Shown: positions 1 through 61,254, numbered from the whole stretch's first letter. The stretch is 61,254 nucleotides of DNA, filler included, from Sphacelaria rigidula (GCA_964200075.2; 8 parts of 8 records of this genome joined end to end with filler, not necessarily neighbours in it), one strand, 5' to 3'. The notes: generated from the letters alone by a model not told the origin. Numbers and translations are program-made.

Positions 1-810
1 TGGTTTTATGGTATTACTTGCACTCAGTATACCGTTCCCGAGTTTTTCCGGAGCGTTTTTTGGGTCCCAGATCTATATACTGAAACGCAGCTGTTTACGC
101 TAACACAGGGTGGGCCGGAAAAACCCGGGAAGGAGTGTACATGCTACCATGTGGTCATTTTCACCAAGCCCTAAAAGCAGGTGGGCTGTGGAAAGACAAA
201 ATAATCTACTGTCATGAGTTCTGCTTATCCCTCTGGCGATGACTTGCAGGGTGCAGTGAACAACTACGTAGTGGATGGGGATCAAGAAGCTGTACATAGG
301 CAGTTGATCACGGTAGCCGAAAACTGCCCAGAACGTGCAAGGGAGTATGCAGCGGCAGCTGCTGCTTCAGTCGGAGAAGGGTACTACACTGTACTGTATA
401 CTAAACTGTTGTATGTATGCGCGCCGCAACGCTGATACCCTTTGAAGAGAACTTGCCGCATGCAACAAGGGGGGAAATGGCGGTCCACACCGACAACAAA
501 GGGCTGTGTGGCAAGGTGGTGGGGACAATAGTATCATCCAAAGCTACAAGTGGCGGGCGGCCCGCCGGTCGCCGCATTCTGTTGGAAGCTAGCTCTTTAC
601 CACGACTCATACTGCTTGCTACATCAGATGTACACCACCTAATGCGCACCCTGCACCTGAAAATAGTTCGAATGAAACTTTCGGTCTTCGTCATACCCAT
701 GCGGTTACATACGCGGATTTTCAGCAATACGCCACTGTTTTGTGCAGACGCCAGACACGTCACTCCTGACCAGCCTACTTGGTCGTTCTGGAGGCCCGGT
801 CCCTAAAGGG
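1..810 (+). mobile_element. Degenerate piggyBac-like transposon, 3' part and right end
   Basis: Ends ...CCGGTCCCTAAAGGG (810) followed by TTAA (811-814), the canonical piggyBac AGGG|TTAA terminus. A broken Cys-rich frame at ~448-641 (RTCRMQQGGKWRSTPTTKGCVA..*..FCWKLALYH) resembles the piggyBac C-terminal domain. Truncated by the contig start. Confidence 0.55.
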
Positions 811-1350
811 TTAATGGCGATAGTCATAAACCAGTTTTCAGGTAAATGGCGTGAACTCACGAAAAAAATTCCGCCCTGTTTTTTTTTTTAATAGCCATAT
901 TCATTCTCCGTACTAAATTTGAGATTCCAACTCTCAAATTTGAGCCCAGACGGGGCGTTTTAAAAATCGGACCGGGAGTCATTCGGAACAGTATTTTGCA
1001 CCCCATTTGTCGACCCAGGTTTGGTACTTGTGATATGATTTTTTTTGTGGGACCTCGCTAAGCCATAATAAACCAGAAAAAAGAAGGAATGCAAATTATA
1101 TTTTCTTCATTTGTTCAGGACGTTTTAGTTTAATGGAGACCATATTTTCACTATAACGCTCATACTTATCCCCCCCCCCAAAAATGATCATTCGCATGCT
1201 AGGTTTCACATCCCAAATCTAATTCTATAAAGCCAAAGATCGAGATGAGGTCCGAGGACTTTGTACATTTCCCCTTTAGACTCCCCACAGAAACGAACAA
1301 GTATCGAAAAGAATGAAAAATGCTGATTTTCTACATTTTATTAAGCAGTA

Positions 1351-2411
1351 CGAGCTGGGCCAGCGGTAAATCCCGCATTTGCATGTCATACCGTAACTCA
1401 TCAAGTTTACCAAATCAGCCCAAGTTGAGTATATCGGTGTGATCTGCAGACCAACCTGGTAACGCACGGCACCGCCGCTGAACAAAAAAATAAGAAGGAA
1501 GAAGAGTACTGCGTAATGCATGACCTTACCCACAGAACGAAAAAAAGGAATCTGTCGACAGTGGAACTCGTGACCTCCATAACTGGAGTCTTCTGTATCA
1601 CTTGGATTGAAGGGGGTGTAAGCGATGTTACACAAAAAGTGTTCTCCTGCGTCCAATTTGGGGTATTTTTGGCGGAAATTGTACCAGGATTTCCTGCACA
1701 AAAGTACGCACAACAATCCGAGAGATGCCGGCGTTTTTTTTTTTGACAAAGTTATACTCGTGGCATTTTTCCAGTTTTTAGCAGAAACTTCAAATCCCTC
1801 TAGCTCTCTGTTTGTTTTTTCGTTGCATCTCCCAGGAGATTGTGCGTATTGATGGTGAAAATGTCGAGTCAAAATGTCTGCGCCCAACTTCTCGAAGTAC
1901 CCACAGCCGGGCCCGGAAACATGCAAAAATCACTGTCAGCTGGTCCAGCTCGTGGTGATTTTCGGCACGAAATTTCAAAGATATCTCCAAAACTGAGACG
2001 CGATGTCCAGATTTATTGCATTCCGGGCCGCTGATCGTAATATATTGATTTTAGTTTTGAAACTTATGTGCGCCATATGTTGAGATAAATAACGAATTAG
2101 GCGAAGGTGATGGTATCGATCGTTTCCCCGTGCTCAAGGCAATGCCCACGCCAAAAATCGTCACCATCCACTGTATATATCGTTCGGGGTTTCATATAGA
2201 CTTGAGTATAGACGCCATCTCCGTAGGATATGGAAATTACTATACATGAGGCTTCGTCAACGAGAAAAAAAATGCCCCAAACTCTTCAGCTGATGTGCAC
2301 CTTCCCCTTGATCGGACGATTAATACGATACGCGCATCACGGCCCAACTCGTCCGTTACGATGAGATATTGCTTTGAGAGCTTGGGTCCGCGTCCAGGCT
2401 GGCCCAGCTCG
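1351..2411. mobile_element. Tc1/mariner-type MITE with TA target duplication
   Basis: TA|CGAGCTGGGCCAGC ... GCTGGCCCAGCTCG|TA: a 14-bp perfect TIR with TA at 1349-1350 and 2412-2413. No credible ORF. A related end occurs at 21923-22100. Confidence 0.75.
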
Positions 2412-2484
2412 TACGCGGAACCCTTTTTTGCGAGGTCGTCTCAACTCGTGGTGAAGAGGAAATTTGTCGAAATTCCGTGAATGT

Positions 2485-2730
2485 GAGAGAACCCTTATCT
2501 CAACCCTATTCCTAACCCCAACCCCAACTTAGGCATATGAGGAGCCTTGGGCAAGTGGGCTGAAAAGTGTTCCCCGGACAATGTGTGGCCTTGGGAGAGC
2601 TCGAATTCGCACCTACGGCGCCAATTGAGACGAGGAACGTTCTGCGCACGCCAGAGGCGCACGTGACTCTCAGCCCCACTGAAGATATGAATTTCAGCGC
2701 TCGCAGTCGAATCAAGGATTTTTTTTCGCG
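2485..2730. repeat. Dispersed repeat beginning with degenerate (TAACCC)-like hexamers
   Basis: A diverged second copy at ~5015-5240 shares TTCTGCGCACGC, TGAAGAT and AATCAAG in the same order. Confidence 0.55.
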
Positions 2731-4239
2731 AAATTTCCATTTTCCCAAGTGGTAATATCTACTGTCTTCGCCTGGGTCTCACCAATAGCCAGGAGCCCGT
2801 TTTGCTTTCTGGTCGTGAAATTGGAATCAACAACGAACTGGGACAAAAGCACGCAGTCGGTGTGGCTCACCTCCCACATCGCTCACAGTACTTTTGTGCA
2901 GTCATACACTACACTTCTACGTATGTAGGGCGTAGTTCCACGGTTGTCGTGGCCACGTGATGGATATTTTCGAGTTCAAGGCATCAGTTTTAAAAAAATG
3001 GCAAGTGACCCATATATTATAAGTATATCTTGAAAAAAAGTGGGCGATTTGAATTCGTTCAGGGGGGGTGGATGGTGGCACGCCGGGATGTCGATGATAT
3101 TTGATTTTTCAACAGTGCTTCAGGGATACACTGTTTCACATACAAACACTAAAGATAAGAACAAGAGCTTCCGACCCTCGACTTTCAACACAGCATATTA
3201 TTTGCTTTTTCAGGTTGTTACGCACGATCAGCGAAGTAACCCAACATATGAGTGCATCTTTGGAATGTGTAAACTATACTGTCTTCATTTATGATCACCT
3301 TTTCCACACCACATGGGGATAAAATAGTCTCATCGCCTCCTCAAACACATGGAGGCTGTTATCTCCTGTTTAGGCCTGTTACGCGGGGATCTACATACGA
3401 ATGATGATGCCGAACACGCGGAAGGCATGGCCAGAGCGCACTCATCCTCCGCTGCTGGTGTATGACGACCCTCCGTTCCCTCTTTCCTGGGGACGAAGTA
3501 ATCGTATCATTTCCCCAAACATCCTCCAGGAGGTATTATGCTACTTATCAGTCATTTGCTTCCGGGCCACAATGGACCTCAACACGTCACAGGTGCCGCT
3601 ACGACGCCTACACCCTACCGCATAAAGTGACGCCCCCTGTTAATCTCACGGGGATCACATACATCCAGGGGACGAAACCGTTCTCTCCCCTCCCCAAACA
3701 CATGATTGACGATAGTGCTCAACACGTGGAAGCCATCGTTAGAACGTACACAACCTCAATTAGTCCCCACCTCCCCACCCCCGGGGGTTAAAAGTCAAAA
3801 TATCCCTTCCGGGACATCCTCATGATAATTTTCTCACATTAGCCCGATCTCTCTAACCCGTGGTCATGGACGTGAGCTTGCCTTCCCAGTACCGCCACCA
3901 CTATTCCTGATAGAAGAGAAAAGCGCTCTTGGAAAACGAAGAAAAATAATGCAGAACACGATAATAAGAGAGAGGGAAGTCGGGGAAACAGACGAGAAAA
4001 AGCCCCCCCTTCCACCCCACCCCCTCCCCCCCGCGCCCGCCCTCCCGACCTGATGGGGGTGCGGTTCAACAAACAAATCAGATCTGCCCCTACAGAAAAG
4101 CACCTATAGGGTATACCAAGCGAGAGTCAAACATCCCCAGGCGCCCACGGAGAAAAAGAGAAGGAGAAGAAGGAAGACGCCAAAACTGCAGACGCATGGG
4201 CGAGTATACTACTTGTCGGGCTACTCGTTACGTTTCGGC

Positions 4240-5960
4240 GACTTTTCATACAGTGCACACTGAGAAAATGCTATTGGTAGCACAGCTCAAGTCTCCTTCG
4301 AATCTCGCGCGTTAGTTGAAATCTGTCATGCACTACTTCACCCCTTCCTTGACAACCCGGTACCACCCAGAAGCATGTTGGGCGGCCTGCATCCATGTGC
4401 ATCTATTCCGAACGAAGGTGGCGCAGTAGTCAGCGACACGGTGTTGAAAGCGTTTCACGGGTTAGGCTGGCTTCGTTTTCTCTCCGACCATTCCTCCACG
4501 CATGATGATGTTCGAGAGGCGCTCGTCCGGCATGCGCGCGACGCGACCAGTGTCTAGGAGGATTTGCCTTATGACGTATAGTTTCGATACGATCGTAACC
4601 AGCCATCTCGATGACCTAGCCGTATGACAGTAGTCAACACGCGGCAAGTGGGGGGCGCTGCGAGTTGATGTGTACTCGTCGAGGCACTTGAGCAGGAAAT
4701 CGTGGTGGGCTTGCCACAGCTGGTCGAAATCATCGGGTGCGAGCGTCCGGGTCACAAAGCCGTACAGCATGACCTCCGTCACTTTGCCTTCAGGAAACGG
4801 CCCTTTTCGGCCAGGGCTGTGTACGGGTTGTCGTTTACCGCTCTGCTGTACTTCCCGAAGCACCTCGAGGCCTGGCCAATGCGGTAACTGACCTCAGGGA
4901 TGATACCGCCGATGTTGTTGATTTTACAGCCGAGATGACGGGAGATGTGTCCCACCACCTAGTCGTTAAAGAAATTTCTGGGAAACATCTTTTTTCAACT
5001 ATTTTTTTTTTTAGAATAACGCTAACCCTAACTCTAATCCTCACCGAAGGTATATACCGAAAACCCTCGGGCGAGGGGGGTTCGAAGCGTTCCATAGGCA
5101 AAGTGTGGCGTTGGAAGACGTCAAAACGACGCCGCAGTCGCCGATTTTGACGAAAATGCGTTCTGCGCACGCAAGGGACAGTTGGGGCAGTCAGCCATGC
5201 TGAAGATCCGAATATAGGCGTTCACACTCAAATCAAGTAGTAAAATTCCGGGAAGTTCAATCGATCAAGTGGTGAGCACCACTGGATGAAGCACTCAACT
5301 TCCTTTTACTTTTGACCTGCCGTTTATACCTCGACCACAGCCGCCGTCATTTTCGGAGGGTGCATTATGTGCATAGTTTCCTTCTCCTGTTTCGTCACGA
5401 CGAGACCGAACGCCGCACAGACTTCGACGATGGCCGTCATCACCTCTAGCAGGCGTCGTTGAGATCTTGACGCGATACCAGAGTCGGCGGTGTACAGCAT
5501 GGCCCAGAGCATCCCGCTACGCCCCTCCCTGGTCTTCCCGCCCCTGGCAACGATGCGGCGTCCTTCGTCCAGCGGTGTCCGATGTTCGGCCCTCTCTAAG
5601 TGTACGCGGCCGAGCTTTCGCCGCTTGTTGGTACGCGAAAAAATATCTTGGTAATGGCCATTTTATTTTCTGCAGCGCACGTCATGAGTCGTTTGCCGTT
5701 GACAGTGAGAATCCCTGCCACTGTCTCCCAAGGTCCGGTCTCCTCCCAGGTCTCCCTCATCTTCTCTCGTTCCGGTGCGAGCGTTGGCATCCATCAGGGG
5801 TATCTGGTGGTCGCTGGTAGGCACCTCAGACACGGAACTACCATGTGATTTACAGAATATGTTCTTTTCAGAGATAGCTGCTGTTTCAGTGGAAGCATAC
5901 CTCGGAATGAAGGTCGTAGCAACTCTCGTGTCTGAAATCTTATCCGCACCTGCAGCATCC
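4240..5960 (-). mobile_element. Degenerate non-LTR retrotransposon (RTE-like LINE), internally deleted
   Basis: Minus-strand fragments in order: AP-endonuclease (RYASTETAAISEKNIF..DHQIPLMDANARTG; NGKRLM..AAENKMAITKIFF), RT (MLYTADSGIASRS..EVCAAFGLVV, a decayed YADD) and C-terminus (VTEVMLYG..GRVARMPDERLSNIIMRG). Stops and frameshifts are present, plus a ~320-bp insertion at about 4962-5281. Confidence 0.8.
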
Positions 5961-7494
5961 TGGAAGTGATGTGCTCAGGGACGATGTCTTCTGGGCCCAG
6001 GCATTCAGGCCTCGCGTGCGCCTCGCGGCCGTTGCCTCCCACGATGCTTGTTGGTGTTTTCGTCGTTGGTGTGTGGTGTATGCGCCTGTGAAAGGTAAGT
6101 AGGTGCCGGAAGCGAAAGGCGGAAGGGGTCGGCTTTGTTCGCTTGTTCGTTCACAAAATTATCACTGTATGAAGTGAAAAAAAAAAAATGCGGGTAGATT
6201 TCATACTTGGGTCGAGAAAATTGCACCGTCGGGAACCCAAGCTGCTCGAAGCCCAATGTTTCCAAACGTGCTGGTGTCAGGAAGGGTGGTGAGTGCTACA
6301 CGCTTCCTGAGACAACATTCTCCTAATTTCAGCACTCGTCACGCATACATACATGATGGATGCGGTTCTCACGCGGTGTCTATTGCCTTGCGAGCACACC
6401 GTATGTGCGTGTGCGTGTGCATGTCTACTGCAATCGAGATTCCTTAGTATCCAATGACACGACGTTATCTGCCCGTGTTCCCCTGATTCCGGGCATTGGC
6501 TGCGGCGGTCGTCGACACTTCTTTTTTACGTGATCGCGTGGGCACTTGTAGGATTCAGATCTGAAACTAAGCTAAAACGCCTTACCAAGACTCCACATAT
6601 CTCAGCCTTTTTGTTTTTTGTTGCCGTCAAAAGTTCTCAACAAAGAAATTGATCTTATATTTTGGCCCACAAAAGTTGACGAAATATGTTTTTTTTTGTC
6701 TTGTGTGAGTTTTTTTTTGCCGTAAGAAGCTGTCTTGAATTTCGAAAAAGATCGCGTGAGATTTTGGTCGCTATCCGCTTGACTGCTCACCTTCTGCCGA
6801 TGTAACTCTTTGACCACCCACCGCAATCACCACCCGAATAACGCGCATCATGAACAGGACTTTATTTTCAGACTTTTTGAACTTTGTCGGAGATATTGGA
6901 TTTGTTCTCGACTTTTGCATGAAAAAATCCCGAAAGACAGATTCGATGTTGGATCTTCGGAGCAAGCTGTAGTCGGTCTTGAATTGATGTACTGCCTGAC
7001 CTGGTGACGAAACCTGCTACAATATCTAATTTATCGGGAAAAGTACGAGCCGGGTCGGCCAAGGATCGGATCCGTAGATTGCCCACCCATTTTCATCTCA
7101 ATTTTGAGAGTTGCGTTTTCAGATTTTGTATGGAGAATGAGTGGGGCATAATAAACGAGAGTAATTTTGGATCATGAAGATTTTTTCTTGTCTTCCATGA
7201 GGTTCGGCAGAAAGCAAGATCCAGTTTTCACTGAAACATCCCCGAGATACGAGACAAAAACTCCATGCCCGTCCCAATTTTTTTCTTGTATGATGCCCTT
7301 TCGATTCCTCCATACCAAATTCGAAAGTCCAAGTCTTGAATTTGGGGCGGGAATGCGCGATTCACAGCCGAGGCTGCCCGAAATCCGGAACAGTATTTTG
7401 CAGGCCGTTTCCCCACCCAGTTGTGGTTTTTGTGCTTCGAAACTCTGTGTAGAGGATAGCGAGAGCATGGTGGAATACAAAAATAGACACCAAG

Positions 7495-7528
<34 letters not shown>

Positions 7529-7570
7529 AGGGGCTGGATTTAGAGGGAGAGAAGGCAAAATATTCGGAAG

Positions 7571-7670
7571 NNNNNNNNNNNNNNNNNNNNNNNNNNNNNN
7601 NNNNNNNNNNNNNNTTAATTAATTAANNNNNNNNNNNNNNNNNNNNNNNNNNNNNNNNNNNNNNNNNNNN
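7571..7670. other. Artificial contig spacer N44-TTAATTAATTAA-N44 (1 of 7)
   Basis: The identical 100-bp spacer also lies at 15241-15340, 22911-23010, 30580-30679, 38249-38348, 45918-46017 and 53587-53686. Confidence 0.99.
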
Positions 7671-7798
7671 CCCCCCCCCCCCCCCCTAACAAAAGGGATG
7701 GATGGTCAACGGCCAAACCACTAAGGAAACCAAAAAAAAAGTCCCCCCCCCCCCCCCCTCCCACTTACCCCCATTTCTTCTATCGTGGAACGGTCCAG

Positions 7799-10700
7799 GT
7801 TAAGTTTGGAGTTGGTCGAAGCCGCTGAGCGCGTGCAGAGAGCTGAAAAGGGCCGGATCAGTGCGGAGAAGGTGAGCGCTTCCAAGAAAAAACAATGATA
7901 GTACTATTCGGTTGTCGTGCGAAATCACACAGACAGAATAACCGTGCAACCTGCAAGTATTGCCTATCCGGCTATACCGAGACTCTGGCTCATCCAGAAG
8001 GCACAAGCTCTACGTGCGCTCCAGTGGTGATCATGTATCAAACCAGATTAGTCCATGCACTTGCTGTATTTGTTTGTCTTGGTTGATGCAGAACTTCGCA
8101 AACTGATCCCTCTTTGGCGTAGTCTTGCCGGCCCTACCGGTGTCCATGTTATGCTGAGATTCCACAAAATTGCTGAGCTCGGTGAGCGCAGGCAGCCCAC
8201 GATTGCCCGTCCGTTTTACGGAAGATATGGCTTCCCTAGCGGGTGAATCTCACATGCGCACCCCAGTGACTATATACTATCCCAGCATAGCCTGTACGCT
8301 TGCTGCTATTGTCCGTCTTCACTAGTGTTCAATTGCCACAGACCGTGTTCTGTGTGGTGTAGGTGTTGCGCTTCTAGTTGTGTTGACGTTATTTCGAGAC
8401 GGCACATCCACCTGAGGTAAAGTCACTCGGAGCTTGCTAACTGTGTTGCTCAGTGAGAACTGTGACCTTTTTATCATGTTCTCGTTGGTGGCATCATGTA
8501 GCTAAATTGGATCAGTGTGTGTGTGTTGTAGAAGGATCTGTTTTCACCCCTCCCCCCTCTTCCCTGTGCTCCGTCTCGAAAGGGATGCGTGGTCAATGGT
8601 CAAACGACTAAGGCAAGCAACAAATGAGTACGCGCACCCCCCCACCCCACCACCACCCCCCACCCGCATCCCCCCCCGCCCTCNNNNNNNNNNCCCGGCT
8701 CCCCCCCGCCGGGGAGAGGGGGGGTAAAGCACAAAACGACCAAGCCCGACAAAGAAAAAAACGCCCCCCCCCCCCCCCCCCCCCCTCTCCCCTGCCCCCT
8801 CCCCACGCGCCGTGTTTTCGCTACGTTGCCCGGCGTCCTTGTAAGGAGAGGGATGCACTGGTTCGTGGCATGGAAGAAGAACTCGACGAGTTGGAGAAAT
8901 CGCATACCGCCCAGCTAAGAGCCGCAAATCGTGAGGTCTGTGCTGTGTTTGTGCTCTGTCGTGTTGTCTCTGTACCATAAAAGGAAGACAGAAACAACCG
9001 CTGAGAGGGCAACAAGCAAGCCGTGACGGCCCCCAAACACTCGAGCGAGCTTCAGCAATTTTTCCTCGAAAAGGACACGTTCGCCCGGCTCACGGGTCAT
9101 ATAGTTCATCACATGGGTTGGTTGCTTATTTGACCGATTGTCGGGCATTCTATCTGACCTGCTACGAATGTAGCCGTGGGTGATGGCACATTAGACGCTT
9201 TCTGGAGAGACTCGAGAAGCAGGAAAGATGAAGAAGATGGAGACAACTTAATCCTTCACCTTTTTTTTCTGTTCCTCCTTCAGTATATGGAGGGAACGTG
9301 AGGGGGTAGGGTAGATTCAGACACGAAACGCAGCTAGCTGATCTGTCTTCTGCTCACCGTTAGAGATGAGGGTACCAGTACCCAACATTTTGATCTTGAC
9401 GCAGCATGTATACTAAGTTATGGCCCATAAAAACCAACGGTGTTGGGCAGGCCCAACGATGGCGGGTGTTGTACGACCGCACCCGGAATGCAGCTGCAAG
9501 TGTCGCCGCAAAAGTATCGTCGGAAAGATCCAATCTTCTAGCCTTGGCATCCTGGATCAAACAACGCATAGCGGAGATGCCTGATGTTGCCGTCGTGGCG
9601 TTCAGCGCCTTGCAGGTACGAACGAATACCGCACAAGATAGATATAATCCAGGAGAGTACCCTGCCACTTCCTCGGGTGCGTCGGCCCTGTCGTGTACCC
9701 TTTCCGAGTGAAGGTTTTCCCGTTACATTAGCTGTAGTTCGCATCTCTCGATGTAGTTGATCCGAGTGAGGGGCTGTCGTCTTTTCTGGCGTATGTTCTG
9801 TTTTGCGAGAGTCGTCGGCTCTTGTCGTGTAACGGTTTCGAGAATGTTCTCTTTAACTTCGTCGTGTGCGTTCTATGCGTGGTTTCCTCCCGCGATGTAC
9901 CGACATATAGGCGAGCTCCCTCTGCCGTTTACATTGTCCAAGCGAGACTATCGCCTCATCAGTCGCAAAGGTTATTTTTTTACGTAGATTATCCCTAGTA
10001 TGTCCAATACAGTACCTCTTCCTCGTCACTTCTCCGTTTCTGTTGTTTTTTCTGAGGGAGCTCACTGTGGTTTGCATATTTTCTGAGGAAATGTTCTCGG
10101 CTAACGACTTACGTGTTGACGAGCCCTGTATTGTGCGTCCTTTTCTGTGCTAGTAGACACTTTCTACGATACCCCCGCCCCAAAACCGGCCCAAAAGTGT
10201 CCCGAAAAAAATCGTCATACACCGCCTGGTGTTCGTGTTCAGGCTGTGCATGAAGCGCCTCATAGGGGCGACATTGGCGAGAACGAACCCAAGCTTGGGA
10301 TTTCCAGCTGTTTGTTGTGCTCGGCCTTTTCTATTTTGATTTACGTCAAGATTTTGCCTCCCCAAACCGTGCACGTTTCGGGTGGGGGGTTATCGTAGAA
10401 AGCATCACTAGTTCTCTACAAACGTCGTGTACCTTTTTTGAGTGGCATTCTTGTGTCCTGTGCGTACATTTTCGTTCCTGTCCATCGTCCGTTCTAGTCT
10501 CGGCTGCTTGTAGTGGAGCAAGATATGGCTTCGACGCGCAGACAATACAACCGAGAGTATCGGGAGAGGAGGCGTCTGTTCAACATTGTTCAGGTGAGAA
10601 GGAGAAAAAGGAAAGGGAAGATATGTGATCACGCTGACACGACCCTCGCTTTACGGTAAGGATCAGGTTTTGGAAGAAGGGATGGATTGGGATATAGTAA

Positions 10701-13197
10701 TATGTCTGCGATCAGCAGAAGCGTCTGCACACGTGAACCGTTCAAATGCCCACGGAGTGATGACCCGAGCCTGACGGGACATCGAGAAAACGGGAGCGAG
10801 TTTTGACTCAAATCTGAGAGTCATCCCGGAAACGAAGAACGCGCCTGACCTGCACCCTATCAGCCATTTGTAACTTTGCTGGCGACTATGACTCAAGTCC
10901 CGCCAGCCATCGTTTTAGATAAAAACTCGTGGGATTACGTACTATGGGTCACTCAGAGACCACGAGCTCCATTTATACGAGTTAGACTGAGACTTGTAGA
11001 ATGCCTCCATACCGTACACTAAACTCCTCAAAAAGATGCACTCCGGAGAGCTTCCTTGAACTGGGAAAGGGGGGTTTAGGATATTACATGATTGCCATGG
11101 GAAGAAATGATTGCCCAGGAAACATTTTGAGCTGTAAACGCAAGGCCGATAGGATGACGACGATACTCTGAGGTTTATTGGGAATGTACAAGCCACAGGC
11201 TTTAAATTTTGCTACACCCTTTCGTATTTCAAATAACTTTCTGGCATCATTTCCTCGATAACACGTTGGGCGCAAGTGATGCTCGCCGAAACTGTTCGCC
11301 GCGTGATTTTATACCCCAAGGGCGGCACGAAAGGAGAGTCGCAGAACCTGCTGCACACGATGTAGGTTTGTACGCACGGCACGTCAAAAGCAGCTCAAAC
11401 GTAACTTATTGTGAGAGGTGACCTGTTGCACCCGACTGAAAAAATGTCTCCCTTTCCTCCACTTGTGAAAGCCACATGTGAGTGATGGATTAATTGATTG
11501 GTTGTCGCACCTTAACTGGTCCCCAGGGGGTTAAAACGTAGTCATTATCCAAATGATGGACGTACCCGAAACAAACCTAAGCTGATACACTCGCCGTACC
11601 TGTGTTGAAATATCCTTCCCAATAATATATTCGGCATCGCTGCATAGTGCCAACTGACTCCTCCATCCACTTACCGTAAATCTCACTACAGAAACAAGAT
11701 TTCCAGGCGTTTAACCTGACATAGAGACGTAACTTACCCGATATTGCTAGCCCCCCTTGCCCACCTTCTTCTCCCCTTCCGCTGACACCGCGGGACGACA
11801 GGAGTTGCGAGGAAATATTCGCGTATTTTGCAGGTGCAGGCTGCCGACCACCGCCGAGCGTGGGAGTGGTGTGTCGAGTAGTGTGTGTGTATCCTTTCCG
11901 GGGGAAGGCTTGGTGGAGGTTGCTAACGATCGCCACAGAAGAAAATCCTGGACATTCGATCAGGTATGAGCGGTAATTCAACAGTTCACACTTTCAGCCC
12001 CTGAAGATGGATCAAAATGGGGGTCGTTTTGGCCGTGTGGACATGTTCATGCCGGTTGTAACACACGGATGCACCCGAACGCTTTTTAGGCTTCTGCTGA
12101 TGGACCAAAATGGGAGTGGTTTTTGGCAAGTGGACGTGATCATGCCGGCTGAACACGTTGACCCACCTAAGCGCTTCTTCAGAGCTCAGCCCTTCGGTAA
12201 TGAAGATTTTGGGATCTGTTTGATTACAAAAAGGGTCATTTGTCAAATTGCTCGAAGGCAAGAGGAACGTTCGCATTGGCATTTCTCTATATATAGAGAG
12301 AGGGGGACTCAGAATGACTAGTTCCCAAAGGGTTGGTGAAAAAAGTGATATGTCATTCAGCTCCACCCCGTTGGAGACGGCCATAGAGACAAGAATAAAT
12401 GTCAGAAAGTGTCACAGTGTGTGCCCGGCTGTACTTGAGAGTCTGAGACACGTAATGGTATATACATTTGCTTCCGTTCATCGTCGTACTCCCCCCCCCT
12501 CCTCCCTCCTCCACCATCTTCCTCGGGAAAAGCACGTGGTCTTCACGAATAAGCCCATATCTCTCTCGGCACCTGCCTGACAATTTGACACCAGGCTTAG
12601 ACCAGTCGGCATGGCATCGGTGCTTTTGGGTCCGGAATGATGACCTCGCCAAATATGAAAAGAGAACGTGTACATATAGTATATTCTACAGCACCACAGA
12701 GCGACGTAATCTTGCATTTACTTGTGTTACTTTCTGCAACTATATTGCGCACATTCCTTCTCGTGTCGATCGAAACAGCGGCACTAGTTCATGCTTTCAC
12801 AACATACATCAATTATTTAATGACGCTCCAATACTTCGGTATGTTAAGGTGGTAGGGGATTGGAGGGAAGGATGATGCACTGCAGAGGGTGGATGCAAAG
12901 ATAATCTCTCATCAAAGCAAACCCGATGCATGCGGATCAAACGCGATCTTGGAGAGAAGTGCGGGGGTTATCATCGTCGTTGATGTATCTATGGATAGGA
13001 GGATTACCTGCAGTAGCAACAGCGGGGTGAGAAACGAAGGCCAGCCACTACATATCGTTTTCGCGATTTCTCTCAACGGATTATGCGTTCAGGTGTTTGG
13101 GATGGAGGCTACCCAAGAGAACGTGTACGGCGAAGTTGCCCCGCTGGTCGTAAGCGTCATGGACGGCTACAACGCCTGTATATTTGCCTACGGCCAG
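7799..13197 (+). CDS. Kinesin-14 (C-terminal motor, KIFC-like), partial: coiled coil, neck and start of the motor domain
   Basis: Six phase-compatible AG/GT exons: 7799-7871 (LSLELVEAAERVQRAEKGRISAEK), 8846-8935 (ERDALVRGMEEELDELEKSH..), 9451-9615 (AQRWRVLYDR..SALQ), 10498-10593 (..REYRERRRLFNIVQ), 11802-11963 (ELRGNIRVFCRCR..WTFDQ) and 13093-13197 (VFGMEATQENVY..MDGYNACIFAYGQ). ELRGNIRV is the kinesin-14 neck and IFAYGQ leads into the P-loop. Both gene ends lie outside the contig. Confidence 0.92.
8567..8633 (+). repeat. 67-bp dispersed element TGCTCCGTCTCGAAAGGG...CAAATGAGTACGC followed by a C-rich tract
   Basis: Near-identical copies at 31233-31299 (+), 52761-52827 (+) and 49261-49323 (-); partial copy at 38447-38486 (-); degenerate copy at ~7692-7740 (+). 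Confidence 0.9.
10170..10330. repeat. Dispersed repeat, intronic in the kinesin gene
   Basis: Shares TGCATGAAGCGCCTCATA.GGGCGACA and flanking sequence with ~51980-52140. Confidence 0.55.
11516..11534 (+). mobile_element. piggyBac-like right terminus inside a kinesin intron
   Basis: CTGGTCCCCAGGGGG|TTAA matches the terminus at 796-814 in 11 of 15 positions. No left end identified. Confidence 0.4.
12006..12160. repeat. Diverged two-unit direct repeat, period ~92 bp, intronic
   Basis: GATGGA(T/C)CAAAATGGG..TTTTGGC..GTGGAC.TG.TCATGCCGG.TG occurs at ~12006 and ~12099. Confidence 0.65.
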
Positions 13198-14524
13198 GTA
13201 CGCAGATCACAATACCAATGGCCTCCCCTACCACACACACAAATCATCCCCGCCGACGATAGCATGAACATGGGTTGTTCGCTTTTGTGTATGGGATCTA
13301 TCATTAGTTCGTACCTAGTTTTTTTCGATCCAATCCCCCTCTAGAAACAAACATGTACCCGAGACACACGCCTTTGAAAGATGATCTTCGCGAAATGGCC
13401 TTGGCCCAACTCCAACGTGTTACGATCATCCGCGCTTCATGGTGGTTGAAAATACTACTGAGTTTCGGAGTTTTACCTCGCCGGCAGCTGTGAGGTATCC
13501 CCCCGTATCTCCTACAGTCCGACGAACTCATAAAGGGGAGCTGTGTGATGTCGTTTGATCAACATTAGAAGCAGCAGATTAAGGTTACTCGGACGCCCCC
13601 GCCCCCCCTTCCCCCCTCACAAAGGAAAGCAATAAATAAAACGTTATCTCAAGGACTAGAAATATCGTATACCACATCTCCAACTTTAAAGTCAGTTTGT
13701 CCTCCAGATCTTGCAAGCAAGAGGGGTGCGTCGCCGGCCTTGTTGCACACTAGGACATCACGATCACGGTATGAGGTCGCGATTTTGGTGAATTCGCCTT
13801 TGCACTCTATCCTTTTCAAGATAGTTGTACCGTTGCACTTTCTGCCCTTCACACCCAGAATTCGCATCCTGTCCACCTACAAGCGTATCTTTCACGTACA
13901 AAATTTTTCCAAAAAGACCACATCTGGTCTCCTTTTCTGCATGTATAGTATGCATTCTTGGCGGGTCAGCTCCAGGGGGGGCTTACTGTATCACCTCCTC
14001 CCCTTCTCTGATGACTGACATACTACGACCTTGATCCGCCTTCGATCGATTTTCACAAAGCGAGCTTTCTGTGAAAGGAAAAACAACGTGTTACGTAGGA
14101 GCCACCGAATTTTTTTTCTCCCAAGCCCAGTTTCGGAGCCGACGTTCACGGCCACAAAATTCGGGCACTTTATTCAACTGGGTTTATTAACCCTTTGGGA
14201 ACCCATTAACGAATATTTTTTTTGTGAATCGGCATCGCTTTGACTTGAAAATGACTGAAAATGATGCCGATTCACAAAAACAGCAGTCTTCAATCGGTTA
14301 CTAAAGGGTGAATCACCCAACACCCCCCACCCACCCCCCCCGCCCCCAGAAAAAAACAAGCAAGCGAAGGCCACCAAAACATAAAGAACAACAAAAGCAN
14401 NNNNNNNNTTTGACTTGAAAATGACTAAAAATGATGCCGATTCACAAAAACAGCAGTCTTCAATCGGTTACTAAAGGGTGAATCCCCCCCCCCCCCCCCT
14501 CCCCCCGCGCGCGCGCCAAAGAAA

Positions 14525-15150
14525 ATACTGGGATGATCAAAACCGACTCGTAAATACAGGACTAAGAGCAGAGTCAGGAGTATACTCATGAAGACAAGTA
14601 GAGACCGGACTGAGGAGATCGCGAGAGCAATATTATGTAGAGAACATGCCAAGAAGAGGATCACCAAGCGTAGTTGATAAGGCTGTATGGAAGAAAGGGA
14701 TGAAAAGGCAGTCTGGAATAAGACGGGAAATCGCAGTCGAGAAGGTATGAAAAGACACAGGAGGAAACCAAGTAGATCATGTCCTTAGGTGAACGTGGGG
14801 GGTACAAGACAAAAATGAGAGACATGCATGATAAAAGGAACGGAAAACTAGCACTGAGACGAAGATGGACGAGGAAGAGCACCCGAAAATATACGGGGCG
14901 TTAAGAGAATGAAACCATATCTGCATGGCCCGATGGACAACGCGAGAAAGTTGGAACTGCGATTTCGGGGGAGGGGGGGACCTGGACCCGCCAGAAAGAG
15001 GAAGGAGGTATACCAGTAGTCGGGTGGAGGAGGAAGTAGATGCACAGGAGGATTGCCCCTGGTGCAAAGCAATAGAGAGTAGAACTCATACAGCGAGAGA
15101 ATGTGAGCTATACAAGGAGGAACAGGACGTATTAGGTATAAGGGGGGGAG
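14525..15150 (+). mobile_element. Degenerate LINE 3' region with a C-terminal Cys/His zinc-binding motif
   Basis: Broken frames read MKPYLHGPMDNARKLELRF / GDLDPPERGRRYTSSRVEEEVDAQEDCPWCKAIESRTHTARECELYKEEQDVL, which contains the C-x2-C..E..H...EC motif typical of LINE ORF2 C-termini. Confidence 0.75.
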
Positions 15151-15167
15151 TGTGTTAACTACACGAA

Positions 15168-15240
<73 letters not shown>
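15168..15240. repeat. (GTT)n microsatellite running into the contig end
   Basis: About 24 perfect units. Confidence 0.98.
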
Positions 15241-15541
15241 NNNNNNNNNNNNNNNNNNNNNNNNNNNNNNNNNNNNNNNNNNNNTTAATTAATTAANNNN
15301 NNNNNNNNNNNNNNNNNNNNNNNNNNNNNNNNNNNNNNNNTTGCAGCCTCTGGACACAAGGCATTGCAGCCGTTGTCCTCTCGCCCGGCAAGCTACAAGC
15401 TACGAGCTACCACCTTTCCCCCGCATCATCTACCGTCAGTCGACATTGAAAATCTTGTCGAAGTACCTGTATCGGTTGTACGCTGTACAAACATTCTAGT
15501 CTCAGTCACATTTTCGAACACAACATGAAGAGTACCATGTA

Positions 15542-16558
15542 CTTCCTCTGTCCAATAAGAAAAGTCCGATATAATCACACGGACCCTTAGCCGTGTCCGA
15601 TGTCGCAGGCGATAATTGTTTTGAAATATTTGATGTTTTTTGGGTTGAATCCCGTTTTTGTTTTGTTTTTCTACGCACTCCCCGGCTCACGCGACCGTCC
15701 GAAAAAAAAGTAGGCGGCCCAAAAAAGGCCATATTTAGGCTCTTTTGCAGGGGCAAAAAAGTGCTGAAAAAAACAATGTTACCCGCCCTCGTCGTAGCTA
15801 GGGCTTGCCGCTAAGTAGTCCCAGGCCTTCGTGAAGGTATCCTTATCGTATTTTACCACCCTTTCCAACGTTCCTGCCCTCTGCCGCACCCTCACCCCGG
15901 AATGTTCCACACTAAAGTCGTTGTCGCCCAGCTCACGTAGTGTTTGGTTGTAAACCTTAAAGGGGCTCTGCCAAACCCGCTCCAACGTGTCACCGTCGTA
16001 CTCCTCGTACTGCTTGAAGATAGTCTCCACCAACTCGTCTATCGAACTTGCATTCATCCCCCATACCCTCGACTTAAGAGATGTGAAGAAGCCCAAGTCG
16101 TTGACGTTCAAGTCAGGCAACTGTGCAGGCTGCGTGACTAGCTCCGTCATGGGGCCTAGAACGCCCTTGGGCACCCTCGAATTTCCTGGGGGAATGACCA
16201 TCGCTATCTCCATCGCCATTGCATACCGGCGGCCCAACGACACATCTGCGCCCCGCTTACGTTTGGGGGGGGTCTCCATCGTGGTTGTGGGGGTAATGGG
16301 CGTTCGATTGCCCAGAAAAGCAAAAGCTCTCAATATAATTCTCGAAACGAATCCTCAAAAATATCTCAAATTCCCGCCAAAATGCCCACTTTTTGACCCA
16401 ATAATTCTCAGTAATTTCGATTCAGATTTTTTTTTTGTTGAACGAGCATCACCATGTCAACAGCTTTTAAAAAACCCTAACCATAGCATCGTGGGCAACT
16501 CCATTGGCGATATACGATGTTTCCCCCATAACGGACTTTACTTATGGGACAGGGGAAG
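15542..16558 (-). mobile_element. Internally deleted mariner element (plant-type/DD39D-like, Stowaway-like TIR)
   Basis: 27-bp TIRs CTTCCTCTGTCCAATAAGAAAAGTCCG and CTTCCCCTGTCCCATAAGTAAAGTCCG (3 mismatches), with TA at 15540-15541 and 16559-16560. A transposase ORF lies inside. Confidence 0.92.
15779..16279 (-). pseudogene. Truncated mariner transposase: N-terminus fused in frame to the C-terminal third
   Basis: METPPKRKRG..VLGP is joined to ELVTQPAQLPDLNVNDLGFFTSLKS..IDELV..GDNDFSVEH, a variant of the QPPNSPDLNVLDLGFF motif. The first two catalytic Asp regions are missing. Confidence 0.85.
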
Positions 16559-16899
16559 TATGAAGAAAATATAATGGAACATTTTGCTGATCAGACCCGC
16601 AACAACATGGCAACACAAAACACGATCATGGGAGTTTGGAGTATTGAAGCCTGAAGCCTGTCGGTCTGTCTGGTGACGAGTCACGCCACATGGAGCACTT
16701 GCGAGCAACTGGCTGCAGGGGGCGCATTTGTTTTTCGCAAATGTTTGCGCGTTTTATGCGCATCATGTGTGCGTTTCAAACAGGTTAGGCGCGTTTCAAG
16801 CGTATTTAGCTGGTTATGAGCTTTGCGATGAAAGTGCCTATTTTTCTTTATTTTAGCTCAGGCGCGAAGAGAATCCGCACCTCGCGTCAGATGACGCCG

Positions 16900-18000
16900 A
16901 AACTTGGAGAATATGTAGATTGGTATTAGAGGAAGGTGTCACAGTCCCGGCTGCAGCAGAGGAAGTCGCTAATGGCCTCGTCTGCATTGACACGGTGGAT
17001 ACCCACCATTCGTGGGAGTTTATTTTTCCACACTCTGCTGTCTGATGACGATAATGGTGGGTACAGATGTGACGTATCCTACCGACCTCATCATCAATCT
17101 TCGCCCAGTTATGAATGAACGCGCGAAGAAACCCAGCCAACAAGCATCGTTTATGATCCGCTATATATGTGAGGGTTGGGAGCTGGACGTTTCCGCTCCG
17201 AAAACGTCGACAGTCGAAGGTCATGCACCTGTCGCGCGACCAGTGGGTATTGCCACGGACCCTTGCCAGCGTACCCGACACTGGGGGCGACATCCCGGTG
17301 CAGACAGTCCAACCACTACCGGGACGGCCGTGCAAACAGGCTGACAGCCGGGATGGTCGTTGCACTGGTGTTCTTCTAGCGTTATCAATTGAGAATACCT
17401 CCGCACAGGCTTTGCACGTGAATCCTTCGGTGATTGCCTCACTTCTACTTTGGCCATCTGCTGTGGATTATTTCGTGATCTCACCGGCTCATATATATAG
17501 AAACGTATCACACCCTGCACAAGTTCGCCGTGCACTACCAGGACGCGGCCTCTTTTCAGTAGCAACCGCTGGCGATGTGTACTGTGACGGGTCTCGTGCG
17601 TGATGGTGCTTTTGACACCTCCGCACACCGCCCGTGAAGCGAGCTCTTGATGCTGAAAGTGCCCACCCCTCTTTCCGGGATGATCTCCACTCTTGGTCTG
17701 AGACAATTGAAACCGTGGAATATGACACCACCTACTGTAAGGTACATCTTCTCCCACACAAATGCCTTCATGATATGGAGAAAGAAAAACACTGGAAGTT
17801 TGTTGTTCAGCATGTAAGGCCGGCCGCTTCTCAAGACGTGTCTTGATAGAAAAAAATCGACACGAGAACTTGCGGTCGAATCGAATTGGTCGCTACGAGG
17901 CCGTATCAGATACGTCCACGGCATTTATGTTCTCAGATGGCTTCAAGTTCATTCAATACTTATTCGCGCGCGACAGGCAGGATCAACAGAAAAGCTTAGC
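16900..18000 (+). pseudogene. Possible decayed DNA-transposon coding remnant (CACTA/Plavaka-like?)
   Basis: Broken coding-like frames include KVHLLPH..HDM and LRSNRIG..VSD..FMFSDG, loosely like the K.H.L.H region of such transposases. Weak. Confidence 0.25.
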
Positions 18001-19653
18001 TTTTTCGAGCGAAACGAGCGGCGTGAATGAAAGGAAGCGGCACTTGACTCCTATGTTGCAGACAACCATGCCAGATACCATCCCCTCACGGGACTATGCA
18101 ATACCCACATGGCTCATTCGCAGCTACCAACTCACCCCTGCAGCATAGCTCACGAGCTGAGCACACGGATACACACACTGCAGCGAAAGTGAACCGACAC
18201 CACAATCCTCTTGGCATGACGTGTTTTTTTTTTGTTGGCGAAAACTTGGGCATATATAATTTTGTGGTAAGGTCCACTGACGGAGTTGCGTGTTGGGGTG
18301 GGCAATCGAATTGCGAACAAGCTCATGGACAGTAGGGGCAGTGCAAAGCTGCACGTGATTCAAATCTCCGTCACATCCTCCTGTATGCAAAATAAAGACA
18401 GCTCTGCGATCTGTACTTCACGTTGCCCACTTCTTTTCTACATCGCGCCTGCATGCTGTACGAAACACCAGTGAACAAGTACCGCTTGACGATTTTCATT
18501 TAACCTTTTCCATCCAAAGCCCACGAACTCGCTCGGACCTAATCACAGCAGAAAGAAGTCACCAAAAAACGTTCGGGCGTTCGACTTGACTCAGGGACGT
18601 TTTTGGGAGATGTCAGTTTTCAAAGCTCCACCTTATTCGGCCAACGTTTATGCCAACGAATCTCAAGAAGCGGGGTGAATAATCCTTCGAGTTGAGCGTT
18701 GTACCTTGGTACACTACGGAAGACAGTGCAGGACACTCCATCAGTACAGTACATGAGGATGCCGTGTGGTAGTACATGATGGCACAGTCGGTATTGCGAG
18801 AACAGTGAACGAACAGTGCGCGAGTAGAGTTCAGCAGTGCGGTGCCTTACATCACCCTGCAAGCACAGCGACAAAAGAGTAGGAGAGTACAGTGTCGTTA
18901 ACCATAGTGACACATATGGCAGCGCAGCGAAGCATAAACTATTACCATCGCCGCAGGGTACGGCGTCAGCACTTGTAATGCGCTTGTCAGACCTCGTGCA
19001 AAGCTGCTTCAGCAGCTGGCGAGGGCAGGCACGCCCTGCGCGCTGTCACGAGACTGTTTGCTGCTGCGGTTGCAAAAATATCAAACGCCGCGTACCGTAC
19101 CATTGTACGAGTACGTTAATGCACGTGCATCACCTCAAAATAAACGGGGGTAGTCACGATTTCGGAACGGTTTCCCCCGATGTTTTCGAAGAAATCGAGG
19201 AACACCGTTTTGAGATCGTGACACTTCGACTTTTTCTCCCCCGATGCTCGAAAAGTCGAGATTGGTAACTGCCATCAAATATGGTCTTGCGGAAAACATT
19301 CTAGAGATGTTTACACCCGAGGCCATCATCCAGCCGGCGTGTAGACGGTGGTGGTTGTCATCATTTGCATTTCGTGCTTGTGTCACAGGCGGTACTCTAA
19401 CGCATAATCCCGTCTAGATACAGGACAGATGGGATGGCAACACGCGCGTGCACACACACCCTCTCTCACACACACGCGTACGCACGCATGGAGTATTTAC
19501 TGGTATAGTAGGGATCGAAATGGCAGGCGTATCAACCCTTACTTCAGTCGACCGTCGGTTGGTACAGTAGCAGTGTCGCAAGCGCGCTTTGTCCCCTGGG
19601 AACATTTAGCACAGCAAACACCATCGAGTCGAAGATCACAGTTTCGGCATCTA

Positions 19654-20279
19654 CGAGCTGGGCCGCCCAAGAAGCCACCAGAAATGTTCAACCGCATTTT
19701 CTGCGCACAATTTTGGATCGTTTTCGATGAAAGTTTGACACGATGTACAGGACATATGTGCGAATACCGAATTTTTCCTCCTGGTTTGTTTTTCCTTCTT
19801 CGTGAGTTATTGGCAATTTTGTTCCGGAAAGACTGTTCTGAAATGTTGCGTCGCGAAGAACTGACGAAGAAAGGAAAACAAAGACACGGGAGGAACGAAG
19901 GGGTGTTTGCACATACATGCGTCTTGCACATCATGTCAAAAGTTTATCGAAAACGACGAAATATTGAGCTCGGGAATTGTGCTACAGCTTGTGCAGCACG
20001 ACGCGGCACAAAACTGACTATGACCGGAAATCCAATATCAGCCGGGTTTTTTTTGGCGAATTCCGCCGAACATAGCAGCCTCAACTCTTCACACTTTCGC
20101 ACTTGACTACAATTTGATATTTTGTTTGATGAGACCTTGTCGGATCGAAGTGCTACATGAATTTGACGACGCGCGCTGATTTGCCGATTACCACGATGTG
20201 TCATAGTAGGCACAACTCGCGATACATCGTCAGTCAGAGCGGGTTGAAGGAAAGTGAGCTTCTTGGGCGGCCCAGCATG
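19654..20279. mobile_element. Tc1/mariner-type MITE with TA target duplication
   Basis: 19-bp perfect inverted repeat GCTGGGCCGCCCAAGAAGC at 19657-19675 and 20258-20276, with TA at 19652-19653 and 20280-20281. A related terminus lies at ~37781-37810. Confidence 0.8.
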
Positions 20280-21922
20280 TAAACGGCCGGCCTTCCAAAC
20301 GTTGTACAGGCTGGTTCAGGGTGAACAACCGGATTTACACCAATTTTGCACACTTGTACTTTAAAATATTCAAACGGGCTGTATCAAAGGGGCCTTTCGA
20401 TTTTTTTTTTCAACATATTTTGCCAGAGATCCGGAATCTCAGGCGGGGAAATCACTCTCCCCCTCTTGGGACCCCGGATATCTGGCGCAAAAAACAAGAG
20501 AGAAAAAACGGCATTTTTGCGGCCCTTCCAAATATTTCAGAGGACCCAGATACAAGTTTTGGCACAGCACCCACAGATGGATGGGGGCAAGAAATATGAG
20601 CGGCAAGGGTCTCCGACCCATCAGAGCCTTTCAATGTACGGAAATGCGGCGACCTTTCACCGATCAGATGGCATGAACAGGTGGCAGATGACTGGCAAAA
20701 TAGCTTTGTTTGGCCCACAAATTGCGCCGTTGCTAGACAGACAGCTGCTACCATCAATCACTGAGTATACAGCAGCTCCGTGATGCTCAGTTTGTCTGCC
20801 CCAACCTGCATGCACCCGCTTCGCGTGTCTTCCCCGATCACAGCACCCGACTATACTCGAAGTACCACAGAAGACGCATCGGCGAGCTGCACAGCCGTCA
20901 CGTGATTGTTTCAACTTTTTATCGACGGCACTTCGATCCCACCCCAACTCTGTGCAGACCGAAACAAGGAATGCATGCGGCAGTACAACTATTCAGGCAC
21001 TCTCCAGCGCACATGACACCGTGTTCGTCGCAGAGTGTTCAAATGAACAGCACAGCGAAATCCACAGCTTATAAAAAATGGGTGTAGCAAGTGCCTTTTT
21101 CATTTGACGGAAGACGAAATAGCCAACACACCGTCAAGGTTTCAACGGTGTGTAGGCAGCACTGAGTGCCGACTAACAATATTTTTCTGTAGAGATGAAT
21201 GCAATGAAAATAAATCAACTCAAGCAGTCCCAGCGGAAACCGAGCAGTCTTCGCGAAGGTCCGAACACATCACAGCGCAGTGAGAGCTGCAGCACACGAG
21301 AGAGACCATGACCGTGTGTTTGTGGTGCCGCACAGTGATACAGGACATGTTCCATGTGATAGTTCTTCGCCTTGTTTCTAGACGAGTCCTCAATTTGTGC
21401 CAAATGCCGAGTTTTGAACGCTCGGCCATACTCGCGCTTCGAGCGAAAATCTAGTAATATACTTTGAGTAACCCCCTTCTGTGGGATGTGAGCCAAGATA
21501 TCCGGGTCCAAATCCCAAAAAAGGCGTGAACCGTTGGCCGTTTGTGCGTTGCAAGTATACACATGCTATCGGAACCCTAAGGTACGTTATCACAGTTTGC
21601 TACCGAAGTTTTCCTCGTGCGCTCGAGCTCAAATTGAAGGTTTTGGATCACCTTTTCGAGCTACGCAACAAAACCTTGTACAAACGTTCCTTAGACTATC
21701 TCGGGACGAGTTAAATTGAATTTTTCACTTCGAAGTGATCTTTACCGGATTTCGGGTATTTTCCCCCGGAAGCTGGTAGAGAACGGATACACTCTTGAAT
21801 ATTCTTCAACGATTTTCCCCCCATTCATAACACCCATATGTGCCAAACTGCCAAGGGTGAGGATGATCGGAACTCTTCTACAAAGGAGAACGTCAAGAGG
21901 CCTTCTAGGTCTTCGATGCATA

Positions 21923-22100
21923 CCAGCTGGGCCGGCCTGAAAACGGATTCAAGCTCCCGAAGCGATATCTCATCGATATAAACGGGTTGGGCCATGATCC
22001 GCATGTCGTATAAGTCGTCTGATCAATTGGAAGGTGCCCATCTGCTCAAAAATCTGAGCCAATTGTTTCTCCTAAAGTACACCCCATGTCTGTAATGGTA
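21923..22100. mobile_element. Partial MITE related to 1351-2411
   Basis: TA|CCAGCTGGGCCGGCCTG.. aligns with the reverse complement of ~2280-2411. It is cut off by the next element. Confidence 0.65.
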
Positions 22101-22107
22101 ATTCCTA

Positions 22108-22445
22108 CAGGCTGGTTCACGGGAAAAAAAAAAACTCATCGGCAAAACTTCACGCCGTTTTGAGGGGTTAAATCCTGGAACTTTGCACAGGTGTGCTATG
22201 GGTCAATACGCAACTTTGAATGGACGAGGTTTTTTATTTCTTCATTTTCACCGTTTTACAGGGGTCCGTCTTGATCGAAGCCTTCCCGAAAAAACTGGGA
22301 CCCCGGAAAAACGGTGAAAATGAACAAATAAAAAACCTCGTCCACACAAAGTTGCGTATTGACCCAAAGCACACCTGTGCAAAGTTTCAGCGTCTAACTC
22401 CTCAAAACGGCGTGAAGTCTTTCGCGTTTGTGCGATGAACCTTGC
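22108..22445. mobile_element. Foldback/MITE with ~120-bp inverted arms
   Basis: 22147-22267 is the near-exact reverse complement of 22298-22418. The element starts TA|CAGGCTGGTTCA, a terminus also present at 20305-20318. Confidence 0.8.
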
Positions 22446-22832
22446 CGTGCCACGATGAAACGGCAAACTACTAGATTTTAGTATTCAAATGGCGCTCTTG
22501 GACCTTTTTCAACACGAACATCAAAATTCAAGCAGCAGTTAGTCGAGTTTGCCCAAACCACTTTGTGGGGTCCCCTCTTGGGTATTGCGGCGGCAGAACG
22601 TTCGCGAAAAAAATGAAGAAAAAAATGCAGCGCCGGTTTTCCGGGGTCCCAGAATGGATGACCTCGAATAAACGGCTTGGATCCCGTCGGACGCCCGAAA
22701 AACGGTAAAAAAATCAAGGATTGGAAACAACACGTTGATCGAAACCTGCGAAATGATCCATTCGTGCAAGGGTTCAGGGTCTAATTCCTGATGAATGCGT
22801 GAAGATTCGCGCGTTTGTGCGAGGATGTGAGC

Positions 22833-22910
22833 TTAACCCTTTTGGAACGGTTGATGGAAAACTGAGGATTTACAACTGAGGTTTTTCCCACAATAAGTTG
22901 TTTTTCTACA
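22833..22910 (+). mobile_element. piggyBac-like left terminus at the contig end
   Basis: TTAA|CCCTTTTGGAACGG compared with the reverse complement of the 810 end, TTAA|CCCTTTAGGGACCGG. Confidence 0.45.
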
Positions 22911-23540
22911 NNNNNNNNNNNNNNNNNNNNNNNNNNNNNNNNNNNNNNNNNNNNTTAATTAATTAANNNNNNNNNNNNNNNNNNNNNNNNNNNNNNNNNN
23001 NNNNNNNNNNATCAATAGCACCATCCTCAACATAGATGATTGGCTGTTTACAGCACTGCGCAGATACCGCAACGACTTCTTAATGTGAATGCAACAACAA
23101 CAACAACAACAACAAGTTGGTGCAAAACAAGGCGAAACCGTATGAGGTGTCTCAAAGTATGGTAAACACTTGTCCCTTTGAGAAACCAGGAAACTGGGCT
23201 TTTTTCATCCCTCAACATGGGCATACGCCCATGCACTACCGTGCTCATGACCGTGCTTTCGTCCAACATGTGTGTGCACAGTGCTCTGCAGGTCAAAGCG
23301 TCACCAGAAGGGAACGTGAGCGGAGCACAGCATTCGGATTGGGAGGGCGTTGTGGGGTGGAACTCGCATAGCAGTATCAGGGCGCCACGTCTCCAGCTAG
23401 AAAGTACACCCCGACAGCGTAGGGCTTCCCACGGGTCTTACACACGCGCGACCACTGTGCCGTCGTCGGCTTCTCACGAGGTCGGGTTCTGTGCGGTGTT
23501 TACCAAGGACGACTGTTTTTGTTTCTTCTTTTCTCGTGAC

Positions 23541-24254
23541 ATGCCTCGCTTGTGCTGCCACGTCGATTGTTCTACGCGAGCATCGTACGGTCGACCAGAC
23601 ACTCGAATGGCGGAGTTCTGTGTTCGCCACGCGAAGCGCGGTATGCTGGACGTTGTCAATAAGAAGTGCTACAGCGTGGGCTGCATGAAGTACCCATCGT
23701 ACGGACCAGCAGGGACCACTCAGCCGCTGTCCTGCATGGGGCACGCCAAACAAGGAATGGTCGCCGTTGCAAACAAACAAAGGAGGTGCTCATATACTGG
23801 ATGCACTAAGAGGCCATCGTACGGATTCAGGGGAACGAAAAAATCGCGATACTGCGTGCGGCATGCTGAGGACGGAATGGTGCACGTCGTGAGCAAGAAA
23901 TGTGTTCAAGATGGCTGTGACAAGCAGCCTTCCTTCGCTATCGCGGGAGAAACAACAGCAAGATTCTGCTCACAGCATGCCAGTGCTGATATGTTGAATG
24001 TTGCATATAGGAGGTGTGCTCGCAAGGGTTGCAGCAGGCGGCCGTCGCACGGTCGGCCAGGAAGCAGTGCGGCGAAATTTTGTAATGGCTGTGCTGATGA
24101 CTTCATGGTGGACTTGAGACAACCAAGAAGTGCCGGGGTCCGTCGTTTGGCGTCGCCCGCGTGTCCTCCGCCGGTGCAGGTTGACATTGTTCACTCGGGG
24201 TTTCAGCGGTCGCCGTGGGAGTTCAAACGCGTGCAGGCTCATCGTCTGGAGTAG
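23541..24254 (+). CDS. EsV-1-7 cysteine-rich repeat protein, 5 diverged repeats (237 aa from the first plausible ATG)
   Basis: Five C-x4-C..(P/A)S(Y/F/H)..C-x2-H..M..V repeats of 38-40 aa; the fifth has CxxC instead of CxxH. The frame is open from 23178, so the start is uncertain. Confidence 0.88.
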   Translation: MPRLCCHVDCSTRASYGRPDTRMAEFCVRHAKRGMLDVVNKKCYSVGCMKYPSYGPAGTTQPLSCMGHAKQGMVAVANKQRRCSYTGCTKRPSYGFRGTKKSRYCVRHAEDGMVHVVSKKCVQDGCDKQPSFAIAGETTARFCSQHASADMLNVAYRRCARKGCSRRPSHGRPGSSAAKFCNGCADDFMVDLRQPRSAGVRRLASPACPPPVQVDIVHSGFQRSPWEFKRVQAHRLE

Positions 24255-25162
24255 CCTGCGACTCATCCATCGGTACAACTGGACATTGTTGACCCCGGGT
24301 TCCAACGGTTGCTTTGACATTTTGAGCGAGTCAGGCAAGAGAGCAAGAGCATAGTTCCAAAGCTGCCGGGTTCACACGCATAGGGCGACAGGGCTAACAA
24401 TCTACCCCGCGTCTACTACCAGAACGTGTTCGAGTAGAAAATCATGGCTGGAATGTTTCGCTTTCATCCATCCTCACTAGAGCGAACAGTATTCGCACGC
24501 TACCACCAGGACAAATATTAGAGTGCCTGGTTCATCGTAGTAATCGAGGAAATGCTCACCGATAATGTGGGGCTCGGAACGTGTTCTTCGAGTATCATGT
24601 GTTCAAAATACAAAAACATATTTTCGGGAAGGACACTATGATGAGGCGTTGCAAGATATCACGATGTGCGGGTCTGCTCGTAGACTCTGGGTTTCGTGAC
24701 ACGTTGTATCGCGTTTGTTTTTGTCATTATCGTGGGTTCTTGAGCGCGGCTAAAAGTCGCAGGCCCCACCCTTGACACTTTTTCGCTGGCCTTGCTCGCT
24801 TGCCTTGTCACTTTTACTACGCTGGCGCATCGCCACGCTCTGCTCCCATGGCTGCACCTCGGCTGTATTGAGTTAGAGAGCTGCTTGTACGTATACCATG
24901 GTGCTACCAAGTAGTATAAGTCAAGAACTCATTGTGTGCATGATTGATAGCTAAGCTTAAAGATTGTGCCCACGTTGGGAGCTTGGTAAACTGGAACTAT
25001 GATATCCCCTGGCACTCATACTGGGAGATCCCAGTCGATGCATTAGCTACTCTATCTATATCACAATACACCGGGGTGGGCAAGGTGCTGGAGTTTTGGG
25101 CTGAAGCGAGCATGGTGTCAAGTGAAACAGTGACTACTATGACAACTCCTACCGTAACCGCC

Positions 25163-25245
25163 GCACCCCGGTGGTGCAATGGTCCGACTGTCGCCATAAG
25201 GGTGGAGAGAACGAGGATTCGGTTCCCGATGCGTTGGGTTTTCTT
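25163..25245 (+). repeat. tRNA-like head of a probable SINE
   Basis: A-box-like TGGTGCAATGG and B-box-like GATTCGGTTCC at tRNA spacing. A second copy at ~48180-48270 has GGTTCGATAC. No clean cloverleaf. Confidence 0.45.
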
Positions 25246-26774
25246 CATCATGGATGATTTCCACTGTAATGGGCGCGCCTGACCCCCCAAAGTGAGCCCA
25301 AAAAGTGTAACTGACCAAAAGCACGAACAGACCGGAGATGACGTTCATCCTCTGACTATGCACGCCCCAAAGTCTCTCAAAGTACTTGTGATTTGAGCAG
25401 GGTTTCCATTCCACGCTTTTGAAGTTCTCTTGTTCCGGAGAACGAATCATGGCGTAGCTCGGCTACTCATCGGCGTGTATTTGTCCTAGCTACATTTTAC
25501 CGGTTGGTTTTACCTGAGACGTGACGGTGATCGAGAAAATCGCAAAAAACCCTTGTCTGTTTTTCAATTGATTCGTTATAGAACTTGCATCCTGATGAAG
25601 TAAAAAAGTTCAACCGGTGAAATTGTAGCTGTCGCGTCTTGGCGCAGATGATGCTAAAAGTCGCATCCCATTCGATGGCCGTGGCGATGAGTATTCTCTG
25701 GAACAGATTGGGCTGTGATCGCAAACACACACCCCCAGCCATCGCCGGTCTCGGCAAAACGCGAAAACCTCACCCTTGCGTAACGGCCTCGGAATAGATG
25801 ACATCCATGAATGACTCGTGATGAAGCAGATGATTGATACATCGGATATGTGGAGTGTTGCAGAATTTTAACCTCCGACTGAGCCCCCCGAAGCGAGAAC
25901 CATCTTCGCGACCTCACAGCAGCGGAGAGAACAAAATATAACACTGGCTCTCACGAAGGCGTACCGAGAACCATCGGGCAAGGCAGGTGCAACGTGTTTT
26001 GTAGGCGAAGGGTGCGTTTACTGACCTCGAATCGGCACCACAGGCGCCGATTTAGACACGAACGCGCTCTGGGACGCTAGTAGAATGACAGGAGCACAGC
26101 CCCCATGAAAGATCCGGATTTCGATTTTCACATCAAGATCAAGATTGACCGACTCACGCTCCCGACTACGCCAAGACGGCACAAAGTCGTCAGCCCACGT
26201 TTGCTGAAGCCACATGGCACCGAAGCCTCAATCATGTCTTCCATTTGACCCACCCATCCTAAGACACGCCTCTGTTGTATCGGCAATGGTGGGTTGCAGA
26301 CGACCGTGTGTTTCATTCCCTCTTGCAAAACAACATTTTTGGAGTCCGATGAACCCCGAGACCGCGAGGGTAGTCCATCTGGACCATGCATACTTTTTTC
26401 AAGTGGAAAATGATGCCGATTCAGCATGTGACCAAACCGTCGCGGTCAAAGAGCTCATGAATATCATTTTCATCAAATGAAAAGCCATGCCCACGGAACA
26501 ACAAATACACTTCGAAACGGGAGTCATTCGTCCGACAAATGTTGTGGAATCATGTCAGCCGATGAATAGAACTCGTCAAACCATGACGAGGTGGTGGACC
26601 AACACCCGCCCAGCCAACATTACACACCCGGTGACTTTTTGTACTCCACTCGTCTGTGTAGGGGCCGTCCTCGTTGAATTTCATCAGTACATATGACTTT
26701 GTCGCATGTTGAGCACATCATGTTGACCCAAATTTGATCCGCCCAAAAATGGTCCAGCTTCGTGGTTTTACTCA

Positions 26775-26980
26775 CCGGCGTTGGGCTACAAATCTTCATG
26801 GTTAAGATTACTTGATCTGAGTGCATACAACAAGAATCGGAATTTTGGTAGGGCTGACGGTCCCGTGTTCTCCTCGGGTGCGCACAACGCGTTTTCGTTG
26901 AAATCTGCGCAACAGAAGCCGATTTGGGGTCTTCCAAGGCCTCGCTTCCTTAAGGGAATGTATGTACCGCCCTTGCCCGA
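26775..26980. repeat. Dispersed repeat
   Basis: Colinear diverged copy at ~37860-38050 (ATTACTTGAT, GGCTGACGGTCCC, GATTTGGGGTCT, AAGGGAATGT). Confidence 0.75.
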
Positions 26981-27304
26981 GTGTTCTCGGTGTGCTTTGG
27001 GTTTGTTCAACCCGATCAACCTCCTTGCATGCCAGGGTATCGCAAGCGTGGACGAAAGGTGACGCAGTGGCATGTAATATATGAGGAACAACGGAAATAA
27101 CGGTTCTGGTTTTAGACGGCAGTCCACTTTCTTTCGATATAAAGTTTGGATCCATGTCGTTCTCTTCCGATGACGTAAGTAAGGCGCATTTCACTCCACG
27201 AGCCTGGATAAGCCCCAGAAGTCGGTCTGTTCGTGTCTGTTCGCGATATTGGTCGGTGACATGTTTTTTGCCCATTTTGGGGCGTCAGGCGTGCCCATAA
27301 CTGT

Positions 27305-27490
27305 GGAAAGCGTGAGAACATGAGTAAACAAAGTAGTCGACTGAATTTGTGTGACGTGAGTTGACGCGGTGCGGGGGTGCTGACCCAATCCGCGAGACCA
27401 AGATGTAAGGCGTGTACCGGGGGAGAGGTCGGTTGATCCCTTGAGACCACACACTCACCCCGAGGAAGGGAAGGGGTTCGAAGTGCGAAC
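27305..27490. repeat. Dispersed repeat
   Basis: Colinear copy at ~48296-48500 (GAGTTGACGCG, CCAATCCGCGAG, TTGATCCCTTGAG.CCAC). Confidence 0.75.
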
Positions 27491-28385
27491 AAAACAAAAA
27501 TGTCATGAACTTCTAGTACGCATCTGCTCTCGCAGTGGGCTATAGATATTGGCAGTGTTGCACCGAAAGAAACAAAAATCATGAAATATGAAAACCCGCA
27601 TACAAGAGTCATTGTATAAGACTTCAGGTGGAACCAGCAGCAAAGTAGGTGTACTTCACACGGCCGGGGANNNNNNNNNAAGGAGTGCAGGTCCGACACG
27701 CGACATCACTGCGAAGATTTGAACAAGGCAGGGGCGTCGGTGCTGGTTTATGACTAAAAATGTGACGTTTAAGTGACAAACTACCGCGTTGGGTGGCAAG
27801 AACACTGTTGCTGTGTACCCTAACCTGCGGAGGGAAAGTTAGGTAGATGTTTGGCGACCACGCAGGTCCAACCGGGTCTGCAGCACGGAGACGGTGTTGT
27901 CCATCATGTTTAGATTCCATGGGGAAACGAATTGCGGTAAAACACCATATTCGTGAGATTCAGAGCGTAGTTTCGGATTCAGAGTGAGTATTTCGAACGG
28001 AGGACCAGTTTTCTTTGTGGTCGATTCTTTGGCGAAACAGTTCGCGTCACTCATCAGCCAGACTTGGAACCGGTGAAACACGCACGTTCATCATTCGGGT
28101 TGGGGTGAGTCTCTCGGCGGTCAACATTCACGTCTTTCCTGTGCTGATTCTGCAAAATGTTTCCGATTTTTTCCTCCTTTGTGTGTTGATTTTCTCGAGC
28201 CTTTAAGAAAAGTGCTTGGTTTAAGTGCGTGTCAATGGGCTACTATCTCACAGCACGCGCCCCCGTCATTTATTTCACATGATTCCACGCCTTGTCGCAC
28301 AAAACGCAGCGACACATTGACTGGGATACGAGGGTATCTCCCATTTGAGGCGAAGTATTGCCACGTGTCGGTCCTTGAACGTCAC

Positions 28386-29179
28386 TCATTCCATCCTAAA
28401 AAATACGAAACAGACCCCACCGAACGGGAAGGTATCCTCAACAGCAAAGTGTTCAAACGACACAAGTCTTCTCCTGCTATTCTCTATTTTGCGGGCCCTC
28501 CTGTCTGACGTGCGCTTCTGCGAGGGGAGGCTACAGTGGTACGTTTGATAGTAGGATCCTCCTCCGTCTTGTAGTTGGGGATGAAACATGGACTTCACAT
28601 CCTGCTTGGACCACTTCTCTTCCCACAACGAGCGCCTGGCGACGTTTTGAGCTCCCGCCTTACTAGTAGATGAATTCATGGAATACGAGAAACACATCGG
28701 ATCGGGTTTGAGGCACAGCGTTGCGTGCTCCCGAGCAATCTCCGTGGGCTCTAAGAGGGCCTTAAATTGCTCAGCGGTGCAGAGAGCAAACCGCGGCACT
28801 CCGTCAATCTCAACCGAGTGCAAAACCTCCTGGGGTGTCAGCACCTCATAGCTACCTACAGCATAAAGCGGCATCGCTTCGTCTACGAGCTTCAAATCTT
28901 GTGTGGCGAACACGCCCACGCCATCCAGATTAGATCCCTGTCACCGGAAAGGGGACAAAAACAAAAAAAGTGTGCGTAGAATACGTTGCGAGGGGCCAGG
29001 ATGAGTGGAGCAAATAGCAGGGAAATGAGAAGAGGAACGAAGACTTTCGAGTTTGGCACTAGTACCTTTATTTCCAAGCCCTGCTCTTCCGCGAAGCTTT
29101 TGGCTGTATCGAGCGCTTGTCGTGAAGACGCATATTAGTCTGTTGGAGCTGCTTCAGACCCGTTGTCGATTCTAGCCAT
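28386..29179 (-). pseudogene. Divergent SET-domain-like gene with an in-frame stop
   Basis: Exon 29179-29066, a GT-AG intron at 29065-28938 and an exon from 28937 splice to GLEIK|GSNLDGVGVFATQDL, a SET N-terminal motif. Later come YSMNSS..NV (NHS-like) and GGSYY. TAA at 29137-29135 interrupts the first exon. Confidence 0.55.
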
Positions 29180-32100
29180 GGCGTGCGTTTGTTCCGGAGA
29201 CTACAGGTCTGTTCAGAGTTGGTCGGATACGAAAGTGAACCTGTATAATCACAGGGATGATGCGGGCTTTGTTCGCTGTAGCCACGAACAAACCCCCCCT
29301 CATGAGCACTATCAACTGCTCCCCTCTGCTAGCCAACAAAAGGAAGTCTAACCATCGGTGAGAGATATTGGCTGGTCTGGGTTGGATTGATTGAGTGGGT
29401 ATCGGAGTTGGAATCAAGATAATTAAGAGAGAAGTCAAGAACCTATTGCGTGAACCTCGGCTGATATTTGGATACTGAGCAGGTTACACGGTATCTACAA
29501 GTTGTAACAGCCTGACGGTTGTACACTTGCCTGCCAAGCTTGTGCCCTGGGTTGCAAGCTGTGTCCTTGCATTATACTGCCGCTTGCTCTTTATCACATT
29601 GGCGTCGACGGTAGGACTCTTTATTACGTTGGCGTTTGACTAAGGAACTTGCTCTTTTGCTATTGCGTTTCTTTCTTGTACCGAGTTTTACACCTGGCTG
29701 CCAGCTGTGTACTGCAGCTTTTGATCAGTTGCCCTTTTCCCTTCGGAGTTGTAGTCAAACCTACCGCAAGATAGTCAGTAGCTCTCGAGCTTCTGCCCCG
29801 TGTATTCCTCGGTAATGTGTATTCGTGCCCTGCTACTTGCAATTGCTGTAGCGTTCGACGCCACATCTTGTGTGGTCAACGTGGGATCAACGCGCACTGC
29901 TTGCTGTTCTTACCGTGCTGTCAATTTGATATCACCTGCACAAGTCCCAACGATATCAATCCCGCCTGCACGACTTTTGAATCTTTTTTTGATTCAACAG
30001 CACGGTGCGATCTCCCGCACCAAGCCATCGTTGGCTCGTGTATTTGGCCTTGTGGTCCCTTTCCTTCTGCAGAAAAAATCTTCTACTACAGGTTTGTACA
30101 GAACACCGATGCACAAAGGCGCACTGTTCTTCACAGCCAGCCGCTGTTCCCGACCCGAACTCCTGCCAAGCTGGCACGCTACTGCTCTTATTTTTCAGTA
30201 TCGATTGTACGCGATTGTTGTATCTTTCCTTCACGAAATTACTGAAGTAAGTACAGACCATGTCCACACAGTGTGATAACGGACGTCTGCACCGAACTTT
30301 GGATTGTTCCCGTACTTTACCTTCGTTGCTCGAGCGACCTTGTTGTTGTAGCTTTAGCTTTGTTGCTTGTGGCTAAGTTGTTCTAGTTGTCCTCTTGTGC
30401 ACTTCGCACAGCTGGAAGGCAACGCGATACATCACCGTGGTAAGTAGCAATACACAGCATACCGCATTGTGAGTTTTTTCTCCTTTGAAAACTTCTCGAA
30501 CGAACAACTTTATTGTTCCAGGACGGTTACTACTAGTTGAAACATTTCGACCTCCGTTACGTGCTCATTTGAACAGACANNNNNNNNNNNNNNNNNNNNN
30601 NNNNNNNNNNNNNNNNNNNNNNNTTAATTAATTAANNNNNNNNNNNNNNNNNNNNNNNNNNNNNNNNNNNNNNNNNNNNCCCCAAAAGGGGAGGAGGGTA
30701 TATCCCAAAAACTCAAAACACACCAAAAAAACAAACCCCCCCCCCCCCCCCCCCCCCCTTATCGTAGGATGACTCGTAAGTAGGATGGCAATTTTCGTGG
30801 GGGGAGCTTTGGTCATCATGACATCCGATGAAATCTCGCAAGTATTTATCAGAAAACATGGAATGGATTTGTTCTGTCGGTCAGTAGCTTTACACTGCAC
30901 TTCTTCGTACAGTGCGAGTTCTACCACAGCAAAGTCGAAGTCACCTGTCTGTCACAAATTCGATCCGTTATGCTAGTACAAGTAGTTACACTATACGATA
31001 ACAGTGCAGGGCCCCAGCATAATGCGGTCATACCGCGCGTACGACCCACCATATCTTGCTGGGGCCCCCACAGATCATATATCCCGTGCTTGCGATTAGC
31101 TTTTTCTAACCGTTGGGATGACTGAAAAACTGGCATCAAAGTAAGTATGGGTCGATAGTTCTAAAGCAGAGACACATCCGCATTACTTCTCGTAAATTCC
31201 ATTCTCATGCCAGAGTGCTCCCCCCCTCTCTGTGCTCCGTCTCGAAAGGGATGCGTGGTCAATGGTCAAACGACTATGGCAAGCAACAAATGAGTACGCC
31301 CCCCTCCCCCTTCCTTGTTTTGCGATGATTTGCACAAAGTACTCTCGCGGGCTTACTGTTACACATATATAGTCATAGCGAGCTCATCCACGCCGCGGAA
31401 ACCCACACACTGGTCGCAAAGATCCGTCCGGGTGGTTTACAGGAGTTTGTCTACACATGTGTGAAGAGTTCGCCACCGTGCACCAAACTTCACCGTTGTC
31501 TTCGAATCCATGACCAGCACAGTTAAAACGCGCCGGCCTCACATGCTACCCTGTCAAACACGATATATGTGGCATCGTGTGTGTAGGCTGATCGCTGCAG
31601 CTGATGAACACCAGCGACGGCCATGACACATCATAGAATAACACAGCAGGGCAGCTCATTCGTACCATTCCGATGATGGGCATCGGTTGCCTAAACATGT
31701 AGAACCCCTTGTGGAAACTATCATCAGAAATCATGCCGTTTCATGACAAACGCCCGAAAAAATCATCAACTCACTGGAAACGAACACCTCCCTGTGACGC
31801 CACGTGCCTGACGAAACGTTTTAAGAGTTCAAAATGTCGTCGCACGTACCATGTTCTGATGGTGCGTGTCGGAGTTGCTATGTCCCCCCAAGGTACTGTC
31901 CTTGCTGCACGACGTTCGCCGACGATCTCAGGACACTGCCCCTATACTTGTACAACGCTTGTACAACGAAGAACGCCCCGTAGGAAGAAGCTGCGTCAGA
32001 CCAATGTGGTGCACACCCGCGATCCATCAACCAGCGGTGAACACCTACTAGGCATTCTTCCGCCTACATATATTACCTAACCTAGATAACAACGGTGGTT

Positions 32101-34080
32101 AGAGTCTACAGAACCCTCTGTCTAGGTTCTGTTTCGGTTCTGACCTCCACCACGGCGGTATGTCCTTCAATACTTTGTGGGAAAAGACGAATCTTCAACC
32201 AGAGGGCGTAGTCATTGTACAACTGCAACATCGTTGGAATTTCAACATAGGCCGTAGGGTGATGCTAATAGCACGAAATCACCTGGGAATGTTTCTGTCC
32301 AGGAGTTTCAGGCCTTGCCACAGCTCTTTTGATCGAACCCATACTCGAGTTGGGTTAGCCTTACAATGGATCGAAGCTCTCATAGCTTTATCTCGTCGAC
32401 ATACCCGAATTGAGCCGTGATTCGCACATCTTATTATTACCCAATATAGGGGAAGGTGTTTAGGTGCAGAAAAGATCTGGGCCGATCATTTCTCGTTAAT
32501 TACGAGTAAACCGTAGTTCGCGCGGAGATAGGGTCCATACCGAGGTTTACACAAAACCCCGACTGATACGTGGAGCGGGCGATGATGATGCTTTATGCGA
32601 ACATCCCCTGGAGCACGGGCAAACGATTAGTTCTCTCACTTCTAAATACCTGCAGGTACCGCATTTTGTTCAAGCCGTGTTTATTTTTTAGAGGCAATTC
32701 TCGAAACCTCAGAGCCAAGCGAATATGAAAAGTGGTCTAAACTCCGTTGGTGGGGCACTGCAAAATGCCCAAGATGTGTGGAGGCGATATTCCCTGTTTT
32801 GTTGAGAGGTCAAAACTTGTGTCAACGGTCCACGAATAAAGATTACGACCCCCCAAAAAAACGAGCCGTAAGAAACGATCTTGCTCAGTTTTTCAGTTCA
32901 GCCCAGGTGATTGATTAAGTCATTGAAATATACTGTGGAGACTCGCAAGTGCATACCACAAAAAAAACAAAAGAAACCCGGGCCTTCATTTTCGACGGTG
33001 GGTTGAGGACGTGCTCGTGACAAACTGGCCCATACTACGCTGAAGTGTCTTCACCTCATGTAACAAAACCAAACTCGCTGTCCCCCTGTTTTTTGTTTTT
33101 TGCCGCAGCGAATCTCCACACAAACGTTCGAGGCACAAGTACCAAAACTGGGCTGGTAAACGACCTTTTATATTCTGTGCCAATTCTCGAGCGACCCGGG
33201 CTGTGAATCTGGCACTCTCATCTCAGTTACTAGAGTTGGACTTCCCAAATTTGACATTTACAATCGTGGGGGCACAAAAAAAACGCACTTGCGGGACAGC
33301 AATTTGAGGTTCATGATTTAGCCCCGTTTTAGTGAAACATGGATATTGTTTTTCGCCCAGGAGTCATGGAAGGAACAGCATTCTCAATGTCTCGAAACTT
33401 CTACTGCATGTTTATGTGATGCCGTAGCGGTTTCCTATGATTGATTTCAAAGTGCGCTTTCGAGTACAACATCGCTCTCATCTTTCTCCCAAGCCGAGAT
33501 ACCGTGCGTGCATTTTTGCTGGCGCTGTTAAAAAGCAAAGCTGCTGCGCCCACCCCCTCGCGCCCGTTCAAGTATGTACCCGAGTAGATTGCTCGTATGA
33601 TGCTGCATAGCGATCGCTCACCCTTTCGATTATTATTTCTGGCTCTTGATCGTGCACAACGTTTTTGATCTGACTGGTCCTGTGTGACCTGTAAGCCCTA
33701 CGTTTGTTACTTTGAAATATATCAATCTGCCATTTCTCTCTGATACGACATCCTTTAGCATCGGTGTTGTGCTTTACATCCACCCATGATGGTCCTTCGT
33801 TTTGTCCCACACTGGTGCTTGATCCGCTTCCGATCCCTACTGTAATAGCGTAGAGGGCGTCGGATTCGCTGAGTTTATCTTGCAAGTTGGCGTCAGCTTA
33901 CATGAAGCGTCTTCTGAGCTGAATGCAGGCCGACGCTTCTTCTCCGGAGTATATCCAGCAATAACAATGTCATTCGTTCTGCAAAGCTTTTGAACAGCGC
34001 ACGGAGTATTTTCCGCCGTCTTCGTATTTGCGCTATACTGTAAGCAGGGCGTTTTCGAAGGAGCGCCACCGAAGGAGCTG

Positions 34081-36423
34081 ATGACCGACATTTCTAGAAG
34101 AAGGTACATCAACAAGTACGCCAGGGGGGGAATGGTGGATGTGGTGAACGAGTGCGGCTACGAGGGCTGCTCCACGCTGCCGACGTATAGTGTAGCAGGA
34201 AACACCAGGGCAGCGTTCTGTTCCAAGCATGCCAGGGCGGGAATAGTGAAGGTGGGGAAAATGATGTGCGGCTTCGAGGGTTGTCCCACGTTTGCGTCGT
34301 ATGGTGTGGGGGCAGGCGAAGATGCAAAGTTATGTTCCAAGCACGCCAGAGTGGGAATGGTGAATGTGGTGAAGAAGGAGTGCGGCTACGACGACTGTCC
34401 CTCGCTATCGCTGTATGGTGTGGCGGGGAGCAAGAAGGCGGAGTTCTGTTCCAAGCATGCCAGGCCGGAAATGGTGAATGTGGCAACCAAGATGTGCGGC
34501 TACGAGGGCTGCTGCAAGGTGCCATCGTATGGTGCGGCGGGAAGCAAAAAGGCGGAGTTTTGCTCGGAGCATGCCAGGGCGGGAATGGTGAATGTAAAGT
34601 ACAAATTGTGCAGTGACGACGGCTGCTGCAGGGTGCCGTCGTATGGTGTGGCGGGAAGCAAGAACGCGGAGTTTTGTTCCAAGCATGCCAGGGCGGGAAT
34701 GGTGAATGTGGTGAACAAGAAGTGCGGCTACGACGGCTGCTGCAAGGTGTCGTCGCATGGTGCGGCGGGAACCAAGAGGGCGGAGTTTTGCTCGAAACAT
34801 GCCAGAGTGGGAATGGTGAATGTGGTAAAGAGGAAGTGCGACTACGAGGGCTGCTGCAGGATACCGTCGTATGGTGTGGCGGGAACCAAGAAGGCGGAGT
34901 TTTGTTCGAAGCATGCCAGGGCGGGAATGGTGAATGCGGTGAACGGGAGCTGCGGCTACGACGGCTGTCCCACGCGTCCGTCTTATGGTATGGCGGGGAG
35001 CAATAAGGCGGAATTCTGTTCGAAGCATGCCAGGGCAGGAATGGTGAATGTGGTGAACAAGATGTGCGGCTACGAGAGCTGCTTCACTCTGCCGTCGTAT
35101 GGTGCGGCGGAAAGCAAGAAGCCGGAGTTCTGTTCCAAGCATGCCAGGGCGGGAATGGTGAATGTGGTGCAGAAGATATGCGGCTACGACGGCTGTCCCA
35201 CGCGTCCGTCGTATGGTGTGGTGGGGAGCAGGAAGGCAGAGTTCTGTTCCAAGCATGCTAGAGCGGGAATGGTGAATGTGGTGAACAAGATGTGCAGCTA
35301 CAAGGGCTGTCCGACGCAACCGTCGTATGGCATGGCGGGAAGCAAGAAGGCGGAGTTTTGTTCCAAGCATGCCAGGCCGGGAATGGTGAATGTGAAGCAC
35401 AAAATGTGCGGTGACGACGGCTGCTGCAGGATGTCGTCGTATGGTGTGGTGGGGAGCAGGAAGGCAGAGTTCTGTTCCAAGCACGCCAGGGCGGGAATGG
35501 TGAACGTGATGAACAAGATATGCCGCTACAAGGGCTATCCGACGCAACCGTCGCATGGTGCGGCGGGAAGCAAGAAGGCGGAGTTTTGTTCCAAGCATGC
35601 CAGGCCGGGAATGGTAAATGTGACATACAAAATGTGCGGTGACGACGGCTGCTGCAGGATGTCGTCGTATGGTGTGGCGGGAAGCAATGAGGCGAAGTTC
35701 TTCTCCAGTCATGCCAGGGCGGGAATGGTGAATGTGGTAGGTCAGAGGTACGGCAAGAAGAGGTGTTCCCAAGCACCTCTCAACAAGAAGGATAGCGTTG
35801 ATGCCGAAACGCTTTGCCAACAGCATGCTAGTGCACACAACACAGCTGCCGTTTTTGACACCACGAAGCTCAACCCTGGTAAGGGCACCCCTGGCCGTAG
35901 CGCGACGGAGGGTGATGGAGGAAGCGTTGCTAATATACGAGGAGTGAAGCGCAAGCGCGCAGCACTCTCGGGTTCTGGTGCAAACGACGGCGTACGTGCT
36001 CGCCATAGTGTGTGCGCCAGTTCCGGGCTGGTGGAGAGGACACCGTCGCTCTCGGGACGTCCACGTTTGCTCCTGGAACACCCAACTTCGAGGGCTGATG
36101 ATGAGGTGTCTCTGCGGGCAGTAGCAAGAGCAGGAATGAAGGTAGAGCTAGCAGTCCCTTCTCCTGCACACGGTGGCGATGGGACGAGGATGTTTCATAA
36201 GCAGGCTTCTCCTTCAAGTGGTTGGAGCAGCGAACGTGGGAGTAGTGGAGTCATCGGGAGTGATGATAGTGGTACGGGGTGGGCTTGTGGTCTGCTGGCA
36301 ACGGTACCTGGATGCCTGGGCACATTTGATGATGAGACGGTTGGAAAGGTAGATGAGGCTTTAAACGTGAAGTTGGAGCTAGGAGTCTCGAGTCCTATTC
36401 GTGGGACGTCCAGTACACGGTAG
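34081..36423 (+). CDS. EsV-1-7 repeat protein, 780 aa, with 14 tandem 38-aa C-C-C-H repeats and a low-complexity C-terminal tail
   Basis: Uninterrupted ORF. Consensus repeat CGYDGCxxxPSYGxAGSKKAEFCSKHARAGMVNVxxKx. The tail carries VKRKR, MKVE and VKLE. An in-frame acceptor (CAG|34048) could add an upstream exon. Confidence 0.93.
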   Translation: MTDISRRRYINKYARGGMVDVVNECGYEGCSTLPTYSVAGNTRAAFCSKHARAGIVKVGKMMCGFEGCPTFASYGVGAGEDAKLCSKHARVGMVNVVKKECGYDDCPSLSLYGVAGSKKAEFCSKHARPEMVNVATKMCGYEGCCKVPSYGAAGSKKAEFCSEHARAGMVNVKYKLCSDDGCCRVPSYGVAGSKNAEFCSKHARAGMVNVVNKKCGYDGCCKVSSHGAAGTKRAEFCSKHARVGMVNVVKRKCDYEGCCRIPSYGVAGTKKAEFCSKHARAGMVNAVNGSCGYDGCPTRPSYGMAGSNKAEFCSKHARAGMVNVVNKMCGYESCFTLPSYGAAESKKPEFCSKHARAGMVNVVQKICGYDGCPTRPSYGVVGSRKAEFCSKHARAGMVNVVNKMCSYKGCPTQPSYGMAGSKKAEFCSKHARPGMVNVKHKMCGDDGCCRMSSYGVVGSRKAEFCSKHARAGMVNVMNKICRYKGYPTQPSHGAAGSKKAEFCSKHARPGMVNVTYKMCGDDGCCRMSSYGVAGSNEAKFFSSHARAGMVNVVGQRYGKKRCSQAPLNKKDSVDAETLCQQHASAHNTAAVFDTTKLNPGKGTPGRSATEGDGGSVANIRGVKRKRAALSGSGANDGVRARHSVCASSGLVERTPSLSGRPRLLLEHPTSRADDEVSLRAVARAGMKVELAVPSPAHGGDGTRMFHKQASPSSGWSSERGSSGVIGSDDSGTGWACGLLATVPGCLGTFDDETVGKVDEALNVKLELGVSSPIRGTSSTR
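34153..35748 (+). repeat. Coding tandem array, 14 x 114 bp without indels
   Basis: First Cys codon at 34153. Position 34153+14x114=35749 is the start of a decayed 15th unit (YGKKRC..LCQQH). Confidence 0.97.
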
Positions 36424-36870
36424 ATGTTACCATTCCTTGCACCGTTCTCGTTGCTCAGATGGTCCAGGTAGTGAGTGTTGGCATGTGCTCACGTATGGTG
36501 TCAGCGGTCTGAAACGATCATTAGTCGTCACAGTGTCTTCTCTTCCACAACGCGGAGCAGTTCTTGATTTCGACGGGGTCCTGATATATCAGGGTTTTTC
36601 CAGATCGAGAGTCTAGCGTTTGATCGCGAGTAAGAACACAAGAAACAGGGATTCCAAATATTTTGTCTGACTGGCGCTTGTTGGGGAATACTTATCCGAG
36701 TCAGCCCAGGATAGGTTCGAATGAGAGCGCTTCGTCATGGGTTTTGGCTTCGTCAACATGTGTATTTTGAACTCTCGGGAGTCCCAGAAATGGTATATTC
36801 ATGTCTGAAATGGTTTCGGTTCTAACATGCCCGTCTAGGCTTCATACAACAGTGCTTTCGTGAGATGGAG

Positions 36871-37272
36871 AGTAGAGGGTACGATGAAAAGAGGGAAGCC
36901 GTCAATAAATGAAGGGCAATGGCCTAGAAAGTGTATACCTTCTCGTTTTTCGCCGAGAAGAGGTACGAAAAATGGCCAGGAACGCGAAGACAACCAAACA
37001 CGCCATTTTGACCTTTTTCGCTCCGGAATTTTCACGCACATAGTTCGGGGGGGCCATTGGCACCCGGGACTCGAAAACAAACGGATAAAATACATGTTAC
37101 TCGAGATATATGACCACGCGAAATCGGACATTTCGCCTCCAGAAACCGCGTACCTTTTGTAGGCCACATTTCGCTGATGTATACCTGATGCTAGGAATTA
37201 TTTTTAAATCGTACCTTATTTGGGCCACCGATCGGCCAAGAACGTACCTCTGCTAGGCCATCGCTCTCTACA
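36871..37272. repeat. MITE-like segment with a repeated GTACCT..(T)AGGCCA subterminal motif
   Basis: The motif occurs at ~37150, 37181, 37210 and 37243, with inverted versions at ~36920-36980. Weak GTAGAG/CTCTAC ends. Confidence 0.35.
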
Positions 37273-39627
37273 CTGTGCCAGAGAATCTACGCGCCAACTC
37301 CAACCATGGCGCCCACACATTCGACTTTTTTCCCGCTCATTTGTCGTTCACGGTCGCCACCACGACCACGCCCCTTTCTTCCCGGAAACCGTTCCCGAGT
37401 CTCTCCGCATCGACAAAATAACTCGACTTATAACTCACAACGCGTCGGTCTTTTGTGATACTCTACCGGGGTTTGTGAAACACCTTACTGTTCCGATCTC
37501 GGGGCTGGTGTCACGCGGTGAAGCTAGGCTCTTCCGTTACGAACGGGTGGTTGTCACATCATCGATGGTTGGTTCAAGCAACGGATACAGTACTGGCGAT
37601 CAGGCATATACTGTAGGAACAGGATGATAACTCTCATGGACGTACGTCGCTGAACGCACGCACACCCCGCCGAGCCCGCGTGAATCGTCCTTGGTAGTAC
37701 TTCAAACTGCTCCATTAACCCGAACATGATGACACCCATCTTCTTCCCTCCTTCTCCGCTATCACCATAATATAGTAGCAGTTGGGCCGCCCAAGACGCT
37801 CACTTTCTATCAGCTTGTTCGAACTGACGATGTATCGCGAGTTGTGCCAGCACAGATAACCAGCGTTGGCCTACAAATGTCCATCGTTGATATTACTTGA
37901 TTAGAGTGTGCACAACGAGACTCGGATTTCAAGTACGGCTGACGGTCCCTGTGCGCAGGTTTCGTCGAAACCGACGCCACAGGAGCTGATTTGGGGTCTG
38001 CAAAGGCCACACTTTGCCAAGGGAATGTTATGTGCCGCCCTTGTCCAAAGGTTCCGGTTCACGATGGGTTGGGGTTAGGGTTTTGCGGGTAGGGGTAGGG
38101 GTTGCGATACTTGTAAAATGTGTCGACCATGAACAGTCAACAGTCGATCCTAATTTTTGGGGTTGAACTATAAAATGCGGTTCAACCCGCAAATCGCTTC
38201 CGTTGGGAAAATACAAAACAGTAACACAAAAGGAAGGTATTTTCCCCCNNNNNNNNNNNNNNNNNNNNNNNNNNNNNNNNNNNNNNNNNNNNTTAATTAA
38301 TTAANNNNNNNNNNNNNNNNNNNNNNNNNNNNNNNNNNNNNNNNNNNNTTTTCTCTTCTATTTTTTTTTTTGGGGTTGGGTTATGGGTTGTTGGTTTTTT
38401 TTTTTGTTTGGGTTCCCGGCGGGGGGGGGGGGGGGGGGGGGGGGGTCGTACTCATTTGTTGCTTGCCTTAGTCGTTCGACCATTGAGGGGGTATCTTCGG
38501 ATGTGCACAAAGCTAGATATGCCACAGATTACTGAAAATCTCCATCTCGATGGCGAAATGCAACATTCTGCTATTCGTACATGCTTCGAACACTACTGGA
38601 AAATGCATAACCCCTCCAGCGCTCAGCATATCCCTAATCAGAGACGAGGGGCTGGCAATCTGAGGATTTGGAAAACGAGCTGTTGTTGCTGTCGCTGTTA
38701 ATCATCACAGTAGCCATTTTCCGGGAATCAAGCGCCCGTAGACACGAAGCTGTGGCAGAAAAAGGCAGAACATGAGGGGAAAAAATTATATGCTCACGAA
38801 CACGAAAAATCACTGCGCCGGGCAGGATGGGGTTTTACGAACACGCCAGCCAAGAATAACAATTGACGCAACACTATTCGCGCGGCTTGAAATAACGAAC
38901 GGACAAAAAAATCGTCGGTGACATAGTACGCGGGCCAGAAGAGGCCAAATAGGGGAACTAAGCAAGTCGGCGGAACGAACAGGTCAGGCCAGGACAAGGC
39001 AAGTCAATGCAAGGTCAGGCAAGACGAGACCCGACAAGAGCCAAAGGACAGTAGGATCGAATTACAGGCCAGCAAAAATGAGATATAACAACATACAATA
39101 ATCACGGCAAGCTGCAGGCGTAGGTGTAGATGCCCCACAGGCGGACATGGGGGATAAATACGGTTTTTCATATAAGATAAGCATAGTGCACATACATCAC
39201 TGTAGTGCAAACAATGGTTGCGGGGGGCAGGTACGAGGTGCCCTGTAGTTCAAGATACAAATGCTTGTAGTCCTGGAAATGCATGAGGGTTGCATCAACG
39301 ATAGCTCTTTCATTCTTAGTCGAACATTGCTCCTCTATGCTGGAGCAGTCGATCAAATCCGGCCGTTTGATCAACACTGGCTTCGTGTGGGAAACAGTCT
39401 CCTTCCTTAGCGCAGGCTTTGCTGCTGCCCATCCAATCCCCTTAGATGATATTTAACGATACCGAAAAACGACGGTGTGTGATACAGACTACACATGACC
39501 GAGGACCCAATACGGTCGATAGAGACAACACCCAGGTGTGGTCATGATACGAGTGCGTCGCGATCACGACAGGAATAATCAAGGTCATCCAGGGGACGTG
39601 TTCAAATCCCCCAGGTGTTTCACTCAC

Positions 39628-39946
39628 CCCAGGTACATCATCCTCGTACGCCGAGCTCACCACGTCCAGGTCAGCGATCTGTAAAAATTCAGGCAAGCAT
39701 GCAAGAAACGGATTAGGGACAACGGACAGACGGCAAATGGTAGACGTCAACGGACTACGAGTGAATAGCGATACTCTACGACCACACTCATGTGAATTTG
39801 GTATCCAGGTCTCACCATTCTCTTCATCTCCTCGTTGCCGCCGGAGTGGTCCCAGTGCTTGTGCGTGCACAGTATTGCCGAAATTTCAACACCCCGGTCT
39901 TTGGCCGCCGCGACAACCTTGCCTTGCCCGCGCATCGCATCGTAAA

Positions 39947-39979
<33 letters not shown>

Positions 39980-40532
39980 TAGCAACAATCAGCGAACATG
40001 GCAGTGGAGCGTTTAGAACAAGACGTGTTGTACACTCAAGACGTTCGCCGCGAATCGACCTTGCATGACATGTACGGACATGGGGCTGTTTCACTCGAAT
40101 GCGATAGGTAGGGTGCATCTGTCGCCATCATAATCTTGCGATCCCCCGACGGGTGTCAGTGCGAGCATAGGAAACCGGCGCTAGGGAGTCGCAGGGGCGT
40201 CAAAAACATGCTCTCCATACATGCTACTGTGCAATACCACCCATTCTGCGGAAAGGTGTGATAACCACACCCTGTACAACAGGATACAGTCAAAAAGTGT
40301 ACTGCGTACGGTATCCACTATGAAGCCTTCCGCAACAGACAACAGATTCCATACTGTACGCAGTACATTCTTTAAAAATATAATCCATTGTCCAGGGTGT
40401 GGTGATAACAACGTTTAACATGCGCCATCTGCAATCACTGCACCTTCGATGGTTCGGCAGGGTCGACACACGCCGTCTTTCCCGTGGCAGGATCGATGAG
40501 CAGATACGCGTAGTTGTCTTGCAGGATTGGCA
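39628..40532 (-). CDS. HAGH: Hydroxyacylglutathione hydrolase (glyoxalase II family), partial
   Basis: Exons 40532-40444 (PILQDNYAYLLIDPATGKTACVDPAEPSK), 39917-39816 (VVAAAKDRGVEISAILCTHKHWDHSGGNEEMKRM) and 39678-39628 (IADLDVVSSAYEDDVPG) are phase-compatible. They carry the DNY, VDP and THxHxDH-xGGN motifs. The symbol is family-level only. Upstream exons are unresolved and no downstream exons were found. Confidence 0.9.
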
Positions 40533-43500
40533 CTTTTCACGGGGAGATGCGAAAGCAATGGTGGGTATGCAAATAGAACGACAGGCAGCGGAGGGACAGA
40601 CGGACACGAAGAAACAGAGAGGAGGGGCGAGGGGAGGAAACCCGTACATGGATACGATGAGATATAGACCGCGGGAAGAAAATGCCGCAGGAGGAACGCG
40701 CAGGCAACAGGACACGTTTGCGCGTACAGTGCGACGGGAATACTCGGGACTGTCGCTAGTGTCATGTTGCTCAATAAGAGCCGGCGGCGTGGGTTGAGGG
40801 GCAAAACATACAGAGGCATGCTGTAAGAACTACGCACAAGCACCGAAAAGCACTGTCTTGATACAGTTTTGTGTACGCTACTGACTAAGTTCGCGGTCAA
40901 GGGAGAAATGCCGCTGAAACCTCACATCAAACCTCTGCACCCGGAGCGCGCAGCGTCGCGCACAACATAAGAGGCTTTGTGGATCGCCTTCAGGCTCGAT
41001 GAATATTCTGCACCAAAACCACTCCACTGGGAAAACAAACATCTGTGATGCGTGCAGCACAAGGTTTAGCACGACCTGAAAAAAAGGAAAGGAACCGAAA
41101 TTCGGACTCGAAAACCAAAACCAGACCAAAACCGAAATATACTTCAGATAACTACTTCGAACAATGACTTTAGAACACAATCAAGTTCCGAAACGGCCCA
41201 TTTTCACCCCCCCCCAAATAATATACTGCTTCCTGAAAACGTACACGGTCCTCTGATTTCCCCGGAGCTGCCCAAGTCGATTGACCGCACGGCAGCAATG
41301 TTATCTTGATTTTTCGTACTGAGATGTCGGGATTTTGTCCATACGCTACACACATGCGGCACTGTTCTGAGTCAGGATGTGCCCCCCTTTCAGTTGTTCC
41401 AAGTATGGGATTGTTCCGAGCATGATTTTCTCAGTTCACAGACTTCTCGCGAGGAGGGGAAAAATTACTGTACGCGTATCGGGCTAATTCATCCGAATAT
41501 TGAAGATTTTTTTTCTCCCGTGTTTGACAAGTCGGTATTACAATGATTTGATAAACATGAAATACACTTTCTCGCACTTTGTTCCTTCAAAACCTGGCAA
41601 TTTTCAGATGCGATTTCGCACGGCATGAACCGCTCAGGGAGATACGTTCAAATCCATTGATAGAAAAGGACCTTCCCCCATACTGGTCCTGAAGGTAGAG
41701 AGATCGTCGATGACCATGTAGGTTTTCTCAAGATTCGAAGATCTGCGTCATGCAATCAACTTGCCTCAAGGTCAATATTCTTCCGGCATCTATCGGTGGG
41801 TCTGAGGGATTTTCAATGAAACTAGGAGCTCCAGATTTTTTCATGTGATTTCGCGGCTTGTGGCAAAAATCCCCCGAATCCCGAAACGTTGGGGAACGGA
41901 GCTTGCGATTATCTCTGGACACAAGGGACACTGAAGAGGGAAAGAGGTATGCATGTGACCGCGGTGACCAACCACACATGCATACCTTGTGAAATTTGGA
42001 GATGGGGTTAGCGTTCAGAGAAAATGAGAGAGATCGCTGCAGATCTGCAATTTTTTTCGGCTAGAACGACTATACACTGTACAGCGATCACTGTTCAGTA
42101 TCCTGGATATCCGCCCAGGCTGGTGTCACTCGCGTTTTAGGATTTATTTTCACAGCAAGCTCTACTGTAGGATATGCTTGGCTACCGTCTTCTTCACCAA
42201 CACAGTGAAGATAGCAACCATCACGGCGGCAAAGCGCCGGCAGCAAGGTGAGACCCGCCAAAAACGCACCTGCAAAGAAGTCAGTTGCAGCGCGAGCCTA
42301 TCATACGTTCAGTACATGTACAATATACGACAGCGGTGCTGAATGCTACCATCAAAGAGCGCACCGCCTGAAATGAGACTCGGCCACGCGTCAATATGTT
42401 GCCGTGGAGTATCCGTGAGCGATTTCGACGTCTCTCGATTCAATTTCACAACGAAATCAGTGCCCGTAAGTTTGAAAAGTTCCGCCTCCCGTTTATGCGC
42501 TGTTTATCAGTTTAGGGGTCGCGGAAGAAGCGCAAAGTCTAAAACTACCGCATCCTCTTGAACACTTGGGCGATGCTCGCTCGTGTCACGAGATATCGGG
42601 GGTAGGGCAGCGCGAAAAACTCGGCTTTCAGCGGTGGACCCCCATTGCTCGGTAAGGTACAGACAAGCACTTCGGCTTTGCAATCGAATCTAGCGACATG
42701 GAAAATTCTTGGAGTATGAATGTCATCTATCGTACGCTGTGCGTGTGTGTGTGTCGGGTTTCGCTGCAGGCATTGCGTTTGTTTGAGTGAAGACTCACAA
42801 CGTGATGAATCGACCCCATCCAGCGTGTGAAACATTTTGCACCCTGCTCGTGAAACATTTTGTTTCTAACTTCGAGTTCCTGTGCACGTCTTTCCCTGGC
42901 GATGGTTGCGATCTACAAGGGTAAAATTCTGTACAGGAGCCTTAACTTGCACCCTACGATACAACCTGTGTTCTGAGATTTTCATGCGCTACTCCAACCG
43001 GGCGGGTGGCATTGAACTTCACATTACGTCCCAAAACAATCCTGAGTGTGATCTTGCGATTTCGGGTGGCACGTGCTTTGCAGTGACCATGCACACCGCA
43101 GCATCATTGACTTAATGATAGACTGATTATATGTCACACATCAACTGGTTTGTCATGAATCCAGCCTTGGTCACGAGATAGACGCACCCGAGGTAAATAA
43201 ACGGTAACGCTCTCGCGGGAGAAGACTCTAAAAATAAGGGAAAGGTCAAGGGAGCGAGAAACAAGGGGAAAAAGAAAAGGAAAAAGGAGGGAAAAACATC
43301 AACCGTCATACTAAGTTCTCGAACTGCTTTCAAGAAAAAACCCTACAGTAGCAAGCCCCTGCCGCATGGCTTCGGGTAAGGAGGCTGCGCAAAATAGAAT
43401 GCGGTGTACATCACCCGTGCAACATATTCTACATCTTCACTGCGTAACACCCCCCCCACTCCCCCGTGGTGAGGACATAGGTGTAGTTGGGGGAGAGAGT

Positions 43501-44015
43501 CTATCCTATGATTCCAGTTGGAGTTAAGCCTATCAGGCGCAGCCCCCCCCCCCCCCCCCCCCGTTCAGCCCCTTCCTAGATATCACCCTCGGAGGATGGG
43601 TTCCCGGATCTCGACCTTGCCCCGAACCCACATCATCCGGGGGTCACATACAGCGAGTGTATGGCACATACCGGGTAACACCTCTGCGCAAACTCCAGAG
43701 GCAGCGTCGTTGACGACAGCACCAGACACAGAGCTCGCCGACATCGCCATAGGTTGCTGCTGCCGCGATATTCTGCCCGTGTTTCCGTTCCTGGCAAGAA
43801 TGTCAAACTGTCGCGGTAAAATTGAGCTATGGTGAGCTTTGAGAGCGTTGCTGCCTCCGCCGTCGTGTGATGCTATCGCCCATTGCCGCCCTGAGTATGT
43901 GCAAATATGGGATATGCGATCGAAGTTTCAAAATTTCACGTTACGGTCGATGCTTGCGCACGGTACTATTGTAGTGTAGTAGCGATACTGTACCGAACCT
44001 ATCATGACTGCTGCG

Positions 44016-44185
44016 TGCAGTGTTCGTTGAGGGCAAGCTTCAATCTACTGTACATCATCGGTTCAAGCTTCCACGGCACAACACAGCCCACGCTTGTGTA
44101 TGCAGTGTTCGTTGAGGGCAAGCTTCAATCTACTGTACATCATCGGTTCAAGCTTCCACGGCACAACACAGCCCACGCTTGTGTA
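44016..44185. repeat. Perfect tandem duplication, 2 x 85 bp
   Basis: TGCAGTGTTCGTTGAGGG...CACGCTTGTGTA at 44016 and 44101. Confidence 0.95.
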
Positions 44186-44719
44186 CGGTACTGTACTGTT
44201 ATGGGTGTGAACGGGGGGGGCTAACGACCAAAGAAAGCTCCCCGAAAAATACAAATGAAACACAGAGGAATAACGAGCACTACATCAGGTCGAACAGAAC
44301 ACGAACAGAACACACGCTTTATCCCTAATCAACTTGGTTTAGTATGCGACAGGTGGAGCACTTTTCATCGCGAGTTTTTCGACACAAGAAGTCGGCCCGC
44401 AGCACGTCACAGCCCCCCACATACACATAACAGCTAGGTCAAGTCGTTACCCCTTTGCCCAATTTGCCATAGTGGTAGCGGAAAAAGCCCCCCTCCCCCA
44501 AGAAAAAACATCTTGTATACTTTGGCTGGAGGCGGCATAGTGTCATGCGCGAGGGCAGTTTCGTAGCGGCGCGACCCAAATTGGGTGAGTGGGAAGCGCA
44601 CTCAACAAACCGCAGTCCAATCTTCTGCTTCGTTGCCGAGATAACCGCGTTGAAAGATCGGCACAACAACATATTGCAACAAGAGGGGCACAACAACAAC
44701 ACGAGCAGCAGCTCTTATC

Positions 44720-45100
44720 TAGGGATGTGCACGGATTAAGAGTAAATCCGCGGAGCGGATTATTACGGTGCGGATTGTCAAACCGCACCGCTCCGTCACA
44801 ATCCGTGACTTTGTTCAGAAGAGCATATTCGCTTTATATCACACCACAAAAGTCCGCTTTGTTCCGTGACATAATAAAAGGGTGGATATCCATTCTGCAA
44901 TAATTCTGGAGTTTTCCGATGTGCAGATATTCGCTCCGTTTCGTGACAATTTGATAAAACCGCTCCGCTTCGCATGTACTACAGCTGCGGGGTTGGAACC
45001 GTGAATAGCGCTTTTCTACGGAGCGGTTTTTTCCACTCCGTAGTTCATCCGTGCGTTCTTCGTAACATAACGTACGGATCAAACCGCTGAAGAGCCGAGG
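44720..45100. mobile_element. Possible hAT-type MITE remnant
   Basis: Starts TAGGGATGTGCACGG and is dense in AACCG/TCCG/CGGA pentamers like hAT subterminal repeats. No matching right end seen. Confidence 0.35.
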
Positions 45101-46263
45101 ATTTCCACGGACGACACTGTTACGGATGTGGGATAACTTATACTTCGAAGGATAAAAAATTTATTCTGGATAAGCATTTCGCCGATACGGTTTTAAAACC
45201 CTGCTGTGAATCATGCAAACCGGACAGACAGGAGTGGTCGAGCTCGCTGACTATCGACCGCGAAAAGGGTTGTGAGTTGTGGGCGACCGGGCGTAACGCT
45301 TTCAGTTTTCAGGCTTCAGGAGTGGTGGAACAAGAAAGAGGACGTGGCATAACCATAGGAGCCGAGGGTGAAAGGGAGCGCCTTCGTGTGTGTGTTACAA
45401 AAGTCATCATCCCGCGAAAAAATAACATGAGTACACCGCCATGGTATATAATATGAACGGGTCGTTATTCTTCACTGTTGAGTTGTTTTCACCGGCAATG
45501 TTTCGAGGTTTCTCACTACAGCTGTTGATACCATTCTTGAGGGACGCATTCCAGGCCTTTTCTCGTGGTGGAGAACCTTAGTCCTGGGTCGGGCGCTGCT
45601 GCTGTTGCGCGTCTGCTGCCCCGCTCCCCGTCACCCTGTGCTGTAGAAGGGGTGATACTCAAGTATAATATTAATATTCGATATTCTTGGTTCTGGTTTG
45701 TTTTTCTCTACGGACGCGACGTTATATGTGTGTGTGTGTTGTCTTCCCATCTATTTGGGACGCCGGTCTACACCTTTGGGTATATGTGGCCGCGCCAGCA
45801 GGGGTCACACAGGAGAAAGGTCAAGGCAGGAGTTTCTTCTTGGGTAGACGTCACAGTAGGGTATACCATGGTGCATTAGCGACAAACCTGGGTACCCTCT
45901 TTGTTCGGAGGAGAAATNNNNNNNNNNNNNNNNNNNNNNNNNNNNNNNNNNNNNNNNNNNNTTAATTAATTAANNNNNNNNNNNNNNNNNNNNNNNNNNN
46001 NNNNNNNNNNNNNNNNNAACGCAGAGTACGAAGACGCTGAAACAAATTCTAAGATCACAGAAAAAAAAAAAACGGTGTCGATAATAATGGGCTTACGGGG
46101 GGGCGACTCTCCCCGACGGTTTTTTTTTTCAGTGTAAGTCGGGTGCAGATCTTGGGTCGTACCCCCGTGGAGCTAGTCGGGGTAATTCAGACGCCAGCCT
46201 TCCGACCGACAGTCGAGCTGATTCGAACTAAAACTTTACACTCGGGAAGGAGATGATTCGTAG

Positions 46264-49200
46264 GCAGGCTACTCAGTCAACAACGTCCGTGCTGATTCGA
46301 ATGCAGATATTTCTGGTGTGGATGGGGATCGCGGGGAACCCGACGGCCCGGATACCAGTAGCGGACTTGCCGATGAGTGCGGGCGGGCTGAGGCGGACGG
46401 TGCGGGGATGGAGACGAACGACAACACATCCCTGAATGGAGAAGGACGAGACGAACGCATTCGTAAAAGTATCGAACAGACCATCAGCCAAGCGCGAATT
46501 GATATCGAAGCGGCTGCAGCAGGACAAGGGGAGGGTGGAAAACATGTCGAGGAGGGCGGGGGCGAGGTGGCGGGAAAGGTCCACCATTTGCAGGTGCCGT
46601 TGTGGTCCCTGCAGTACAATTTGGAACTGGTCGCTGGGTGCGTCAGAGTACTGTGCTGTCGGGCATGTTGCTCTCATCTCCGGCATACACCACAGGCACC
46701 CCCCTCAGCAAATCGTATATGTAGGCGGAAGAGCGACAACCCGCTATTTTATTTCGTTGCACCATGCATGCACGTATGATCTATGACAGCCACAATCCCG
46801 ATGGAAATCGGCTTTGACTCGCTCGCAGACACGTAGGTGGGCGGAGTAGAGCTCCCCAGTTCAGACTGCATCGCCGAAATCAGTGCAGTCGGCTAAGTCT
46901 TCTTGAGATGTTTCGAATTATGAGATATGTCGAAAATTCCGCATGATATCGTATCTGTAAAAACGTCAAGGCTGAAGGCGTGCTGCCGGGGGGGGGGGGG
47001 GGGGCAATATTTATTTTCGATGAGGCAATGTTCTCGACCTGTAGCGTCTCTGACGGCGTTATTTTACACATATTTGGTCTTTTATGCGTAAAATCGAACG
47101 TGCGACCGCGGTGAACCGCGATGCTCGCTGCTGTTTGCGTTTATTTGCTTCGGTACAGCTGTCATGTGCAGCTAGCTCCTTTCGCATTGCGCAATCCTCC
47201 AAGCAACTGCGGGAGTTGCAAGCTGCAACACTGACAAAATATTTTGATGTTCCAGTTCTCCGCGACCTTGAATCTCAAGTGATACAATACATGTGAGGCT
47301 GGTTGGTTAAACAGCTCTAGAATACAGACGGAGGCTCCGCGATCGTGTCTCAAAACGGTAACATACATGTAGGGTGGTTATTCTAGAATACAGACAGAGG
47401 TTCCGCGTGCGATTTCTCCGAAAATTCACGGTATCCGGCATAACCAAATCAAGATCGGCGCGGCAGCGTTTATGGAAGCTCCAGGAACTTTCGTCAGGAA
47501 CAGCAACGCCGGCATGGCCCGAGAAAGGCACGACAGTGGTACCATCAGGTACGAGAGGAACCAAATATTTCCGCGCTTCTAGTCATACGTGACTCGTGCA
47601 ATTATTACGAGTAATCGCCTTGGGATACTCAGTATATGGAGGCGGTGAAGCGAGAAAGAGGGGGTAAGAAAAACAAAATCCAAGAATTACGAACCACGAC
47701 GATAATCTCGGTTCGTCACCAAGACGGTGTGCGGCTGCTAGGCTGCCGTCTGCTGTCAATTTTATTCGTCGCCCTCTCAACCATGAAATCCTCGAATTCC
47801 CCACTTCCTTCTTCACCGCCTGCACCGTAGGTAGTACAGGACAGTATTGACGTCGTTTCCGTGTATTCTTCACATAAGTGGCCTGCAATCACTGTCCATG
47901 GTAAATGATAGCCGCGCTTCCAGGTGTTTTTCGAAAACACGGAGGAACTTTATGTTTGTCCCCCCCGCGCACCGTACTCGTAGTAACGGCAAGCGTGAGG
48001 GTCACATCTAGCCACAGTGAGAAACAGTAAACTTCGAACGCCTCCAAGTCGCTAGAGACGACTCGACGAGCAGAAGCACGTGATGCTTTGGAGCGCACTG
48101 TCTCTACGATGAGCATAAGTCGCCGTAAGACTCTCCAGCTGGCGGGGAACGTTTGTCGGACATGCACGGGCCGCCGTGACCAGGTGGTGTGAATTAAAAT
48201 GGTCCGACTGTCGCCCTCAGGGTGGAGAGAACGTGGGTTCGATACGATACCCGATGAGTTGGATTTTTTTCTTCGAATTGTCTGATTTCCACCGAAAAAA
48301 GTGCGAGTACGTGGATAAACAAAAAGTCGTTGACTGAGTTTGTTTGACGAGAGTTGACGCGCTGCAGAATTTCTGATGGTCATGATCCAATCCGCGAGGC
48401 CAAAGTACAAGGCGTGCACCGGGGAGATATGGATTGATTGATCCCTTGAGGCCACGGACTCGTTTCGAGGAGGGGGGGAGGAGGGTTCAAACTGTGGGGA
48501 AAAATAGAAGTGCACTGGACAGTTCCGCACGGTATATATGTAGGAACTAGGAAATTTTACAATTTAGGAACTCGGAAATTTTGAAGAGTCCCTTCCAGCG
48601 CTACATTACAACAAGCACAACAGCCAAATTTCCACTTTGCCACTGCTGATGGAAAAAGCTCTGACGAATCAAGGGTCTATCGAAAATATATTTCGAGACA
48701 TGTAAACCCCATGATATCGAAAAATCAAGTTTTTGAGGGGGCGGGGGGAGGGGTAGAGGGAGGGGACACCCAGCCTGACATCCCCTAGCTTTTTGTCGAG
48801 GCGTTGGCGGATGCGATCAGCTGCCGTGTACAGGGATTCTTGGGATGGAGACCGCTGAGATGACGCACACACCGCACCTCCAAGTTCATCAACTACCATG
48901 ATTACATTTATGGAATCATGTTCCGTGTCGTGTGCCTCGACTACCCACAGCTAGTAGTCCGGGCAAATTTGGCGAGGCGTGAGATATTGCTGCTACTTTG
49001 GCTACAGGCTGTCGCTACCGTGCGCCCGAGTATTGTACGTAGATGTGTGTGAGCGTTGCCGGCATCCGAGGCCATCGGGTTAGGGCGGGCAAGGAGCAGA
49101 AGCAAATATACAAACCTCGCAAAGCCCGCCAGATTTGTCGGTTTTTGTCGGTGTTCATCGATTCCTTTGAACAAAAAGACACAAAAAATCACAAAACCAA

Positions 49201-50582
49201 ATGTAAGAAACCATGACATTTTTCGAAAAATTGCCCTCCGGGAGGGGGGGGGAGAGGGGGGCGTATTCATTTCCCGCTTGCCTTAGTCGTTTGACCATTG
49301 ACCAGGCATCCCTTTCGAGACGGGGGGGGGGGGCTCCGTGTCCGGATTTTTTCTCTCGACAGACGCTTGGACGAATTAATATATTTCGGAGCTTTTCGAA
49401 CATTGACAAATTCAACATCATGAACAGATGATTTGTATTGACACTATTGCTCTCAACCTCTGAGCGAACGCCGGTCCGTTCCGCAACAAACACTGGGCAT
49501 TCCCTGTCACAGCTGGCCACCAGGTAAGTTCTTTTTAGAGTTCATTCCGACCTAATTTACTGACGTGAATCATGCCGTCAGAGTGCCGCCTTCTGAATTT
49601 GGCCACCGGAAAGATGAGTCAAAAATGCCCTCCTCTGTTCGCGCCCTCGCGTTCGTGTGCATCCACGGACGGCATCGTAGATATTGGAATGCCGGCACTA
49701 CCAAGCTTATGGACATTCTGACTTCTCTCCAGGATAAAACGACGGTCGAAACGGTGAGGTAAAACAATTTTTCGAAACGGTTGTCATGTTTGAAAGAAAA
49801 CATGGCTCTAGGGCTTCACGCACGAGTGATGCTGTGGTAGGGGTGCACTAATATTTCCTGAGGTTAGAATTGTTAGGAGCTCTTTATCTTATCGTAAACA
49901 CGAGTTATGGAAATATGTGAGAGTATGTCAGGATTACTATTCCAATGTTCTGGGAACATCTCGAATGCATGGGCAAACGGGAATGCCCTGACCCACACTC
50001 TTATGAATCTAGAATCTTTAGGAGCCCCTGAACCAGACAAGATTTCGCACAAAAAGTGCACCCGTACCGTACAGCAATGCTCGCACGGTCCGACCGCACT
50101 CATAGTTTCCCCATAAAACAGTCATGCGTCGTCTGCCCTCGACTCTGCGCGTGCCGAGAGTAGACGTAAAGCCAAGGTCTGAAGTCTACGCCCCATGCCG
50201 ACTCCGTCCAAGGGACGATACAGAGACTAGGTGGACACAACCCCCGACCAGCGGCACTCCCGATCCAGTCGGAAACCTCAACCTTACCGTACTGGCGCCA
50301 CCGTGGTGTTACTCAGGCGTGCTTCATGTCGCTTCGTGTTGGTAGCGTGGCACTTCGCTACTGTACTGTTCCCCCACCCGCCAGCCATAAAAGTACGAAA
50401 TAAATAAGCTCGCCCAGGAGTCGCAAAAATGTCTTGACGCTCCATTTGGTTTCGCTGGGACATGTTTCAGGTGCACGTGGGGCAACTCCAATATGCGGAC
50501 ACAGTGCAGCTAGCGTGCCACCATCTGGGCTGCGACGATCTCGACCCGATCGCCGGGGTTACTCTGTATCTCCGAACATGCG
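46264..50582 (+). CDS. Partial multi-exon gene; the last exons resemble the STAND NTPase region of soluble adenylate cyclase-like proteins
   Basis: Candidate exons: ~46264-46593, 47159-47292, 47724-~47830, a short exon ending 49523, 49681-49753 (YWNAGTTKLMDILTSLQDKTTVET) and 50471-50582 (VHVGQLQYADTVQLACHHLGCDDLDPIAGVTLYLRTC-G). Most junctions are phase-compatible; the middle ones are unresolved. The family call is inference. Confidence 0.55.
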
Positions 50583-51419
50583 GTGAGCCTCCTGGGTTCT
50601 CATGCGTCGCTTGTGTCTGCGATGGCAAGCACTGGTACCCCTGTGCTTCCCCAAACGCAGCGCCGGCCTCCGAAGTTTTGGACTGCTCCGTGTGTGTTGC
50701 TCTTTTTGTTTGTCTATCTTGGTCATATGCGCCACACGTCATGAAGGGCATCACGCGCACTGAGGCAACCCCGCCTCCCGGGTAAAATTGCGAAACAGAA
50801 GTTGGGCACGAAGTGTGACAAACTTCCGCATGGCCAATAATGAAGCATTCCTAACAAGGTTTGCTTGGAAAACTCCGTACGGGTACGGCAGACATGTCAA
50901 CGATGTGTCAGCTATTAGGCAGTGTCCGGACACGGTTTGCGTTCCCTGAGCGTACTTTTTTCAGCGACCATTTGGCATAGGTTTGACCGTTTCGGAGAGG
51001 CGTTCTTGATTTCCCAAAGTATCAAGAACGTCGGGTCTCGCGCGAAAAAGCGGAACGGTGCCCGGAAACGGTCATACTAGTCAGAGTAAGCCTATTCTTT
51101 GGGGTCCGATCTTTCCCTGTAGATGTTTGAGTTGGGAGACATCTTGACAGCGCTGTTGATCTCGAAACAGAAGATATAGCCACCACTTTTCTGTGACATT
51201 ATGAATCGCCTCAGAGCTCACTCTTCCAATTTTTCATGGCTTGTAGGCTTCACAAAAGGTTGTTTGCCGGAACACCGACTGGCAATTGTAGTAACACGCG
51301 TTGCACTTATTGTGAGCTTTGAAAATATGTTTCTACACCGCCTCCATATTTTTTCATTTCTACTTAAACTTTATGCGAGTAGCGTCTTGCGAACCCCTGA
51401 AAACCTTGCACGGTTCGAA

Positions 51420-51660
51420 TGAATCATACATCGCCGATTCGAATCACCAAATCCACGATCGTTCAGGCCTGACTGCTTACAAAAGAGAGAAAAAAAATGA
51501 TCGCTGGTCGAGAAGGTCTTCACGCAATTTTTGCGCCATTCCACGTGCCTGGGTTGGGCGTACCTGCTGCGTTGCGACGCTGAAAACAAAGCCTAAGGAT
51601 TTATGTCACAATGAAATCAAGTGATTTCCAGACGAATCATCAATTCGTCCGACCCTCGAA
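51420..51660. repeat. Dispersed repeat
   Basis: Direct diverged copy at ~52870-53115 (CACGCAA.TTTTGCG.CATTCCACGTG, CTGAAAACAAA, GTCCGACCCT). Confidence 0.8.
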
Positions 51661-52194
51661 ACCTTGCGATTCGGAAGAGTGGCCAAGAGTTCCGTCGGCC
51701 AGTCGATGCACACAGCAGGGTGAAACGTAGCGTCGTCGGTGGGTGCGCTGCCGACTTTGCGGAGGGTTTCGGCGTATTGGTCCAAAGTATATTGGATTAT
51801 CAGCCGCCGATTCTGTTCGAGATGCCGATAATTGATTCCGTGCAAATACCAATCTACACCGCCATCCTCACATACCGTGCGTATCGCTGCAAATGTGCAA
51901 ATGTGCTCAAGTGGCGAAAAATGATCGTAGATACATACATGTTGGTGATGCCGCGGTAGCCCCCATCCCCCCCCCCCCCCCACCCCGAAACCAGCGCCAA
52001 GATTCTCGCGAAGAAAATGGCCACACAGCGCATCATGGCTGTTTTCAGAATGCATGAAGCGCCTCATATGGGCGACAGTGCCCAAGCCGATGCTCAGCGG
52101 GGCAGTTTCGAGTCGCTTGCTTTGCTGGGGGTTTGTCACTGTGATTCGCGTGTAGATTTTGCCTTCTCAGAGGGGGACTGTCGCGGCACCACTC

Positions 52195-52227
<33 letters not shown>

Positions 52228-53003
52228 TGTGTGTGTAATGCGATGCTTCATCGCGGTATTGCTGTGATGCAAGACGTATTGAGTGCGCCATGTTTCCAAG
52301 GATCTCCTTGTCAAACTGAACGTTTTTGAAAGCCGTTGACGTGCCGGATATGACGGCAGTATGACGTAAAATGGCGTGTTACTCCAAACATTTTTTCCCT
52401 TTGGACGCTCCTCCATGGAGGGTATCGCGCCGGTCCAACTGAGGGCCTACATTTCACCCCGAGGTATGGTGTCCAAGATATGGGGATTTCCTGCCTTGGG
52501 CCCATTATTATCGACACTAGTTTCCCGGGAATCTCCGAATTTTTCGGGAGTGGGAAGGTCCTTCATGACTCTCGGACGCTCGCGAGGGCCACGACGTACA
52601 CACAGGGCAGTTTTCCAAAGCGCCGCGTTGCAGTTCGAATTTTTCGAACTTTTCCAAAAATAAAATTTTAGAGAAAACTATCAAGCCGCTTCGCTCTCGG
52701 AGGAGTCTGAACGCAGAGTCTGCACAAATCCGAATATGTTTCATGTCTCAAAAAAAAAAATGCTCCGTCTCGAAAGGGATGCGTGGTCAATGGTCAAACG
52801 ACTGAGGCAAGCAACAAATGAGTACGCTCCCTCCCCTCCCCCCCTATGAAAGTGTATGTGATTCACGGTTAGGACGAATCATCACGGGTTCGAATAACAA
52901 CCAAACCCATGATTTCTTCGGCCTGATTGCCCATAAAGGAGAAAAGAAAAGTTGACCGCTGGTCCAAGGGGTATCCACGCAACTTTTGCGTCATTCCACG
53001 TGT

Positions 53004-53416
53004 CTGGGCTGCGTGTACCTGGGTTGCCACACTGAAAACAAACCCTAGGGATTGATTCGTACGATTCGAACCAACCACACTAAAACCAAGTTATTTCCAG
53101 ATTTGTCCGACCCTTGTTATGATTACACCCGCGGGATCGTGACTGATTTGAGGAGGCACATGAGGATCAAAATTCAAAAAGCCAGGTACACCCAATAGCC
53201 GGGAACTCCCTGGGCTGCGTGTACCTGGGTTGCCACACTGAAAACAAACCCTAGGGATTGATTCGTACGGTTCGAACCAACCACACTAAAACCAAGTTAT
53301 TTCCAGATTTGTCCGACCCTTGATATGATTACACCCGCGGGATCGTGACTGATTTGAGGAGGCACATGAGGATCAAAATTAAAAAAAGCCAGGTACACCC
53401 AATAGCCGGGAACTCC
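53004..53416. repeat. Near-perfect tandem duplication, 2 x ~206 bp
   Basis: CTGGGCTGCGTGTACCTGGG...CCGGGAACTCC at 53004 and 53210 with only a few substitutions. Confidence 0.93.
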
Positions 53417-54713
53417 CACGCTTGACATCGTTTTCGCGATTGTCGACCATGTACGGCGCTTCACACAGTCTGGCACCAGCTATCGTGCACTGCATAGTCA
53501 ATTTATTCGTGACAGGCTTGAGGCTGCTCTGGGGGGGGGGGGGGGGGGGAGTGCGCGGGAACAATTTGCCTTTCTCATGAACACCCNNNNNNNNNNNNNN
53601 NNNNNNNNNNNNNNNNNNNNNNNNNNNNNNTTAATTAATTAANNNNNNNNNNNNNNNNNNNNNNNNNNNNNNNNNNNNNNNNNNNNCTCGCCAATCCTGC
53701 CTGGCCCGGCAAAAACCCGGCGTTCTCCGCCCCGGCTTCGTCAGGGCGGACCCCCTATGAGCTTTGCGTCGGTTGGTCATGACGCTGTGAAACTCGCCGT
53801 TCACTGCGTACACTAGGCAACCAGGTCGCCGATTTGTTTCGCGCGCTTGTATTTTTTTTTTCGGCAGTCATGGTGGTAGTCGAGCTGGATCATATTGCAC
53901 GGGGTGGGCGAACGTCAACTCCGCGCAAAGGGTATGATCGTACTACGTTGTGTGTAAATGTTGAGACACCCATGAGGTGGTGTGAAAGCTTGACTGTCTC
54001 TGGAAGTGGCAACACCAGAAAATGAAGCAGCTCATTGTAGACTGTCATCCAAATGCAAAATAATCAGTAGGCTTCGAGCCGACAATCTCAAAAGGATGCA
54101 GCTCACCCTTAATGCGACTCGCTAAACACACCACGGGGCTGCGCGCTTGATGATTGATTGCCAGCCTGGTCGGGCGGAAACCCGGCGTGCTCCGTCCTGG
54201 CGTTGTAGGGATGCGAGGTCAACGGTTATACGAAAATGGTGTGCAGGATGATGACTACACACCCCACCCCACCCCACGCATTCCATTATTACCATCAAAT
54301 CTGCACGCTCTTAGCCCGTCGATCCCCCACCCCCACCCGCCTGCTCCCGCCCCCGCCCAACGAAAATTGTCACGTTTTCCGACGCGGGTACACCAGACGA
54401 GAGACTCGACTCTCGGGATTCAACCCTACGAAACCTACGCCTATATCTAGTGTTGATGCACCAGTTTGAGCACTAGGGCGCGGCGGGTTTAGCATGGTGT
54501 ATTGATACGCTCAAGCGGGAGCTTCGTTGTGCGCTGTATCCGCCTTAGCGTGCACACAAACTTGCATCAAGTTCTACCTCTTATTATCCACTACTTTTCT
54601 GTCGCCTATCCATCCAATCTCCGCTGCCACTCCACTATCGTCAATTTCGATCCGCACAGTCCGAGCTTGCTGCCAGTGGTACCTCTGCTGGATCATCATC
54701 GTCACCCGTCGTC

Positions 54714-57268
54714 ATGGCCGCCGCTGCTGCTGCGGAGCCTGCAACCGGAAACGGCAACATTGCCCAGAAATCTCCAAACGGACGTAGCATGGCTGACTCT
54801 CCGATATCCAGGGTTCGGGCCGACGTCGCATGGGCATCAGATCGGCTCACGCGAAGCGTCTCGCCAGTGGTAACGGAGGCGGAAGCGGAGATGGAGACTA
54901 GCGATGCTATCCCGACGGGTTCGAGCAATTGCAGGCCTGCTATGGATGAGCTCAAGACTAGCCCTGTCTCTCCCTCGGCAGCAAGTACCCATAGGAGAAA
55001 GAGGGGGGGGCATGATGGCGGAGTGGGGATGGTAATAGGGATTGCTCCCGTTGGCGCTAGGTCGAGAGGTAGTCCCGACGCCGAGGTGGGCACAGAAGAA
55101 AGGGGACAATCGGGGACGGAAGGCAGTGGGACGGCAGTAGCGGATGTTGGGCGGGAGACGGCGAAAGACACGGGATCGTCCGACTCACAGGCGACAAAAA
55201 GCAGAAGACAGCGACGCATTGAGGTTTCGAAGGCTGGTACTACGATGACCTCTGGCAGCGGAGCGTTTGATCATAAACATAATTCTGCGAAGGATTCGGG
55301 TACCGCAGCTTGCAAACAGGGCGATACCTTGAGCGGGGAAAGTGATAAGGGCGGTAACGGCGGTGCTATGAGCGAGACAGCAAGCCTGAGCAATGAACGT
55401 GCCGAAGCACGTTCTGGAGATCTGAATTATGTGTGTCTCCCCCAGCCTCTTGTGCTGTCGGGCTTCACGAAGGATTCAGCTGCGGGCGATGGTGTGCCGC
55501 TCGGAGGAGCAGCATCGGCTCATCCGGCGGCAGCAGCAGCCGAGGATGAGCTTGTCGAGGATGATAGTCGCCAAAAACTTACAAGGATAGAGGCAGCGAT
55601 GGAGAAACTGATGGCCGTGTTTGAGGAGGCAGATATCGTGCTGAGAGCCAGTAAACTGCAGGCCGTGTTTCAGGACGTGGATGCCGTGCTTCGCAGTGAT
55701 CCTTCACTGTCTTGGTCGTCTGTGTTATTGGATCCTGCGGCGATATCGGCGAATTGTGCAACCCTCGTTGCAGAGTGGAAGAAGTCCGCGGCGGGTCTTG
55801 GGAAGGGTGGTCATGCTGGCAAAGATGGAAGGAGAGTGATGAAAACGGTAGAGGGTGACAACCGCGACAGGGTGGTACTGCAGAGAGGTACGAAGAAGCA
55901 GTCATCGGTTTCCGCGTGCGAGGGACAGCAACAGCACAGCAAGAAGAGCAAAAAGAGACCGCGCCCCAGTGACAACACAACCACCACCAGCAGCAACACA
56001 ACGGCGGGTGGTAAGTCTCCGAACGATCGCCCGGCGCCCACGCACCCACATCTGTCTCCGCCAACCCCGCGGAGCCCGTCGCACTCCTCTCCAACCACCA
56101 AGCCGCCCATATCTGCGTCGAAAAAGAAAAAAAGGACCGAAGCACCGGGGACGGTGAGAAGAAAGGCATGCGGAACACCGCGCGGGACCGCGCCCGGCGG
56201 CGATGCGACGCAACGACTACGGAAGGGAAGGAAGGCCGGACAGGGGGCAGGATCCGGTAGGGCGGCGTTGGGCACGGAGGCAGCGGGTGCGGTGGCCAGG
56301 GTGCGATCACTGTGGCAGGAAACACCTTCCCGTGGCGACGTGGTCACTAGGGACACGGTGTTTGATCTTCCCTTGGAACCAGATGGTGATGATGACGATG
56401 ATACCGTGGGCATAGGCGAGGGTGTTCAGTTGTCGGTGCTGGCTTCTCCTGATGCTTTTGGAGGTAGTGTTGTTGGTGGTGGCGGAAGCGCTGGTGCAAG
56501 TGAGTACGGCGGGGTGCACGTTGGTAGCAGCAGCCCACCACCAAAAAAACGCAAGAGGAATAAGGAAGGAGAAGGGGATCCTGATAGGTATGTCCCTGGG
56601 CACAGTAAAGGGAAAGGAAAAGCACGGAGCAAGGATCAAAACAGAACAGATGGATCAAAGGAGAAATACGCGGGGCAGAAGTTAACGGGCGAAGCGAAGG
56701 GTGATGATCCACAACAGGGTAGAAAGCAAAAGGGAGAGGGCGCTGAGTCAAAGTCGGCAGTAAAGGCGAAGGGTGGCAAGAAGATGTTGGGCAGGGATGG
56801 GAAGGGTGATACTCGAGCACCGGGGAAGCGGAACGGAGGCGCTAGCGCAGAGGAGGTGAAGAGGAGGAAGACAGTTGACGACGTTGACGGTACTGCCGCA
56901 GCTACCGCGACCGCTACTACTGCTGCTGCTACTGCTTATGCTTGCACACCAGCGAAGCAGAAAGGGGGAGACACGAACGCCGAGGGCGTGAAGAAAAATA
57001 TGAGCACTGGTAGTGATGTCTACGGTGCCGCCGCTGCTGCTGCTGATAATTCGACGCCGGCGAAGCGGAAATCAGCAGAAACTAGCACCGGAAAGACGAA
57101 GAGAGTTAGCGGTGCCAACAGTGTTGCCGCCGTTCCCGCTATCGCTACTGCTGCCTATACTTTGACACATGCGACGCGAAAAGGGCAAGGCGATAGCACC
57201 GCGAAGGCAAAGAAAAAAAAGGGGGTCAGTGGTTTCGAGAAGTGTGCGGCTACTACTGCCACTGCCAC

Positions 57269-57303
<35 letters not shown>

Positions 57304-59276
57304 CCGCTGCCGTTTCTGCTGCTGATGCTTTGACACGGGCAAGGCCGAATGGGGGAGATGCTAGCACCGAGAAGGCAAAGAAAAAGAGGAGGGGTGGCGG
57401 TGCCGGCAGTTCCGCAGCTGCTACCACTACCGCTCCTGCTGTTTCTACTACTTTGACACCGGCGAAGAAAGGGAGGGACTTCGGCATCAAGGTAAAGAAA
57501 GGGGTTAGTGGTCTCGGCGGTGCGGTCGTCGCTACCGCTGCTGCTACTGCTTCTGCCGATACTCTGAGACCTACGAAGCGGAAAGAGGGAGATGCTAGTA
57601 CCGAGAAGGTGGAAAAAAAGAAGACGGTTCGCGGCGTCGATGGTGCCGTCGCCGCCGGCGCTACTGCTACCGCTACCACTACTACTGCTGCTGCTTGTGC
57701 CGCTGCTGCCGCCGCTGCAAACGGCAAGAAGAAACGGAGAGAGGTTAGCATCGAGAAGGCTGAGAGGAAAAAGAAGACGGTCAGCGGTATCGACGGCGCT
57801 GTTCACCCTGCCGCTGCCGCTGCGACACCGAACGGCGAAGACAGGTGTTTCCCATCGCCGGTACTGTCATCATCTCACACATTCGCCACGCCCCCTGACG
57901 ATGCTGCTGGTACGAACACTGGCGGTAGAGAAGCCGAGGGCAGGAATGCATGTCAAGGACAACAGCAGCAGCAGCAGCAGCAGCAGCTACATCAACAAAG
58001 GAAGATGACGATGACCGGTGCATTGCCATCGCCCCCCACCGCCGGACCTCCATTTGCATCCGCGTCGCCGTGCAGTGATGCTCTACCATCCTCGACGGCG
58101 ATGACAGCGTTGTCCGCGGGCAAGAAGGGGAAAAGGCTGACTTCGAAGTCATCATTAGGTGCTGCCAGTGCTGCCAACTCGCGCACCGCGGCGCTCGAAT
58201 CGCGCCCGCTATCGTCTTTTGCGCCCATAACGAAATTGACTCCTTCCGAATCATCGTCGTCTGCCGCATCATCATCGAAGCCGTCTTCTTCTGAGGCCAA
58301 TGAGACCTCCGGCAAGAAGTCCGCCTCATCGTCAAGTGGTCGGAAGTCGGCCTCGCATCCGCCATCGTCTTCTCCACCCATAGCGAAACGATCCAAGTCG
58401 GAATCGTCGTCGTTTTCTGCATCATCATCGAAGCCGTCTGTGTTTGAGTCTCACGTGACTGCCGCCAAGAAGTCGGCCTCCGCGTCAAGCGGGAAGAAGC
58501 CGATCTCGACAGCCAAGTGGCCTCACTCCTCTCTCGCTGGCTGTGCCCGTCTGGCACCACCCTCACCTAATTCTCCAGATCCGTTTATGCCTTCATCACA
58601 CTCAAAGTTTCCCCATCCCAAAGCTGCGAAGATTTCCGATTCTCAGTCTCCCAAGATCACCAAGCCCATATCTGCGAAGATTTCCAACCCCAAATCTCCC
58701 AAGATCTCCAGGCCCACGTCTCCCAACATCTTCAGCCAGCATCCGCCGCAGGTACTCAGACACGTATTCCCAGAGATATCCGAGCCTTCTCCATCTCCTG
58801 ATACATCCGCTATGAAATCGCCGTTATTCTCTCATGGTATACCCACTCGACGGGCGAAAAAGAGCAGGAGCGGCGAAGGGGGCTGTGGCGGTGTGGCGTT
58901 TTCCGGTTCGGGTCCAGCGTCGCACCCAACGCCTACACCTGCTGATGAACTGGCAGTGTTTTCCTCTCCGGGCGCCGCTCCATCATCGTCGTCGTCAAAC
59001 GTGGCCGCTGCACAGCGGCTGGGTGAAGGGACAGGAGTAGAGGATTGCCCGGGTATCTGGACACGATATTTGGAGACTGGCTATGGCTTCGGAAGCAGTG
59101 GCAGCGGCGATGGTAGTGGTGGTGGTGGTGGTGGTGGTCCTGGCGATGGCGATGGTTATGGTTATGGTTATGGTTTTGGCGACGGTTTTGGTGATGGTTT
59201 TGGCGGTGGTGATGGCGATGGTGATGGTGATGGCGATACTAATCTTGCTGAAATGGAGCAACTATCGATAGCTTAG
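54714..59276 (+). CDS. 1520-aa low-complexity, Lys/Ala/Ser/Gly-rich protein of unknown function
   Basis: A 4.56-kb uninterrupted ORF whose simple repeats are all frame-preserving (polyA, polyQ, polyG, GDG/GYG). It has many basic NLS-like clusters, one helical-looking segment (~55560-55790) and no domain that I recognise. Confidence 0.8.
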
Positions 59277-59949
59277 GAAGCTACTCGATGTTGCAGATGG
59301 TCAGACGTGGATTCTGGTGGATAGCAGGAGTCAATCGAAAAATGCTGTAGTTCTTCAATTGGTCTCCGATGCAGGATTGTACGTGGAGTAGGCACGGAAG
59401 ACGTGGCAGGACCGTACCCTGTTGTCGAAGAGGGGGAAGTTGTAATACGAGGTAACCTTGGGCGAGCCATGGGATCCAGTTTGTGCTCAGCTTGTCCACA
59501 CTTCACGCCTTTGGATTGACAGTGTCTTGCGATTAGTCCTGCAACAAGCGTAAGCAATATAGAAGGTGCGTTGAGGTCTGGGTCTAAGGAGTCTGGGCAA
59601 GCGTGGACGCTGCCGCACTAGTGAAGCCGTTGTCCCATACCGGAGGATCATGTGCGTGTGGTCAGTCGTCGGGTTGGCTACTTCGGTATAACTTTTTCGT
59701 GCATTCGGGAGTGGTGGCGGCAGCATTCAGTGTGGCCTTGAGTCTTTTTTTTTTCAAGCTCCCACCACTCATTTGTACGCATGCGAAGTAAAAGGATTCG
59801 GATTCACATTTCCGTTGGCGCATTTTCCCTCCGCCCGTAATCCACCTCACGATTGCTTCCCCTTTTCAGTTCCAAGGTAGGTTCATTTGTAGAATCGACA
59901 CCATTCGCGTGTCTGAGAAATAGCAGTGGTTGCTACGGTCCCGCCATTC

Positions 59950-61254
59950 ATGCAGTGGTCACCATGGTCACTCACTGGCTCATCAGAAGCATGCTGAAAC
60001 AGCGGGTTCCACCTATGCCCCATGCCTCTAGGGCCAGTAGTATAAACGGTGCAAGACGTGGCACAAATGTTAAGCCGTCGCTTGTGCCCTAAACCCGCAT
60101 ACACCAGAGTGCGCCGCTCGCGCTTACCCGGTCATCCAGGCGATTGTGTGATTTCACGTCGTGTTGGTACAATGCTGGCCCTCTCAGCGTCTATTACTGG
60201 CGACTTTGAGACGTGTAGACTTCTGTCACTCAAGATCAGATTGCCACGTGGACTCCTGCCATGACGGGTATATGGACCTCAGCAGCTTTAGTTACTTATG
60301 TATTAACCCTCAGCATAGTAGAGGAGAACAGGACCATAGCTTCTCTCCACCAGAGTGGCAAAACCGGCTCTACTCGTCATGGAGGTCACCATCACAGAGT
60401 CCGGCAATCAGACCCGCAACTCTACCTACAATGTCCCTGACCTTAGGTTACAATGGTGGCTAGGGTCTACAGCACCCCAAAGCTCTACTACCAACAAGTA
60501 GTTACATCAGAGCTGGACAAACTCAGACATCCATTGGTGCCGGATAGTACCGTCGTTTTCCGCAAAGAATAGCAATCTCTTCCGCTGCTTTCGACAACAG
60601 CTCCATACAAGCCTGCCCTACTTCCGAACAACTCGCAAGAGATCCCCAGAAAATATCGTCCATCATGAACATGCAATCACGCTACTTGCACCACTTCGAG
60701 TTACAAAGCGATAGCTAGCGCCAAATTCTCAAGTATTCGCCCAAAACAGGTCTCTTGAATGTTGACCGGCACGAAACCGGAAATGTCAGCAAACCTCAAA
60801 TTCCCGAGCATTCGTGCCTCATCGTCCCTCTCATCCAAGACAAGGTACTTCTCAACATACAAAATGCACTCTTTGTACGTTCAACACCTGCGCAACAAAG
60901 TGCAACAGCCAAATGATACATCATCCTCACGCCAGAAGGAGATAAGTACCCAACAAGTCTACAACGCACCTGGCCTCTTGCTTCTGCAACACCGTAAAAA
61001 ACGTATGCATCGCATGCCTCCCTGCCGTCAAAGCTTCAATGCTTCAACTTGCCATCATTTCATTCAGACAATCAAAGGACTCAAACCGGTGTTCAAGTCA
61101 TGAATACTGATCCAACGGCGGCGAACGGACCTCGACCTCTGCCATCATTGATCACCCCTCGTGATCTCGATCTCGAACTCGTAATTTCGAGCAAATCCCG
61201 GACATTTCTAAATAACAGCAAATTGTGAGAATTGAGGTTTAACTCTGAAATGAG
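59950..61254 (-). mobile_element. Decayed hAT-like transposase remnant
   Basis: Frameshifted minus-strand motifs in the expected order: DLFWA/LENLAL (~60750), AVDPSHH (~60465) and DAER..LYQH..KSHNRLDDRV (~60190-60125), the last like the hAT dimerisation motif ERxFS..RNRL. Confidence 0.45.

What the first reader, a model, noticed from the sequence alone, without database searches (positions are those of the whole stretch)
34153..35748. EsV-1-7 array built like a programmable reader: constant C-C-C-H scaffold with two fixed hypervariable windows
Seen: 14 indel-free 38-aa repeats with a nearly invariant framework (SYG, AEFCSKHARAGMVNV). Positions 7-9 read STL, PTF, PSL, CKV, CRV, CKV, CRI, PTR, FTL, PTR, PTQ, CRM, PTQ, CRM. 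Positions 35-38 read GKMM, VKKE, ATKM, KYKL, VNKK, VKRK, VNGS, VNKM, VQKI, VNKM, KHKM, MNKI, TYKM, VGQR. Position 9 and position 36 each take seven different residues, including typical base-contacting ones (R, Q, N, H, K, Y, T). Known: EsV-1-7 repeats are named after an Ectocarpus virus protein, are expanded in brown algae (including the IMM gene) and are proposed to be zinc-finger-like; I know of no established ligand or code. TALE and PRDM9 arrays have the same constant-scaffold, variable-residue layout. Inference: this may be an undescribed modular DNA/RNA-recognition system with a repeat code, possibly directed at viruses or transposons.
Basis: partly seen in the sequence, partly recalled or inferred. 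Interest (0 to 1): 0.9.

Follow-up and report, generated by a model that had tools for sequence, protein, structure and literature searches.

The report
Brown-alga EsV-1-7 zinc-repeat array gene
An intact gene of brown-alga type encodes fourteen 38-residue cysteine-histidine repeats of the known EsV-1-7 family; its variable residues probably line a DNA-binding surface, but nothing found here shows a TALE-like code or an arms race.

Summary
Window 34153-35748 (+) holds 14 indel-free 38-aa C-x4-C-x16-C-x2-H units inside one 780-aa ORF (34081-36423), and variability peaks at positions 9, 36, 38 and 35.

It is a member of a described family: Pfam PF19114 EsV_1_7_cys, 14 stretches, E 3e-198. The closest relatives are Sphacelaria rigidula proteins. 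That family is already hypothesised in print to be zinc-finger transcription factors.

The TALE/PRDM9 analogy fails on evolution:
- Units are 69-91% identical in DNA, with framework dS 0.41.
- Within the array, dN/dS in the windows is about 1.0 pooled and 0.79 in independent pairs.
- Between collinear viral arrays it is 0.61, the same as at other variable positions (0.63).

The windows are basic and acid-depleted. They flank one zinc knuckle.

New here: in giant-virus contigs the same kind of array sits in front of a conserved ~187-aa, nuclease-like domain (6700 representative clusters). In some representatives classical C2H2 arrays, Bro-N or PriCT-2 take the array's place. This argues that EsV-1-7 arrays bind DNA. 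The window's gene lacks that domain and instead has a tail with a KRKR run and two psi-K-x-E motifs.

A repeat code remains untested.

The parts
34081..36423 (+). Single open reading frame of 780 aa (stop included): the EsV-1-7 domain gene
   Evidence: the ORF listing; Pfam PF19114, E 3.3e-198, 14 stretches. pI 9.3, net charge +53. The true start and any upstream exon were not established.
34081..34152 (+). N-terminal 24 aa holding a decayed second half of a unit (..YINKYARGGMVDVVNE, like p22-38 with C23 and H26 lost)
   Evidence: Translation; weak partial match of the repeat HMM at 34096-34152, model positions 24-36.
34153..35748 (+). Array of 14 units of 114 nt / 38 aa, C-x4-C-x16-C-x2-H; net charge +45
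   Evidence: Units are 69-91% identical in DNA.
35521..35634 (+). Unit 13, which has lost ligand C6 (Y)
35635..35748 (+). Unit 14, which has lost ligand C23 (F)
35749..35862 (+). Degenerate 15th unit (Y-x4-C-x16-C-x2-H, framework decayed); aligns with the start of the paralogues' tails
   Evidence: Read from the translation and the tail alignment.
35863..36420 (+). Low-complexity C-terminal tail shared with Sphacelaria paralogues (70% identity to P0001, 40-51% to five others)
   Evidence: Local BLASTP, alignment, motif census. No Pfam family found.
35947..35958 (+). KRKR basic run (R-x-x-KRKRA), K/R-RKRA in all 7 aligned tails; NLS-like. That reading is recalled knowledge and was not tested.
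36136..36147 (+). MKVE, a psi-K-x-E motif; K-V-E is invariant in 7 of 7 aligned tails. It resembles the SUMO-acceptor consensus (recalled, not tested).
36367..36378 (+). VKLE, a second psi-K-x-E/D-like motif near the C-terminus; present as V/M-K-L/I-E/D/K in 6 of the 7 aligned tails (P0004 ends before it)
23178..24254 (+). Second EsV-1-7 gene fragment/ORF 10 kb upstream on the same strand; 5 units at 23553-24116, 44-50% identical to the array's units. Gives a tandem gene cluster.
   Evidence: Pfam PF19114, E 1.1e-60, 5 stretches; HMM hits; identities.

Best explanation
The locus is an ordinary but unusually long member of the brown-algal EsV-1-7 domain family.

Shown:
- One intact 780-aa frame holds 14 CCCH units of fixed 38-aa period, plus a decayed half unit before them and a degenerate unit after.
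- The scaffold is kept by purifying selection. The units are old duplicates.
- The variable positions form one basic, acid-depleted zone around the first Cys-x4-Cys knuckle.
- A subfamily-specific tail carries an invariant KRKR run and psi-K-x-E motifs.

Inferred:
- Each unit binds one zinc through C1, C6, C23 and H26.
- The units hang together like beads on a string.
- The protein is nuclear.
- The array binds DNA, with the knuckle-flanking residues and the conserved lysines/arginines (p8, p18, p19, p37) forming the contact surface. Different units would prefer different sequences, as in C2H2 zinc-finger arrays rather than as in TALEs.

The inference of DNA binding rests mainly on giant-virus relatives. 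There the same array type is the N-terminal module of proteins ending in a conserved ~187-aa domain with a Vsr/DUF559/Hjc-like motif set. In some members classical C2H2 arrays, Bro-N or PriCT-2 replace the array. The window's gene has the array without that domain, as expected of a host regulator built from, or sharing ancestry with, such a targeting module.
For: Family membership:
- PF19114, 641.6 bits, 14 stretches.
- 157 homologues at E<=1e-5. The best are Sphacelaria rigidula proteins, at most 65% identical.
- In BFVD, 29 giant-virus structural matches at E<=0.001, including EsV-1-7 itself (TMq 0.77).

Selection:
- Framework dN/dS is 0.20 with dS 0.41; the windows give 1.02.
- In 7 edge-disjoint unit pairs the windows give pN/pS 0.79.
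- In 15 independent collinear viral pairs (79 units) the windows give 0.61, other variable positions 0.63 and the framework 0.19.

Charge:
- The array carries +45.
- Across 557 family units the mean is +2.8 and 87% are positive.
- D/E makes up 1-8% at p7-9 and p35-38, against 14-38% at p2-4, 15, 17, 21, 25, 29 and 33.
- In this array 1 of 98 window residues is acidic, against 34 of 434 elsewhere (binomial 0.003).

Structure: AF2 models of 4 units (pLDDT 83.6, pTM 0.45) and of 1 unit (pLDDT 80.2) show small strand-only modules.

Tail motifs are conserved in 7 of 7 aligned paralogues.

Viral architecture:
- 78 of 78 ORFs scanned from the pattern hits are PF19114.
- 57 of 65 complete ORFs carry a C-terminal extension of at least 120 aa after the array, median 187 aa.
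- That domain has 17 invariant columns in 47 sequences.
- It is found in 6700 representative clusters at E<=0.001.
- Among the best 149, 107 have EsV-1-7 units. Four have C2H2-type fingers (P0326: zf-H2C2_2, 121.6 bits). One has Bro-N and one PriCT_2.

Print: a Tc1/mariner transposase of Ectocarpus has an N-terminal EsV-1-7 domain (passage of PMC12477816). The family is hypothesised to be zinc-finger transcription factors (passage of PMC12629598).
Against: - No binding was measured, and zinc binding is inferred from the motif only.
- No solved structure or known DNA-binding fold matches the model: PDB by sequence and by profile gave nothing; Foldseek against PDB gave nothing at E<=0.001; VIA best Z was 2.4-2.7, to RING domains.
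- In this array p9 and p38 are mostly hydrophobic (10 and 9 of 14).
- Units 13 and 14 each lack a ligand.
- The argument from viral architecture is guilt by association, and the window's gene itself lacks the C-terminal domain.
- The nuclease identity of that domain rests only on sub-threshold hits: Pfam MTES_1575 in 2, Hjc in 2 and DUF559 in 1 of 47; Atlas scores 0.81-0.86; hhalign to E. coli Vsr aligns 17 columns at probability 2.4%.
- The NLS and SUMO readings of the tail motifs are recalled consensus patterns.
Confidence: 0.6

Rival explanations
1. The array is a programmable nucleic-acid reader with a simple residue-to-base code, one unit per fixed number of bases. The code would be set by positions 7-9 and 35-38, and the array would be diversifying against viruses or transposons like PRDM9 or TALE arrays.
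For: - The 38-aa spacing is strict: 316 of 357 adjacent spacings in homologues and 358 of 362 in viral arrays.
- p9 and p36 recur among the most variable positions and use few residue types in viral arrays: p9 R/Q/I/T and p36 S/H/N/D.
- Close viral relatives differ by whole units, with gaps of 37-39 aa.
- The arrays sit where C2H2 arrays sit in front of a nuclease-like domain.
Against: - There is no DNA-level homogenisation: units are 69-91% identical and framework dS is 0.41.
- There is no excess of non-synonymous change at the windows: 1.02 pooled, 0.79 in independent pairs, 0.61 between collinear viral arrays. No window position exceeds 1 there (p9 0.83, p36 0.63).
- Between putative orthologues the windows change about as often as other variable positions (0.39 against 0.37; only p33 is unusually conserved).
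- In close paralogues p7-8 are constant within a gene.
- No viral or transposon gene was seen beside the locus in the ORFs scanned.
Confidence: 0.15
2. The array is a protein-binding, or other non-nucleic-acid, scaffold, like LIM, RING or B-box zinc modules or the repeat families of giant viruses. The variable surface would recognise proteins.
For: - The only structural neighbours, all weak, are protein-binding zinc modules: RING at Z 2.4-2.7, with B-box and LIM in the Foldseek tail.
- Hypervariable surface positions on a constant scaffold are typical of any repeat protein.
- A preprint groups EsV-1-7 with FNIP repeats as expanded virus-linked families (passage).
Against: - Positive charge is strong and family-wide, and the variable zone excludes acidic residues.
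- Viral relatives place the array in the position of C2H2 fingers or Bro-N.
- A transposase fusion is in print.
Confidence: 0.15
3. The array binds RNA rather than DNA.
For: Charge and modularity fit RNA as well. CCCH ligand sets occur in RNA-binding fingers (recalled).
Against: The partners that replace or accompany the array in viral proteins are DNA-linked: C2H2 arrays, Bro-N, PriCT_2 and a Vsr/Hjc-like motif set. There is also a transposase fusion. The spacing differs from the CCCH RNA-binding type, and Pfam gave no such hit.
Confidence: 0.07
4. The gene is decaying and the variable positions are simply drift in a dying repeat.
For: Units 13 and 14 each lost a ligand. The N-terminal half unit and the 15th unit are decayed. 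Within-array dN/dS at the windows is about 1.
Against: The frame is open for 780 aa. Framework dN/dS is 0.20 with dS 0.41. The tail motifs are conserved across 7 paralogues.
Confidence: 0.03

Closest known systems
EsV-1-7 domain proteins of brown algae (Pfam PF19114; includes the Ectocarpus developmental regulator IMMEDIATE UPRIGHT)
   Same: - Same motif and 38-aa period, and a Pfam match far above threshold.
- The nearest relatives are brown-algal proteins.
- The genes are clustered in tandem, as described for the family (a second gene lies 10 kb away; passage of 10.1101/2024.02.19.579948).
- No other Pfam domain is present, as reported for Ectocarpus members (passage).
   Different: - With 14 units it has more than any of the 120 homologues of similar length; they have at most 11 canonical units.
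- Six units carry a Cys-Cys doublet at p6-7, where Cys rounds to 0% in 557 family units.
- Its tail was found only in Sphacelaria relatives.
- It is not an IMM orthologue by any test done here; IMM's own N-terminal domain was not compared.
Giant-virus proteins with an EsV-1-7 array followed by a conserved ~187-aa C-terminal domain (IMG/VR contigs; BFVD entries, some named 'Endonuclease' by their source)
   Same: Same repeat family (78 of 78 ORFs PF19114), the same period, and similar variable positions. Structural matches at E down to 2e-18.
   Different: The window's gene, its neighbour and all six frames of the window lack the C-terminal domain. So do all the proteins that a source names as brown-algal, about 80 by my count by eye from the listings.
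C2H2 zinc-finger arrays (for example KRAB-ZNF type)
   Same: - Tandem zinc modules of fixed period.
- Old, diverged units kept by purifying selection, with variable surface residues.
- Large, clustered, lineage-specific gene families.
- C2H2 arrays occupy the same place as EsV-1-7 arrays before the viral C-terminal domain (P0326 and others).
   Different: - The ligand set is C-x4-C-x16-C-x2-H in 38 aa.
- There is no C2H2 Pfam hit.
- AF2 predicts short strands and no recognition helix.
- The linker is variable rather than conserved.
TALE repeats and PRDM9 zinc-finger arrays
   Same: Constant scaffold with a few variable positions per unit, and indel-free units.
   Different: - There is no near-identity of units at the DNA level (69-91%; framework dS 0.41).
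- No positive selection was found at the variable positions.
- TALE repeats are helical and zinc-free (recalled).
Domesticated homing-endonuclease-derived regulators (for example the phage-satellite case of PMC8096241; search listing and start of abstract only)
   Same: Precedent for a host or mobile element keeping the DNA-targeting part of a selfish nuclease as a gene regulator.
   Different: The direction of descent between viral array-plus-domain proteins and algal array-only proteins was not tested here. The nuclease activity of the viral domain is not shown.

Membership tests
EsV-1-7 cysteine-rich repeat family (Pfam PF19114) | Match to the family HMM above its gathering score | tested here: met
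   641.6 bits against a cut-off of 25; 14 stretches.
EsV-1-7 cysteine-rich repeat family (Pfam PF19114) | C-x4-C-x16-C-x2-H ligand pattern in tandem units | tested here: met
   12 of 14 units are complete. Unit 13 lacks C6 and unit 14 lacks C23. The same pattern gives 557 units in 116 of 120 homologues.
EsV-1-7 cysteine-rich repeat family (Pfam PF19114) | Zinc coordination by the four ligands | not testable with these tools
   Inferred from the motif. AF2 ran without metal.
EsV-1-7 cysteine-rich repeat family (Pfam PF19114) | Brown-algal or giant-virus distribution, with genes in tandem clusters | tested here: met
   The best hits are Sphacelaria, Ectocarpus, Pylaiella and Ascophyllum proteins. 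There are giant-virus structural matches. A second family gene lies 10 kb away.
TALE/PRDM9-type rapidly diversifying reader arrays | Units nearly identical in DNA, with differences concentrated in the specificity codons | tested here: not met
   Pairwise unit identity is 69-91% and framework dS is 0.41.
TALE/PRDM9-type rapidly diversifying reader arrays | Positive selection (dN/dS above 1) at the variable positions | tested here: not met
   1.02 pooled over 91 pairs (sites chosen after the fact), 0.79 in 7 independent pairs, and 0.61 between 15 collinear viral pairs. Orthologues of this very gene were not available.
TALE/PRDM9-type rapidly diversifying reader arrays | Demonstrated one-unit-to-n-bases recognition | not testable with these tools
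   No binding data exist. Neither search for 'EsV-1-7' and its spelling or accession variants turned up a paper whose passages I read that reports a ligand.
C2H2 zinc fingers | Pfam zf-C2H2 match and a beta-beta-alpha unit | tested here: not met
   No C2H2 family at E<=0.01. DSSP of the models shows strands at p12-14 and p31-33 and no helix of 4 or more residues.
WRKY19-type zinc finger (Pfam PF24906) | Match to the family HMM | tested here: not met
   No hit for the window's protein. Some homologues reach the whole-protein score only by summed partial matches to the Cx4C knuckle. One viral protein (L058) has a full-length PF24906 stretch beside EsV-1-7 units.
Giant-virus 'array plus conserved C-terminal domain' proteins | The ~187-aa domain with invariant RPD / E-x-D-E-x-x-H / R / R-x-N-P-D columns after the array | tested here: not met
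   An HMM of 56 viral domains finds it in 69 of 242 proteins. It does not find it in the window's gene, the neighbouring gene or any frame of the window.
PD-(D/E)XK nucleases of Vsr/DUF559/Hjc type (for the viral C-terminal domain, not the window's gene) | Significant sequence or fold match to a nuclease family | tested here: inconclusive
   All evidence is sub-threshold. Pfam finds MTES_1575 in 2, Hjc in 2 and DUF559 in 1 of 47. P0278 hits Hjc at 19.6 bits against a cut-off of 21.1. NCBIfam finds Hjc in 2 of 47. Atlas look-alikes score 0.81-0.86. hhalign to E. coli Vsr aligns 17 columns at probability 2.4%. The PDB profile search gave nothing.

The most novel reading that the evidence does not exclude
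EsV-1-7 arrays are a further natural class of modular DNA readers. In giant viruses they would aim a Vsr/DUF559-like nuclease, making natural 'finger-nucleases' interchangeable with C2H2-array versions. In brown algae they would have been kept without the nuclease as the largest lineage-specific family of nuclear regulators. A few knuckle-flanking residues per unit (p9, p36, with p11/p35/p38) would set the base preference, so that targets could be predicted and arrays re-designed.
Probability: 0.2. Interest if true: 0.9.

Novelty: new member of a known kind. Interest (0 to 1): 0.5.

Why it matters
EsV-1-7 genes form the largest orthogroup across brown-algal genomes and include a developmental regulator (passages). 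Their biochemical function is unknown.

This locus is an ordinary member of that family. Following it up turned up a concrete, testable argument that the repeat is a DNA-targeting module. In thousands of giant-virus and metagenome protein clusters the array is the N-terminal partner of one conserved nuclease-like domain. In some of those proteins C2H2 fingers, Bro-N or PriCT-2 take the array's place.

If that holds, three things follow:
- Brown algae would have a large, private family of DNA-binding regulators.
- Giant viruses would carry a large reservoir of natural array-guided nucleases.
- The pairing of array and target could be read from viral genomes, which is the quickest route to finding out whether a code exists.

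Tried and rejected
- **Whole genome:** none is held for the window, so genome-wide repeat statistics were not possible.
- **Macaisne et al. 2017:** not held. I know it only through citing passages.
- **Expression:** no RNA holder listed. The four runs laid are contigs; three are only guessed to be RNA, and none spans the array. I draw nothing on expression from them.
- **Fold searches with the 4-unit and 1-unit models:** Foldseek against PDB gave nothing at E<=0.001. VIA-wide best Z was 2.4 and 2.7, to RING domains.
- **PDB by sequence and by profile:** nothing.
- **ESM Atlas for the array:** no usable hit.
- **Earlier findings of the scan:** none.
- **Ancestral states:** I made no reconstruction and used edge-disjoint unit pairs instead.
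  - A tree without the seven window codons does not keep the C-type and P-type unit groups together (supports 25-87). So I cannot say how many independent changes made them.
- **Mutual information between variable positions:**
  - It is weak in the homologue set (z up to 2.7 over 24 tests).
  - It is high in viral arrays (z up to 6.8). There it is confounded by units shared through descent, so I reject it as evidence of coupling.
- **Search for the tail beyond Sphacelaria:** only P0001 at database-wide E<=0.001.
- **The search for related loci:** alignment A1 was not conserved enough. With A3, 22 pattern matches but no relative. A degenerate DNA pattern then worked.
- **Viral C-terminal domain:**
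  - PDB profile: nothing.
  - PHROGs: nothing with a name.
  - Phage tblastn: nothing.
  - The viral records are not held for the genome search.
  - hhalign to a single Vsr sequence was not significant.
- **Literature:**
  - 'EsV-1-7' with 'endonuclease' gives one paper, and the two terms are unrelated in it.
  - 'Nucleocytoviricota' with 'DUF559' gives none.
- **Supplementary tables** of the brown-alga genome papers (lists of EsV-1-7 genes) were not opened. bioRxiv supplements are closed. They may hold this gene's model and repeat counts.
Full report
**1. What is there**

Window 34081-36423 (+) is one open frame of 780 aa. From 34153 to 35748 it reads as 14 units of exactly 38 aa with no indel. 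Tandem Repeats Finder sees the same array: period 114, 14.3 copies, 77% matches.

The four putative ligands are C1 (14 of 14), C6 (13 of 14), C23 (13 of 14) and H26 (14 of 14). Before the array lie 24 residues that include a decayed second half of a unit. After it comes a degenerate 15th unit (Y-x4-C-x16-C-x2-H), then a 186-aa low-complexity tail.

Column entropy peaks at p9 (2.70 bits), p36 (2.50), p38 (2.41) and p35 (1.95). The seven window positions average 2.04 bits against 0.68 for the other 31.

Two refinements apply. Positions 17-19 and 2-4 also vary. And the two windows are neighbours in the chain: p35-38, then C1-x4-C6 of the next unit, then p7-9. They form one variable zone around the first zinc knuckle.

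**2. What it is**

Pfam places the protein in PF19114 (EsV-1-7 cysteine-rich motif) with 14 stretches, E 3.3e-198. There is no other real family; a Phe_ZIP score has no stretch of its own.

Of 157 homologues of similar length at E<=1e-5, the best are proteins that NCBI names as Sphacelaria rigidula (at most 65% identity). Ectocarpus, Pylaiella, Ascophyllum, Scytosiphon and many unnamed metagenome proteins follow. A search among shorter proteins adds more: by my count from the two listings, 39 hits are named Sphacelaria rigidula. The collection's own gene call for this window covers only residues 549-780 (P0121).

A second EsV-1-7 ORF with 5 units lies 10 kb upstream on the same strand. That fits the tandem clustering described for the family (passage of 10.1101/2024.02.19.579948).

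From passages only, the literature says this:
- The family is massively expanded in brown algae: 2018 proteins in 31 genomes, and the largest orthogroup.
- It includes the regulator IMMEDIATE UPRIGHT.
- It occurs in giant viruses.
[quoted passage not shown] The founding paper (Macaisne et al. 2017) is not held.

**3. Is the variability more than drift?**

Within the array, units are 69-91% identical in DNA. Nei-Gojobori counts pooled over all 91 unit pairs give these values:

| Positions | dN/dS |
|---|---|
| Framework (dS 0.41) | 0.20 |
| The seven window codons | 1.02 |
| p7-9 | 1.56 |
| p35-38 | 0.68 |

The window sites were chosen because they vary in protein, which biases these values upward.

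Ancestral states were not available. I therefore used seven edge-disjoint unit pairs taken from the maximum-likelihood tree. The windows give pN/pS 0.79 (10 synonymous and 32 non-synonymous differences) and the rest 0.51.

So the units are old duplicates held by purifying selection on the scaffold. The windows are weakly constrained, and there is no sign of positive selection. This differs from TALE or PRDM9 arrays, where units are nearly identical in DNA apart from the specificity codons (recalled).

**4. The family at large**

In 557 canonical units from 116 of 120 homologues, the spacing is exactly 38 aa in 316 of 357 adjacent pairs. In the 68 arrays with five or more units, the most variable within-array positions are p9 (1.81), p36 (1.77), p35 (1.75), p38 (1.55) and p4 (1.54). 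The Spearman correlation with this array is 0.69.

The contrast with other non-scaffold positions is modest, however: many sit at 1.4-1.5 bits. In the closest paralogues p7-8 are nearly constant within a gene.

Charge is the clearer signal:
- Units carry +2.8 on average and 87% are net positive.
- Acidic residues make up 1-8% at p7-9 and p35-38, against 14-38% at p2-4, 15, 17, 21, 25, 29 and 33.
- In this array 1 of 98 window residues is acidic, against 34 of 434 elsewhere (binomial 0.003). The array's net charge is +45.

The variable zone is thus free to change but not free to become acidic. That is what a surface facing a polyanion would show.

**5. Orthologue-type comparisons**

Eleven groups of full-length, collinear homologues (at least 55% identity over at least 80% of the length; 47 units) were compared. 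Window positions differ between group members about as often as other variable positions (0.39 against 0.37). Only p33 is clearly more conserved than its among-unit variability predicts, and p9 is borderline.

With DNA from giant-virus contigs I repeated this at codon level, on 15 independent collinear pairs (79 units).

| Positions | pN/pS, all 15 pairs | pN/pS, 9 pairs at >=79% identity |
|---|---|---|
| Windows (p7-9, p35-38) | 0.61 | 0.47 |
| Other variable positions | 0.63 | 0.36 |
| Framework | 0.19 | 0.12 |

Here p9 gives 0.83 and p36 gives 0.63. The only values above 1 are at p18, p11 and p4, on small counts.

The outcome is no positive selection, together with moderate constraint. These groups may include paralogues. 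Orthologues of the window's own gene were not available.

**6. Structure**

AlphaFold2 gave two models:
- Four units: mean pLDDT 83.6, pTM 0.45.
- One unit with its preceding linker: mean pLDDT 80.2, pTM 0.59. The leading ten residues (p29-38 of the preceding unit) average pLDDT 51.

Each unit has short strands at p12-14 and p31-33 and a bridge at p22. There is no helix of four or more residues. The low pTM of the 4-unit model suggests that the units are not held in a fixed mutual orientation.

No solved structure resembles the models.

**7. The lead from giant viruses**

Against predicted viral structures, the 4-unit model has 29 matches at E<=0.001, all from giant viruses. They include EsV-1-7 itself (TMq 0.77, 42% identity). 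Four entries are named 'Endonuclease' by their source and one 'DNA primase'.

I scanned 78 ORFs from the first 80 loci, and all 78 are PF19114. The only real second Pfam domain was one WRKY19-type finger, in L058.

Of 65 complete ORFs, 57 carry a C-terminal extension of at least 120 aa after the array. Across the 65, the array starts at about residue 4 (median 3 residues before it) and the median extension is 187 aa.

That extension is one conserved domain. In 47 sequences it has 17 invariant columns, including four cysteines, R-P-D, E-x-D-E-x-x-H, an arginine and R-x-N-P-D. A profile of it finds 6700 representative clusters at E<=0.001 among 1.84 billion proteins.

Among the best 149 representatives:
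- 86 have EsV-1-7 units by an HMM of the window's own units.
- 21 more have them by Pfam.
- 4 have C2H2-type fingers instead. P0326 has a whole C2H2 array (zf-H2C2_2, 121.6 bits).
- 1 has Bro-N.
- 1 has PriCT_2.

The domain is absent from the window's gene, its neighbour, all six frames of the window, and every hit that a source names as brown-algal.

What the domain does is not settled. The hints point to Vsr/DUF559/Hjc-type nucleases, but all are below threshold.

**8. Reading**

The same array type, C2H2 arrays, Bro-N and PriCT-2 all serve as the N-terminal partner of one conserved C-terminal domain. This is the strongest evidence available here that EsV-1-7 arrays are DNA-targeting modules. 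It agrees with the transposase fusion reported in Ectocarpus (passage of PMC12477816).

The window's protein keeps the array and replaces the viral domain with a tail. Across seven paralogues that tail conserves R-x-x-KRKRA, psi-K-V-E and a terminal V-K-L-E. These look like a nuclear import signal and SUMO-acceptor sites, but that reading is recalled and untested.

I therefore read the gene as a nuclear, DNA-binding regulator of the EsV-1-7 family (confidence about 0.6). The full 'programmable code, arms race' reading I put at about 0.15. A protein-binding scaffold I also put at about 0.15.

**9. Novelty**

The gene is a new member of a known family, and the zinc-finger transcription-factor idea is already in print.

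I did not find two things in the held library: a proposal of a per-unit recognition code, and the link between EsV-1-7 arrays and a conserved nuclease-like domain shared with C2H2 arrays. The searches were:
- 'EsV-1-7' and its spelling or accession variants.
- 'EsV-1-7' with 'endonuclease'.
- 'Nucleocytoviricota' with 'DUF559'.

Supplementary tables of the genome papers were not seen.

Noticed in passing
window 7571-7670, 15241-15340, 22911-23010, 30580-30679, 38249-38348, 45918-46017, 53587-53686: Pairs of 44-N runs separated by 12 bases recur every ~7670 bases. The piece between two pairs (30680-38248) is 7569 bases, the same as the 'contig length' recorded for the collection's own gene call P0121. 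This looks like an artefact of how the record was cut or masked, not biology.
   Followed up: partly
window 23178-24254 (+): Second EsV-1-7 ORF with 5 units, one spaced by 40 aa, 10 kb upstream on the same strand. Its start codon is unclear (translation).
   Followed up: partly
window 34495-34950, 35407-35520, 35635-35748: Six units (4-7, 12, 14) read C-C-[KR]-[VIM] at p6-9. A cysteine at p7 rounds to 0% in 557 homologue units and is not among the four commonest residues at p7 in 520 viral units. It could be a spare ligand. Unexplained.
   Followed up: partly
window 34405-36081 (-): A 558-aa antisense open frame runs through the array. It is most simply a by-product of the repeated codon pattern. 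No family search was run on it.
   Followed up: no
window 36775-37500: In the best DNA-like run, summed contig depth rises from about 65-75 to 5,000-570,000 here. So a very high-copy dispersed repeat lies 0.4-1 kb downstream of the stop codon. Rfam finds nothing at 33000-38200.
   Followed up: partly
window 54714-59276 (+): A 1520-aa open frame, rich in simple repeats (periods of 3, 6, 18, 24 and 48 bases), with no Pfam family above threshold.
   Followed up: no
window 12889-13341 (+): An ORF fragment matches the kinesin motor domain (PF00225, E 1.3e-8). It is probably one exon of an ordinary host gene.
   Followed up: no
window 44016-44185 and 53004-53417: Two exact or near-exact two-copy tandem duplications: 85 bases at 100% and 206 bases at 98%.
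   Followed up: no
L001-L119 (IMG/VR contigs); proteins P0241-P0389: A ~187-aa domain with no Pfam model (copy of 2025) is present in 6700 representative clusters. It starts with a C-x4-C-x11/12-C-x2-C knuckle; weak zf-A20 hits occur in 9 of 47. About 30 of the best 149 carriers have N-terminal regions of 100-400 aa with no Pfam family at all.
   Followed up: partly
Proteins P0001-P0005, P0007 and others named Sphacelaria rigidula: The annotated paralogues begin M-V-N-V-x-x-K-x-C, that is, at the methionine of p31 of a unit. The collection's call for this window also starts at such a methionine, in unit 14. Some of these gene models may be cut short at the N-terminus.
   Followed up: no
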